From the NCBI RefSeq assembly GCF_052425735.1, contig NC_135771.1, positions 15,252,001 through 15,316,000 of the forward strand: a stretch of DNA of 64,000 nt. Reading direction: 5' to 3'. The notes beneath the pieces are model-generated. The model was given only the letters and a program-made list of their open reading frames with translations. It made no database searches and was not told where the DNA came from. Positions within the stretch are counted from its first letter, which is position 1. Every line of letters starts with the position of its first letter. Source of the DNA: Oculina patagonica. Its lineage: Eukaryota. This document shows, piece by piece, positions 1 to 64,000 of this stretch. The translations under genes and the position numbers were made by a program.

Positions 1-3
1 AAG

Positions 4-913
4 GTACAAGAAGAGGAGATGCTTGTTGCAGAGCTTAGGAAAATTGAAATGCGAAAGAAAGAGAGGGAAAAGAAACAGCAAGATTTACAGAAACTCATCA
101 CAGCTGCCGAGAACCAAGCAGATTCATACAGATTTAAGTAAGTTTTATGCCATACAGTGTGCATAGTTTTGTGAAGAGTGAAAACTTTTCTTCGTGTTGT
201 CTTTCTTGAAAGATACTTAACTCTCAGAATATGTTTCTCCATCAAGATATTTATATGACTAAAATTGGGTCATGGTAAAAAAGAAAAAAAAATAGTTTAA
301 TTTATGCCACCAAACCACTCTCACAGTTCTGAATTCCTTTGTTTTAACTTGATGAATTATTTATGAATTTGAGAATCCAGGTTTTAAATACACTGTAATA
401 GGCCATTTCAGCCATGTTTTGGGTGTTTGTGGTATAATTTACAGGGAATAAAGGAAATTGTTTGGGACCTTAGCTACCATTGTCTTAATGAATACCATCT
501 GCTTAACAGTGTCTACTAAGTACAGATTTGACTGTGTGAGGCATCCACTCAACTTAAATCCAGCTGAAATTTCACATCAAAACAAAGACTTACTAGGTAG
601 ACTTTTCGAGCTGCCAAGGCCAGAAAAGCAAGGTGGGCTTGTTGATGAGCCGGCTTAGCGTTTTCCAAGCTATATCCCTGCTTGTAAGTGTTTATTTAAT
701 TCCTTTTTTTTTTTACTAGACGGGACAAGAAACCAGTGAAAAAAAAGCCAACTAAAAAGAAAGGAGAATTAGCAGACAAACCTGTCAAGGTAGGCACATG
801 CAACGTTTACTGACCTGTCACTGGATAGTCAATATGACTGACTGACCGACGGATAGATGGACGGACGGACGGACGGACAGACAGACAAACTGACTGGCTG
901 GATGGCTGACTGA

Positions 914-944
<31 letters not shown>

Positions 945-3900
945 ACTCGAAACTGACTCATTCACTGATTGATTGATTGATTGAGCAACAGCCTAGATTA
1001 TTAACAGCCATCAGAATATAATTTTTTGTTCAGTCCTAACACTCAGCATCTAGGGTAATTTCACTTGATATTCAGTGTACACTGTAGTATGACCTTGATT
1101 ATCTGAAACTCAATTTTCCAGACTGTTTAGTAAACATTAATACTTGTCTGTGGTTCTGAGGTGTGGTCCTTACACATTTATATTTATTTAGTCTTTATTT
1201 ACAAGCCCTGACAAGTCATGGCCATGTATGCAGTCAACTCTCTCTTAACGAACACCTCTTTAAGATGGACACCTCCATAAGACGGACACCTGATAATGGT
1301 CCCTGCCGTTTAGTCATTTTACTGTAACCAAACTCCCTTTAAGACGGACACCTCTCTAAGAAGGACAACGGACACTTTGAAATAATTAACGGACACTTGA
1401 GAAGTGTTTTTTTTATCATGAACAGATTTTATTAGTGAAAATACTTCCAAACTTCGAATCGACCTTAAGAAAAGTTAGTCAGCGCCCTAAGGATACGTGC
1501 ATACCAAGCTTACTAACCAAAAACAATGACGCATTAACGGATTACCTTTTTGCTTACGTGTATGGACACTGAAGAGGTCATTTTCTACTTACAGTATTAT
1601 AGTTTGTAGAAGCTCTCAACTTTTGCTTTAACAAGCAAATACGGTCCTTTTATTATTTTAGTGTTGTTGCAGTTAGTAAAGGTTTGTTGAATTGTGCAAA
1701 GGTTTAGCTTTATTACCTCAGAATTACTGGTGTCATATTACCTCGACTCTCTACAGAGCAAACACCTCTCTAAGACGGACAGCTGCGGCCGGTCCCAAAG
1801 GTGTCCGTCTTAGAGAGATTTGACTGTACATGTACTCAGGCACAGCCTGTTAGCATAGCTCTCTTAGTTTTTCCAAATGCCAGTGGATAACAGTTTCTAA
1901 TCTTTTGCAGGCTGAATCATCAGGAGTCAAGTTTCCAGAGAGTAAAGGAGCTGGTGTGTATCTACGGAGTGGCAGGGTAAGAGCAACTGTTTCATTTCCA
2001 TTTCACACAACATTAGTTTGTTAAAGGTTTGTCGCTGGCTGTGTTCAACTGTTTCACTGCTAAAGTTAAACCTCTTGTTATTGAATGTAGATACTAGTGT
2101 TTCTTCTGTCAATCATTTTCATCTGAGACTTGATCCCTCCACTTTATTCACCCTTTCCATAATATGTTGTTTTAAGATGAAGATGCCAGGATCTGTAGGA
2201 ACCAAAAAAGCAAAGGCAGTTGAACAACTTTTGGAAGAGTTAGGAGTTGGTGAGTACCTGTATGATAATTGTGTTCCTAGTTTGTTTGCAGAATACTGTG
2301 ATGGTTGAGTTAGGCTGTTGAACGATAAAGAACTAATAGCTAATTTCACAAAAACACTGCCACTGAGATTAGACTTAAAAATTCGACTAATCATAAAAGG
2401 AGAACTACGCATTTGCTAACTTGCTATGGAATAAAATTTGCAGGGGAGGGGGGGGGGGCACACTACGCCTAACATATATTTTGTTCAATATATATTTGTA
2501 TTGAAGCCAAGGTACATGACCTGTAATGACGCATGCACTCAATGCATGTTGTATGTAGCATGTTACCACCAACAAGGTGTTCAAAAATTACACACCAGCT
2601 GGGAAGGTTAACACGTTTTATACAAAGGCTATAGTGGAAGAGCTGTTGAATCAAGCTGAGGGTGTAATGTCAGTGGACAAAAACTGCCTGCTACTCAAAA
2701 ATAACATGATTAGTAACACCTCTGTCAAACTGGAGTTAACGTTTTCCTTCCTTATCCTTTTGAATTGATTATATTGTTCCTTTCTTTTCAGATCTTATGC
2801 CAATGCCAACTGAACATATAAGCCACCAATTCAATGAACTGAGGTAAAAGCTCAATCTTACACTGAGTAAACTGTGTGTGTTTTTGTGTACACTGCCCTA
2901 CATAAGCCATATACTGGTATTATACAATTTTTGTCCTCTGGTATTGAACTGGGTGTGTACCATCTAGGAGAATATCGTTTTGTCTCTTGGTATAAGTAGT
3001 GCAGGTATTTGAACCCTTTTCAATTTATTTCAGTGGCAACAATGCCAAAAGGGGATTTACTGCTTAGTGCCCCTTTAGCATGACTGGAAAACGGTCACAG
3101 CTCCGCCAGTTGTGAATTATTCAAACTAATGTTGCTGTGTAAACTCCCTCGCCTTGTATAAAATTAAGTTTGTTTTGCAGAAATGAGATGATTCTGTTAT
3201 ATGACCTGAAGCAGGCAGCTGGAAACTGCGAATTTGAAATACAATCCTTGAAGTAAGTGCCAAGTATTCAACACAGGAAACATGGTCAAAAGTGCTATCT
3301 TAAAAACAGAAAGCGGGAAACGGGGGAAGGGCGATGAACGGGGAATGGGCCCAGGGGATCTTTAAACTGGGAACCTAGAGAATTGGGTCGCGTTAAAAGC
3401 AGGTACCGTATTTACTCGAATAAACGCCGCCCTCGAATAAGCGCCGCATTTTGGACAAAAAAGTTAATAAGCGCCGCAGTCCCGATGAGGCGCTTATTCA
3501 AGGAATTCCGTTTAACTAAAAACTGCACTTCAAAGCAGCTCTAAAACAAACTTGGACATTTCTTTTCATCAAGAGCGATCTTTGCAGTTCACAGTGATGG
3601 TTTCACTGCTCGCCCATTAGTTTTCTATCTAACATTCTTATAAGATTCTTTGGACGATCACACTATAAGATTCTTTGTGGCGTCCAAATTTTAAATAAGC
3701 GCCGCCCTCGAATAAGCGCCACACTTGTGGCGCGAAAAATTAAGATGGTTTCCGCACAACTTTCGAGCAATACAGGCAAAAACAAAGTTACCAAAAAGAC
3801 CTCCTAGCATGGCAATAGTTTTAGTACAGCTAACAAAAACCTGCCAAAAATTTAGCACTCAAGCTGACCCCGCGAAAGAAAAATGGATTTGAAATTGTCT

Positions 3901-6074
3901 ATATTTCAGTTAAAACGGACGTTTTGCGCCAGTTCAAAACAAAATGGCGCGCGTTTTAAACATTTTTACGAGGTTTGACGTAAGTTTTCTTGATAATGCT
4001 TTAGAATTTAATTACGGGGTCACTAAGACAAATGAATTTCGATAGGATCTTTTAAATAGTATACAAAATGTTGTCGTGCTATGAGTAGATTTTTGGTACT
4101 TAATTTTCGCACTCATTGCTCGAACTTTGAGCGGAATCCGTCTTAAATAAGCGCCGCGGCGCTTATTCGAGTAAATACGGTATCTTTAAAATAGGAAATC
4201 GTTGGAAATCTTGTTAAAACAGAAATCGATCAAAAGGAGGAACAATTAAAACGGGAATCTTTAAAAAAGGTAATCTTTAAAATGGAGAATCTTTTAAACG
4301 GGGTATTTAAAACAGGAAATATTTAAGTCGTTTCTCTACTGCTACTTTAAAGAATCTTTACAGAGCTTTCTTGAATCTGGTAATTTCCCTGTAAACATCA
4401 ACGTAGCTCCCAAAATCGTTCAGTTCAGTTTTTCTTTGCACGTTTTGGAATAGTATTGTTGTACTAGCAAAAAAGATATATATTGACAGCAGTTATAAGA
4501 GTGCGTGTAGAGTTCTGCTTCTATTGCTATGTGGAGTGACTTTTAAAAATAATCTTTCCGTTGGGAATTGCGGCTTTTTGTTTATAAAATCAAATGTTAT
4601 GTTGAGGTTATCTCACTGTTTATTTTGCGACAGGCATCGTCTGGAAGCCTTGGGAAAGGATATATCTACCATAAACGGTATCTACATATCATTATGATTG
4701 TACTTTTAAAGAATGTTGTTGTTGCTGTTTTTTGTGGTGCGCGTTTCTTTTTTTAAATGGTTTTTCCCTTAACTCTACTGCAATCGAGCCTTCACTAACG
4801 GCTTATACTTTTTACTCTAATTGAAACCTCCATAGTTAACTCTGCCCTAGGGTGGCCGTTATACTACGACTGTATTTACAATCCAGTGATATACTTATCT
4901 ACATCTCAACCCGCAGCTACTAGCCAGTAACATCTAGCTTTGAGACTCATTTTAAGCAATCAATCTGCAGCAAAACAAAAACCTTTCTTTTCTTTTTTCC
5001 TCAGTTCCTGTTGAAGCTGTCACTGCTGTTCCCAAAGTGGTTTGTGTATATTTTTTGTTTTATTTAGGATGGACTGGGTTTTTTGTTCAGGTCGTTGCGT
5101 TGTTTTGTTTCGTCTTTTTTTTTTTTTTTCAGGGAATAAATGCGAAAATCAAAAGTTCTCTTGTTACGGCATTGTTAATTATATTCGCATTGAATGAAAT
5201 TTCCCGCACGGGACCACCCCTTTTGTGCAGTTAATACAATAACTCGCAATAACTCAGTAATATCACTCGTGTATTAACAATCAGTATGAAACCTTCTCAG
5301 GTCAATTCTTTGCTTCACGCCAAGTTCTAACTGACCTTCCTGATCCCCTCGTGATGTTAGAAATCCTTGATTAAATTGTTTTGTCCTGTTATCTTCCAGC
5401 AAATTACAGCACCTTCCTCTACTCCACTTATAGACGCGGTGACTCCTTCACCAGGCACTCCAAATGCGGTTAGTGTGCACTTACTAGACAGTAACGAGAG
5501 TTGCATTATGACATAATCAATTCCAGGCAGTCAATGCCGTTAGTGTTGCTCTATCCCGATCGAAGTATCGATAAGTAAGTGTTGGGCCATCTGCGTCGGT
5601 TGTCCAAACCAAAGACTAAGCTAACCATACCTACTGTTACCCAGATTGGAAGAAGAAAGAAAGAAAGACGAAGAAAGACTTAAGCCTAATTTCGTCTTGA
5701 TTGTCCTGTCTTCCGCAAGTTGTTTACTCCGTGTAAGCAGAATCATTTGACATTTCTGTAAGATAAGAACACCAAAATGGCCATCTTGATGTCGTGAGGT
5801 GTGAAAACTCGGAAATTCTAATACAGAACTTTGAAAAAGGATGCCATCGAGTTAAAAAACTTGTAAGAAAATATATATTTAGGACGTCTTTTTGCCGATG
5901 AAAGAGAAAAACTCAGGAGGCCTTGCGTTTTTAATGACATCACGTGAAAACAGAGTTCTTTCAAAGGTTTCTTGTTTTAAATATATTTTTGCTTTGTTTC
6001 AATTATAGAGAAAAAGAAGAACAGCAGCAGTCTTTTTGGACCAAAATCCACTGAAGAAAACCAAGAGACTTTAA
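4..6074 (+). CDS. DMAP1: DNA methyltransferase 1-associated protein 1 (NuA4/SWR1 subunit), 3' part; gene starts upstream of window
   Basis: Ten AG/GT-bounded exons join in frame: 4-137, 720-789, 1911-1976, 2177-2249, 2792-2843, 3181-3252, 4634-4677, 5005-5036 or 5039 (two phase-0 donors), 5400-5468, 6009-6074 (TAA). Translation includes EEEMLVAELRKIEMRKKEREKKTQDLQKLITAA, GVKFPESKGAGVYLRS, MKMPGSVGTKKAKAVEQLLEELGV, PTEHISHQFNELRNEMILLYDLKQAAGNCEFEIQSLKHRLEAL and RKRR..KKTKRL*, matching the DMAP1 C-terminal domain. AATAAA signals near 6232 and 6243. Confidence 0.95.
835..985. repeat. Compound tetranucleotide microsatellite (GACT/GACG/GGCT/GATT)n
   Basis: Visible directly in a DMAP1 intron; a similar array lies at about 44049-44120. 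Confidence 0.9.
1231..1826. mobile_element. MITE, Tc1/mariner-like non-autonomous DNA transposon
   Basis: Imperfect TIRs cagtcaactctctcttaacgaacacc / ggtgtccgtcttagagagatttgactg. TA on the right, TG on the left (degenerate TSD). Subterminal 'taagacggacacctc' repeats. Confidence 0.8.
3406..4180. mobile_element. MITE with TA TSD (pogo/Tigger-like 'ccgtatttactcgaataa' family) carrying a nested insertion
   Basis: TIRs ccgtatttactcgaataa / ttattcgagtaaatacgg flanked by TA at 3404-3405 and 4181-4182. Internal 'aataagcgccgc' repeats. Related copy at 6644-7097. Confidence 0.9.
3744..4142. mobile_element. TTAA-flanked non-autonomous element (Kolobok-like), nested in the previous MITE
   Basis: TTAA at 3740-3743 and 4143-4146. 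Imperfect TIRs gatggtttccgcacaactttcgagcaat / attgctcgaactttgagcggaatccgtc. The sister MITE at 6644-7097 has a single TTAA at the equivalent site. Confidence 0.8.
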
Positions 6075-6643
6075 CATGCATCACAAGACTTTACTGAACA
6101 TCGTCTCTTGATGCGTGACATGTACGAAGATAACGTAATCTTAGTTCGGTGTCACAAGAGCGAATATTCTTTAGACGTTCGATATAATGGATGAAGTCAC
6201 TCTCTCTCTTTGTGAAAACTTTGATTTTGTAAATAAAGAATGAATAAAGAGATTCTTTTAAATCCTGAAATTCAGTTAACTTTAAATTTCCAACAGTCAG
6301 CCACTTTTACACTGCCATATTTTCCCGGAATTATTCATTCCAAAAAAATCGACCCCTTGGATAAATGCTGGGTTCAAATAAAGCGAAGTCAACAAGTCGA
6401 GATTTTAATAAACGTACCCCAACAACAACTTTATTTTTACTTATTTTATAGGCTAGTTACACTGGAAAGATATATAAAAAGACAAAATGACCAGGAAGAA
6501 TGTAAAAAAATAGGGCGTCACCTAAAAATAACCTGGGGCGGGACTCACCTATATCCGTTCACTTGACAGAAATCTAGCGGAAAAGGAATCAGTTACAACA
6601 ATAAAATGTTAGTAAAAGTTCAAACCCACTCTTTGAGAACATA

Positions 6644-7097
6644 CCGTATTTACTCGAATAAGCGCCGCCCCCGAATAAGCGCCGCAGTCTCGATGCAGCG
6701 CGTATTTGAGGAATTTCTTTCAACTAAAAACAGCACTACGGAGCAACTCTTAAACAAACTTGGACATTTTTTCCATCAAAAGCGATGTTTTGCAGTTCAA
6801 AGTGATTATTTTACCGTTCGCCCATTAGTTTTCCATCCAACATTCTTACAATACGTAGTTCTGAAAATGTTGTAAAGGCCGCGAACTTTGCCAGGACAGC
6901 TAGTGCCACTCTTGCAAGAGACGAATACTGACGATCAAAAGACGCTATTTTTTGATTACTGTAAAAGATTTTACTCTTTGTGGCGTTCAAATTTTAAATA
7001 AGCGCCGCCCTCAAATAAGCGCCGCCCTCGAATAAGCGCCGCACTTGAGGCGCCAAAAATTTAATAAGCGCCGCGGCGCTTATTCGAGTAAATACGG
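6644..7097. mobile_element. MITE with TA TSD, same family as 3406-4180
   Basis: Perfect TIRs ccgtatttactcgaataagcgccgc / gcggcgcttattcgagtaaatacgg with TA on both sides. Lies between the convergent 3' ends of DMAP1 and C9orf72. Confidence 0.9.
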
Positions 7098-8215
7098 TAT
7101 TGTTGATGAGTCATTGAGGGGTATGTGTATCTGAAGGAGATATTCGGGAAGTCGGTAATAACAGCCAAAGTATGGAGTAAAAAGAAAAGATAAGTTAATG
7201 ATAGATGCGAGGCGTATTGTCCATTTAACCAAACATTAGGGAATTCCATCTGGAGGTATTCCTTTCGTGCAGGTTGGTACTAACCATCTCGAAAAACCGG
7301 TACGATAATTTGTTCTTGTCTCCCATTTTTAATCTGTCATCAAGGGAAAGAAATAACCGTAAACCTTATTATAAATGATAACGCCATCTCTTCTGTTGGT
7401 TTGCTGAGTTTGGAAAACACTTGCCAGTTCTTTTCGACGATGGAAAATATCCCAGCTGAGAGCAAATTATACGGCTATGAAGGTTGCATGAGTGACGTCC
7501 TAACAGGGGTTAAGGGATGCATAAAAAATATTCCGAGATATCACACTCAGTGGTTTTCTTTTTTGGAAAAAGTAAAATAGGTTCGTTGGTTAACATAAGG
7601 CGAACAACAGACTCACAAATGTATTAGTTTGTGTTTTTCTGTCAAATCTTAACCATTCCAAACAATCAGTTCAGAATCTTAGCAAGCCCCTAATTCCTTG
7701 CGCTACCCTGAGACGAAATTTCCGGATTGGGTTTCGTTCCTACATGCGATTTTTAACAAAGGATCTGTTATCGACGTCATCTGGTATCGTTTCGATCACG
7801 GCTTCATTGAAGGTTTTTCATGATGTCACCATTTGTATTTGTCTAGAGCAAGAACTTCAAGTCATTTCTTCAGGCTTTTAATAAACTTAGAGCAAGTGAT
7901 GGACTCTAGAACCCCATTTTCGAGATGAACATGCGGCAATATTTCCACTTGGGTTCAAACAGTTCTGACTGTTTCCAGGACTTGTTGCCCTAACTCCATT
8001 TATTATAACACCACTGACTGAACTCAGCAAAAAACTCAACCTCAGGATCTATCCGCACCACGCGGATGAGGTTGCAAACAACTGTCAAAACGTACAGCCT
8101 CGTTCCAAGGATCCATGGGCACGTGCTTGGATAACATTTTCCGTAGACATTGCCACTCGTCACATTTCTTGGATTTTCCTGTCTTTATAATAAATACTAC
8201 TGTCTTTGGAAACCA

Positions 8216-11200
8216 TCACAACGACTCAAAAAGGGCCTGGACCCGATCCACGTTTTGACAGGGATCTCCCTTTAAGAACGTGTAGATTCCCGGATGTAGC
8301 TTTTCCGCGCGTGTTAACACGATTGAGTAATCAGCTTCTGTACCCAGCTGCAAGTCTTGACGTAACTGTCGCTTAGCAACGTAATCCAGTGGAACTGTGC
8401 CGAATGACCTGAAACGTGACATGGAAAGACTTACGAAACTGGCACTATTGAGCTCTAGAAGTCTCGCGTTTCGCTTACCCCAACTAACTGCCCCAAATGG
8501 GCTGATACAGCCAATCATTTAAAGTTCGGCCTGGTTTATACTCGGGTTTATAAACGAAATTTCAACGGGGTTCTCTAATCATAGCTTGCGTCGCAGCTAG
8601 ATGTGTCACAAACCTTCGATATACCGACTATACCGAGGTTTAGTTTCGTCTGCAACGCAGGCTATCTAACCACGACAACTGGCGGAGTTTTAAAAAAGCG
8701 TTATTTCAACAGGGAGATGCCCAGCTTAAGACATGCTGTAACATGTGTGGTTATTTAACTTTTGTTAAAATAATCGGCATAGTAGAATCAAAAACATTAT
8801 ACATACGATTTAGCTTCCAGGTATTTAATGAGCGCCAGAGCTTTTCGGTCAAGAAGACGTAAAAAATTGTTGATGAATCCTTCACGGACGCCACAAACGT
8901 ACGGAAGAAGATTGAGCTATTAAAAAAAGAGAAGCAAAATAATTATGACTGCTAACATCCAAGTGATCAACAACAAATCCGCGCGAAGAGTACATTCTTT
9001 TGTAATCACAGAAATGGGTTTGAACAACCAAAAAGAACTACTGGACACTGTTCTGTTGACTAATATACGACCTTGGCTTCCACATTAAACTTACTTTGTT
9101 GTCACCTCGTTACACATCATAATACGGTCCAATCTAGTCGCGTAGTAATTTGAATCTTTTTTCGTTTGTGCGTCAAAAACGTCACAATTTTACAAACTTG
9201 ACTTGCTACTTTTTAAATGTACTTCAACAGATGCATGCATTATGGTAACGTTGTAAAAGGGGTGTACATTATCCAAATTAAAATTCACTTTGAGCATTAT
9301 CAATTAGTTTTATCGGGTGTTATCAATTAATAAACTGCATACTCACATCATGCATGAAAGTTTGCACCAAGATTCCGATTTCCTCGGAGTTGTGAAACAG
9401 ACCCCTAAAGTACAAACAACGATGAACTAGTGAAACAAACCCCCAGGGAATGAAAAGTTCTATCGTTATATCATTGGTCCTATGGTCGTGATCAGTAGTT
9501 CACTTCAGTGAACAGACTTACCGACAGAAAGATGTCTTATTCATGTTCAACAGAAACCAGTTATAACAGAAGCCACGTTACAAAGCACTCAAAAGTGTAC
9601 GACATCAAAACGTAGATCTATACAGTCTTTATTCTCTCCAAGAGGCAAAAGAACCTTTAAGTTAGTGACTTTTTCCGTTTGCTTTGTTAATTATCAATTC
9701 TTCAAGTTTATTGGTAGAAAGACTGTTGTGGAATAAAAACTTTGAATGCAGCTATGACAGAGAGTGCATAAATTGCATGAATTGACATGCCAAATTTTCA
9801 GCCAATACAATTGAAGGCGCTGGACAACATAGGGTGGGATTAGTAAGTAATTACACGATTTTTCTCATGTAATTTGGAACAACTTCGAAGACTACAAATT
9901 ACACTTGCCCTACGGGCTTGTGAAATTTTGTTAACCTTGAAAAATTTATTTGTGCTTATTTATTCCAAATTGAACTCGAAATCATGTGTTTACTGGTACA
10001 AATTGCGCACTACTTCCTCTACCAATCAGAAATAAAACCAATCGTGACTCACTCGCACGTTTTCTTGCGCTCGGCGGCGGCTACATGTATTTGCTTCGAG
10101 TTTTGATTGGTTCACTGGATTGTCTGTGTCCTTTGTGATCAGTGATTGACCAGAGTGAATACTTTGGTTTTGGTTTTACGATACTCAAACAAAAAATGCT
10201 TTAAAGGAACTGAAACCCACACCAAAACACAACTGCTAACCACAAAACTTTCCAAAACACTTTATGTCCATGCATTAATACTTTGCATTAAAACTTGATA
10301 GGTGTTAAGTCGACAGGCAAATCTTGTGCTTCTGCTTATTTTACGCCTGCTCAAACTCCTGAAATAAGTACAAGCACAAGAATGGAAAAGTTTCTTTTTC
10401 TTATCTCATTCCGGTTCACACTCAAGTTTTCTTATGCTTATGTAAGTTGCCCACTGGCAATTGTTCTTGTGATACTCACAGTTCTGGAAAAACTGGCGCA
10501 TCTTCAGCTTCCTCTAACAACAGTGCCAACTCAATGTCAATAAACTCCCTTCGGATGACAATGTGTTCGTTAAAGGGGCAAGTCTGTTTGACCTCCCCTG
10601 TATCCATGTCAACAAGAGTACTAGGCAGGCTGCTGGTGATAATTCCCTTGACTGGAAGACTGAATGAATCATTGGAACTCTGATGGATAACCAAGAAAAA
10701 AAGGCATCATTAAGTGATTGAGTAACCACCACACTTAAAAGATACTTACAACACAAACGGCTCACAATGTAGATTGTCAATTTGGAAAATAAAAAGCTGG
10801 TATTATTGTTCATTGCAGTTAGAGTTTACAGGACATGTACAGTACTTAAATAATTACACAAACAAGATATAAAATAAATAAAATTAAATAATTAAGTCGA
10901 TTAAATAATTCTACGGCTCGAATATTACACCTATCGGTCTAAAATTTGGCATGAAGTATCTCTATATGACTCTTTATAACCCTACCTTTTTGTTTTGGAT
11001 GAAAATTTTTCGAGTGCCGAGAAATTAGCAATTCTGTTCAACGTGCCCATACATTGCTCTGTAAAAATTAAATAAATGCCATTAAATAATTCTACGGCTC
11101 GAATATTGCACCTTTCAGTCTTAAATTTGGCATGAAGGATCTCTGTATGACTCTTTATAACCCTACATTTTTGCTTTGGATGAAAATGTTTCGAGTGCCG

Positions 11201-14200
11201 AGATATTAGCAATTGTGTTCAACGTGCCCATACATTGCTCTGTAAAAATTAAATAAATGCCATTAAATAATTCTACGGCTCGAATATTACACCTTTCAGT
11301 CTAAAATTTGGCATGAAGTATCTCTGTTTGACTCTTAATAACCCTACATTTTTGTTTTTGATAAAAATCTTTCAAGAGTTGAGAAATTTGCGATTCTGTG
11401 ATGTTCCTATACATTGCTCTGTAATTATGTAAAACATCTTTGTGATTAAATAATTCTACGGCTCGAATATTTCACCTTTCATTCTAAAATCTGGCATGAA
11501 GTTTCTCTGTACGACTCTTAATATCACTACATTTTGGTTTTTGGTGTTGATCTTTCAAGAGTCAAGAAATTAGCAATTCTGTGCAACGTGCCCATATATG
11601 CTCTGTAATTGCATATATTTCAATCATTTGCTGCGCTTGAATATTATTGCGACATGCAGAGCAGAAATTGGGTGGAAATTCTCTCTGTACGACAAGCTAA
11701 AACAAAGCGATTTTTTTCGGGTTTTGTTTAATCATAACCGAGTAGTTAAACATTTTTTTTCCAAGCGCGTCCAATATAATTTTCAAATATACAAAACAAA
11801 ATAGTTTGTACCATGCAAAGTTACGATAGCTCAGTTGGTAGAGAACACTTCTACGGAAGTTGTGTATGCCTTGGTCGTTGGTTCAAATGCAAACGGATGC
11901 TATAATCTTTTTTTTTCTGAGTATGCCGTTTTATTTTAACAAACGCAACAGTAAATTTTGATATTTCAGTATGTTGAGTTCGAACGCCGGCTATTTCAGA
12001 GAGACTTCAGCCGTCGATAGAATTGGAACGTTTGTAGTGTAGAAAAAAAAAACACCACCGAGAAATCAAGCTGTTATGCCCCAGGTGAAACTAATTTTTT
12101 TGCATATATATAAATAATTCGCTCCCATTCAATATTAACGACATTTGGTGGACATTATCTCTGTATGACTGGCTAAAATAGAGGCATTCGTTTAAAGCAA
12201 TTTGTTTACTCATGGCTGAACAATTAACGATTTTTTAAAGCTTGTTCAAATATAATATATAAATAATCCAAAAAAATTTCTGTACCGTTAAACGTTACAA
12301 TAGCTTATTTGGGAGAGAGTAGTTCCACATGCTGTATGTCCCGGTCGTTGGTTCAAATCTGGACGGAACTCATTTTTTTTTCTTTTTCCTTTTTTTTTTT
12401 CATTACGAGTAAAAGTCTCGCTTGCTCTTTTGGGCGAAAATTACTTTTAAATTATCTCGAGCGTGTACGAGCAAACGTCTTGCTTATATATTTTCTTAAA
12501 ACTTGCTAACATTTATTTTGATCGGCAAGAGTTCAGTTTATTTATCTTGAGTGTGTGCGGGCACATCTCATTGCTTAAATTGTTGGTTAAATGCATCAAA
12601 AGTCTAACTTACTTTTATTGTTTACATTGAGTTGTTTCGTTGAGGGAGTAAGGGGTCGCTATGCGAGCGAAATTCTCGTTTGTATATCTTTATCTTAATT
12701 AGTACTAGTTTGCTGGGCAAAACGCCAACTGTGTGCGTCCAGCAACAATTCTACACAATACAATTCCTTTGTTGACTAGGAAGCTAGGAGCTACGTTGTT
12801 TGATATATATAAATGGTGTATGGCCACTGTCGTGCATGTTTAGGAATTTAAAGAAAATCGTACCTTTCAAAATATTAGCGAGATTTCTTAAAAGTATGGG
12901 CGAAATTAAACATTTGAAAAAAACATACTTTTAAATTTCGAAGACTTGCTTCGGACACTCTGTATCCATTATCAGTTTGAAGATGTTTCTTTCAAAATAT
13001 GACATTTACACCGGCACACGTCTCATTGACATGGTCAAAGAGGATATCCCGCTCCGTATAGTCTCCATGATCGAGCTACTACAGAGTTTGGTATTAGGGT
13101 AGCCTATTGTCTGCAATTTATGTGTCATTCAGCGATTCAGGGCGAGGGTCTTATGTGCTTGACACTCCCCGAAGAAGTAGTACTGCTCTACTCTTCCTCT
13201 TCCATGGATGTGGCGTTCATGGTGTTTTTTAACTACATGTAAACGGATGATCTCGGAGAGTCGATAACAGTGAAATAAAGTTTTAATGTTATAACCGACC
13301 ACGAAAAAAAAAATGATTGTCACTATCTTGTTTGTGCGGTTGCCCCTAGATAATTAAATAAATAAGATATAAAATAAATAAAATTAAATAATTAAATAAT
13401 TAAGTACGATTAAATAATTCTACGGCTCGAATATTACAGCTTTCAGTCTAAAATTTGGCATGAACCATCTCTGTGTGACTCTTAATAACCCTACATTTTT
13501 GTTTTTGATGAAAATCTTTCGAGAGCCGAGAAATTAGCAATTCTGTTCAACGTGCCCATACATTGCTCTGTAATGATTAATGAAATAAGTACCATTAAAT
13601 AATTCTACGGCTTGAATATTACACCTTTCAGTCTAAAATTTGGCACGAAGTATCTCTGTCTGTTTGGTACGAGAACGGCGAGAAAAACTCAAAATACTTT
13701 TTGAATTTGGAAAAAACTAGGTGTGGTAAAACTGCTGTAAGGCGACTTTATGATTCCACCGGAAAAATTACAGTCAATCCTAAATCTATAATAAACGAGC
13801 TTAGAGACTTTTATCTAAACCTATATAGCAACAATGACTCCGAAGAAGGCGAAGAATTTGCTTTTGACTTTTTAGAAAATCCGAACATACCCACGTTAAA
13901 TGACAATTCGTCGATGAGTTGTGAAGGACTGCTTACGCGCGCTGAATGTTTTGAAGCGCTAAATAAATTTCCTAATGGCAAGACCCCTGGAAATGACGGA
14001 CTCACAGCTGAATTCTATAAAACTTTCTGGTATTTATTAGGTCAGCAGCTCACTGACTCCCTGAACTATTCCTTTGAGCACGGCGAACTATCCACCTCAC
14101 AAAAGCAAGCCATTATTAAATTAATAGACAAAAAAGACAGAGATAGAAGGTACATCAAAAATTGGAGGCCAATTTCTCTTCTTAACGTGGATATGAAAAT

Positions 14201-17200
14201 TGCTTCAAAAGCCCTCGCTCTACGCTTAGAGAAAATTTTACCAGAGATCATACAGGCTGACCAATATGCTTATGTCAGAGGAAGAACGATCTTTGATGCT
14301 ATCCGCACCATTGAAGATATCATGGAGTACACTAAGATTCAACAGCTGTCTGGTCTAATGGTTGCCTTTGATTTCGAGAAAGCTTTTGACTCACTAAGCT
14401 GGTCCTTCTTATTTAAAGCCTTGCGAGCTTTTAACTTCGGTGAATCGTTTATCCGTTGGGTTTCTGTACTGTACTGTAACATATCGAGCTGTGTTATAAA
14501 CAACGGCTTTTCTTCTCAGCTTTTTGACGTTCGAAGAGGTGTCAGGCAGGGGGATCCGCTGTCGGCATACCTCTTTATCATTGCTCTCGAAGTGTTGCTT
14601 GTTAGAATCAGAAGTGACGTGAGTATAAAAGGTATTGTCGTTGACAAGGAAATCAAACTTGCAGCTTTCGCTGATGATCTGACAACGTTTTTACATGACG
14701 TCAACTCCCTCGAAAATCTTTCCACGACTCTTCATAAATTTGGATTGTGTTCTGGCTTGAAGCTCAACGCGGAGAAAACCGAAGCTTTATGGCTAGGAAC
14801 CAGCCACGATAACGACCAACCCTTTCCTGCTGGTATCGACAAAGTTAATAAACCAATTAAAATTCTTGGCGTTCATTTTACCTACGATTTGAAGAAAAAA
14901 CAAGAGCTCAACTATGATGAAACTCTAAAGTCGCTTTCCGATACCCTAGCAGGATGGAGATGGCGGAACTTGACTTTATATGGCAAAATCCAGGTCGTTA
15001 AGACATTTCTTATACCAAAATTTATGTTTCGCGCATCACTCATGTGCTCCACGAAAAAAATAATCAAAGAGCTTAACTCCATTATCTACAGGTTCATCTG
15101 GAAGGGATGTGACAAAATTAAACGCTTAGCACTAATCAGTGATTATAAGAATGGTGGTCTAAGAATGCCACATGTTAAAACTCTTATCGATACCCAACGC
15201 ATTATCTGTCTTAAAAAATATATTGAGGATTACGACAGCCCATGGAAACACTTTCTTTCGTTCTTTCTCAAGGACTATGGCGGAAAATTTCTCTTATACT
15301 GCAATTTCAATCCTGCTGACCTACCAGACCATATTCCCAGCTTTTACAGAGACTGTCTTGATGTCTGGTCAAAATTAACGACCAAACCTGCCGAGTCCCG
15401 TGGCGAAGTTCTAAACCAAATCCTCTGGAACAATCAATTCGTACGCATCAATGGCAAACCTATTTTTTACAGAAGACTACTCTCAAAGGGGATCACTTTC
15501 ATTTCTGACATTCTGACCAAGAACGGCAAGCTAAAGCCTTGGCCCTCTTTTGCGACAATTGGGCTTACGCTCATTGAATTTTTCTCACTACTTGGTATTT
15601 TTGACTCTCTTCCTTCTCCGTGGAAAGCCCTAATTAACTCGAATGGGACTCCTATTGAATCTTACAGCCCACCTGTATTGCAACATACCCTCTATTTAAA
15701 TGGTAAATGCTTTCCGCTTGATTCGATTAACTCGAAAAAGCTATACTGGGAATTGGTGGAGACGATTCAAGTAGACCCAGCGGCACGACACAAATATACA
15801 ACATTATTTCACAATCACGAGCTAGACTGGGAAACATTTTACTTAATTCCACATGTCGTTACAATTGACACGAATACAAAAATTTTCCAATACAAAATTC
15901 TCAATCGGATACTGTACACCAACAAATCTCTATACAAAATGAAAATAGTCAGCTCTCCTCTTTGTACTTTCTGTCACACGTCTGAGGAATCTCTCGAGCA
16001 TCTTTTTTGTTATTGTAAACATAGCATCGACTTTTGGAAGTCCGTTGTTCTTTGGCTAAAATCCATAGACATAAATATTGACTTTTTAAATGATTACGAT
16101 ATCATTTTCGGCCTAGCTCAAAAGAATCTCAATTGGACCCTTCTAAATCATATTATTATTATTGGTAAACAGGTCATTTACTCTAACCGGCTCAAGAATA
16201 TTCTACCCCTTTTGCCACATGTTATCATAAAAATAAAATACATTGAATCAATTGAGCGATCCATTGCCCTAAAAAATAACAAACTGAAAACTCACGTTGA
16301 AAAGTGGAAGCCAATTATCAACTCTTTGTAATATAATGTATAAGATTATTAAGTTTTTTGGAGATTAGGTGTTTAACATGTACCGTAATTACTTTTGTAA
16401 CGTATAACGTAAGTAATGTAGTATGTTTGTGTAACATAATATAATGTACTGTGTAATGTAATATATGTAGGGTTAAACAAATGTAATGTACTGTAGTGTA
16501 AGTCTTCTAAAGCATTAAAGTATAAAAAAAAAAATAAATAAAAAAAAAAAAAAAAATCTCTGTTTGACTCTTAATAACCCTACGTTTTGATTTTTGATAA
16601 AAATCTTTCAAGAGTTGAGAAATTTGCGATTCTGTGCAACGTGCCCATACATTGCTCTGTAATTAATGATGAAATAAGTAACATTAAATAATTCTACGGC
16701 TTAAATATTACACCTTTCAGTCTAAAATTTGGCATGAAGTATCTCTGTTTGACTCTTTATAACGCTACGTTTTGATTTTTGATAAAAGTATTTCAAGAGT
16801 TGAGAAATTTGCGATTCTGTGATGTTCCTATACATTGCTCTGTAATTATGTAAATCATCTTTGTGATTAAATAATTCATTTCTCGCTCGAATACAGTAAA
16901 AACCCGCGTGTAAGAACCTGCTTTTTTAGAGTTTGGCAAAACAGGTTCTTATATTTTGGGGTACTTACTGGCATTTTTTAGCTTCCCTGTGCAATTCTTG
17001 ATCTCTAAAGACATCCTTTTTGATAAAATACAGTTATTGTATTATAAATAAAATAGTTTAACCCCACATATAAGAACCTTTTGGGGTATTAAGGAAGCAA
17101 ATTTCTGCCAGGAGGTTCTTAATTTCTAGGTTCTTACACGCGGGTTTTTACTGTATTACACCTTTCATTCTAAAATTTGGCATGAAGTATCTTTGTATGA

Positions 17201-20200
17201 CTCTTAATAACCCTACATTTTTGTTTTTGGTGTGGATCTTTCAAGATTCGAGAAATAAGCAATTCTGTGCAACGTGCCCATACATTGCTCTGTAATTGCA
17301 TAAATTTAAATCATTCGCTACGCTTGAATATTATTGCAACATGCAGTGGAGAAATTTGGTGGAAATTATCTCTGTACGACAAACAGAGCGAAAATCAGAA
17401 AATCAGAGCGATTTTTTAGTGTTTTGCTTACTCATAACCGAGTAATTAAACATGTTTTTTTAAGCGCGTCCAAATATAATATCAGTTAAAATATACAAAA
17501 CAAAATATTCTGTACCATACAAAGTTACGATAGCTCAGTTGGTAGAAAACACTTCTACAGAAGTTGTGTATGCCTTGATCGTTGGTTCAAATCCAAATGG
17601 AAGCCATTATTTTTCTTTTTTCTCTTTTTTTTTTAAAGTCAGTATGCCGTTTTATTTAAAAGTTTAAAAGCTGAACAAACGCAACAGTAATTTTTTTATA
17701 TTTCAGTATGCTGAGATCGAACGCCGGCTATTTCAGTGAGACTTCAACCGCTGATGTCAATAGAATTGGAACGCTTGTAGTGTAGAAAAGAAAAACACCA
17801 CCGAGAAATCAAGCTATGCGAGCGAAATGTTCGTTCGTATATCTTTATCTTAATTTTGCTGGGCAAATGTCCCAAGAATGTGCGTCCAGCAAAAATTGTA
17901 CACAATTTGATTCCTTTGCTGACTAGGAAGCTAGGAGCTACGTTGTTTGATATATATAAGTGGTGTAGGGCCACTATCGTGCATGTTTAGAAAGTTAAAG
18001 ACTATCGCACCTTTCAAATAAATATTAGCAAAATTTCATAAAAGTATGAGCGAAATTAAACATTTGAAAAAATAAACACACTTTTAAATTTCAAAGACAT
18101 GTTTCCGACACGCCGTATCCATTATCAATTTGAAGATGTTTCTTTCAAAATTTGACATTTACACGGGCACACGTCTCAAAGAGGATATCCCGCTCCGTAT
18201 TGTCTCCGTGACACTCCCCGAATAAGTAGTACCGCTCTACTTTTCCTCTTTCATGGATGTGGCGTTCATGGTATTTTCTAACTACATGTAAACGGATGAT
18301 CTCGGAGAGTCAATAACAGTGAAATAATGTTAAATGTTATAACTGACCACGAAAATCACAAAAAAATGATTGTCACTATCTTGTTTGTGCGGTTGCCCCT
18401 AGATAAATAAATAAATAAATTAAGAGTATAAGCTGCAATACCTTTAACAAGCCTTGAACAAACAAGTCAGAATCATACAAGTCACTGTCATTTGACAATG
18501 TCTCTACTGCAAATCGCGAACGCTTTCGCTCCTCGGAAGGCAACAGTAGTGCCAAGGTATTAACCATCTACAATCAAAAGACAAAAATTAAACCCCTCTT
18601 TATAAGATAACAAAATTCATCAACGAAGAACGATTTATTCCTTATTCATTAAATAAAAAACTACAGACTGCATTCTAGACCAGTATACTGTCCCAGCACT
18701 GATAACCAGACTGCACATTGGACAGCAGTCTGCTTTTTTCTCCTGAGAGCACTTTCTTTCAAATGCTTTAAATATTGGAACTGCCAACATAAACAGGGCC
18801 ACACAAAAGTACAGTTGAACATACTCTACTGGACACCACTCATATTAAGTGGACACTGAACTGCTGTCCTGGTGATTTCTCCTCTTAATCACTACATTCC
18901 TCCCCTAAGCAGACAATGACACCTATTCACAGTCCGTAAGGGGATAAAATAACCTCTTGTAGGCTGACAGTAAAGGAGATCAAGGCAAAAATACTACCAA
19001 AGCAGTCTGGATCGATTGTACATGACTTAAACAAAAAGGCAAATCTTGTGTGACTCTAAAAAGTAAGTAAGTCCGGTATGTCCCCATAACCAAACACTTG
19101 CGCTTGGTCCTGAGGGTGTCTGCTTCCAGAGGTTCAACTGTACTACTTTAGCGCTTTCATTTTTACTTAAATGTTAGATGGTTTCACCTCTCAATTGCAT
19201 GGTATAATAAACAATACCAGATAATATGTCTGCGCAATGGCTTTTATTTGAACGATCATACTCTATAGTTTCATCTAAAAATCAACTTGTAGGGCATACA
19301 TGCGTACTGCTTTGGTACATGGCTTTCATTTAATATATCATCACATATTTAGCAATTTGTTGGCATTCTAGTTAAGAGTTTACCAAGTTAACTTTATCCA
19401 ATGCTTTTCCTATGATAAGGGTACTTCCAAATGTCTGCAAATGAGATGTAATGACTCTACCAAAACAAAATAAAGAAAAACAACATCCTTGTTGTCAGTC
19501 CATGTAACTGCTAAGGTTACTGTAGAAGTTCAAGGAATGCTTTTTTCAAAACAAAAAAATTAAAGCCAAAGGAATGGTTACCAAATATGGAATAGATGTT
19601 TTCAAAAGATTGCATCATTGAGAAAAGGATAATGTCAGAAAAAAAAATCAGATGTTGAAATTTCCAGAAGTGTATTGTTTCATTTTCTGGAAGTGTGTTC
19701 ATTCTAGATCTAGGCTATGCCGAAGATCAAACAGCACAGATTTCAAAGTCTTACAGCGCACTGGCCTGATTTATATGACATGGGCATGATTTATATGACA
19801 TTGAAATTTAAGGTAAGAATAATAAAGACTTGGGGTAGACTTCACGGAATGCACCCTAGCCTGTTTCAGGCACTCCCTAATTAAGAGCCGAACGCCTGTA
19901 ACAGGCTAAATGCACCCTGGTTTTGGTAGTAGTCCGAGTAATTTGAATCATTTAATTTTGATTATTATTAAAATCTTTTGTCAATAAATAATTAACAGGT
20001 TTCCAACAGCAACAATTAATTATCATCACCTTGACTCTATAAAGAACACCACAACGAATTTAATTTATTAAGTTCAGGTATAAATGTAGTGGTGATTGTT
20101 TAAAATGTAATTGTAAAAATTTAACTTTGATATAATAAAGGTCAAGTGTTGCTGATATGGACCAACCTGGGACTGGGTCCTGTTGTTCTCATCCTATTTG

Positions 20201-23200
20201 AATACACTTCCAGAAATTTCAACATCCGATTTTTTTCTGACCTGCAACCTGCAGTTTACACCCTCCGATGTCTTAGTACCATCAACATAGTATAAGTCAG
20301 TGAAATGAAGGGTTACTAGCTTATCTGCATTTTCCAATTATTTTAGAAATTTGAAAAGCAGGTGATTTATCCACTAAATGATGTGGGGGAGGGGAGTGCA
20401 TTGCTCTCTTGTTCCATAAGAAAGATTACTCATCATGGCTTTATTTCTGATCTTCAAAACTATCTTACATGCATTTCAAAATATTCTTTAACCTGCTTTT
20501 AAACTACATGGTTTAATACACTATTGCTACAGGCTGTAGTAAGCATCCTGGGGGTTATCAAAAGTACATAAAAACACAAAGAGTGACGATTAGAAAATGT
20601 CATGAATAGCATATTTGGTGCAAAGCAAACTGGAAAATAAATCAGGCTGAATACCTTCTTAGGAAGCGGTCATCGAAGATGTCTGCTTGTCCTGGGCCAA
20701 AGGCAGTCTCACTTAACTAAATCAGAAACATAGTTACACGATATGTAATGCAATCAGGGCAAGTAACATGTACATGTGATAGTGGTGGTAATTAATAAAT
20801 TGGACTGCCATCAATTCAATTAGACTGCTTTTGAAAGGCAAAATTGCAATTTTGATTTTTTTTTGGTTTCTATCCTTGATAAAACAATAACGTAGATTAC
20901 TCACCCTGTAATCTATCAACAACAGTCAACTTGGCTGCAACTTCACTTGTCAACTCTTCACTCACAGAACACTCTGGCTTGTACCCAAATTGATTTTAAT
21001 ACATATAATTATATATACTCACGGGAATAGACTCAGGGACGCCTGTTGTCTTAAGGCTTGTAATGGTCTGAATAAAGCGAGGTAGATTCACACTGAATGC
21101 TGACATGGCAGATGATAAATCCTGTGTGGCATTAAAGGTCAAAACAGAATTTAGTTATTACAAGTATCAGTTACAGTAAATACATCAAATACTATCAGGT
21201 AGTACTAGTTCACTTCATACAGATGTACAAAAAAAAGACTTGGCCAGGGAATGAGAGGAAATGGCACTAATATGCATGGCCTTTCAACACCACTGTCACT
21301 CAAATTTAACCAACTTAATTATAAGTACCTTGGCTTGCAGGACTCTCAGCTTTGCAATAAGAATCTTTACTCGTTCTTCCACAAGTTCTATAAATGGTAA
21401 GTAGCTCTTGTATTCAGAGAATGGAACGATGAGGGAAAGGCCAGAAATGTTAGCACCTGACTTGTCACAGCCAGAAAAAATAAATGAATGACACACAATG
21501 TTATGATCTTTCAGCACAAATAGTTTTGTGTCCACCATGTTTTCAGGGGCATCTCGCAACAGCTCTCCATGTAGAGTTCGACCCACCACATATTTGACAC
21601 TTGATTCCTGTCAAGGAAATAACAGTTATTTAAGTATTAAAAAAGCCTGACCAATGTTACTGTGTGCGATAATCTCGGGTAAACATCTCTTAACTCTACT
21701 TAAATGAATCCTCCACTTTTAAATAATTAAAGTGATAGGCAAATAATCTAAAATAAAAAGTTGTTCAAAACAAGTTACAACTATTTCAGTGTTAACTTAC
21801 CAGTAAATACTGGCTGCAAATATCTGCCACTATAGCCTTTGAATTACCTGCTTGCTGTCATTTTGGATTTGATGATGTCACATGGTTGCCCTTTTGTTGC
21901 AGAACAATAAAGCTACCGTGTTCCAATAATAGTGGCAACCATGTGACATCATATGTTCCAAAATGGTAACTTAATTTGTATATATAGATTAATTTGTATA
22001 TATAGATTTCTATTTATTCATATCATAATCACAATTTTGTACATATACACTTTTTACCTTTTAACCGTCTTTTATTTGTAATTTTTAGACCTTTTTTATT
22101 TCACGAGAGCGTTTTAACGAGCTACGGCTCCTGAGCTCTTCGTGGTTAAATAAACTATGTCTATGTCTATGTCTATGTAATTGGACAACATGTCCAATTT
22201 GAAAATAGTTCCGCCATTGTTGACTGAAAATGTGACAAAGTCTACAGAGCTGATGCTATGTGTAGAGCTGTTATCACTAGCAATTTGAAAAATGAAAGTT
22301 TCATTTAGGGGTTTAATAAGAAGCACTTACTACAATACAATAATGTGAGAGGTTGACAGTGGCCTTAGGACTACTGCACTGGACTCCTGATTGGGTGGTC
22401 CAGGTTCGAGCCCCGTTGGCACCGGGGGGTGGGGGGGGGGGGGGGTGTTGTGTCCTTGGGCAGATAAAATCATGGAAAACCTGACTGAGTTTTGAATTGC
22501 ATGATCAACGGGGGGGGGGGGGTTGTTGTGTCCTTGGGCCAGACACTACTCTCACAGTGTAGAAATACTCCCAGTCGCTGCATGCTAAAGAAACTGGAAT
22601 AAGCTCCAGCCTGACCTCTTTGCTTGAACCCGGACTTTACCTACCTACCGATACAATAATTATTTTAAGTCCTTATTACCCCCCTCCCCCCTTTCCCCTT
22701 TTTGGGGGGCTCTGGTAAAGCTGCTGGGAACGTTGAAGGGGTAAGGGAAAATGAACTCAGCCTTTTCTATAGAGGTACCCATAAGGTGTGTTCTGCAATT
22801 GATTATGTACATACACAAATACACAAAAAATTGCACACAAATTTGCCACGATCTCACAGTGGGTTGGTATGATTGGGTTTGTTCCACTTTTCCCATGAAT
22901 TTCCTAGCCGCCTGGTTTGGATGCATCATAGAGAATAGTTAGAAGAGCCTGAGGGGACTAACTCTCCTCTACTAACTATATGCATAGAGTAATATAATGC
23001 ATCATTGTATTGAAGTTATGTATCGGTTATTTGCCTATATATAAACGAACCTGAGATTCTGTGTCTCCAGCTCCTCTCCACACATGTTGCAGTCTCGGTC
23101 CTAATACGTTATCCCAATAGGATAACACTATGGCAACAAAAGGCCCGCTTTCTTTAAGGACTGACATGTGATTTGCCTTGAGATTCGAAAACCGGAAGCC

Positions 23201-23275
23201 ATCATCGGCAGGAGTTGTCCAGAAACTCGAACTATTCTCCTCCAAAGATTCCTTTACTTCGGCCATACTAGTCAT
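8216..23275 (-). CDS. C9orf72: C9orf72 orthologue (DENN-like protein, partner of SMCR8/WDR41), about 474 aa
   Basis: Ten minus-strand GT-AG exons join in frame: 23275-23051, 21607-21329, 21121-21023, 20716-20655, 19456-19384, 18567-18442, 10679-10480, 9404-9347, 8916-8807, 8408-8216 (TGA); total 1425 nt. Motifs SYWDNVLGPRLQHVW, TLHGELLR..VDTKLFVL, VITSHLQTFGS, DLFVQGLLK, STLVDMDTGEVKQ, FLRLLDRKALALIKY and AEKLHPG match C9orf72. The start may be ATG 23275 or 23266. Confidence 0.95.
10020..10190 (+). repeat. Interspersed repeat family member
   Basis: A diverged copy lies in the opposite orientation at about 40280-40470 (tttgcttcgagttttgattgg..cactggattgtc vs gacaatccagtgaaacaatcaaaactcgaagcaaa). 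Class not determined. Confidence 0.65.
10857..13349. mobile_element. Non-autonomous Helitron/Helentron-like element, unit 1, with internal ~181-bp tandem repeats
   Basis: 13-bp inverted repeat cacaaacaagata (10857-10869) / tatcttgtttgtg (13324-13336). Terminus ...gcccCTAG. Four repeats marked by 'ctacggctcgaatatt' at 10911, 11092, 11273 and 11456. No ORF. Class assignment is inferred from structure. Confidence 0.6.
13660..16555 (+). mobile_element. 5'-truncated non-LTR retrotransposon, L1 superfamily (Tx1-like)
   Basis: Begins inside ORF2 at WYENGEKNSKYFLNLEK. 3' UTR contains (tgtaa)-type repeats. Poly(A) tail at about 16523-16556. Target duplication atctctgt at 13652-13659 and 16556-16563. 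Confidence 0.93.
13701..16331 (+). CDS. LINE ORF2 remnant: reverse transcriptase plus C-terminal zinc knuckle; ORF1 and endonuclease absent
   Basis: Uninterrupted 876 codons with KTPGNDGL, NWRPISLLNVD, DFEKAFDS, GVRQGDPLS, FADD and CTFCHTSEESLEHLFCYC. No authentic start codon. Confidence 0.93.
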   Translation: MNLEKTRCGKTAVRRLYDSTGKITVNPKSIINELRDFYLNLYSNNDSEEGEEFAFDFLENPNIPTLNDNSSMSCEGLLTRAECFEALNKFPNGKTPGNDGLTAEFYKTFWYLLGQQLTDSLNYSFEHGELSTSQKQAIIKLIDKKDRDRRYIKNWRPISLLNVDMKIASKALALRLEKILPEIIQADQYAYVRGRTIFDAIRTIEDIMEYTKIQQLSGLMVAFDFEKAFDSLSWSFLFKALRAFNFGESFIRWVSVLYCNISSCVINNGFSSQLFDVRRGVRQGDPLSAYLFIIALEVLLVRIRSDVSIKGIVVDKEIKLAAFADDLTTFLHDVNSLENLSTTLHKFGLCSGLKLNAEKTEALWLGTSHDNDQPFPAGIDKVNKPIKILGVHFTYDLKKKQELNYDETLKSLSDTLAGWRWRNLTLYGKIQVVKTFLIPKFMFRASLMCSTKKIIKELNSIIYRFIWKGCDKIKRLALISDYKNGGLRMPHVKTLIDTQRIICLKKYIEDYDSPWKHFLSFFLKDYGGKFLLYCNFNPADLPDHIPSFYRDCLDVWSKLTTKPAESRGEVLNQILWNNQFVRINGKPIFYRRLLSKGITFISDILTKNGKLKPWPSFATIGLTLIEFFSLLGIFDSLPSPWKALINSNGTPIESYSPPVLQHTLYLNGKCFPLDSINSKKLYWELVETIQVDPAARHKYTTLFHNHELDWETFYLIPHVVTIDTNTKIFQYKILNRILYTNKSLYKMKIVSSPLCTFCHTSEESLEHLFCYCKHSIDFWKSVVLWLKSIDINIDFLNDYDIIFGLAQKNLNWTLLNHIIIIGKQVIYSNRLKNILPLLPHVIIKIKYIESIERSIALKNNKLKTHVEKWKPIINSL
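16894..17153. mobile_element. MITE with TA TSD inserted in a ~181-bp repeat unit
   Basis: Perfect TIR cagtaaaaacccgcgtgtaagaacct / aggttcttacacgcgggtttttactg. It splits the repeat motif gctcgaa-TA-ttacacc with TA duplicated. Confidence 0.92.
18812..19140. mobile_element. Degenerate TA-flanked MITE
   Basis: TA-cagttgaac ... gttcaactg-TA with degenerate 'ggacac' subterminal repeats like those in 1231-1826. Confidence 0.65.
22360..22650 (+). mobile_element. Degenerate tRNA-derived SINE in C9orf72 intron 1
   Basis: B-box ggttcgagccc at about 22403, core-like 'gttgtgtccttgggc' present twice, and an (acct)n tail at about 22638-22650. Confidence 0.55.
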
Positions 23276-23381
23276 AATGTAAAAAAAAAAACAGGACACA
23301 GTCAAGCTAGGTGGCCTTAATCATGTGCTAGCTTGGAACGGTAAACTCCTGGAAACAGCAAAAACGCTTTGCACAGACAAA

Positions 23382-23393
23382 CGCCGCCATCTT
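23382..23393 (-). promoter_or_regulatory. YY1-like element (AAGATGGCGGCG) upstream of the C9orf72 start
   Basis: cgccgccatctt on +, about 110 bp upstream of the CDS. Motif match only. Confidence 0.35.
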
Positions 23394-26300
23394 CTTCCAA
23401 ACAGTTGGTACCAGGACTCTTGGACACGAGCCCGACAGCGGTATGAGCGAAAACCTGCGAAAACAATCATTTTAGCCCCTGATCAAACACAATGGCAGCC
23501 TTCAATGAAAGAGCAAAACTCATGACCTCCTATCTTCTCAGTTATTACAGTTTCATGGCGAAGAAGGGAAAGAGAAGCTAGAAGGATAGAGCACGGGCGA
23601 TCCAAGCGATCGTGATCGCCTCAATCGCCGCAGACGTTAGCGATCGTCTGTGTAATGTTCTCAAATAATCGCCCCGTTCGCGATCAGGGCGAATACCGTA
23701 TATGAGAACCAGCCTTAATTAAAGGAACTTGAAAAACGATAAAATAGCAACTGTTCCTTACGGTAGAGGCGTAGAGGAAAGATCGAGGTAAAATGGAGGC
23801 AACTAACTAATTTTCGTGCGAAAAAAACATTGCGCGAAATTTAAACGCGCGAAAATTAATACCATATTTATATCAAAACAGTAAAATTTTTAAACGTTTG
23901 GAACTGCAACTATCTACCCTTGAAAATATCTTTCCGTCTTGTTTTCGACTAGCAACCTTCTCTGATAACTGTTTACTTAAGCTTATAAATCGGCCAAAGT
24001 GCAGTCACCAGAGTTTCCGTTTGCAGCCAGACCTTTACAGTATTTCCTCAGTCTTTGACGACTGATCCATAAAAAAACACTGGCAAAATCTCAAATTTAA
24101 TACGCTTTTGCTCTAATTTTCCTTGCAATAGCGTAAATTAATACTCGGCTCTCGAATTTTCGCGAAATTAAGTACGCGTGAAAATTAGTAAGAATAAGGA
24201 AGCTTACTATTGAGACAAAAAACTAAAAATACCAATTTTATTTCAACCAAACAAGTAAGCGGTTTCAAAGCCACCTTAAAGTTTGGGTCTAGAAATTTTT
24301 AAACTTTACAAAACGTCGTATTTTAACATGTTGATCGTTACTCAATAATAAAAAATGGGGGGCACTGAGTTTGTGAGTTAAAATAAAAACATAAAGCAAA
24401 ACAGATTATACTGTTGCTATGATAGCCAGTGATGGTCAGTGATGTCAAGAAATTTACTACAATTTGTTTTCCAATGATTGGGCATTTGGAAAGTGCTGGA
24501 AACGTACGTTGTCAGCCTAAGAAGAAAGCAAGCTTTAAAGACGCCGGGGGGGGGGGGGGTGGACTATTGTCCTTGGGATCCTACAGCAGTATCAATCCTT
24601 TCAGTTTATTTTCAGATATGACAACACTGCGTAGAATTTGTCTAAAAGTTATTTTTTTAACTTGAGAGTTATTAAACCGTCAAAATTTGTTCTATCAAGA
24701 ACTTAGATACTTGTTTAATGAAGAGCGCTATCTATCAGAAAAGAAGGAAAATGATCAACCCGTTAAATAAGTCAATTGACAACTTCCGATCACAAGAAAA
24801 TGGTCTGTGTAAACTGGAGCATGTTTTTTTTTCATCAATATAAACTTGAACGCTTTCTTTACCAGTGAATGTTTCAAAAGAGGAAAGCTGTGAAAACACT
24901 CACGGAGACTCCACAGCTGTTTCAACTTCACAAACTTTCATAAGCGTTTCCAGACTGAATGTACTGCAATCAAGCAAAGAGTTTGTTTAACGATTTTTTA
25001 TTAAATAAAAGCCTGGAATAAATTTCAGTCTCCATGGAGTTAGCAGGCTAAGGAATGGTTTTCGACCACTCACAGACCATGTATCCTTCATTCCTTTTTA
25101 TCCCATAATTCATGTCAGTGATAAAATCATAATTCTAGCAAGACTATTTAAAATGTAACTTTAGCAGACATCTCTTTAAAGGTTCATCTGTTATAATACC
25201 AAGTTTCGCTCTCAAGATTTGTTTCTTTTGATTCATTTTCAGGTAACAATATTACATAATTTTTTTCTTGATAAGACCTCTTAATTTCACATAACAAAAG
25301 CGCTGTCATTTGAACGGTCATGCTTTCTTTGTTCTGTAAAGAATTCAATAACGAATTTAATAAAGAAAATTTTCAACTGCAAGAGTAGTTTCCTAGATAT
25401 TAACTCACTGTGAATCTACTTTGGCTCTTCATTTCGTCGTAATAGCAATATTTTGTTTCCAATCGTTTACTTCAGTTTGACTTTTCAAATGCGGTACTGG
25501 TTGCTCGCTTTTATCCTTTTTTCTCGTCTGTGATAAATGATTTAATTTTTCCTGTTGACTCTATTTTCTAAATTAAATAAAACAACTGTTAACTTTCCAT
25601 AACAAAACCAAGGCACACACTTGCTGTTTGCTAGTGCCTGTTATTTGACTAATTTTCACCTGTCTGTCAACAAGTAATTAAGTAGGACACTTAACAAGAG
25701 AAAGCCACCTATCAATCCAGTTCTTTCTAGAGTTAGGCTTGCGGTAAGCAAGATTTAACTTACAGCAGAAAATAACTATTAAGGGTCAAACGTGTATGGA
25801 AAAGCTCCCTCTGCAGTAAGTCACTTTCTATGTAATAGTATTTTATATTATTTATTATTTTATTGGAGTACAGTTATCCTAGATACCATGTACGCACCAA
25901 CCACAAATGACAAGATGTATCTCAGTACGAAGTAACTTTGCATTTTTCCGACAGAGTAAAAAAGTAGATCAAAACTTTTCCTGTTTCGAATGATGGCTTT
26001 CTGGTGGGAACATCTTTCAACTCCTGCAAATAGGGGTTATGTGATATTTGTCTTAACTTGAATATATCAATTTTATCTCCATCCTGGTATCGATTTTTTC
26101 CTTCCGGACGGTTACAAGTCGGTTACGTAAGGTGGCTACTAAAAAGTTAAAATTATCGAGGATAAAAAAAGGAACTTTCAATACGTTAGTGATAACGTAA
26201 TTATAATCAATTTCGTTTTGGCTCTATAGCATAAGGCAAGTATTTCACCGAAAACATAGACTGGTTACTTCGATTCGAAATTCTAGCCAATTTACGTTCC

Positions 26301-26642
26301 CTTAAAAAAACACTCTTCCCTTTCACTATATCTTTGCCTTCTTTAAAATGTGATAATTTAAGCCTGTGCAATGGTATTGAAATATATATATGTAAAAAAT
26401 GAGCTGCGGTCGGAACACGAAATGAAAGATATGATCTTCGCAATGCGTAAGTAATTTCAACTTTGTTTCTTAGCCTGGAAAAATGTGAAGGTTGCAACGG
26501 GATTCAAACTCAGTGACCTTATAATTTCCGAGGCGTTGCTTTACCATGAATGAGTGCAATGAAGCCTTGACATGCTCGGAGCAGGTCACACTGTTAATCA
26601 TTAATTTCAAGCCTTAAATTATAATATTTGTTTGTAGTAGGT

Positions 26643-29600
26643 ATGGCCGGAGATAGGATCTTAACAATTATTTTTCTGAGTGGCATTGCCTTCTTGCTGC
26701 TGGACAAAGGACCATGTCACGCGGCGGAAAGTGGTGAGTTGCTTGTTTATGCATATGATACCAAACATTTGTTCAGCAAAAAATTGCCCAAACAGAGTGT
26801 TGGCATCAAAAGGTAAACACTTTATTGAGATCACAGCCGGATGTGTGCTAAAACAAGGTCTGAAATAACTTGTATGTTCAATCAGTGGAGCTCAGTGGGA
26901 ACTTCAGAAACGATTTTCCAATAATTAAAAGGTCTGTTCCTGTGGCAATTTCCACCTTACGGTCCAATCTTCTACAGTCTTAACCATTCGTTCTTTTCAC
27001 ATTTTCTAAGCTCCCAAACAATTATTTTAAGGAGGTCCACAGTATTTTTTCTTTGAAATTGAGATGAGACTTTTGAAGATACAAATTCGGTCTAGAGGCA
27101 ACATTCGCCTTCACTGATGGTCTCAGGGAAACAAAACTCCCTGTTTCCCTTGCTAAATACTTAAAAAAAAGGACGAAGATGAATTCGTTGCGCGAGCGTT
27201 TCAACTCAAATCTATTTCATAAACCCCCCACACATTGATTAATGTTACAAAGGTTACGAAGATTGTGTATAAATTTGTTTGTATTTTACCTCTTGCCCCC
27301 CCCCCCTCCTCGATTAGTTCTGCAACTAGTACTAGTAGCGGGGGCAAGAACTCTCAGTTTGTAATCAGTATGTTCATTGTATGTATCTGTAAAATAAGGT
27401 CACATAAGTTTGTTTTAGTTTTTGTTACATTGATTCAACGGCTATTTGTAGGAAATCGGTGCTATGAGACCTTGGATTTTGAGGACTCGGAGCAGCACAG
27501 GTGCTTCGTTACAACAAGAGGAAAGATTTCATTCTCTTCCTTCACAGCCAAACACGGGACATTGTCTCTGAAATGGGAATCTGAAGACACGGGCACATCA
27601 GAACTAAGGTACAACAGACCATCATCAGCTCCTGCCATAAACAAACATCATCTACTGAGAGGAGGAATTAAGATGTGGATTTACAAGGAAACAGCTTCCA
27701 AGGGAAAGAAGCTGGAAGTAAGGTTCACAGACGACACAAGGAATGTCAAAGTGGGAAAGTTTACGGTCGACTTGGCGTTTAAAGGTTGGAGAGCAATATG
27801 GGTGAGATACTCTGAGTGCAAAGAACGCGAGGACAGTCTTAGATATCCGGCGGAAATTACAAGAGTCGACTTTGTTTTAGACCACCAGGACACAGTCTAT
27901 ATTGATTTGGTTGAATTCGTTGAAAACATGGCCTGGGAATCTCGAGACAAAATTGTTCCACCTTTCACAAAATTTGGCCCAAAGTATGACGCAAGCTATG
28001 TTTGGCGGCAAACGTATCGCTGGAGTAAGCAGAAACCGACTGAGCTCCCAAGTAGTATTGATTCTTCCAAGGAATTAAGTCTCGCTCACATAGAAAGTCG
28101 ACTGAGAAACTGGTATTGTGATGAGAAGCAAACCAGTTATGATTTCTCGGGAAGTCTCAGTAGACGTTGGAGTTCACTTACGCGAAGCATCGACAAGGCC
28201 CACATTGAATACGACAGGCTCGAGTTTAAAACATCGTCCGGTAAGAGAGTAATTCACGGCCCGCCATTGTTTTGCCTCAGGTGTAAAAGAGGAACAAGAT
28301 ATTATTCCACCTCAGATCCAACAAGGAAGTTTAGCTTTATAATGGCGAGAGTCCTGTTGCCTTTAGCATTAGAATTTCATCTAAGATCTCGAGGTAACGA
28401 ACTTACCGAGACAGTAAGGAGAGAGACACCTCTACTGAATTCCCCAGATCCCAACGTTATGCAAAAGTCACTCAGAAGAATTTGTGGAGGTCTCAAAACT
28501 AGACAGACTGAGTTTCAAACCTATCTTAAAGCGCAGGGAACGCCATACACAAATGCCAAAGTGCGAAGCTCCTTAGAGTACATAAACAAGGTACGTCTCC
28601 AAAGAGTCATCAATGTCCTGGATTACCTTGAGGACCAAGGATGGGCAGATGGGAGTGCCTTAGGTACGCTGGCTTACGAGATGCTACGAAGTCGGGCTGG
28701 TTATATGCATACTCTTTTCTTACTTAAAGACTCGTTACATATGGATAATGCGAACAAGACAAGATTGGTGAATTTGATAAACACCGCAAAATGGTATAAT
28801 GAATTTGGTGAAGTATATCAAGCACCATTTGAATACAGTGGAACAACAGCCGACCGAATGATCACAATAATGCTATTTCGGCTTTTGACAGTGCTTACAA
28901 TGCCCACTAATACAGAAGACGAAATAAAAGCAAGACAGAGAGATATGGAGGCTTTAAAACGATGGATGGATAACACTTTGACAATCAACAAAGCATTTGG
29001 AGGCGTCATCAAACCGGATTATACTGGTTTTCATCACATGGCATTCTACGCTTCTGCATATATACCACAGGCTTTGCACACAGCCGCACAGGTGCAATAT
29101 CTCTTAGAAGGGACGGACTATGCCTTATCAAACATAGCAAAAAGCAATTTACGACGAGCTCTTGAAACCGTCCGAGTGGTAGCTGTGAAATATTCATCCC
29201 CAAGCAGCGTGGGAGGACGCTTCCCCGACTACTCTAATGCTGTTCTCAGAAAAATCCTTCCTGCGTATGCATACATCAGCGTATCCCACCCGAAGGTACT
29301 ACCCACCACTCCTACCAAAGGAATAACCATCCCTGCCTTGACTAAAGATGCTGAGATGTTTTCACGCTTGTATCAGCCTTCAGAAGCCATCATCATTAAA
29401 TACATGGAAGATGGATGGGTCCATCCAGGGAAGTCGTACATGAACAGCCTTGGATCGCTGGAAATAATGCGAAAAGTAAGTACATAAAATAACCGCAGCG
29501 TTTAATGAAAATTTTGGAGAAGGAAAATTTGAATGCCTGTGCCTTATAATTCCAGATAGAAATGGAATATTATTATCTTCAATATATCTTAATTTTATAC

Positions 29601-31559
29601 ATGTTAGTGAGACGCCATCCTGGCAGTAACCGATACACTACCTCTTCTTTTGAATAAAAGGCACAATCGGTTGAGTATGAATTCGAAAAGCCAAAAGACA
29701 TATTCATATCTTCATTTCGGTGTTCTAAATCATGTCCCTCTAAATTATGTACATATGCGATAGAATATGTATTTTTCTTTGAGACTAAACAGCGACCAAC
29801 CACATTTGTTCCAAACTAACGGTGTTGTGCACTCCATAATTATGGTTTCTCTTAATTGAATAATAATTGAATAATTATTATTCTTAATTAGAATAATAAA
29901 CAACATGTTCACTGGTGTTCCTCTCGTGGTTGGTAGTACTTGAATGTTTTTTCTTTGAATTCTGATCGTTATTGGACTTAGGTTTTTTATCGTTTATTGT
30001 AAATGATACATTGAAATACAACTTTTCAATAAGTCGAAAAATACGAGTCCTCCCTTTATTGGATGGCTTTATAGCCACTCATAAAATTTTGGAATAATAT
30101 TTTTTTTTCGTCTTTCTTTTAGGTAGGTTCCATAGTCGCCACTGCTGAGAAATCTCCACAGGGCCATTGGTCCAAGAACTTTGCAGCCCTCTCAATTCAC
30201 CGTCGCGAAGACTGGGCTGTCACAGTTAAGGGTTTTAACAGGTTTGTCTGGGACTTTGAAGGCTCTACATCAAAATTGGAAAACGTCCATGGCATCTTTC
30301 AAAGCCATGGCGCGATGCTAATAGCAAACAGTGAGGAGGCACTGAAGGCTCACGACGTAAATGAGGGATGGGATTGGACGAAAATTCCCGGCGCCACGAC
30401 GATATCACTGACCTTGCAGGAAACGAGGTTGAAGAAGGAAAGAATTTTCAGTCCACTTTCCCTTGCTGGAGGAGTTGCCTTTAAAGGGACAGAGACTCTC
30501 TCCAGCGGTGCCTTTGGTATGGACTTTCACCAACCGGATTACGAGTTCTTGAATAAAAATCACCCTTACCCCAATATCAAGCTTTATTTTAAGAAGTCTG
30601 TGTTCTTTTATCAAAATCTGTTAGTCTGCTTAGGCAGTAACATTCGATTGGAGAACGGCTCTGGAAAGAAAGCACAAACAACACTCTTTCAAGACAAGCT
30701 GCTAAGAGGTTTTTCTCCATTCTTCATTAAAGTGGATGGCGCTCAAAAGGGTTGTTCAGATCCGTTGAACACTACGACACCATATGCTAGAAATGGAGAA
30801 AAAAATTACACCACTCTTGTTGACTCCAAAGGCAACAGCTACTATATTCCACGTTCAAGTGCCTCTAGTCTCAAGGTTCATATTCAAAATCAAACCTCCG
30901 AAACACCATCAGCTAAAACGTCACAAGGTTGCTATGGTACCGCCTGGCTTGAGCACAGTCCCTCGATTCAAAGCTATGAATACGCAGTCTACATCAAAAC
31001 ACCGTCATATCCACGCACGGCAGACGAAGCTTGGAGTTATCAAGAAAATGATACTCAAAGGAAACTATACGAAGTTTTAAAACAGGATGATGAAGCACAC
31101 GTGGTGAAATTTGGCAAGGCACCAGAACGCTGGTCAGTGATAAGTCCGTTGTATGGTTATGTGATTTTCCGGCCTACAGCAGCACTTCCACTGGGCCCAA
31201 TCATGACAGCGAACAAGCACTGCCGTATCTTGGTGTGTGACTCCACAAGCTACTTGTATCTAAGTATCAGCTACCCTGATCTGAATTTTCCTGACGCCAA
31301 GGTATTAAAGAGTTTGAAAGATATCAAAGCACGAGAGATGTACGACCTGGAAAGCAAAGAAATCCAAGTAGAGGTTACTCTGGCAACCAATGTGGAAACA
31401 AGCCTTCCAACGACACCCATGGTACACGGATCCCCAATCAACTACATACCAGTAGTCAAAGTGGAGTCTTCATCTTCTTCACCTCCAAACAAGGGTAACA
31501 AAATTGTCTTCGCCAATCTCAGGAATGGTTTCAGCGTTGAAATTAAGTTAAAAAAGTAA
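26643..31559 (+). CDS. Secreted chondroitin-sulfate ABC lyase-like protein (polysaccharide lyase family 8), copy A, about 1183 aa
   Basis: Exons 26643-26733 (signal peptide MAGDRILTIIFLSGIAFLLLDKGPCHAAES), 27452-29475 and 30123-31559 join in frame through GT-AG introns (3552 nt). Motifs typical of bacterial chondroitinase ABC: KHGTLSLKW, MWIY, FKGWRAI, LEDQGWADGSALG, IKPDYTGFHH..Y...Y, PSSVGGRFP, IHRREDWAVTVKGFN..WDFE, GIFQSHG, GWDWTKIPGATT, KKSVFF..LVCLGSNI, TTLFQ, GTAWLEH, YEYAV, LSISYPDL. AATAAA at 31690-31695. Confidence 0.9.
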
Positions 31560-31772
31560 GGTAAAGTTCAAGTTCTCTTATGAACAAAAATTCGGGGCTA
31601 CCAACTTGTAAAATCGAAGGATGAAATTATCATTAATAATCGTTTAATGTAAAAAATATCTAGTTAGTGGTTTAATGGTATATGAAAATAATAAAGGCTT
31701 GTAACGAAAATGTTTCGTTTTTCACTGCTCACTCAGCTCTCTTCGAACTACGCCCTCGCTTTTATCCATGGC

Positions 31773-31856
31773 CGACCGACCGCCGACCGGTAAGCTCAGT
31801 TGGTAGAGCGCCGGACTACCGTGCGGGAGGTCTCGGGTTCGAGTCCCAGACCGGAT

Positions 31857-31889
<33 letters not shown>

Positions 31890-32178
31890 TATGCTGCCTT
31901 TGCAATAACAACTGCAAATGGTTAGAAATTCTAGTCTTCTCGGATAAGGACGATAAACCGTAGGCCCCGTCTCCTGCATCTTAATTGTTATGGTCAGCAG
32001 GGGACGTAAAAGAACCCACACACTTATCGTAAAGAGTAGGGCATGGAGTTCCCGGTGTTGTGGTCTGGTCTTTGCCCATTGTGCCGTTGTACTGTTGAAA
32101 TGCTCGGAGATATTAGCTATGTTAAAAGCTAATCTACAATCCGAGGGTAAATAACGTATTCACTTCACACACACTTCA
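31773..32178 (+). mobile_element. tRNA-derived SINE (Nin-domain-like), copy A
   Basis: A-box agctcagttggtagagcg, B-box ggttcgagtccc, central 'tctcggataaggacgataaaccgtagg', (cactt)-type tail, and 6-bp direct repeat catggc at 31767-31772 and 32179-32184. Confidence 0.85.
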
Positions 32179-33469
32179 CATGGCTCAACCATGCTACGTC
32201 TCAAACTTGTGGAAAACGGCTGGCAGAAAATTTTCTATAAATTGGGTTTTCATTTGAGTAGTATACCTAGTTATTGCATGATCGACACATATTTTTTTTT
32301 GTTATTAAACAACCCTTATTTAACTTACAACCCTGTTGAATACTTCAATATTTTTTCAGTTAGTTAAGTCCGGGGAGGGTTTGATAATGTAGCAGGAAAG
32401 AGTGGGGCTGATGAAATGAATTTATGGTTATTAATGTGGGATTTCTCTGTATAAATCCCTCTTTTCAAGGATTTATACAGACTAATAAACTGTTCCTGAC
32501 CAAATCAAACCTCTTGTCTGGACAAATTTAACTCTACATTTCCAACAATAAAGTTTTTAAAGCAACCTGATACAAAACAATTTAAGCTATAAATACAGCC
32601 CAAACATTTCTTAGGTTTACTTTTCCTAAAATTTTAAGTTTACAACAACGCGCGTCTCGTTCTTAAAAAACACGGCATTCCTAGACGTTTCCTAACAACT
32701 TATCCGGAATTCTGTTCCGCTGAGAAGCTTTGGCCGCAGCGACCGTAGTTGGTTCAACTTTTCGTAAAATGTCCTTGCTGTTTCTCTATCCACTAACCCT
32801 GTTACTGAGTTACAGATCGAAGGGAACTCTACACGCAGGTAACTACCCACCCAATGTACAGAAGAACCTAGTTTGAATTCTCTAGTTTAGTTACCGCCAA
32901 CATGAATAAAGTGCTATAAAGGTGTTGTTTTTACACCATAAACGCTGTCTTTCTAGTTTTTTTATTTTTATATTTGAATTCTTTTTAGAGTCCCCAATTA
33001 ACCCACTCGAGCTAAATACGTTGGCACTCAAAAAATTGTTCTCCATTGACACTACCATGGCAACAAATTTCGACGTCAAAAGCATTGAATACTGTTCACT
33101 AATAACTGCTTTATACAGGTTTTCACTTAACGTTCATGATATAAGTACCATCAGTAGCTGTAATAGAATGCCACACACGCAGGAGAAGTCTAAAGAATTG
33201 GAAGTCACCTAAATTTACAATTTACCGATCTTATTGCCGGAGATTAAAAATTTCTACTTTCTAATCAGTGTGGTGGCTACGCTGCGCATTTCCTGAAAGT
33301 TACAAAACAATAACGTTCCACAGAAAAATCTGATCCAGGCCTATTTCGAGTGCGCCCTTTTGAAACACAGACGGTGTCGTTCAAAATTGCACCTTAATAA
33401 TATATTTTTTTTTTATTTCAGTACAAACTATTTAAATGTCATTGTAGTTTCTGCTGCCGTTTCTCGGTT

Positions 33470-34162
33470 ATGGATGTTCTTGTCGGACTTACAGCCCAAC
33501 CAGGTTATTTAAGCTTCAGGCTCGTAGAAAACCAGCATCGTTTCGTCCCTTGTTTTGTGAGACTTGTTTATTGCGCTGCCTTCTACGTTTGCTTTGGAGT
33601 GTCTTTCATGACCTTAAGCACTATAAGCTACGAACGATTAGTGGCGGTTCGATTGCGAGTTCGGTACAACGCGTATTTCTCTTCTAGCCGTGTTTTGAAG
33701 TATACCGCGCTAGGTATATGGACTGTGAACATTTCGCTAGCCGCTTTACAATGGGCGAAAATTAACTATGTAGCAACAAGCATACATCACGTCATTTGGC
33801 TGATTCAGTGCCTTTTTGCTACAGGAGTAACTCAGGTGGCAGTGCTAATCGTTGTGCGAAGAAGTCGACGGCAGGTCCAGGAGCAAATGACAGCTGTGGA
33901 AATCGTTAGGAAGCAAAGAGAATTCAAACTTGCTTTGAGCATCTCAATTATCGTGGCGGTGTATTTAATTTTAAACACTCCTGTAATGTTTGTGACATTT
34001 TACCATCAAACGCTAAGATATAACTTGCCAACATATAATGTATATAGCTGGGCAGAAACATTTGCTTTTCTTAACTCGTGTTCAAACCCTCTTATTCTTT
34101 TTTGGAAGAATCAACAGGTTCGGCAAAGAGTCTTTGATCTGTTGAAAAGAGTAGTGTGCTAG
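33470..34162 (+). CDS. Class A (rhodopsin-like) GPCR, TM2-TM7 only; N-terminus and TM1 not found (possible pseudogene)
   Basis: DVLVGLTAQP (TM2), SFMTLSTISYERLVAV (TM3 and DRY-like motif), IW (TM4), REFKLA (TM6), FLNSCSNPLILFWK (TM7). The frame is open back to a possible acceptor at 33420-33421, but no GN-type TM1 is visible. Confidence 0.75.
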   Translation: MDVLVGLTAQPGYLSFRLVENQHRFVPCFVRLVYCAAFYVCFGVSFMTLSTISYERLVAVRLRVRYNAYFSSSRVLKYTALGIWTVNISLAALQWAKINYVATSIHHVIWLIQCLFATGVTQVAVLIVVRRSRRQVQEQMTAVEIVRKQREFKLALSISIIVAVYLILNTPVMFVTFYHQTLRYNLPTYNVYSWAETFAFLNSCSNPLILFWKNQQVRQRVFDLLKRVVC

Positions 34163-35670
34163 TGAAGATGCAAACGCAATGTGTGTTTTCTTTAGACATG
34201 ATTGAGATCGAGATTTTTTGCGAACTTTTTACAATTAAAGACATCTGCTAGTGGGAATGAAGGCCAGGGTACAAAGGTTTTGAAGCTGCTGAATACGCGA
34301 GGAGATTTCCCTCAGAAACGTTTTCTTTTCTACCACGGTATTTATAAGGCAGAGATCAGTGAACTGAAGACGAAGCCAGTGTGCCTACTTTTTTTAATGT
34401 TTTGAATATTTATAATAAGGAAAATTTCCCCAAAACTGTTTTTCAACCTTTTTTAATGCAAATTTAGGTAATTGCTACTATGGCTCCACTTTTCTTGTTC
34501 TTTTGAAGCTATATATTGCTGTAGCCCGAATTACCATTTTTAACCGTTTGATGTTGTAAATGTCAAGAAAAGTGAAATAATACATTCAACGCTCATCACC
34601 TGCTATTAAAGTATTATGTGCGTTTTACAACGGATTACATATCCTTTTTAACTCCACGTTTCATCTGGTAAAAATGGCTGGTGTTTGTGCACGTTTGTAC
34701 TAAAACGCCGGTTTTATAAAAAAAAATTTATTTGGCATTTGTATACATAAAACCAGATTCGAATCTTAATTTCCGTTCGCTTTAATGTAAAAAGCACAAG
34801 AGAAACTACAAAAAACAAGAAACAGGGGTATGTTATATGCAAACTTGCACATAAAGGTAAACGACATGCACTGGAAGCTTACATGAACGGTTTATGACTG
34901 ACATCTACCACGTAATTCTTGCAATATCGTTTTAACGTGCCAGATGGTGTGCGAGGAGCTTGTAATGAGGCCTTTAATAAAGGTGTTCATGACGAGGTGT
35001 CAAATAAAAATATTCCCCTATCATGCACTTGATTGCTGGCTTTACTTTGCCGAAATGTTTTGACTCACGAGTTTCGATTAGCTGGTAAAAGAACTTCGTG
35101 TCATCCATGCATTCTGACTACGTTGGGAGGCCGCCCGATTTTGTTAATCAACAGTATAATTACTCATTCAAAATTGCCTTTTCCTTTCCAAGCTGTCCTT
35201 CTACATAATATTTTCGCTATTTTTTTTAAAATGGCATTGCGGGTATCTGAAAACACTTCAACTGTTTTCGAAAAAAATAGCTTAGAAAATTTATACGAGA
35301 TGAATTTTTTGCCTGCGTGCAGCTGTCTCCTATTTCCTCTCGCGGAAAAGAGACGACCCGTGTGAGGAAATAGGAGACCACTGCAAGCAGGAATGTTGTA
35401 TTCCAAAAGAAATCCCAGACTTGGTAAAAAGTAACGTTTAACTCACAAATTTAAATGTGATTTGTAAACATTTGTAAGCATCCAAAAACAATGTTGCTTC
35501 CAATCGGATGCAACGTTCTTTATCAGAACAACAGAGATATACGAGTGTCATTTCTTCAGTGCATGCGCATCTTTTAAGACGCGCACATCACTAATATGTC
35601 GTGGCTAGGCGACAAAACGTGTGCGCTTATTGTAGCTAGTGATAACTTAGATGATGTCGCTTGTTGTTAA

Positions 35671-35808
35671 AGCCTGGTTCTCATTTGATCGTCCCGATCG
35701 TCTCTGTCGCTTCTGTCGCTTCAAAAAGTTTGCTTGCTCCAATCACCTCAGACTTTGCAAACGACAGAAGCGACAGAGACGATCGGGGCGATCATACGAG
35801 AACCAGCC
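35671..35808. mobile_element. Short palindromic TTAA-flanked MITE
   Basis: TTAA-agcctggttctcatttgatcgtcccgatcgtctctgtcgcttctgtcg ... cgacagaagcgacagagacgatcggggcgatcatacgagaaccagcc-TTAA. Copy at 62467-62613 has one extra 9-mer; a remnant ends at about 23717. Confidence 0.75.
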
Positions 35809-38800
35809 TTAAAGGGTCGACCTCTGTCGTATGCTTTGTGGTCCAGCAACATGCCAACCTGTTATGCGGTTTGTGTACGCGCATGTCCATATGGGCTGTG
35901 GTCGGCCAAAAGGAAATATTTTACGCTCGTCTTATTGAATGAACGTTCAACGATACTCTTCTAAGTCCAAAGTTTTTCCATCTTGACCCAAAGTTTGTTT
36001 GGCCAGTCACCTCGAAACGAAACAGTATATTTTTATTTTTACTTTTCACTTAGATTTTGGTGTTATATAGTTTCAACAACAATCTCTTCTTTTCAAAAGG
36101 AGACCAGCGCAAAGCATCTTACCTCATAAACCACCCTGGACAATAAAATTGCCATATTCCTAACTGAAGGCAAGTTAGTAAGTTACCAAATTATAGATAA
36201 GCGACTGAAAGAAAAGCACAAACACATCTATTCACAACAGAAGCAAGAGGAAAGAGGAAAGCAAAAAACATCGATTAAACAGACAGCTTAAAAATGACTT
36301 GTTCGACTTTTTTATTCGAAAACGTGACAGAGCTCAACATGGCCAGAGCACACAACTGCAATGAAAATACATCAAATCATTTTCTATAGTAATTAGAATA
36401 CTGCTTACATGTATGACTGCTAGCTGCAGTTAATCAATAAAATCGGTCGCTTAGCCTAAAACGTTAAGACTTTCATAAAAAGGAAAACAACCGACAAAAA
36501 AGGTAAACATTCAAATTCTCTCAACTTGTAGGGCGTGATATCGCCACCTGAAGTTAGGGGAGGCCAATAAGGAGACTTTACATGTTGTCAACGCTTTAAA
36601 CCAATTGGATGCTGAGATTGCTTTCGCAGATTTCGCATTTATCGAGAAATAAGCTTGCCTGCGGTTTTGAAGACTATTTTGGGTACGTGGGCTGCGTTAT
36701 AACGCGTTAAATGTAACGGTAACGAAAGAACGCTTGTTTACACACAGGAGGTTGTCTAAGCACTTAATTCTCAGCTAGAGTAGCTCTGGGCCTCGCCTGA
36801 GGCAACTTTAGTACATTCCCTTCTCATTTAGCAATACTTAGCGTGCGGCCGTAACTCAGTTAAGGACCAACAATGTAGCCCAGTTAATAATACTTGCATT
36901 ATCGTGGCTTTTGCCGTAGTTCATGCTTAAATTTATCAATCACTAAAATGTTTTCTCTCTAGAAATTAATTTGCGGTAAAATCAGTCGGGTCGTTTATTC
37001 TTGCACATTAATTTTCAGACAGGAAATTAAAGAAATTTAACTTTACCCTTACTGTATTTGTTTACAGTTTTTTCGAAACTTTCCTGAATTTTAAGCTTGT
37101 CCGTACCACTTATCATCTTGCGCAGAAACTGATATTTTTTAATAGTCTCAACTTTGCATTTGCTTAATAATTCAACTTATAAACCTTGAAGGTACATTTT
37201 AGCTGCATTATTTAGTAAAGGAAGTAGATTGCGATTTGAGGAGAAATCACAACAGTTGAATTATTAAACACATCACCGTAGGATATAATTAGGACTGTTA
37301 AAGTTTATCGTAGTATGAAGATAAGAATTATGGTGGCTCTACCAAAACTTGTGACATCGGTCAAAGAATAAATGGAATATCAAATACTGTCAGTATCCAC
37401 CGGAAATTAAGCAAAAATCCAGCCTTTGGAGGGATTAATTCTTGTTACTGCCAAAGAGAAAGAATGAACTTAATTGTTTACACTGAATTTGAAGAACTTG
37501 AAGTTGCTTATCTATATTGTCTCTAGAGTTGTTCCTATATATTTCCATACAGTAATATTAAGTCCTTTTTTTCCTAGCTATAGTCTTCACTGTTGTCTTG
37601 TTGCTAAAATAAACTGCATGTTTTAGACACCTATGACTATTAATTCTTGGCTGGCCTGTAATTTGACTTATTGCGATAAAACATTTTGGTTACTGTTATC
37701 CGGCATGAATACGCGATGAGCAGTGCTACAGGCCACCTGCGTGGGAACAGAGGGTTGATGTTTACGTATTTACCGGTGAATAAGTTCCAACGTGGACTTC
37801 AGCCATAACCATCTAGAAAAACCAGGTACGAAACTATTGCCACATATAAACCTATATTCGAAAAAAATTAATATATAAAGTACGAATGTTTCAAAATGAT
37901 GCCATTACGGATTTTAAAAGAACCCGTGTTTTTGAATATTGAATTCAACGATTTTGTGATAAGGAAACATACGTTCCTTAAAATTAAATCTTTTTCGTGC
38001 AGGTATTTTTAACGTAGTACAAAAATTATGGAGAATATTTCAGTGCGTGATACAGCTACAATGATAACTACTACACTGGAAGGATGTTAGGATGTGGTCG
38101 GTTAGAAATGATGAAAAATTTAAATAACACGGCAAATGTTCAAAGCCGGCACAACAAATTCGATAATAAAATAGAAAAAATTGCTATACCCTTCTCGGTA
38201 AATGGCATAAGAATCTGCGCTTAAATGTTCTGCAAAAAAATTATCATTTTAAAACTATATTTCAAAAAAAGTGATAAACAAACAGGAATTTAAATAACAG
38301 AGTCAAACTCAAGAGATCCATTTAATTATTTACAAATTTTTTTGGTTCATATTTTGAATGTAAGCATTTTTAATTTCTTGTAGATGTTATTTCAAAATCT
38401 TCATCTTGGACACATTTTTTAAGAATTAAATTCTTTTATGTACTTTCAAGGTTATTGCTAAGCTTTTAATATTACTTGTTCTTAACTCAAGTTTCCCAGT
38501 GGAAAATGTTGTACTTTGAATGTTATCCATAATTCTGTAAATTTTAACCGAGTTAGAAATACTAAGTAGCTACATACAGAAATGTATATCACCATCTTTT
38601 TGTACTGCTTTAAGTTGACAAAATGACGAATAAGAGAATCAGCAAGCGAAGAATTTACGGATAAAACGGTTGTACCAAGACCTTTAATTACAAAGGGTGA
38701 CCAAGATCTAATTTCTCCCTTGATTATCAATACATTGTAAAGCCTACCGGTAATGAGAATAAACAAAATAATCAACTAGGGATCATCACCTTGATGTACC

Positions 38801-39529
38801 AGCAAATTCTCAGAATGGTAAACATTGACAGCAATTGATTTTATCCTGTAAGGAGACGTAATATTTCGAGTTGGAAACAAAATTGTATTCTTGCAACAAA
38901 GAATGACCTATCAAAATTTAAAATCAGCCAAACAAGGATGTTAGTTTTAGGGTACTATCCTCTTGAAAGGAATAAATGAAAATGGAGATCATTAAAATGA
39001 ACAAAGATATCCGCACGAGAAAACTTTATTGCAGAGAACTTATCTGAAGTATAAGCGACTTACGGAAATTCAGGCTTTAAATGATCGTGTCAATAACTAT
39101 GTTTGTGAAATTTATTGCTTTCCATTTTTTTATCTTTTCGAAATTATAACCAATCAGATTAGGTCCTAGCTTTGCGTTAATTCTTTTTAAATTTCAAAAT
39201 GCCAGCTGTTATGAAAATGAATTTATGCTCGAATAAACAATTAATGATTTTGTTACTGCCGCCAAAGTGAGAGACCGATCTTGTCTCTGTTATTCCTTGC
39301 TAGCAACCAGCTACTGGTAGCAGCTACCACCTATACATTCTTTCATTTACAAAATGTTTTTTAAGCACAAATTGAATAACGTTGTCATGAATTTTTTCCA
39401 AACTACCACCTCTTTAAGACATTGGTCAAAAGAAGAGTTTTATAAGAGTTGTTTCTAGCAATCACGAGGCTTTTAGTCATTTTTGTTGCACTTAATTATT
39501 CTCAGGAGCCACTGCGGAAATTAATTCAA

Positions 39530-42500
39530 ATGGCATTTTCAAGAGGGCTACTGTTGTTTCTTCTGCTACCTATGAAAATCTCGCAAAGGTACGTAGCATG
39601 TAATAGAAATTCCATCCCCATAATACTAAACAGCACCTAACAATGTTAAATAACGATATTATGCTTTGAGGAGAAGGAGTGGGTTTTCGGCGGCTGAGCT
39701 TGTATGTGACGCAGGCCTGCTATAAAGGGATGAAGTTGCGGATTTTCATATTTGAAAAGAATTCATGAACGTTTTATTGACCTGAGCTTGCAAGATTAGA
39801 CCCATAGATCGCGCATGCGTTTTAAGCGTCATGCTAATCCACCTAATTATATCAGTAATGAATTAAAAATAAGGTTTACACCATATTGCTACAAAAATCT
39901 CAGCGTGACTTCGCCAGTTCGCCTTGTCTTTTGAAATGTCTAATAAGAACATATGTATAATTGTTATTTTTGTTTGTCTTGTTCAGTGAAAGCCCGTCTA
40001 TTAGTCGCCAGGAGATAGCCAATGCTTCAGAAATACTTGACAGATATTTGAAGAAGAAATGCTACGACAAAAGGGCCAGACCCAACGTAACTGGTATTTA
40101 TTTTATTACTGTCAAAGGAAAATAACTATGAATTTTAACTTTTGAGCTAAAGTTCTGTTTCCGAGATTAGCTTTATTAGAATAAATCACAGCAATATGAG
40201 TGGCTGTTTATTTATGTCAGCCCAATTTCTGTAATTGAAGCAAACAAACCAGCAGAAGAAACAAAAAAAGCGATTTTCGATCGAGTGTCGTGAAACCAAA
40301 AACAAAGTTGTTACTCTGACCAAACACAAACTGCGGACAATCCAGTGAAACAATCAAAACTCGAAGCAAATGCATGCAGCCAGCACGGAACGCGGGTAAA
40401 CGTGTGAGTGCAGTCACGATTGGATTTCGTTTTACTTCTGACTGGTTGCAAAAGTGGTGCGAGTTTGTTTAGAAAATCACTAACCTTAATTGTTCAAGCT
40501 TATTGCAATAACATTTAATTGTTTATCAGCTTGTTTGAGTTTGGATACGATAATTATCAAGGTCGTACAAATTTTTTAGACCATGAGAATATGTCTTTGG
40601 GGTGTTTGATTGACTCAATTTGTAATGAGTGAGATTCTAAGTGGGTGACTCGCTACATCTTTGACAGGCAGTCCAGAGATTGTAAACGTAAGCATGGCGA
40701 TAAAGGCGTTCAGTGAGATCAAAGAATCGAACATGGTGAGTGAGGCTATTTCCAATCTTGTTTTAGCTCTACAATGTCACTTATGATCGCAGAGTTCTAC
40801 CACACTAGCATCCGTCTGTATTAAACTCACCTGTAACTCCTATCCTAACTTTTCATTATCATGATCATGGTTTGTGCTACTCACGTCATACTTGTGTGTT
40901 GTGCAAGATAGAAATAAAGCTGTAGACGACATCACATGTCTTACAATCCGTGTGACGCCTTATCCATGGATCATGGAAGATGTTAAGTTCCTTGTACTGA
41001 GGTGTCAGCATACTTCAAACTGTTCTTCTACCTCTTTTGCGAATTTTAGGAATTTCAAGTGTACGTTTATCTTCGTCAACAATGGATAGATAAACGGCTT
41101 GCACATGGTACCGAAGCCACACTGACGCTGGGAGGGACCGATGTTGAGCGCATTTGGCTCCCAGACACTTATATTACGAACGCTAACGACTACGAAGTGT
41201 TCACATCCAACCAGTTGGTGCTGATTGACAACAAAGGGCAGATTTTCTACTTTGCTTATGTGCGGATAGCGGGAGCATGTCAGATGGACCTTGTCAAGTT
41301 CCCAATGGACGTACAGCGCTGTCATTTGACTTTGGAGAGCTGTAAGTACAACACATCTTGTAAATATTTACAGCGATACTACACCGACAACTGTCTAATA
41401 AGATACACTGTAGATATCAGTTTTTATTTAGATTCTTACAGTTGGTGTGATATCTATTATATTATTATTAATTATTATATTATTATTATTATTATTATTA
41501 TATCTCGCGATTTTTCTCGACTTAATAAAGTGTAGATGTAGATGTGTAGACATGGCCTAAAAAAATCCAAGCCTGTTTATATGACAGGCCATGCGCGCAT
41601 CGAAAGGGCTAAATTGTGCTCATCATATTAAATGGTTCACCTCTCCTTTTCTCTTTTTCGTTGAAAATAAAAGCGTTCATAAGTATGAAGACCTATGAAA
41701 CGACTCTCTCGTGGTTCCCAGACATTTTGCTTTTAACCATTTTTCATTCGCCTGTACAGAAATTCAATCAGCACCCTGTGATATTTTTACACTGTGTATT
41801 TCTGATTGTGTCCCGCCTCCTCTGCGTGATTATCTTAAAACCATACTCAATCTCAAAAGGACCTGACAAATATATGACACCATTTTGGACCAAAACAGCT
41901 TAAGCACAATACAGTTGAATCCCAATAACTCGAACCTTCAAGGGAAATCGAAAACGGTTCGAATAATCGGGGGTTCAAGCTAGCGAGGGTAAAATTAGTA
42001 AGAAGATGACCTGGAGGGGAATCGAAAAAGGTTCGAGTTATCGGGATACAACTGTACTTGTAGAGCTTATATGGGGGAAAGCCCAGGGGGAATCGTTAAT
42101 TACTGGATGCTTGGTGATATTGGTACAAATGCAGTCAACAAACACAACCATCAATCCCTCCTCACTTTTGTCAGTAAAAACTCTTCAAAACAAGTTTCTT
42201 ATGGTCACGGAACTGGTTTCCTGTATAGTGTATTTCTCAAAGCTCAATGCGCGTCACAATCAAAGTCACGGGGTAATTCTGGACATCATAGACCGGGCTA
42301 TTCTACCACAGTTTTCGGATACCATTTCACAAAATCCAAACATTCTTTCGTCGAGTACCGTTCTACAGAAGGAAATTATTCTTGTTGGGCTTCCCTTTGC
42401 TTTGGTCAGTGTTTTTTTTTTCCACACTGAATCATCCCAAGGTTCATTCACAGCGCTCTTTTACCGCTCTGACCAGTTGTTACAAATTGTCATAGATCAA

Positions 42501-44542
42501 CATCGTACCATATTCAGCATATTGATATGAATATGACGTCGTATGCTTGGTTTCTTCTCAGTCCGCCATACTATTGAAGAGATGGATTTTCGGTGGAAGG
42601 AAGAAGAGCCAATTACGCTTTTCAGCGAGGAGTTAGCCGAATTCGATGTGGTTAAATTTGAAGTGGAGTCAAAAAAGGTTTCCTATGTTTCAGGTTAGAC
42701 AAAGTTCTTGACACATTTTTTTTGTACTTTTTCTGACACCTTTTTACATGCAATCGCTTCCTTGTGATTTCAAACAAAATCTCAGATATGCGGGGGTGGA
42801 GTTGACATGGCCAGTGCCTGTTGTACGGGAAGAAAATGCCACCTTAGTATTGTGAGCAATGTAGTATTCGTGTATTAAATTCTTTTTATCTGCCAATCGA
42901 AATCATAGACTATAACAAGACAAAGTTACCGAGACAAATGACGGAAGGAATGATAGCGATGAATGGCAATATCTAGCCTAGTATTTTCACTTTCCATTCC
43001 CAATTACTCTGCGAGATTTGGACGAGGAATGTTACACATATCTGTTAGGGCAGAACAGAATAATTTGGCTGCTTGTTCTTCGTGAACCACTTGCAGGAGC
43101 GACGAAATTATAGAATATGTAGAATCCATAGGTATGGGGTACTGATCCTGCTATAAATTATTTCTTGGTTCGCTAAACAATTGCCAGAAAATTGCCTGGT
43201 TTAACGGATCTATGAATTTTCGACGCACCTGTCAGCTCAGTTTTTTTTTGCTCATATTCTTTTCTCGTTTTTAGGAAATTACAAAAACTTGATCGTGACG
43301 TTCACGTTTAATCGCCGCATGGGATTTTACTTCATTCAATTCTACATACCTTGCATTGTGATGGTTTCACTGAGCTGGATCTCGTTCTGGATGGATCGAT
43401 ATTACATCGGAGAACGACTTTCTCTCGGAGTCACGACCATACTTACGATTGTGTTTCTGCTCGGTTCCAGTAACTCGACCATGCCTCGGGTCAGCTACGC
43501 TAAGGCAATTGACTGGTATCTTCTTGGTTCCTTCATCTTTGTGTTTTCTACGCTGGTCACAGATTTACTCGTTTACAGGTTCCGCTCAAAAGAAGAAGAG
43601 AGGAGAAAAGAAGAAAAAGAAGGAGAAAAGAAGGTAACTGAGAAAATATTTGACCTGTTCAGTCAGTTGTGTCCAGTTAACTGCCCCTTTGAAAGCAAGA
43701 GTCTCCTGAAACGCCTAAAGGCCTTGCCCCAGCTGACTCCATACGCTAAACACTTTTTAAATAATAGCGCTTTCTGTTAACAGACCAAAGTCATTTCATC
43801 TTCATCTTCAAACATGAGCGTGTTCTAGGAAGAGAAACACGGGAAAGTTAAATTTTAATTTCCAGCGCCTAAATACGTTCGAATTTTTTTATTACAAAAT
43901 CGCAAATGCTCAAAGGTCCTCAAAGCAGGAGTCAGTTAGTTTACCTGTGGATTGTACGGGCACCTTAATAATCTTCGTGAAAATAACATCTCCTGCTTTG
44001 AGATTTTTAATTTTAGATTTTGATGATGTCACGTAAAAAGAGAGGTTTGACTGACTGACTGACGGACGGACTAGCTGGTTGGCTGGCTGGCTTACTTGCT
44101 TGCTTACATGCTTACTTACCGATCACGCATTAGTTTATTTATCTATTAACTATTTTCTGCATGTATTAACTTAACCTGACGAACTTAACAATAGAAAAAA
44201 GGATAACATTTCCAATACAATTTAATGGTAATTAAATTTCCTTTCATTTCCAAGCCTCAAAACAACAAGATAGTGTTCCAGTGTAAGCATGGCTTCCAAC
44301 CAAACTACGTTGCTGATGCCAATGGCCAAGTTCATTTGGTCAGCCAGCAAGGAAACAAACCTGAAAAAAAATCGCCGTGTAAAAACAATCTGATCACGTG
44401 TTGTATGGCTTGTACCCAGTCTACAGACAGAGAGAAAACCGATCTTAGCGTGCTTACCAACAAATGCTGCCGGTACATGTTCCCTATATCGTTCGCGATT
44501 TTCAACCTTATTTACTGGCTGGCTCTGAGTACAGAGAATTAA
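39530..44542 (+). CDS. Cys-loop ligand-gated ion channel subunit, GABA-A/glycine-receptor-like
   Basis: Seven in-frame exons: 39530-39588 (signal peptide), 39987-40093 (YDKRARP), 40668-40735, 41050-41341 (YLRQQWIDKRL, IWLPDTY, Cys loop CQMDLVKFPMDVQRC), 42562-42693, 43275-43633 (M1 GFYFIQFYIPC..SWISFW, M2, PRVSYAKAIDWY, M3), and 44255 (or 44282)-44542 (M4 RYMFPISFAIFNLIYW). Confidence 0.93.
41912..42054. mobile_element. Short TA-flanked MITE in channel intron 4
   Basis: TA-cagttgaatcccaataactcgaacc ... ggttcgagttatcgggatacaactg-TA. Confidence 0.85.
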
Positions 44543-45206
44543 AATCCAATTGACTGCTCGCTGTGAGGGAAGTGATGAAGAACTTGAGATCAGCGAAACG
44601 TTTCAGTGCATGAAGGAGACAGACAACTTTGCACAACAAGATCAAACCGGACAAACTGGATTAGAACTGTGCTGCCCGTTTCTAAACCGGCCTGAAGTGA
44701 CTGCAAACGATCTATGGTTGGATGCATAACACATAGAATATCTTATTATTTTAAATGCATGATAACCATGTTGGCGTAAGATTACTGGGGTGAGAGAATG
44801 GTCCTTTTAAGAACCAGTAAGAAAACGACGTCTGTAAAAAGATTTTTTTCGTATACCTCTAATATACTTTTCAGTTTTCTTAACCTGAACGAGTCACGGT
44901 AGTCTCAACACTAAATTAAGTATACTGATGAAATTTTTAGAGGCTAAAGTGACCTTTAACTTTGTACTTTTCGTGTCGAGAATTTAATGTTATTGGTTCC
45001 GGCTCGTCGAGGAAGACGTAACCTTTTATGTTTAGTGACGTTTTAGTTTATGTCTCCAGAAACCACGAGTATAGTTAATTTTTAATGTAAAACTAGTCAA
45101 GGTAAACGAGCGATAAAATTATAGCTTTGTATCACGAGGACTGGGTCAAAATAGGTTAGGGTACTGTATTACCAATTCCTAGCAATATATATTATAACAT
45201 AGCTAG

Positions 45207-45706
45207 NNNNNNNNNNNNNNNNNNNNNNNNNNNNNNNNNNNNNNNNNNNNNNNNNNNNNNNNNNNNNNNNNNNNNNNNNNNNNNNNNNNNNNNNNNNNNN
45301 NNNNNNNNNNNNNNNNNNNNNNNNNNNNNNNNNNNNNNNNNNNNNNNNNNNNNNNNNNNNNNNNNNNNNNNNNNNNNNNNNNNNNNNNNNNNNNNNNNNN
45401 NNNNNNNNNNNNNNNNNNNNNNNNNNNNNNNNNNNNNNNNNNNNNNNNNNNNNNNNNNNNNNNNNNNNNNNNNNNNNNNNNNNNNNNNNNNNNNNNNNNN
45501 NNNNNNNNNNNNNNNNNNNNNNNNNNNNNNNNNNNNNNNNNNNNNNNNNNNNNNNNNNNNNNNNNNNNNNNNNNNNNNNNNNNNNNNNNNNNNNNNNNNN
45601 NNNNNNNNNNNNNNNNNNNNNNNNNNNNNNNNNNNNNNNNNNNNNNNNNNNNNNNNNNNNNNNNNNNNNNNNNNNNNNNNNNNNNNNNNNNNNNNNNNNN
45701 NNNNNN
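45207..45706. other. Assembly gap (500 N)
   Basis: A run of exactly 500 N, consistent with a scaffolding placeholder. Confidence 0.99.
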
Positions 45707-47997
45707 TACTCAATAATAAAAAATGGGGGGCACTGAGTTTGTGAGTTATAAACACATAAAGCAAAACAGATTATACTGTTGCTATGATAGCCAGTGATGG
45801 TCAGTGATGTCAAGAAATTTACTACAATTTGTTTTCCAATGATTGGGCATTTGGAAAGTGCTGGAAACGTACGTTGTCAGCCTAAGAAGAAAGCAAGCTT
45901 TAAAGACGCCGGGGGGGGGGGGGTGGACTATTGTCCTTGGGATCCTACAGCAGTATCAATCCTTTCAGTTTATTTTCAGATATGACAACACTGCGTAGAA
46001 TTTGTCTAAAAGTTATTTTTTTAACTTGAGAGTTATTAAACCGTCAAAATTTGTTCTATCAAGAACTTAGATACTTGTTTAATGAAGAGCGCTATCTATC
46101 AGAAAAGAAGGAAAATGATCAACCCGTTAAATAAGTCAATTGACAACTTCCGATCACAAGAAAATGGTCTGTGTAAACTGGAGCATGTTTTTTTTTCATC
46201 AATATAAACTTGAACGCTTTCTTTACCAGTGAATGTTTCAAAAGAGGAAAGCTGTGAAAACACTCACGGAGACTCCACAGCTGTTTCAACTTCACAAACT
46301 TTCATAAGCGTTTCCAGACTGAATGTACTGCAATCAAGCAAAGAGTTTGTTTTACGAGTTTTTATTAAATAAAAGCCTGGAATAAATTTCAGTCTCCATG
46401 GAGTTAGCAGGTAAGGAATGGTTTTCGACCACTCACAGACCATGTATCCTTCATTCCTTTTTATCCCATAATTCATGTTGATAAAATCATAACTCTAGAC
46501 TATTGAAAATGTAACTTTAGCAGACATCTCTTTAAAGATTCATCTGTTATAATACCAAGTTTCGCTCTCAAGATTTGTTTCTTTTGATTCATTTTCAGGT
46601 AACAATATTACATAATTTTTTTCTTGATAAGACCTCTTAATTTCACGTAACAAAAGTGCTGTCATTCGAACGGTCATGCTTTCTTTGTTCTGTAAAGAAT
46701 TCAATAACGAATTTAATAAAGAAAATTTTCAACTGCAAGAGTAGTTTCCTAGATATTAACTCACTGTGAATCTACTTTGGCTCTTCATTTCGTCGTAATA
46801 GCAATATTTTGTTTCCAATCGTTTACTTCAATTTGACTTTTCAAATGCTGGTATGGTTGCTCGCTTTTATCCTTTTTTCTGGTCTGTGATAAATGATTTA
46901 ATTTTTCCTGTTGACTCTGTTTTCTATATTAAATAAAAAACTGTTAACTTTGCATAACAAAACCAAGGCACACACTTGCTGTTTGCTAGTGCCTGTTATT
47001 TGACTAATTTTCACCTGTCTGTCAACAAGTAATTAAGTAGGACACTTAACAAGAGAAAGCCACCTATCAATCCAGTTCTTTCTAGAGTTAGGCTTGCGGT
47101 AAGCAAGATTTAACTTACAGCAGAAAATAACTATTAAGGGTCAAACGTGTATGGAAAAGCTCCCTCTGCAGTAAGTCACTTTCTATGTAATAGTATTTTA
47201 TAATATTTATTATTTTATTGGAGTACAGTTATTCTAGATACCATGTACGCACCAACCACAAATGACAAGATGTATCTCAGTACGAAGTAACTTTGCATTT
47301 TTCCGACAGAGTAAAAAAGTAGATCAAAACTTTTCCTGTTTCGAATGATGGCTTTCTGGTGGGAACATCTTTCAACTCCTGCAAATAGGGGTTATGTGAT
47401 ATTTGTCTTAACTTGAATATATCAATTTTATCTCCATCCTGGTATCGATTTTTTCCTTCCGGACGGTTACAAGTCGGTTACGTAAGGTGGCTACTAAAAA
47501 GTTAAAATTATCGAGGATAAAAAAAGGAACTTTCAATACGTTCGTGATAACGTAATTATAATCAATTTCGTTTTGGCTCTGTAGCATAAGGCAAGTATTT
47601 CACCGAAAACATAGACTGGTTACTTCGATTCGAAATTCTAGCCAATTTACGTTCCCTTAAAAAAACACTCTTCCCTTTCACTATATCTTTGCCTTCTTTA
47701 AAATGTGATAATTTAAGCCTGTGCAATGGTATTGAAATATATATATGTAAAAAATGAGCTGCGGTCGGAACATGAAATGAAAGATATGATCTTCGCAATG
47801 CGTAAGTAATTTCAACTTTGTTTCTTAGCCTGGAAAAATGTGAAGGTTGCAACGGGATTCAAACTCAGTGACCTTATAATTTCCGAGGTGTTGCTTTACC
47901 ATGAATGAGTGCAATGAAGCCTTGACATGCTCGGAGCAGGTCACACTGTTAATCATTAATTTCAAGCCTTAAATTATAATATTTGTTTGTAGTAGGT

Positions 47998-50900
47998 ATG
48001 GCCGGAGATAGGATCTTAACAATTATTTTTCTGAGTGGCATTGCCTTCTTGCTGCTGGACAAAGGACCATGTCACGCGGCGGAAAGTGGTGAGTTGCTTG
48101 TTTATGCATATGATACCAAACATTTGTTCAGCAAAAAAATGCCCAAACAGAGTGTTGGCATCAAAAGGTAAACACTTTATTGAGATCACAGCCGGATGTG
48201 TGCTAAAACAAGGTCTGAAATAACTTGTATGTTCAATCAGTGGAGCTCAGTGGGAACTTCAGAAACGATTTTCCAATAATTAAAAGGTCTGTTCCTGTGG
48301 CAATTTCTACCTTACGGTCCAATCTTCTACAGTCTTAACCATCCGTTCTTTTCACATTTTCTAAGCTCCCAAACAATTATTTTAAGGAGGTCCACAGTAT
48401 TTTTTCTTTGAAATTGAGATGAGACTTTTGAAGATACAAATTCGGTCTAGAGGCAACATTCGCCTTCACTGATGGTCTCAGGGAAACAAAACTCCCTGTT
48501 TCCCTTGCTAAATACTTAAAAAAAAGGACGAAGATGAATTCGTTGCGCGAGCGTTTCAACTCGAATCTATTTCATAAACCCCCCACACATTGATTAATGT
48601 TACAAAGGTTACGAAGATTGTGTATAAATTTGTTTGTATTTTACCTCTTGCCCCCCCTCGATTAGTTCTGCAACTAGTACTAGTAGCGGGGGCAAGAACT
48701 CTCAGTTTGTAATCAGTATGTTCATTATATGTAACTGTAACATAAGGTCACATAAGTTTGTTTTAGTTTTTGTTACATTGATTCAACGGCTATTTGTAGG
48801 AAATCGGTGCTATGAGACTTTGGATTTTGAGGACTCGGAGCAGCACAGGTGCTTCGTTACAGCAAGAGGAAAGATTTCATTCTCTTCCTTCACAGCCAAA
48901 CATGGGACATTGTCTCTGCAATGGGAATCTGAAGACACGGGCACATCAGAACTAAGGTACAACAGACCATCATCAGCTCCTGCCATAAACAAACATCATC
49001 TACTGAGAGGAGGAATTAAGATGTGGATTTACAAGGAAACAGCTTCCAAGGGAAAGAAGATGGAAGTAAGGTTCACAGACGACACAAGGAATGTCAGAGT
49101 GGGAAAGTTTACGGTCGACTTGGCGTTTAAAGGTTGGAGAGCAATATGGGTGAGATACTCTGAGTGCAAAGAACGCGAGGACAGTCTTAGATATCCGGCG
49201 GAAATTACAAGAGTCGACTTTGTTTTAGACCACCAAGACACAGTCTATATTGATTTGGTTGAATTCGTTGAAAACATGGCCTGGGAATCTCGCGACAAAA
49301 TTGTTCCACCTTTCACAAAATTTGGCCCAAAGTATGACGCAAGCTATGTTTGGCGGCAAACGTATCGCTGGAGTAAACAGAAACCGACTGAGCTCCCAAG
49401 TAGTATTGATTCTTCCAAGGAATTAAGTCTCGCTCACATAGAAAGTCGACTGAGAAACTGGTATTGTGATGAGAAGCAAACCAGTTATGATTTCTCGGGA
49501 AGTCTCAGCAGACGTTGGAGTTCACTTACGCGAAGCATCGACAAGGCCCACATTGAATACGACAGGCTCGAGTTTAAAACATCGTCCGGTAAGAGAGTAA
49601 TTCACGGCCCGCCATTGTTTTGCCTCAGGTGTAAAAGAGGAACAAGATATTATTCCACCTCAGATCCAACAAGGAAGTTTAGCTTTATAATGGCGAGAGT
49701 CCTGTTGCCTTTAGCATTAGAATTTCATCTAAGATCTCGAGGTAACGAACTTACAGAGACAGTAAGGAGAGAGACACCTCTACTGAATTCCCCAGATCCC
49801 AACGTTATGCAAAAGTCACTCAGAAGAATTTGTGGAGGTCTCAAAACTAGACAGACTGAGTTTCAAAACTATCTTAAAGCGCAGGGAACGCCATACACAA
49901 ATGCCAAAGTGCGTAGCTCCTTAGAGAACATAAACAAGGTACGTCTTCAAAGAGTCATCAATGTCCTGGATTACCTTGAGGACCAAGGATGGGCAGATGG
50001 GAGTGGCTTAGGTACGCTGGCTTACGAGATGCTACGAAGTCAGGCTGGTTATATGCATACTCTTTTCTTACTTAAAGACTCTTTACATTTGGATAATGCG
50101 AACAAGACAAGATTGGTGAATTTAATAAACACCGCAAAATGGTATAATGAATTTGGTGAAGTATATCAAGCACCATTTGAGTACAGTGGAACGACAGCCG
50201 ACCGAATGATCACAATAATGGTATTTCGACTCATGACTGTATTGGTAATGCCGACTAATACAGAAGACGAAATAAAAGCTCGACATAGAGATATGGAGGC
50301 TTTAAAACGATGGATGGACAACGCTTTGACAATCAACAAAGCATTTGGAGGCGTCATCAAACCGGATTATACTGGTTTTCATCACATGGCATTCTACGCT
50401 TCAGCATATATACCACAGGCTTTGCACACAGCCGCACAGGTGCAATATCTCTTAGAAGGGACGGACTTTGCCTTATCAAACACAGCAAAAAGCAATTTAC
50501 GAAGAGCTCTTGAAACCGTCCGAGTGGTGGCTGTAAAATATTCAACCCCAAGCAGTGTAGGTGGACGCTTCCCTGACTACTCTAATGCTGTTCTCAGAAA
50601 AGTCCTCCCTGCCTATGCATACATCAGCATATCCCACCCAAAGGCTCTACCGGCGACCACTACCAAAGGAATAACCATCCCTGCCTTGACTAAAGATGCT
50701 GAGATGTTTGCGCGCTTGTATCAGCCTTCAGAAGCCAACATCGTTAAATACATGGAAGATGGCTGGGTCCATCCGGGGAAGTCGTACATGAACAGCCTTG
50801 GATCGCTGGAAATAATGCGAAAAGTAAGTACATAAAATAACCGCAGCGATTAGAAATGAAAACGTTTTGCGTAAACTAGAAGGGAAAATTTGAATGCCTG

Positions 50901-53061
50901 TTGCCTTAGAATTCCAGATAATAAAGGAATTGTTCTCTTCAACATATCTTAATTTTATACAACTCAGCTAGTGCGACGCCGTCCTGGTAATAACCGATAT
51001 ATTAATTTTTCTTGCCTTAAATAAATGTCAATATCGTGATTCGTGAGCATGAATTCGGAAAACCAAGAGCCAAAAGACATATTCATATCTTCACTTCGTT
51101 GTTCTAAAGCGCATTTCACGAATGAGCAAGGTTAATTAGTCATACTTTTAGCTCCGTCTTTTCAAAATTTCGCAAAATCGCTGTGATATAATTTATTGCT
51201 TAAGTCACGTTACAATTTCACAGCGACCAACCACATACGTTTTAAACATAACGGTGTTATACAAACCAAAACGGTTTCTCGTTATTGAATAATAAAACCT
51301 TGTGTTTTAATTAACGCACTCTAACCAATCAGAACATGTTCACTGGTGCTCCCCTCTTGCTTGGCACTATTTGAATGTTCTTACTTTGAATTCTGATCGG
51401 CTCACTATTCAGGTCTGATAACATTGACTTAGGACTCAAGTCAATGGTTATTTTTTTTTTTGTAAACGACAAAGTGTAACTATTGTAAGTGGTAATTTAC
51501 ATATGACTTTTAAATACATCAAACAAACGCGCCTTTTTTATTCAAGGATGATTTTCACAGCTACTCGTCAACTTCTCGAAGTTGAAGCTAATAGAAGTTG
51601 TATCTGTTTTTATTGTAGGTAGGCTCCATGGTCGCCACTGCTGAGAAATCTCCACAGGGCCATTGGTCCAAGAACTTTGCAGCCCTCTCGATTCACCGTC
51701 GCGAAGACTGGGCTGTCACAGTTAAGGGTTTTAACAGGTTTGTCTGGGACTTTGAAGGATCTACATCAAAATTGGAAAACGTCCACGGCATCTTTCAAAG
51801 CCATGGCGCGATGCTTATAGCAAACAGTGAGGAGGCACTGAAGGCTCACGACGTAAATGAGGGATGGGATTGGACGAAAATTCCCGGCGCCACGACGATA
51901 TCACTGACCTTGCAGGAAACGAGGTTGAAGAAGGAAAGAATTTTCAGTCCACTTTCTCTTGCTGGAGGAGTTGCCTTTAAAGGGACAGAGACTCTCTCCA
52001 GCGGTGCCTTTGGTATGGACTTTCACCAACCGGATTACGAGTTCTTGAATAAAAATCACCCTTACCCCAATATCAAGCTTTATTTTAAGAAGTCTGTGTT
52101 CTTTTATCAAAACCTGTTAGTCTGCTTAGGCAGTAGCATTCGATTGGAGAACGGCTCTGGAAAGAAAGCACAAACAACACTCTTTCAAGACAAGCTGCTA
52201 AGAGGTTTTTCTCCATTCTTCATTAAAGTGGATGGCGCTCAAAAGGGTTGTTCAGATCCGTTGAACACTACGACACCATATGCTAGAAATGGAGAAAAAA
52301 ATTACACCACTCTTGTTGACTCCAAAGGCAACAGCTACTATATTCCACGTTCAAGTGCCTCTAGTCTCAAGGTTCATATTCAAAATCAAACCTCCGAAAC
52401 ACCATCAGCTAAAACGTCACAAGGTTGCTATGGTACCGCCTGGCTTGAGCACAGTCCCTCGATTCAAAGCTATGAATACGCAGTCTACATCAAAACACCG
52501 TCATATCCACGCACGGCAGACGAAGCTTGGAGTTATCAAGAAAATGATACTCAAAGCAAACTATACGAAGTTTTAAAACAGGATGATGAAGCACACGTGG
52601 TGAAATTTGGCAAGGCACCAGAACGCTGGTCAGTGATAAGTCCGTTGTATGGTTATGTGATTTTCCGGCCTACAGCAGCACTTCCACTGGGCCCAATCAT
52701 GACAGCGAACAAGCACTGCCGTATCTTGGTGTGTGACTCCACAAGCTACTTGTATCTAAGTATCAGCTACCCTGATCTGAATTTTCCTGACGCCAAGGTA
52801 TTAAAGAGTTTGAAAGATATCAAAGCACGAGAGATGTACGACCTGGAAAGCAAAGAAATCCAAGTAGAGGTTACTCTGGCAACCAATGTGGAAACAAGCC
52901 TTCCAACGGCACCCATGGTACACGGATCCCCAATCAACTACATACCAGTAGTCAGAGTGGAGTCATCATCTTCTTCACCTCCAAACAAGGGTAACAAAAT
53001 TGTCTTCGCCAATCTCAGGAATGGTTTCAGCGTTGAAATTAAGTTAAAAAAAGTAAGGTAA
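47998..53061 (+). CDS. Secreted chondroitin ABC lyase-like protein (PL8), copy B, about 1185 aa
   Basis: Exons 47998-48088, 48800-50823 and 51619-53061 are in frame with the same motifs as copy A. One extra A in the terminal A-run changes the end from KLKK* to KLKKVR*. Confidence 0.9.
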
Positions 53062-53269
53062 AGTTCAAGTTCTCTTATGAACAAAAATTCGGGGCTACCA
53101 ACTTGTAAAATCGAAGGATGAAATTATCATTAATAATCGTTTAATGTAAAGAATATCTAGTTAGTGGTTTAATGGTATATGAAAATAATAAAGGCTTGTA
53201 ACGAAAATGTTTCGTTTTTCACTGCTCACTCAGCTCTCTTCGAACTACGCCCTCGCTTTTATCCATGGC

Positions 53270-53353
53270 CGACCGACCGCCGACCGGTAAGCTCAGTTGG
53301 TAGAGCGCCGGACTACCGTGCGGGAGGTCTCGGGTTCGAGTCCCAGACCGGAT

Positions 53354-53386
<33 letters not shown>

Positions 53387-53675
53387 TATGCTGCCTTTGC
53401 AATAACAACTGCAAATGGTTAGATATTCTAGTCTTCTCGGATAAGGACGATAAACTGTAGGCCCCGTCTCCTGCATCTTGATTGTTATGGTCAGCAGGGG
53501 ACGTAAAAGAACCCACACACTTATCGTAAAGAGTAGGGCATGGAGTTCCCGGTGTTGTGGTCTGGTCTTTGCCCATTGTGCCGTTGTACTGTTGAAATGC
53601 TCGGAGATATTAGCTATGTTAAAAGCTAATCTACAATCCGAGGGTAAATAACGTATTCACTTGACACACACTTCA
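53270..53675 (+). mobile_element. tRNA-derived SINE, copy B
   Basis: Duplicate of 31773-32178 with catggc repeats at 53264-53269 and 53676-53681. Confidence 0.85.
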
Positions 53676-54936
53676 CATGGCTCAACCATGCTACGTCTCA
53701 AACTTGTGGAAATCGGCTGGCAGAAACTTTTCTATAAATTGGGTTTTCATTTGAGTAGTATACCTAGTTATTGCATGATCGACACATATTTTTTTTTTGT
53801 TATTAAACAACCCTTATTTAACTTACAACCCTGTTGAATACTTCAATATTTTTTCAGTTAGTTAAGTCCGGGGAGGGCTTGATAATGTAGCAGGAAAGAG
53901 TGGGGCTGATGAAATGAATTTATGGTTATTAATGTGGGATTTCTCTGTATAAATCCCTCTTTTCAAGGATTTATACAGACTAATAAACTGTTCCTGACCA
54001 AATCAAACCCCTTGTCTGGACAAATTTAACTCTACATTTCCAACAATAAAGTTTTTAAAGCAACCTGATACAAAACAATTTAAGCTATAAATACAGCCCA
54101 AACATTTCTTAGGTTTACTTTTCCTAAAATTTTAAGTTTACAACAACGCGCGTCTCGTTCTTAAAAAACACGGCATTCCTAGACGTTTCCTAACAACTTA
54201 TCCGGAATTCTGTTCCGCTGAGAAGCTTTGGCCGCAGCGACCGTAGTTGGTTCAACTTTTCGTAAAATGTCCTTGCTGTTTCTCTATCCACTAACCCTGT
54301 TACTGAGTTACAGATCGAAGGGAACTCTACACGCAGGTTACTATCCACCCAATGTACAGAAGAACCTAGTTTGAATTCTCTAGTTTAGTTACCGCCAACA
54401 TGGATAAAGTGCTATAAAGGTGTTTTTTTTATTTTTATATTTGAATTCTTTTTAGAGTCCCCAATTAACCCACTCGAGCTAAATACGTTGGCACTCAAAA
54501 AATTGTTCTCCATTGACACTACCATGGCAACAAATTTCGACGTCAAAAGCATTGAATACTGTTCACTAATAACTGCTTTATACAGGTTTTCACTAAACGT
54601 TCATGATATAAGTACCATTAGTAGCTGTAATAGAATGCCACACACGCAGGAGAAGTCTAAAGAATTGGAAGTCACCTAAATTTACAATTTACCGATCTTA
54701 TTGCCGGAGATTAAAAATTTCTACTTTCTAATCAGTGTTGTGGCTACGCTGCGCATTTCCTGAAAGTTACAAAACAATAACGTTCCACAGAAAAATCTGA
54801 TCCAGGCCTATTTCGAGTGCGCCCTTTTGAAACACAGACGGTGTCGTTCAAAATTGCACCTTAATAATATATATTTTTTTTATTTCAGTACAAACTATTT
54901 AAATGTCATTGTAGTTTCTGCTGCCGTTTCTCGGTT

Positions 54937-55618
54937 ATGGATGTTCTTGTCGGACTTACAGCCCAACCAGGTTATATAAGCTTCAGGCTCGTAGAAAACC
55001 AGCATCGTTTCGTCCCTTGTTTTGTGAGACTTGTTTATTGCGCTGCCTTCTACGTTTGCTTTGGAGTGTCTTTCATGAACTTAAGCGCTATAAGCTACGA
55101 ACGATTAGTGGCGGTTCGATTGCGAGTTCGGTACAACGCGTATTTCTCTTCTAGCCGTGTTTTGAAGTATACGCTAGGTATATGGACTGTGAACATTTCG
55201 CTAGCCGCTTTACAATGGGCGAAAATTAACTATGTAGCAACAAGCATAAATCACGTCATTTGGCTGATTCAGTGCTACAGGAGTAACTCAGGTGGCTGTG
55301 CTAATCGTTGTGCGAAGAAGTCGACGGCAGGTCCAGGAGCAAATGACAGCTGTGGAAATCGTTAGGAAGCAAAGAGAATTCAAACTTGCTTTGAGCATCT
55401 CAATTATCGTGGCGGTGTATTTAATTTTAAACACTCCTGAAATGTTTGTGACATTTTACCATCAAACGCTAAGATATAACTTGCCAACTTATAGTGTATA
55501 CAGCTGGGCAGAAACATTTGCTTTTCTTAACTCGTGTTCAAACCCTCTTATTCTTTTTTGGAAGAATCAACAGGTTCGGCAAAGAGTCTTTGATCTGTTG
55601 AAAAGAGTAGTGTGCTAG
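54937..55618 (+). pseudogene. Frameshifted copy of the class A GPCR
   Basis: Relative to copy A, lacks 8 bp (ctttttgc) at about 55275 in TM5, which splits it into two ORFs. It is also 3 bp shorter near 55170. Confidence 0.8.
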
Positions 55619-56613
55619 TGAAGATGCAAACGCAATGTGTGTTTTCTTTAGACATTATTTAGATCGAGATTTTTTGCGAACTTTTTACAATTAAAGACAT
55701 CTGCTAGTGGGAATGAAGGCCAGGGTACAAAGATTTCGAAGCTGCTGAATACGCGAGGAGATTTCCCTCAGAAACGTTTTCTTTTCTACCACGGTATTTA
55801 TAAAGCAGAGATCAGTGAACTGAAGACGAAGCCAGTGTGCCTACTTTTTTAATGTTTTGAATATTTATAATAAGGAAAATTTCCCCAAAACTGTTTTTCA
55901 ACCTTTTTAATGCAAATTTAAGTAATTACTACTATGGCTCCACTTTTCTTGTTCTTTTGAAGCTATATATTGCTGTAGCCCGAATTACCATTTTTTAACC
56001 GTTTGATGTTGTAAATGTCAAGAAAAGTGAAATAATACATTCAACGCTCATCACCTGCTATTAAAGTATTATGTGCGTTTTACAACGGATTACATATACT
56101 TTTTAACTCCACGTTTCATCTGGTAAAAATGGCTGGTGTTTGTGCACGTTTGTACTAAAACGCCGGTTTTATAAAAAAAAATTTATTTGGCATTTGTATA
56201 CATAAAACCAGATTCGAATCTTAATTTCCGTTCGCTTTAATGTAAAAAGCACAAGAGAAACTACAAAAAACAAGAAACAGGGGTACGTTATATGCAAACT
56301 TGCACATAAAGGTAAACGACATGCACTGGAAGCTTACATGAACGGTTTATGACTGACATCTACCACGTAATTCTTACAATATCGTTTTAACGTACCAGAT
56401 GGTGTGCGAGGAGCTTGTAATGAGGCCTTTAATAAAGGTGTTCATGACGAGGTGTCAAATAAAAATATTCCCCTATCATGCACTTGATTGCTGGCTTTAC
56501 TTTGCCGAAATGTTTTGACTCACGAGTTTCGATTAGCTGGTAAAAGAACTTCGTGTCATCCATGCATTCTGACTACGTTGGGAGGCCGCCCGATTTTGTT
56601 AATCAACAGTATA

Positions 56614-57106
56614 CCTTATTATAGGAAATTAACGCTTCATGAAATTAACGCGAATCTCAAAAATTCGCGTTAATTTAAGTCGCGTTAATTTTTGTTAACG
56701 TTAATTTCCGGGCCGTTAATTAAGTGGAGCGTTAATTTCCATGACCTTAATTTCCATTATTTTGGCACCAATTTCTCGATACGGTGCAGACGTTCTTGAC
56801 TGCTAGGAAAATGCATTATTTCATCAGGCTGGAAATCTGTTTGTATCACTAAAACTGTGAAAAACGCTCGAGGCGGTCAGATTCCTTTTCTTAATCCCCT
56901 ACGTTTAGGATTATACGCCTAGTGTCGAAATAAACTTGTTTTTCTTTGTGTACGTGGCGTTAATTTCCTTCATTTTGAAATGTTACTCTCTCTTTCGCGT
57001 TAATTTCCTTTATCGGGAAGTGATTTTTCCTTCAATTCGCGTTAATTTAAGTCGCGTTAATTTCAAATACCTTAATTAACACAAGCGTTAATTTCCTATA
57101 ATAAGG
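56614..57106. mobile_element. MITE with TA TSD, present only in copy B
   Basis: TIR ccttattataggaaattaacgctt / aagcgttaatttcctataataagg with TA at 56612-56613 and 57107-57108. Many internal 'gcgttaattt' repeats. Copy A has a single TA at the equivalent site (about 35157). Confidence 0.92.
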
Positions 57107-57108
57107 TA

Positions 57109-60100
57109 ATTAATCGGGCGTGGCCGATTTATAGTTTACCCTTTGGTCGTCCTAGAGCATAGTCTCCTGGCGCGGCCAAAAAGACGGGGATAGCTTGGGG
57201 TTGCTACAAAACCGCTACGGGTGACGCATACCGCAATGGTTTTCATTTTAGTTTTGACAGGAAATCGTTGCAGGCACACTTGGTCGACTTTTGGGTTAAT
57301 GTGTAATCAGGTTGTGTTTTTTTGCTTCGGCGGAAGGACAGAGAAAAAAGCTTACGGGGCAAAGTACAGTATGGGGCCCAGTTCTCGGCCACTTTTGACG
57401 TAAACTTGTATTTCTTACCTCAGAAGAACCGCAGGAACTTGAAATTTCTCCCAGAGCTAGCTATATTATTCAGCTTTTTGGTGTAAAGCTATCGACCGGT
57501 CAAAAATTAATTTGCCCGAGCAATAATAAAAATAAAAGCTCCATTTGTGGGCCCAGTTCTCGACCACCTTGGCCCAGTTCTCGGCCACTAAAAAGCTTGT
57601 GCGTAATTATCTGTAAAAAAAAATGCTCAATTAATTTTCACAGTCATAAAATCACTCTGTAAACCTATTTATGTTATATCGATCCCAAATTATTTTTATG
57701 AGGCTTTGTTTTACTTTAGAAAAGAAGGATTTTAACGCGCCTAGTTACCTATGTGCAGGTTCTAGCAACGCATTGTGTGACCCGTGCATTTAGATGGTTT
57801 ATTTTGCAGTGAAAAGGTCTTGAAAGATTTAGGTGTTGTAGAAATAATAGACAAGACAAGAGTCAGCTCAAAACTTAGAGATAAGATTGAACTTTATTTT
57901 TAAAACATTTATTTCTTTCATTCTGGCAGCAGCAGATAAAATTATATTAAAAACCAAGCGCTAAGCTGTGATAGCGAGCAGGGTGGCCGAGAACTGGCAA
58001 ATACGCAAACGTCGCAAGAAAAACTTTCGAAGTAAATTAAGACCAAAAAATACAACGGTTCAACGAAAAGTTAACTAAAGCAGAAAGCTGAATTATTCTA
58101 CGTTTCACATGTCAAAAATTAGCTCGTATGGTGGGGGCTTTTGGATAAAATACGAATTTAACTACATCCATGAATTTTAAGGAGCCGTAAACAAACAAAT
58201 TTTTCGGGAATGCAAATTCACCTACCTCCGCGTAAACGGTTTCATTTCAGTTTTGACAGTAAATCGTTGTAGGAATACTGGGTCGACTTTTGGGCTAATC
58301 TGCAATCTGGTTCTTTTCTTTGCTTCGGCGGGAGGACAGAGGAAAAAGCTTAAGGGGTAAAGTACTAATAATCACCATTGTGAAACTGTAGTTGCTTTGA
58401 CAAGTTGAAGCTATTTTTGTAAATAAAAGGGGTACAGTCTCGTGCCCAGTTTCCGGCCACTTTAGTTTGTAATCGCTATAACTTCTCATTTATGCATGGA
58501 AAGTTACTGATTTTTTGTTCAAAGACAGTTCATTTACTTACCTTAAAAATGTACAAAAATTGGCAGTGCACGACAAGTATTAAAGAAATTATGCCATTTT
58601 TTGCAGAACTAGTAAGTTGCCCAGTTTCGGCCGTCGAACTAAAACACATTTTTCCCTGAAACCGCTCGACTTAAACCGACTTGTAAGTCCCTTGGCAAAC
58701 GAAAAGAAAGTTTCAATATCAGTTTATTCGAATTTGCTTTCTCGCCTGCCGTTTTATGGAATATTTCCTCGTCAATGACCCGTTACCTTTTCTTTCGCTT
58801 ATTAGGATGCATTGGCAGTGTATACATATAAATGTTGTAGTTTATCACGCTATGCTTGCTTTAGCCGCTTTTTTACTCTTTGCTAGATTTCATTTCATAA
58901 ATTTTTCGAGCAGGAGATACTAAAATTCAGTTATTTCACTTAATAAAAATGCTTTTGAATAATGTGCTACTTGGTGGCCGGAAACTGGCACAGCGAGTCC
59001 AAATCTTTGTTAAAACTCTGACTTCTGAAATTCAGAAACAGCTGAATTCTGGCTTGTGATGACAGAACCCCTAATCACTTTCATCTTTAATCTAAATTCT
59101 GTCAAAAAATTACGAAGCTTCTCGAAAAGTTTCCTACGAAACGAGCTCTTTGTTTATGTACGGTAGCTTTGATGTGCAGTGAAAAGCGCAAAAATTAGTC
59201 GCCTAACGTTTAATCGCGTAAACAAAGCTCGACCTTGCTCGTCCGTTTCTTGACCAAAAAGCCTGCCAGGACCATCAATTTGTAGCGGAAATGTTCCTCT
59301 TTTTGCAGGAAAGCTTCGGTGGACGAAAATAAAGGATAACTACGAAAATAACCGACGAATGTATTTTTTGGCCGGAAACTTGTAACGGCCGGAAACTGGG
59401 CAACAGACTGTAACGTCATTGATGTCACGCAATGTTTTTGTGGGAAACTTTTGAAACTAGACGCTTTGCAGGTTTCTACAAATAGCAGTGTGATCTGGCG
59501 GTACATTTTTTTGAGGCGGACTCCACTTTAAAACTATTTTTTATATATTTAGCAAGAAGTATGTCGATTTTCATTTCCGCACAGTTGGGCGTCAAAGTCG
59601 CCTGTCACAAAGATTAGAATGTTTGCACAACTTGGTTTGGATATATTTTAGATTTGACTAGTGACGTTAGTAAGACACTTCTCAAGACATCAGCAAAACA
59701 TTGGCAGTGTACAGTATTGGTGTGAACTTGAATGAATTTTTTACGAGATCAGTAAAGCTATCGAATAAAAAGATGACTTGAAAATTAAAACTTCGAATAA
59801 TTATAATTAAACACCAATTGAATTTTAGATGAGAAATTCCGGAAGTGACATCTGTGTTTAAAATAGGAATTTTTGTACAACTTAAAGTTCCGAAAAAAAG
59901 ACCACATGTTTGGTAAAAATCACAGACAAACATGATCAGGAAAACAAAACAGGCCAATTGGTTTTATTCACGAAAATACAACTTTCTTGAGAATGAGTTT
60001 GTAAACAAGACAATGAAATCGAATTACATTTCACACGAAATTTGCATACATTTGAACTTGCAAAAAAGAAGTATCTTTGCCGAGACATAATAGCGTCATA

Positions 60101-61953
60101 CCTTACATTAATAATTATTGTATTCTGATCTGATTGTTATTTTTTATGCATAACTATTTGAATGTGGTTTTCATTCACTGCTTGAAGTATTTATAGACGT
60201 GAAAACATTCGCTTAATCAAATTACATTCTGCACGAAATATTTTGTATCCATTTGACCCGAAACTTTGAGGAAATTGAAATCTTTGTTGACAGTACTGCA
60301 TAAACGTAGTTTATAGAATTGAATAAAAAGATAAGAACCATATTGATAAAGGAAATTTTAAAACTTTATTTTGGTTCATTTTGACGAAATTCAGGATTTT
60401 CAAAGACTGCCAGTAAACGGCTGTATGGTAGCGGGCAGAAGTCGGTTCGTTCTGAATTTTTCAATACGGTATACAAGTTACAGGTCAATAAACAGACCCT
60501 CTGTACAGTAAAAAACGTTTTGGGAATAAACCATTGTGAACTCATTTTCTATGTTGATCAGTAAAAATCCTTAGTACGACTTGGGGCTTGTTAAAAAGTT
60601 TGTTAGTACGTTAATACTGCAAGGTGTATAACCTCAGAGAATTATTATCAGTGTGTTTTGTTTTATTAGCGGTTTATACTCCAAGGTCTTGGAATGGGAG
60701 ATCACTGAAAATTAAGGCAAATTTCTGATATTATCTGATTGCTTGGCACAGATTAGTACGATACTTAATTGGTTAGGAAATTTAAACAAACATTAAATTG
60801 AATGAGAGTAGAAAGGGAGGGACAGGTGGGGATGAAAGGCTAAGGAGATGGAAATGGAGGGAGAATTAAAATCCATGCTTGGTTATATCACGCAACCTTT
60901 GACTTCTGTTGTTTTCTCACAAGAACAAAAATTAAGATGGGGTTCTACCTGAATTTGAATGGAACTTTAAGAGATTTAAAGAAGGGATTGAAGAAAAGAA
61001 TGGAAACACCTTCAAACAGTTGACCCCCTCACAAGAGCACTCCGGGTTGTCAGGAGACTGTTTGGTGTCCGTCCACCAATTTTTAACTTCAAATTCAAAT
61101 TTTAAAATCACATTAAATCTTCAATATTTCTTATTTGTTTACATTTTACTAATCCTTTGAGAAAAACTATCGCCTCCCAGACAAATTAACAAAATACTGC
61201 AAAACAAATATATATGGAATAAGTAAAGCTTTTTTGGATTCCTTGAAACGCGGCTGAAATGGTTTTCAGTGTTTTCCAGCCCTCATACTTTGGGTCAGTA
61301 CTACTATTCTTCACCAGTTTCTATTACAGTAATGGTATGAAACAAATACCTAATCATTGGTCAATAAGTTGTGATCATTTTCTTGACAATAGTACCTGAT
61401 TAGGAGTTGTATACTGTTCCATTAAAGTGTAAGGACTGGAAAATACTGAAATGCGTCGGCCACCTAAAGCGTTGGAAAACTTGGTCTTCAGGTAAAACCC
61501 CGCCTTTATTAAAAGGCTGCACTTTGCTAAGTGTTACAAATTTATATTTTCTAGACGTCTAGTTCAATCGTTTATTTGTATTGTGCGAAATATATTTTTA
61601 TAAATTGAGACCATTTATGTCATTAAGTAATAATGCAATCTTGAAAACATTCCAGATTTTCATTATTAAATAGAAACACGAAAAATTCAAATTTGGGAAA
61701 ACAAGCCTGTCAAAATGACGTTGCCATGGTGATTTCAAGTTACTGGCACAATAACTAATCCTACCAAATTATTGCGAGATAAATTTTCGATAAACGCGCA
61801 AAGTTTGGCAGCGTTTGGTTGAATCTTGAAAAAGTTATAAGTGACTGTTTTTGCAGTGATTTTTACTGTACTGTACCCTGCCTTTCAAGTCAAAACAGAT
61901 AGCTAATTATTAAGCGCCCGATTTTAAGCTTCTCAAGCTTCTCAAGCTTCTTG
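57109..61953. mobile_element. About 4.8-kb non-coding composite element (Helentron/DINE-like ends), absent from copy A
   Basis: Inverted motif aatcgggcg (57112-57120) / cgcccgatt (61915-61923), terminus ...aagcttcttgtt, and an internal diverged duplication (about 57230-57366 vs 58230-58365). No long ORF. Confidence 0.55.
58435..59410. mobile_element. TA-flanked Tc1-like non-autonomous element nested in the composite
   Basis: TA-cagtctcgtgcccagtttccggcc ... ggccggaaactgggcaacagactg-TA. A related element with an unclear right end starts at about 57367 (cagtatggggcccagttctcggcc). Confidence 0.8.
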
Positions 61954-64000
61954 TTACTCATTCAAAATTGCCTTTTCCTTTCCAAGCTGTCCTTCTACAT
62001 AATATTTTCGCTATTTTTTTAAAATGGCATAGCGGGTATCTGAAAACACTTCAACTGTTTTCGAAAAAAATAGCTTAGAAAATTTATACGAGATGAATTT
62101 TTTGCCTGCGTGCAGCTGTCTCCTATTTCCTCTCGCGGAAAAGAGACGACCCGTGTGAGGAAATAGGAGACCACTGCAAGCAGGAATGTTGTATTCCAAA
62201 AGAAATCCCAGACTTGGTAAAAAGTAACGTTTAACTCACAAATTTAAATGTGATTTGTAAACATTTGTAAGCATCCAAAAACAATGTTGCTTTTAATCGG
62301 ATGCAACGTTCTTTATCAGAACAACAGAAACGATATACGAGTGTCATTTCTTCAGTGCATGCGCATCTTTTAAGACGCGCACATCACTAATATGTCGTGG
62401 CTAGGCGACAAAACGTGTGCGCTTATTGTAGCTAGTGATAACTTAGATGATGTCGCTTGTTGTTAAAGCCTGGTTCTCATTTGATCGTCCCGATCGTCTC
62501 TGTCGCTTCTGTCGCTTCTGTCGCTTCAAAAAGTTTGCTTGCTCCAATCACCTCAGACTTTGCAAACGACAGAAGCGACAGAGACGATCGGGGCGATCAT
62601 ACGAGAACCAGCCTTAAAGGGTCGACCTCTGTCGTATGCTTTGTGGTCCAGCAACATGCCAACCTGTTATGCGGTTTGTGTACGCGCATGTCCATATGGG
62701 CTGTGGTCGGCCAAAAGGAAATATTTTACGCTCGTTTTATTGAATGAACGTTCAACGATACTCTTCTAAGTCCAAAGTTTTTCCCGTCTTGACCCAAAGT
62801 TTGTTTGGCCAGTCACCTCGAAACGAAACAGTATATTTTTATTTTTACTTTTCACTTAGATTTTGGTGTTATATAGTTTCAACAACAATCTCTTCTTTTC
62901 AAAAGGAAACCAGCGCAAAGCATCTTACCTCATAAACCACCCTGGACAATAAAATTGCCATATTCCTAACTGAAGGCAAGTTAGTAAGTTACCAAATATA
63001 GATAAGCGACTGAAAGAAAAGCACAAACACATCTATTCACAACAGAAGCAAGAGGAAAGAGGAACAGACAGCTTAAAAATGACTTGTTCGACTTTTTTAT
63101 TCGAAAACGTGACAGAGCTCAACATGGCCAGAGCACACAACTGCAATGAAAATACATCAAATCATTTTCTATAGTAATTAGAATACTGCTTACATGTATG
63201 ACTGCTAGCTGCAGTTAATCTCATTGTAAAAATAAAATCGGTCGCTTAGCCTAAAACGTTAAGACTTTCATAAAAAGGAAAACAACCGACAAAAAAGGTA
63301 AACATTCAAATTCTCTCAACTTGTAGGGCGTGATATCGCCACCTGAAGTTAGGGGAGGCCAATAAGGAGACTTAACATGTTGTCAACGCTTTAAACCAAT
63401 TGGATGCTGAGATTGCTTTCGCAGATTTCGCATTTATCGAGAAATACGCTTGCCTGCGGTTTTGAAGACTATTTTGGGTACGTGGGCTGCGTTATAACGC
63501 GTTAAATGTAACGGTAACGAAAGAACGCTTGTTTACACACAGGAGGTTGTCTAAGCACTTAATTCTCAGCTAGAGTAGCTCTGGGCCTCGCCTGAGGCAA
63601 CTTTAGTACATTCCCTTCTCATTTAGCAATACTTAGCGTGCGGCCGTAACTCAGTTAAGGACCAACAATGTAGCCCAGTTAATAATACTTGCATTATCGT
63701 GGCTTTTGCCGTAGTTCATGCTTAAATTTATCAATCACTAAAATGTTTTCTCTCTAGAAATTAATTTGCGGTAAAATCAGTCGGGTCGTTTATTCTTGCA
63801 CATTAATTTTCAGACAGGAAATTAAAGACAATTTAACTTTACCCTTACTGTATTTTTTTACAGTTTTTTCGAAACTTTCCTGAATTTTAAGCTTGTCCGT
63901 ACCACTTATCATCTTGCGCAGAAACTGATATTTTTTAATAGTCTCAACTTTGCATTTGCTTAATAATTCAACTTATAAACCTTGAAGGTACATTTTAGCT

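Follow-up and report, generated by a model that had tools for sequence, protein, structure and literature searches.

The window, a 64,000-nucleotide stretch of a chromosome-scale contig from the coral Oculina patagonica, harbors an intact gene (26643-31559, plus strand) that encodes a 1183-aa protein with the architecture of a chondroitinase ABC, a member of polysaccharide lyase family PL8. The explanation that best accounts for the whole, and which we consider likely, is a functional nuclear gene for a secreted PL8 lyase of the chondroitinase-ABC type, derived from one bacterial gene that would have been captured earlier than the split of the living cnidarian lineages and that later acquired introns and underwent duplication. 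Glycosaminoglycan breakdown in animals is generally ascribed to hydrolases. An earlier, sequence-only reading of this DNA had treated the locus as a single domesticated gene; instead, it belongs to an expanded family that runs through the cnidarians and is already known and labelled in databases, and is thus neither a new discovery nor a lone gene.

The three coding exons, with their canonical introns, can be read directly from the DNA as had been proposed, and the spliced coding sequence of 3552 nt gives 1183 aa with zero internal stops. All parts of the gene listed here lie on the plus strand. The first coding exon (26643..26733) contains the ATG start codon and a predicted signal peptide (MAGDRILTIIFLSGIAFLLLDKGPCHAAES), and ends at a GTGAGT donor that opens intron 1 (26734..27451, phase 1, GTGAGT..AG). 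The second coding exon (27452..29475), which lies between an acceptor AG at 27450-51 and a GTAAGT donor, encodes the Lyase_N domain, a helical linker, and the Lyase_catalyt domain, assigned from Pfam and from a match to 2q1f. It is separated by intron 2 (29476..30122, phase 0, GTAAGT..AG) from the third coding exon (30123..31559), which runs from an acceptor AG at 30121-22 to a TAA stop and encodes the Lyase_8 beta-sandwich and a C-terminal beta domain, as indicated by Pfam and by a match to 7eip/1hn0 at 1e-35.

Both predicted coding junctions, 26733/27452 and 29475/30123, are joined exactly, with GT..AG ends, in transcript contigs from run X3, a run that carries the same species label and whose type, 'RNA', was guessed by the tool. 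The joint across intron 1 (26732/3 to 27451/2) skips 718 bases, and intron 2 is spanned by a 341-nt contig with 111 and 230 letters on either side of the joint. These contigs, at 95-99% identity to the window, fit this gene (copy 1) or a near-identical second copy (copy 2) alike. On the X3 contig that includes exon 1, the 19 letters upstream of 26638 match 25797..25815 exactly; a non-coding 5'-UTR exon ends there and is followed by GTAAGT. The 5'-UTR intron that had been thought probable is confirmed by this jump of the contig over 25816..26637, with its GTAAGT donor at 25816 and its acceptor AG at 26636-37. At the other end, transcript contigs extend to at least 31638, and a candidate AATAAA at 31690..31695 corresponds to the poly(A) signal noted earlier. 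In run X19 (raw reads, poly(A)-selected) the 3' end of the gene was not seen, as its 7 reads fell mostly in a repeat at 31736-31900. A search of the repeat downstream of the gene with ARAGORN revealed no tRNA.

The claim that the signal peptide occupies its own exon is upheld by the hydrophobic core of exon 1, which is homologous to the N-terminus of the Stylophora protein P0022, and by the transcript contig that splices exon 1 to exon 2. On the basis of this predicted signal peptide, the protein is probably secreted. The GenBank model ACROYT_G043912 lacks the signal-peptide exon, an omission that is a new detail. The two-exon start of that model (ATG 27370) is rejected in favor of the proposed exon 1, given the N-termini of the orthologues together with the spliced contig that includes exon 1.

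The PL8 chondroitinase-ABC architecture proposed from sequence is borne out by Pfam domains, PDB sequence matches, and a fold model. All three expected Pfam profiles are found above their gathering scores: Lyase_N (1.7e-18, 27469-27930), Lyase_catalyt (2e-46, 28600-29289), and Lyase_8 (1.7e-21, 30195-30992). The AF2 model of the protein (pLDDT 90.4, pTM 0.91) consists of beta, helical, and beta blocks, and its top Foldseek matches are 2q1f (2e-53), 1hn0, and 7eip, with xanthan, AC, and hyaluronate lyases ranked behind; the AC and hyaluronate lyases cover only part of the coral fold, at lower scores. The AC-type domains Lyase_8_N and Lyase_8_C give no Pfam match at E <= 0.01, and the NCBIfam chondaseAC model scores the protein at 21 bits, the cut-off being 1000. 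On sequence and model, the protein is thus assigned to PL8 with a chondroitinase-ABC-type architecture, rather than to the chondroitin AC/hyaluronate lyase type.

The candidates named earlier for the catalytic tetrad all lie at the predicted places. The reference tetrads are H501/Y508/R560/E653 in the Proteus enzyme and H454/Y461/R514/E628 in that of B. thetaiotaomicron, and the coral residues are numbered as in the earlier reading. The FHH motif (29029-29037) includes His558-His559 (29032..29037), of which His559 aligns with B. thetaiotaomicron His454 and, according to the earlier reading, is the equivalent of Proteus His501. The catalytic tyrosine, Tyr567 of the ASAY motif (29059..29061), aligns with B. 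thetaiotaomicron Tyr461, Arg620 of GGR (29218..29220) with Arg514 of the same enzyme, and Glu751 of WDFE (30258..30260) with Proteus Glu653. H559, Y567, R620, and E751 are invariant in an alignment of 20 proteins from cnidarians and bacteria, and the equivalent of B. thetaiotaomicron Asp398 is also conserved in the coral protein.

From sequence and the structural model, we infer a catalytic activity, a substrate, and a biological role. The enzyme comprises, from N to C terminus, a beta domain, an alpha-helical toroid bearing the His-Tyr-Arg-Glu tetrad, and beta-sandwich domains, and would cut uronic-acid-containing glycosaminoglycan chains by beta-elimination, with the Tyr/His pair mediating proton abstraction and donation and the Arg/Glu residues serving in substrate positioning and carboxylate neutralisation. 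The likeliest substrate would be chondroitin or chondroitin sulfate. The bacterial enzymes closest to it are metagenomic and uncharacterised, from marine-type polysaccharide-degrading lineages, so that some other uronic-acid polysaccharide might be its substrate. Hyaluronan-like chains, or acidic polysaccharides from algae, symbionts, mucus-dwelling microbes, or prey, would be alternative natural substrates of an active PL8 lyase. PL8 also includes lyases for xanthan, hyaluronate, and even alginate (Foldseek matches such as 7r2x and 1j0m), and the second-site histidine is changed in the orthogroup of the window gene. Such a substrate seems unlikely to us, however, as the best structure and sequence matches are two characterised chondroitinase ABC enzymes, the tetrad and the Asp398 equivalent are conserved, and cnidarians make chondroitin, including in developing nematocysts.

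The second-site histidine of the composite active site is taken as a mark of broad 'ABC' specificity, and the coral protein carries Tyr439 (28675..28677) at this position, where alignments place His345 of the B. thetaiotaomicron enzyme (LDHE to LAYE). The replacement is common to copy 1, copy 2, and the coral orthogroup (LYME or LAYE), whereas LDHE is kept in most paralogues and bacterial relatives. Shaya et al. reportedly showed, in 2008, that His345 is required for dermatan sulfate cleavage; with this residue replaced, the enzyme may be narrowed to glucuronate-containing chains. His345 is also given as a catalytic residue of 2Q1F (PMC12088678). The loss touches the 'ABC' label and leaves PL8 membership intact. 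As a feature of the coral orthogroup it is a new detail, and the alignment hints at a narrower substrate range. In the orthogroup of the window gene, the second-site histidine has been lost and the main tetrad is under purifying selection. A bolder proposal, which we regard as quite unlikely, is that stony corals have split the captured lyase family into distinct enzymes, with this orthogroup acting as a chondroitin- or glucuronate-specific remodeller of the animal's own matrix and the LDHE paralogues as broad-range digestive or defensive lyases. If it were true, a bacterial gene would now be part of cnidarian-specific tissue construction. Nematocyst tubule chondroitin, the mesoglea, and the skeletal organic matrix are the own-matrix candidates for this orthogroup.

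A second intact copy, of 1185 aa, is found in the window at 47998..53061 (plus strand; exons 47998-48088, 48800-50823, and 51619-53061). It shares 96-99% DNA identity with copy 1, from which it differs by 30 amino acids, and the dN/dS of 0.18 between the two indicates purifying selection. As copy 2 starts directly after a 500-N gap (45207-45706), the local arrangement may be partly a scaffolding or haplotig artefact, and the two copies may represent a tandem duplicate or an uncollapsed haplotype. The O. patagonica genome holds about 9 full-length loci as well as divergent copies, a number to which the family would have risen by multiplication in stony corals.

The gap before copy 2 is also what could be cited for regarding the locus as bacterial contamination, an assembly error, or a relic in decay instead of a gene that works in the coral, a reading to which we attach almost no probability. 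The locus lies on a 25.6-Mb contig, with a LINE element nearby and a GC content uniform with its surroundings, and host genes flank both sides: the gene sits, as the earlier reading had placed it, between C9orf72 (C9orf72-like exons on the minus strand) and a Cys-loop channel downstream, where a GPCR is present as well. Spliceosomal introns are present together with spliced transcript contigs, the reading frames are unbroken, many coral assemblies contain orthologues (60-87% identity), and there are no bacterial relatives above about 35% identity. Contamination is rejected on the strength of the introns, spliced contigs, host neighbors, and lack of a close bacterial match, and both contamination and decay are already contradicted by these observations. 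The same features (integration in a host chromosome among host neighbors, introns, and spliced transcripts) are those expected of a horizontally acquired gene, and with host-like GC and the dN/dS value they support the domestication claimed for it.

The origin of the family was examined in maximum likelihood trees (IQ-TREE, LG+C20+F+G4 PMSF, a mixture model) that were rooted on Pedobacter family members and constructed without choanoflagellate or sponge sequences. All cnidarian sequences, from Hydra, octocorals, anemones, and corals, form one clade with support of 100/100. This clade lies inside bacterial clades (98/95 and 100/99), a nesting that depends on root placement. With this rooting the tree has the shape expected of an ancient bacterium-to-cnidarian transfer and lends support to that proposal. 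The nearest relatives are Planctomycetota/Verrucomicrobiota-type sequences of about 30-35% identity, and sampled members of the neighboring clades sit in bacterial gene contexts. The taxa represented include Nematostella, Actinostola, Xenia, Paramuricea, Hydra, Pocillopora, Stylophora, and Montipora; Hydra nests among the basal entries P0161, P0299, P0145, and P0300, and the contig of P0145 has an intron. All the named eukaryotic matches among the best 150 of 1103 representative hits are cnidarian, and since those 150 were the ones inspected, a non-cnidarian eukaryote inside or beside the cnidarian clade is possible. The coral symbiont Endozoicomonas was considered as a donor and rejected: its homologues fall in the sister clade in FastTree and do not do so in the mixture-model trees. 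With these homologues at ~29% identity, a recent transfer from the symbiont is rejected. On these sequences, the family is most likely bacterial in origin and acquired before corals, anemones, and Hydra diverged; the signal-peptide exon, the 5'-UTR intron, and the internal introns would have been gained after the capture.

Vertical descent has to be weighed against this origin. On this reading, the common ancestor of animals and choanoflagellates would already have had a glycosaminoglycan lyase, which cnidarians (and sponges) retained and every other animal lineage lost. Richter et al., who found Lyase_8 proteins in 18/21 choanoflagellates and in no animals other than sponges and cnidarians, proposed ancestral retention on the strength of this shared domain (bioRxiv 10.1101/211789). 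However, the lyases of S. rosetta, shared with sponges and filastereans, have been called chondroitin AC lyases, which form another PL8 subfamily, and are themselves candidates for horizontal transfer (bioRxiv 10.1101/2020.06.28.176636), whereas the coral protein is ABC-type and falls far below the cut-off of the AC equivalog model (21 bits against 1000). Retention would also require independent losses in many animal lineages, the named eukaryotes among the best 150 hits are cnidarians only, and the cnidarian clade is placed among Planctomycetota/Verrucomicrobiota-type sequences. We therefore hold retention to be improbable; the tree argues against a relic of the first animals and favors ancient bacterial capture.

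The suspicion that homologues might already be auto-annotated proved correct, as RefSeq has entries named 'chondroitin sulfate ABC exolyase', and glycosaminoglycan lyases in cnidarians were noted by Richter et al. (bioRxiv 10.1101/211789). Within the searchable library, no papers characterising the RefSeq-named cnidarian exolyases were found, and a search for cnidarian chondroitinase ABC, a claim of horizontal transfer, or nematocyst-proteome evidence returned only Richter et al. and Matriano et al. As one annotated member among many, the single locus is modest news. The broader interest lies in a whole phylum in which a bacterial-type eliminase family is present, expressed, and expanded, one more case among the few transfers connected with cnidarian biology. 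The family's members are candidates for turning over chondroitin as nematocysts form, in mucus, in the calcifying matrix, or in the digestion of prey; the earlier reading also named venom as a possible role. They are also a possible source of eukaryote-adapted chondroitinases, which would matter in practice, given the wide experimental use of bacterial chondroitinase ABC.

Among known systems, the chondroitin sulfate ABC lyase of B. thetaiotaomicron (2Q1F) has the same three-domain architecture as the coral protein and is both the best sequence match to its exon 2 half (1.3e-24) and its best overall fold match (TM by target 0.76), at about 21% identity over the fold alignment. His454, Tyr461, Arg514, and Asp398 are conserved between the two, whereas His345 is a tyrosine in the coral protein, which is also longer by about 160 residues (1183 aa against 1022 aa) and differs in having introns and a predicted eukaryotic signal peptide on its own exon. 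Proteus vulgaris chondroitinase ABC I (1HN0, 7EIP) has Glu653, the tetrad positions, and the overall fold in common with the coral protein; its PL8 beta-sandwich half matches at 1e-35 and its catalytic half more weakly (9e-8). The Proteus enzyme is a bacterial secreted endolyase with known activity on CS, DS, and HA, whereas the coral enzyme is known from sequence and a model.

Closer to the coral protein are the RefSeq 'chondroitin sulfate ABC exolyase(-like)' proteins of Nematostella, Hydra, Stylophora, Pocillopora, Montipora, and Xenia, whose names were assigned automatically and which belong to the same family and clade. These named proteins are 32-62% identical to it, with coral fragments reaching 87%, and most have signal-peptide-like N-termini; at the His345 site, most paralogues are unlike the orthogroup of the window gene. 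Finally, the glycosaminoglycan lyases of choanoflagellates and sponges, such as S. rosetta EGD79853 and EGD79387, are also PL8 proteins with a Lyase_8 domain, present among the nearest kin of animals and in animal lineages that branched early, for which a bacterial origin has been proposed, but as chondroitin AC lyases of another PL8 subfamily they are set apart from the coral enzyme by their description.

The chondroitinase-ABC-type PL8 lyase gene at 26643-31559 consists of three coding exons on the forward strand. Exon 1 (26643-26733) ends in a phase 1 GTGAGT donor, exon 2 (27452-29475) lies between an AG acceptor and a GTAAGT donor, and exon 3 (30123-31559) runs from an AG acceptor to a TAA stop; long open frames at 27235-29487 and 30276-31559 make up the cores of the latter two. 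The spliced gene has 3552 nt and encodes 1183 aa with no internal stops, and its GC content (0.39-0.43) is the same as that of the remainder of the window. This arrangement, first put forward in the sequence-only reading, is borne out by contigs from X3, an assembled sequence run carrying the same species label as the window, which were mapped onto 26400-31900. One contig spans the 26733/27452 junction and another the 29475/30123 junction, both with GT..AG ends, and both coding introns are spliced in them. The RNA type of X3 is presumed, its depth is low, its contigs are 1-5% off the window sequence, and one of them falls within intron 1. The contig covering exon 1 carries 19 extra letters 5' of 26638 that match 25797-25815 exactly, where the genome continues with GTAAGT; the guess of a 5'-UTR intron (25816-26637, forward strand) whose acceptor AG precedes the ATG was therefore right.

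The start of the protein is placed differently in the GenBank model ACROYT_G043912, a hypothetical protein of 1180 aa that begins at an in-frame ATG at 27370, within intron 1, and lacks exon 1. The upstream start at 26643 is favored by both the spliced contig, which joins exon 1 to exon 2, and the N-terminus of the Stylophora orthologue. The exon 1 product has a classic signal-peptide shape and is homologous to that N-terminus (LSGIAFLLLD in Oculina, LTGVALLLID in Stylophora, with GNRC next in both). On this evidence the three-exon model, with its putative signal peptide on an exon of its own, is the better one.

The protein belongs to the ABC-type lyases by domain content, fold and catalytic residues. 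Pfam detects Lyase_N (1.7e-18) and Lyase_catalyt (2e-46) in exon 2 and Lyase_8 (1.7e-21) in exon 3. Sequence comparison with solved structures yields just two relatives, the chondroitin ABC lyases of Bacteroides thetaiotaomicron (2q1f) and Proteus vulgaris (1hn0, 7eip), and the same three structures are the top Foldseek matches (2q1f at 2e-53) of a confident AlphaFold2 model built with 36 homologues (pLDDT 90.4, pTM 0.91). Xanthan, chondroitin AC and hyaluronate lyases score far more weakly and cover just part of the model. The FHH histidine, the ASAY tyrosine and the GGR arginine align with H454, Y461 and R514 of B. thetaiotaomicron, and the WDFE glutamate with E653 of Proteus, which confirms the DNA positions proposed for these residues. 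When 6 cnidarian and 14 bacterial sequences are aligned, neither the tetrad nor the equivalent of Asp398 varies.

When 1.84 billion representatives were searched exhaustively with HMMER, 1103 matched; the best 150 of these divide into cnidarian sequences at 36-87% identity and bacterial ones at 28-36%. In GTDB genomes, a scan picked up 79 named bacterial loci, none above 35% identity, from Latescibacterota, Planctomycetota, Verrucomicrobiota, Armatimonadota, Bacillota, Bacteroidota and Endozoicomonas. The tree neighbors that were sampled have ordinary bacterial gene surroundings and T9SS sorting tails. Three trees (FastTree with 199 rows, a quick PMSF tree with 89, and a careful LG+C20+F+G4 analysis in IQ-TREE with 56 rows and 875 columns) concur on a single cnidarian clade (100/100 support), in which an anthozoan clade is sister to one containing Hydra and which, when rooted on Pedobacter heparinus family members, lies five supported nodes deep among bacteria. 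Closest to it are sequences of the Planctomycetota/Verrucomicrobiota type (98/95), as a group without a single resolved sister. Endozoicomonas, bacteria associated with marine invertebrates, encode ABC-type lyases of their own; these share only about 29% identity with the coral gene, and the mixture-model trees do not place them as its sister.

A different history, ancestral retention, was inferred for the cnidarian Lyase_8 proteins by Richter et al. (bioRxiv 10.1101/211789), who found that most choanoflagellates have such proteins and that sponges and cnidarians are the only animals to do so. The S. rosetta genes, however, are described as chondroitin AC lyases by Matriano et al. (bioRxiv 10.1101/2020.06.28.176636), who report one of them as common to filastereans and sponges and both as HGT candidates, whereas the coral protein is of ABC type and reaches no more than 21 bits against the chondroitinase-AC model, for which the cut-off is 1000. 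For this reason we think that the retention analysis merged two separate PL8 subfamilies via the Lyase_8 domain, the choanoflagellate and sponge side being judged here by description. Since the trees agree on one cnidarian clade nested among bacteria, the data fit a single acquisition that predates the common ancestor of cnidarians, with the gene then passed on vertically and duplicated. The observation made from sequence alone was correct in nearly every detail, and its interpretation as a bacterium-to-cnidarian transfer is supported.

The window gene is an ordinary member of a phylum-wide family that is already annotated. Homologues occur in Stylophora, Pocillopora, Montipora, Actinostola, Hydra vulgaris and the octocorals Xenia and Paramuricea, with several in Nematostella, and many cnidarian members are automatically named 'chondroitin sulfate ABC exolyase', as had been suspected. 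A six-frame search of the whole O. patagonica assembly finds about nine loci that share the large exon (contigs C14, C2, C9 and C13) and several more divergent copies broken into many short exons (C14 at 11.98 Mb and 22.93-22.95 Mb, C13 at 12.96-12.98 Mb, and C1781). The divergent group (Oculina G044546 with Pocillopora) forms a separate hexacoral lineage in the tree, which shows it to consist of older, intron-rich family members.

A second copy lies within the window itself. Positions 45707-64000 repeat the stretch 24339-37204 at 96-99% identity, as a block of about 13 kb that comprises lyase, GPCR and flanks; the repeat directly abuts an N gap (45207-45706), and its flank holds 5.3 kb (56613-61954) more than that of the first copy. 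The second lyase (47998-48088, 48800-50823 and 51619-53061) is also intact, with 1185 aa and 30 residue differences from the first. The dN/dS ratio is 0.18 throughout, including the catalytic half of exon 2 (28600-29475 against 49950-50823), where synonymous divergence rises about fivefold, to 0.16-0.20 from 0.03-0.04 elsewhere, a pattern suggestive of gene conversion or a deep haplotype. The two copies could represent a true tandem duplication, or else a haplotype that was left uncollapsed and joined on by scaffolding.

The neighborhood is as first described, with C9orf72-like exons upstream on the reverse strand and, between the two lyases, exons of a Cys-loop ligand-gated channel (41059-43780; Neur_chan_LBD, Neur_chan_memb). 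Rhodopsin-family GPCR fragments (33470-34162 and 54937-55365) follow each lyase copy, and a LINE-type retrotransposon at 13701-16331 has an 876-aa open frame with reverse transcriptase domains (RVT_1, zf-RVT). Just 3' of the window gene, 31736-31900 had been read as a tRNA-derived SINE: it is a highly repeated element, on which the contigs of X1, X2 and X3, the three contig-based runs, reach a very high summed depth (860-4800), but no tRNA is detected in it by ARAGORN.

The coral orthogroup of the window gene departs from most of its cnidarian and bacterial relatives at a further histidine. This is His345 in B. thetaiotaomicron, a residue listed as catalytic for 2Q1F (PMC12088678). The corresponding motif is LDHE in most cnidarian and bacterial relatives, and LAYE or LYME in the window gene, the second copy and their coral orthogroup. 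In work by Shaya et al. in 2008, this histidine was reportedly required for dermatan sulfate and dispensable for chondroitin sulfate. If that role holds, the coral orthogroup may have a narrowed specificity.
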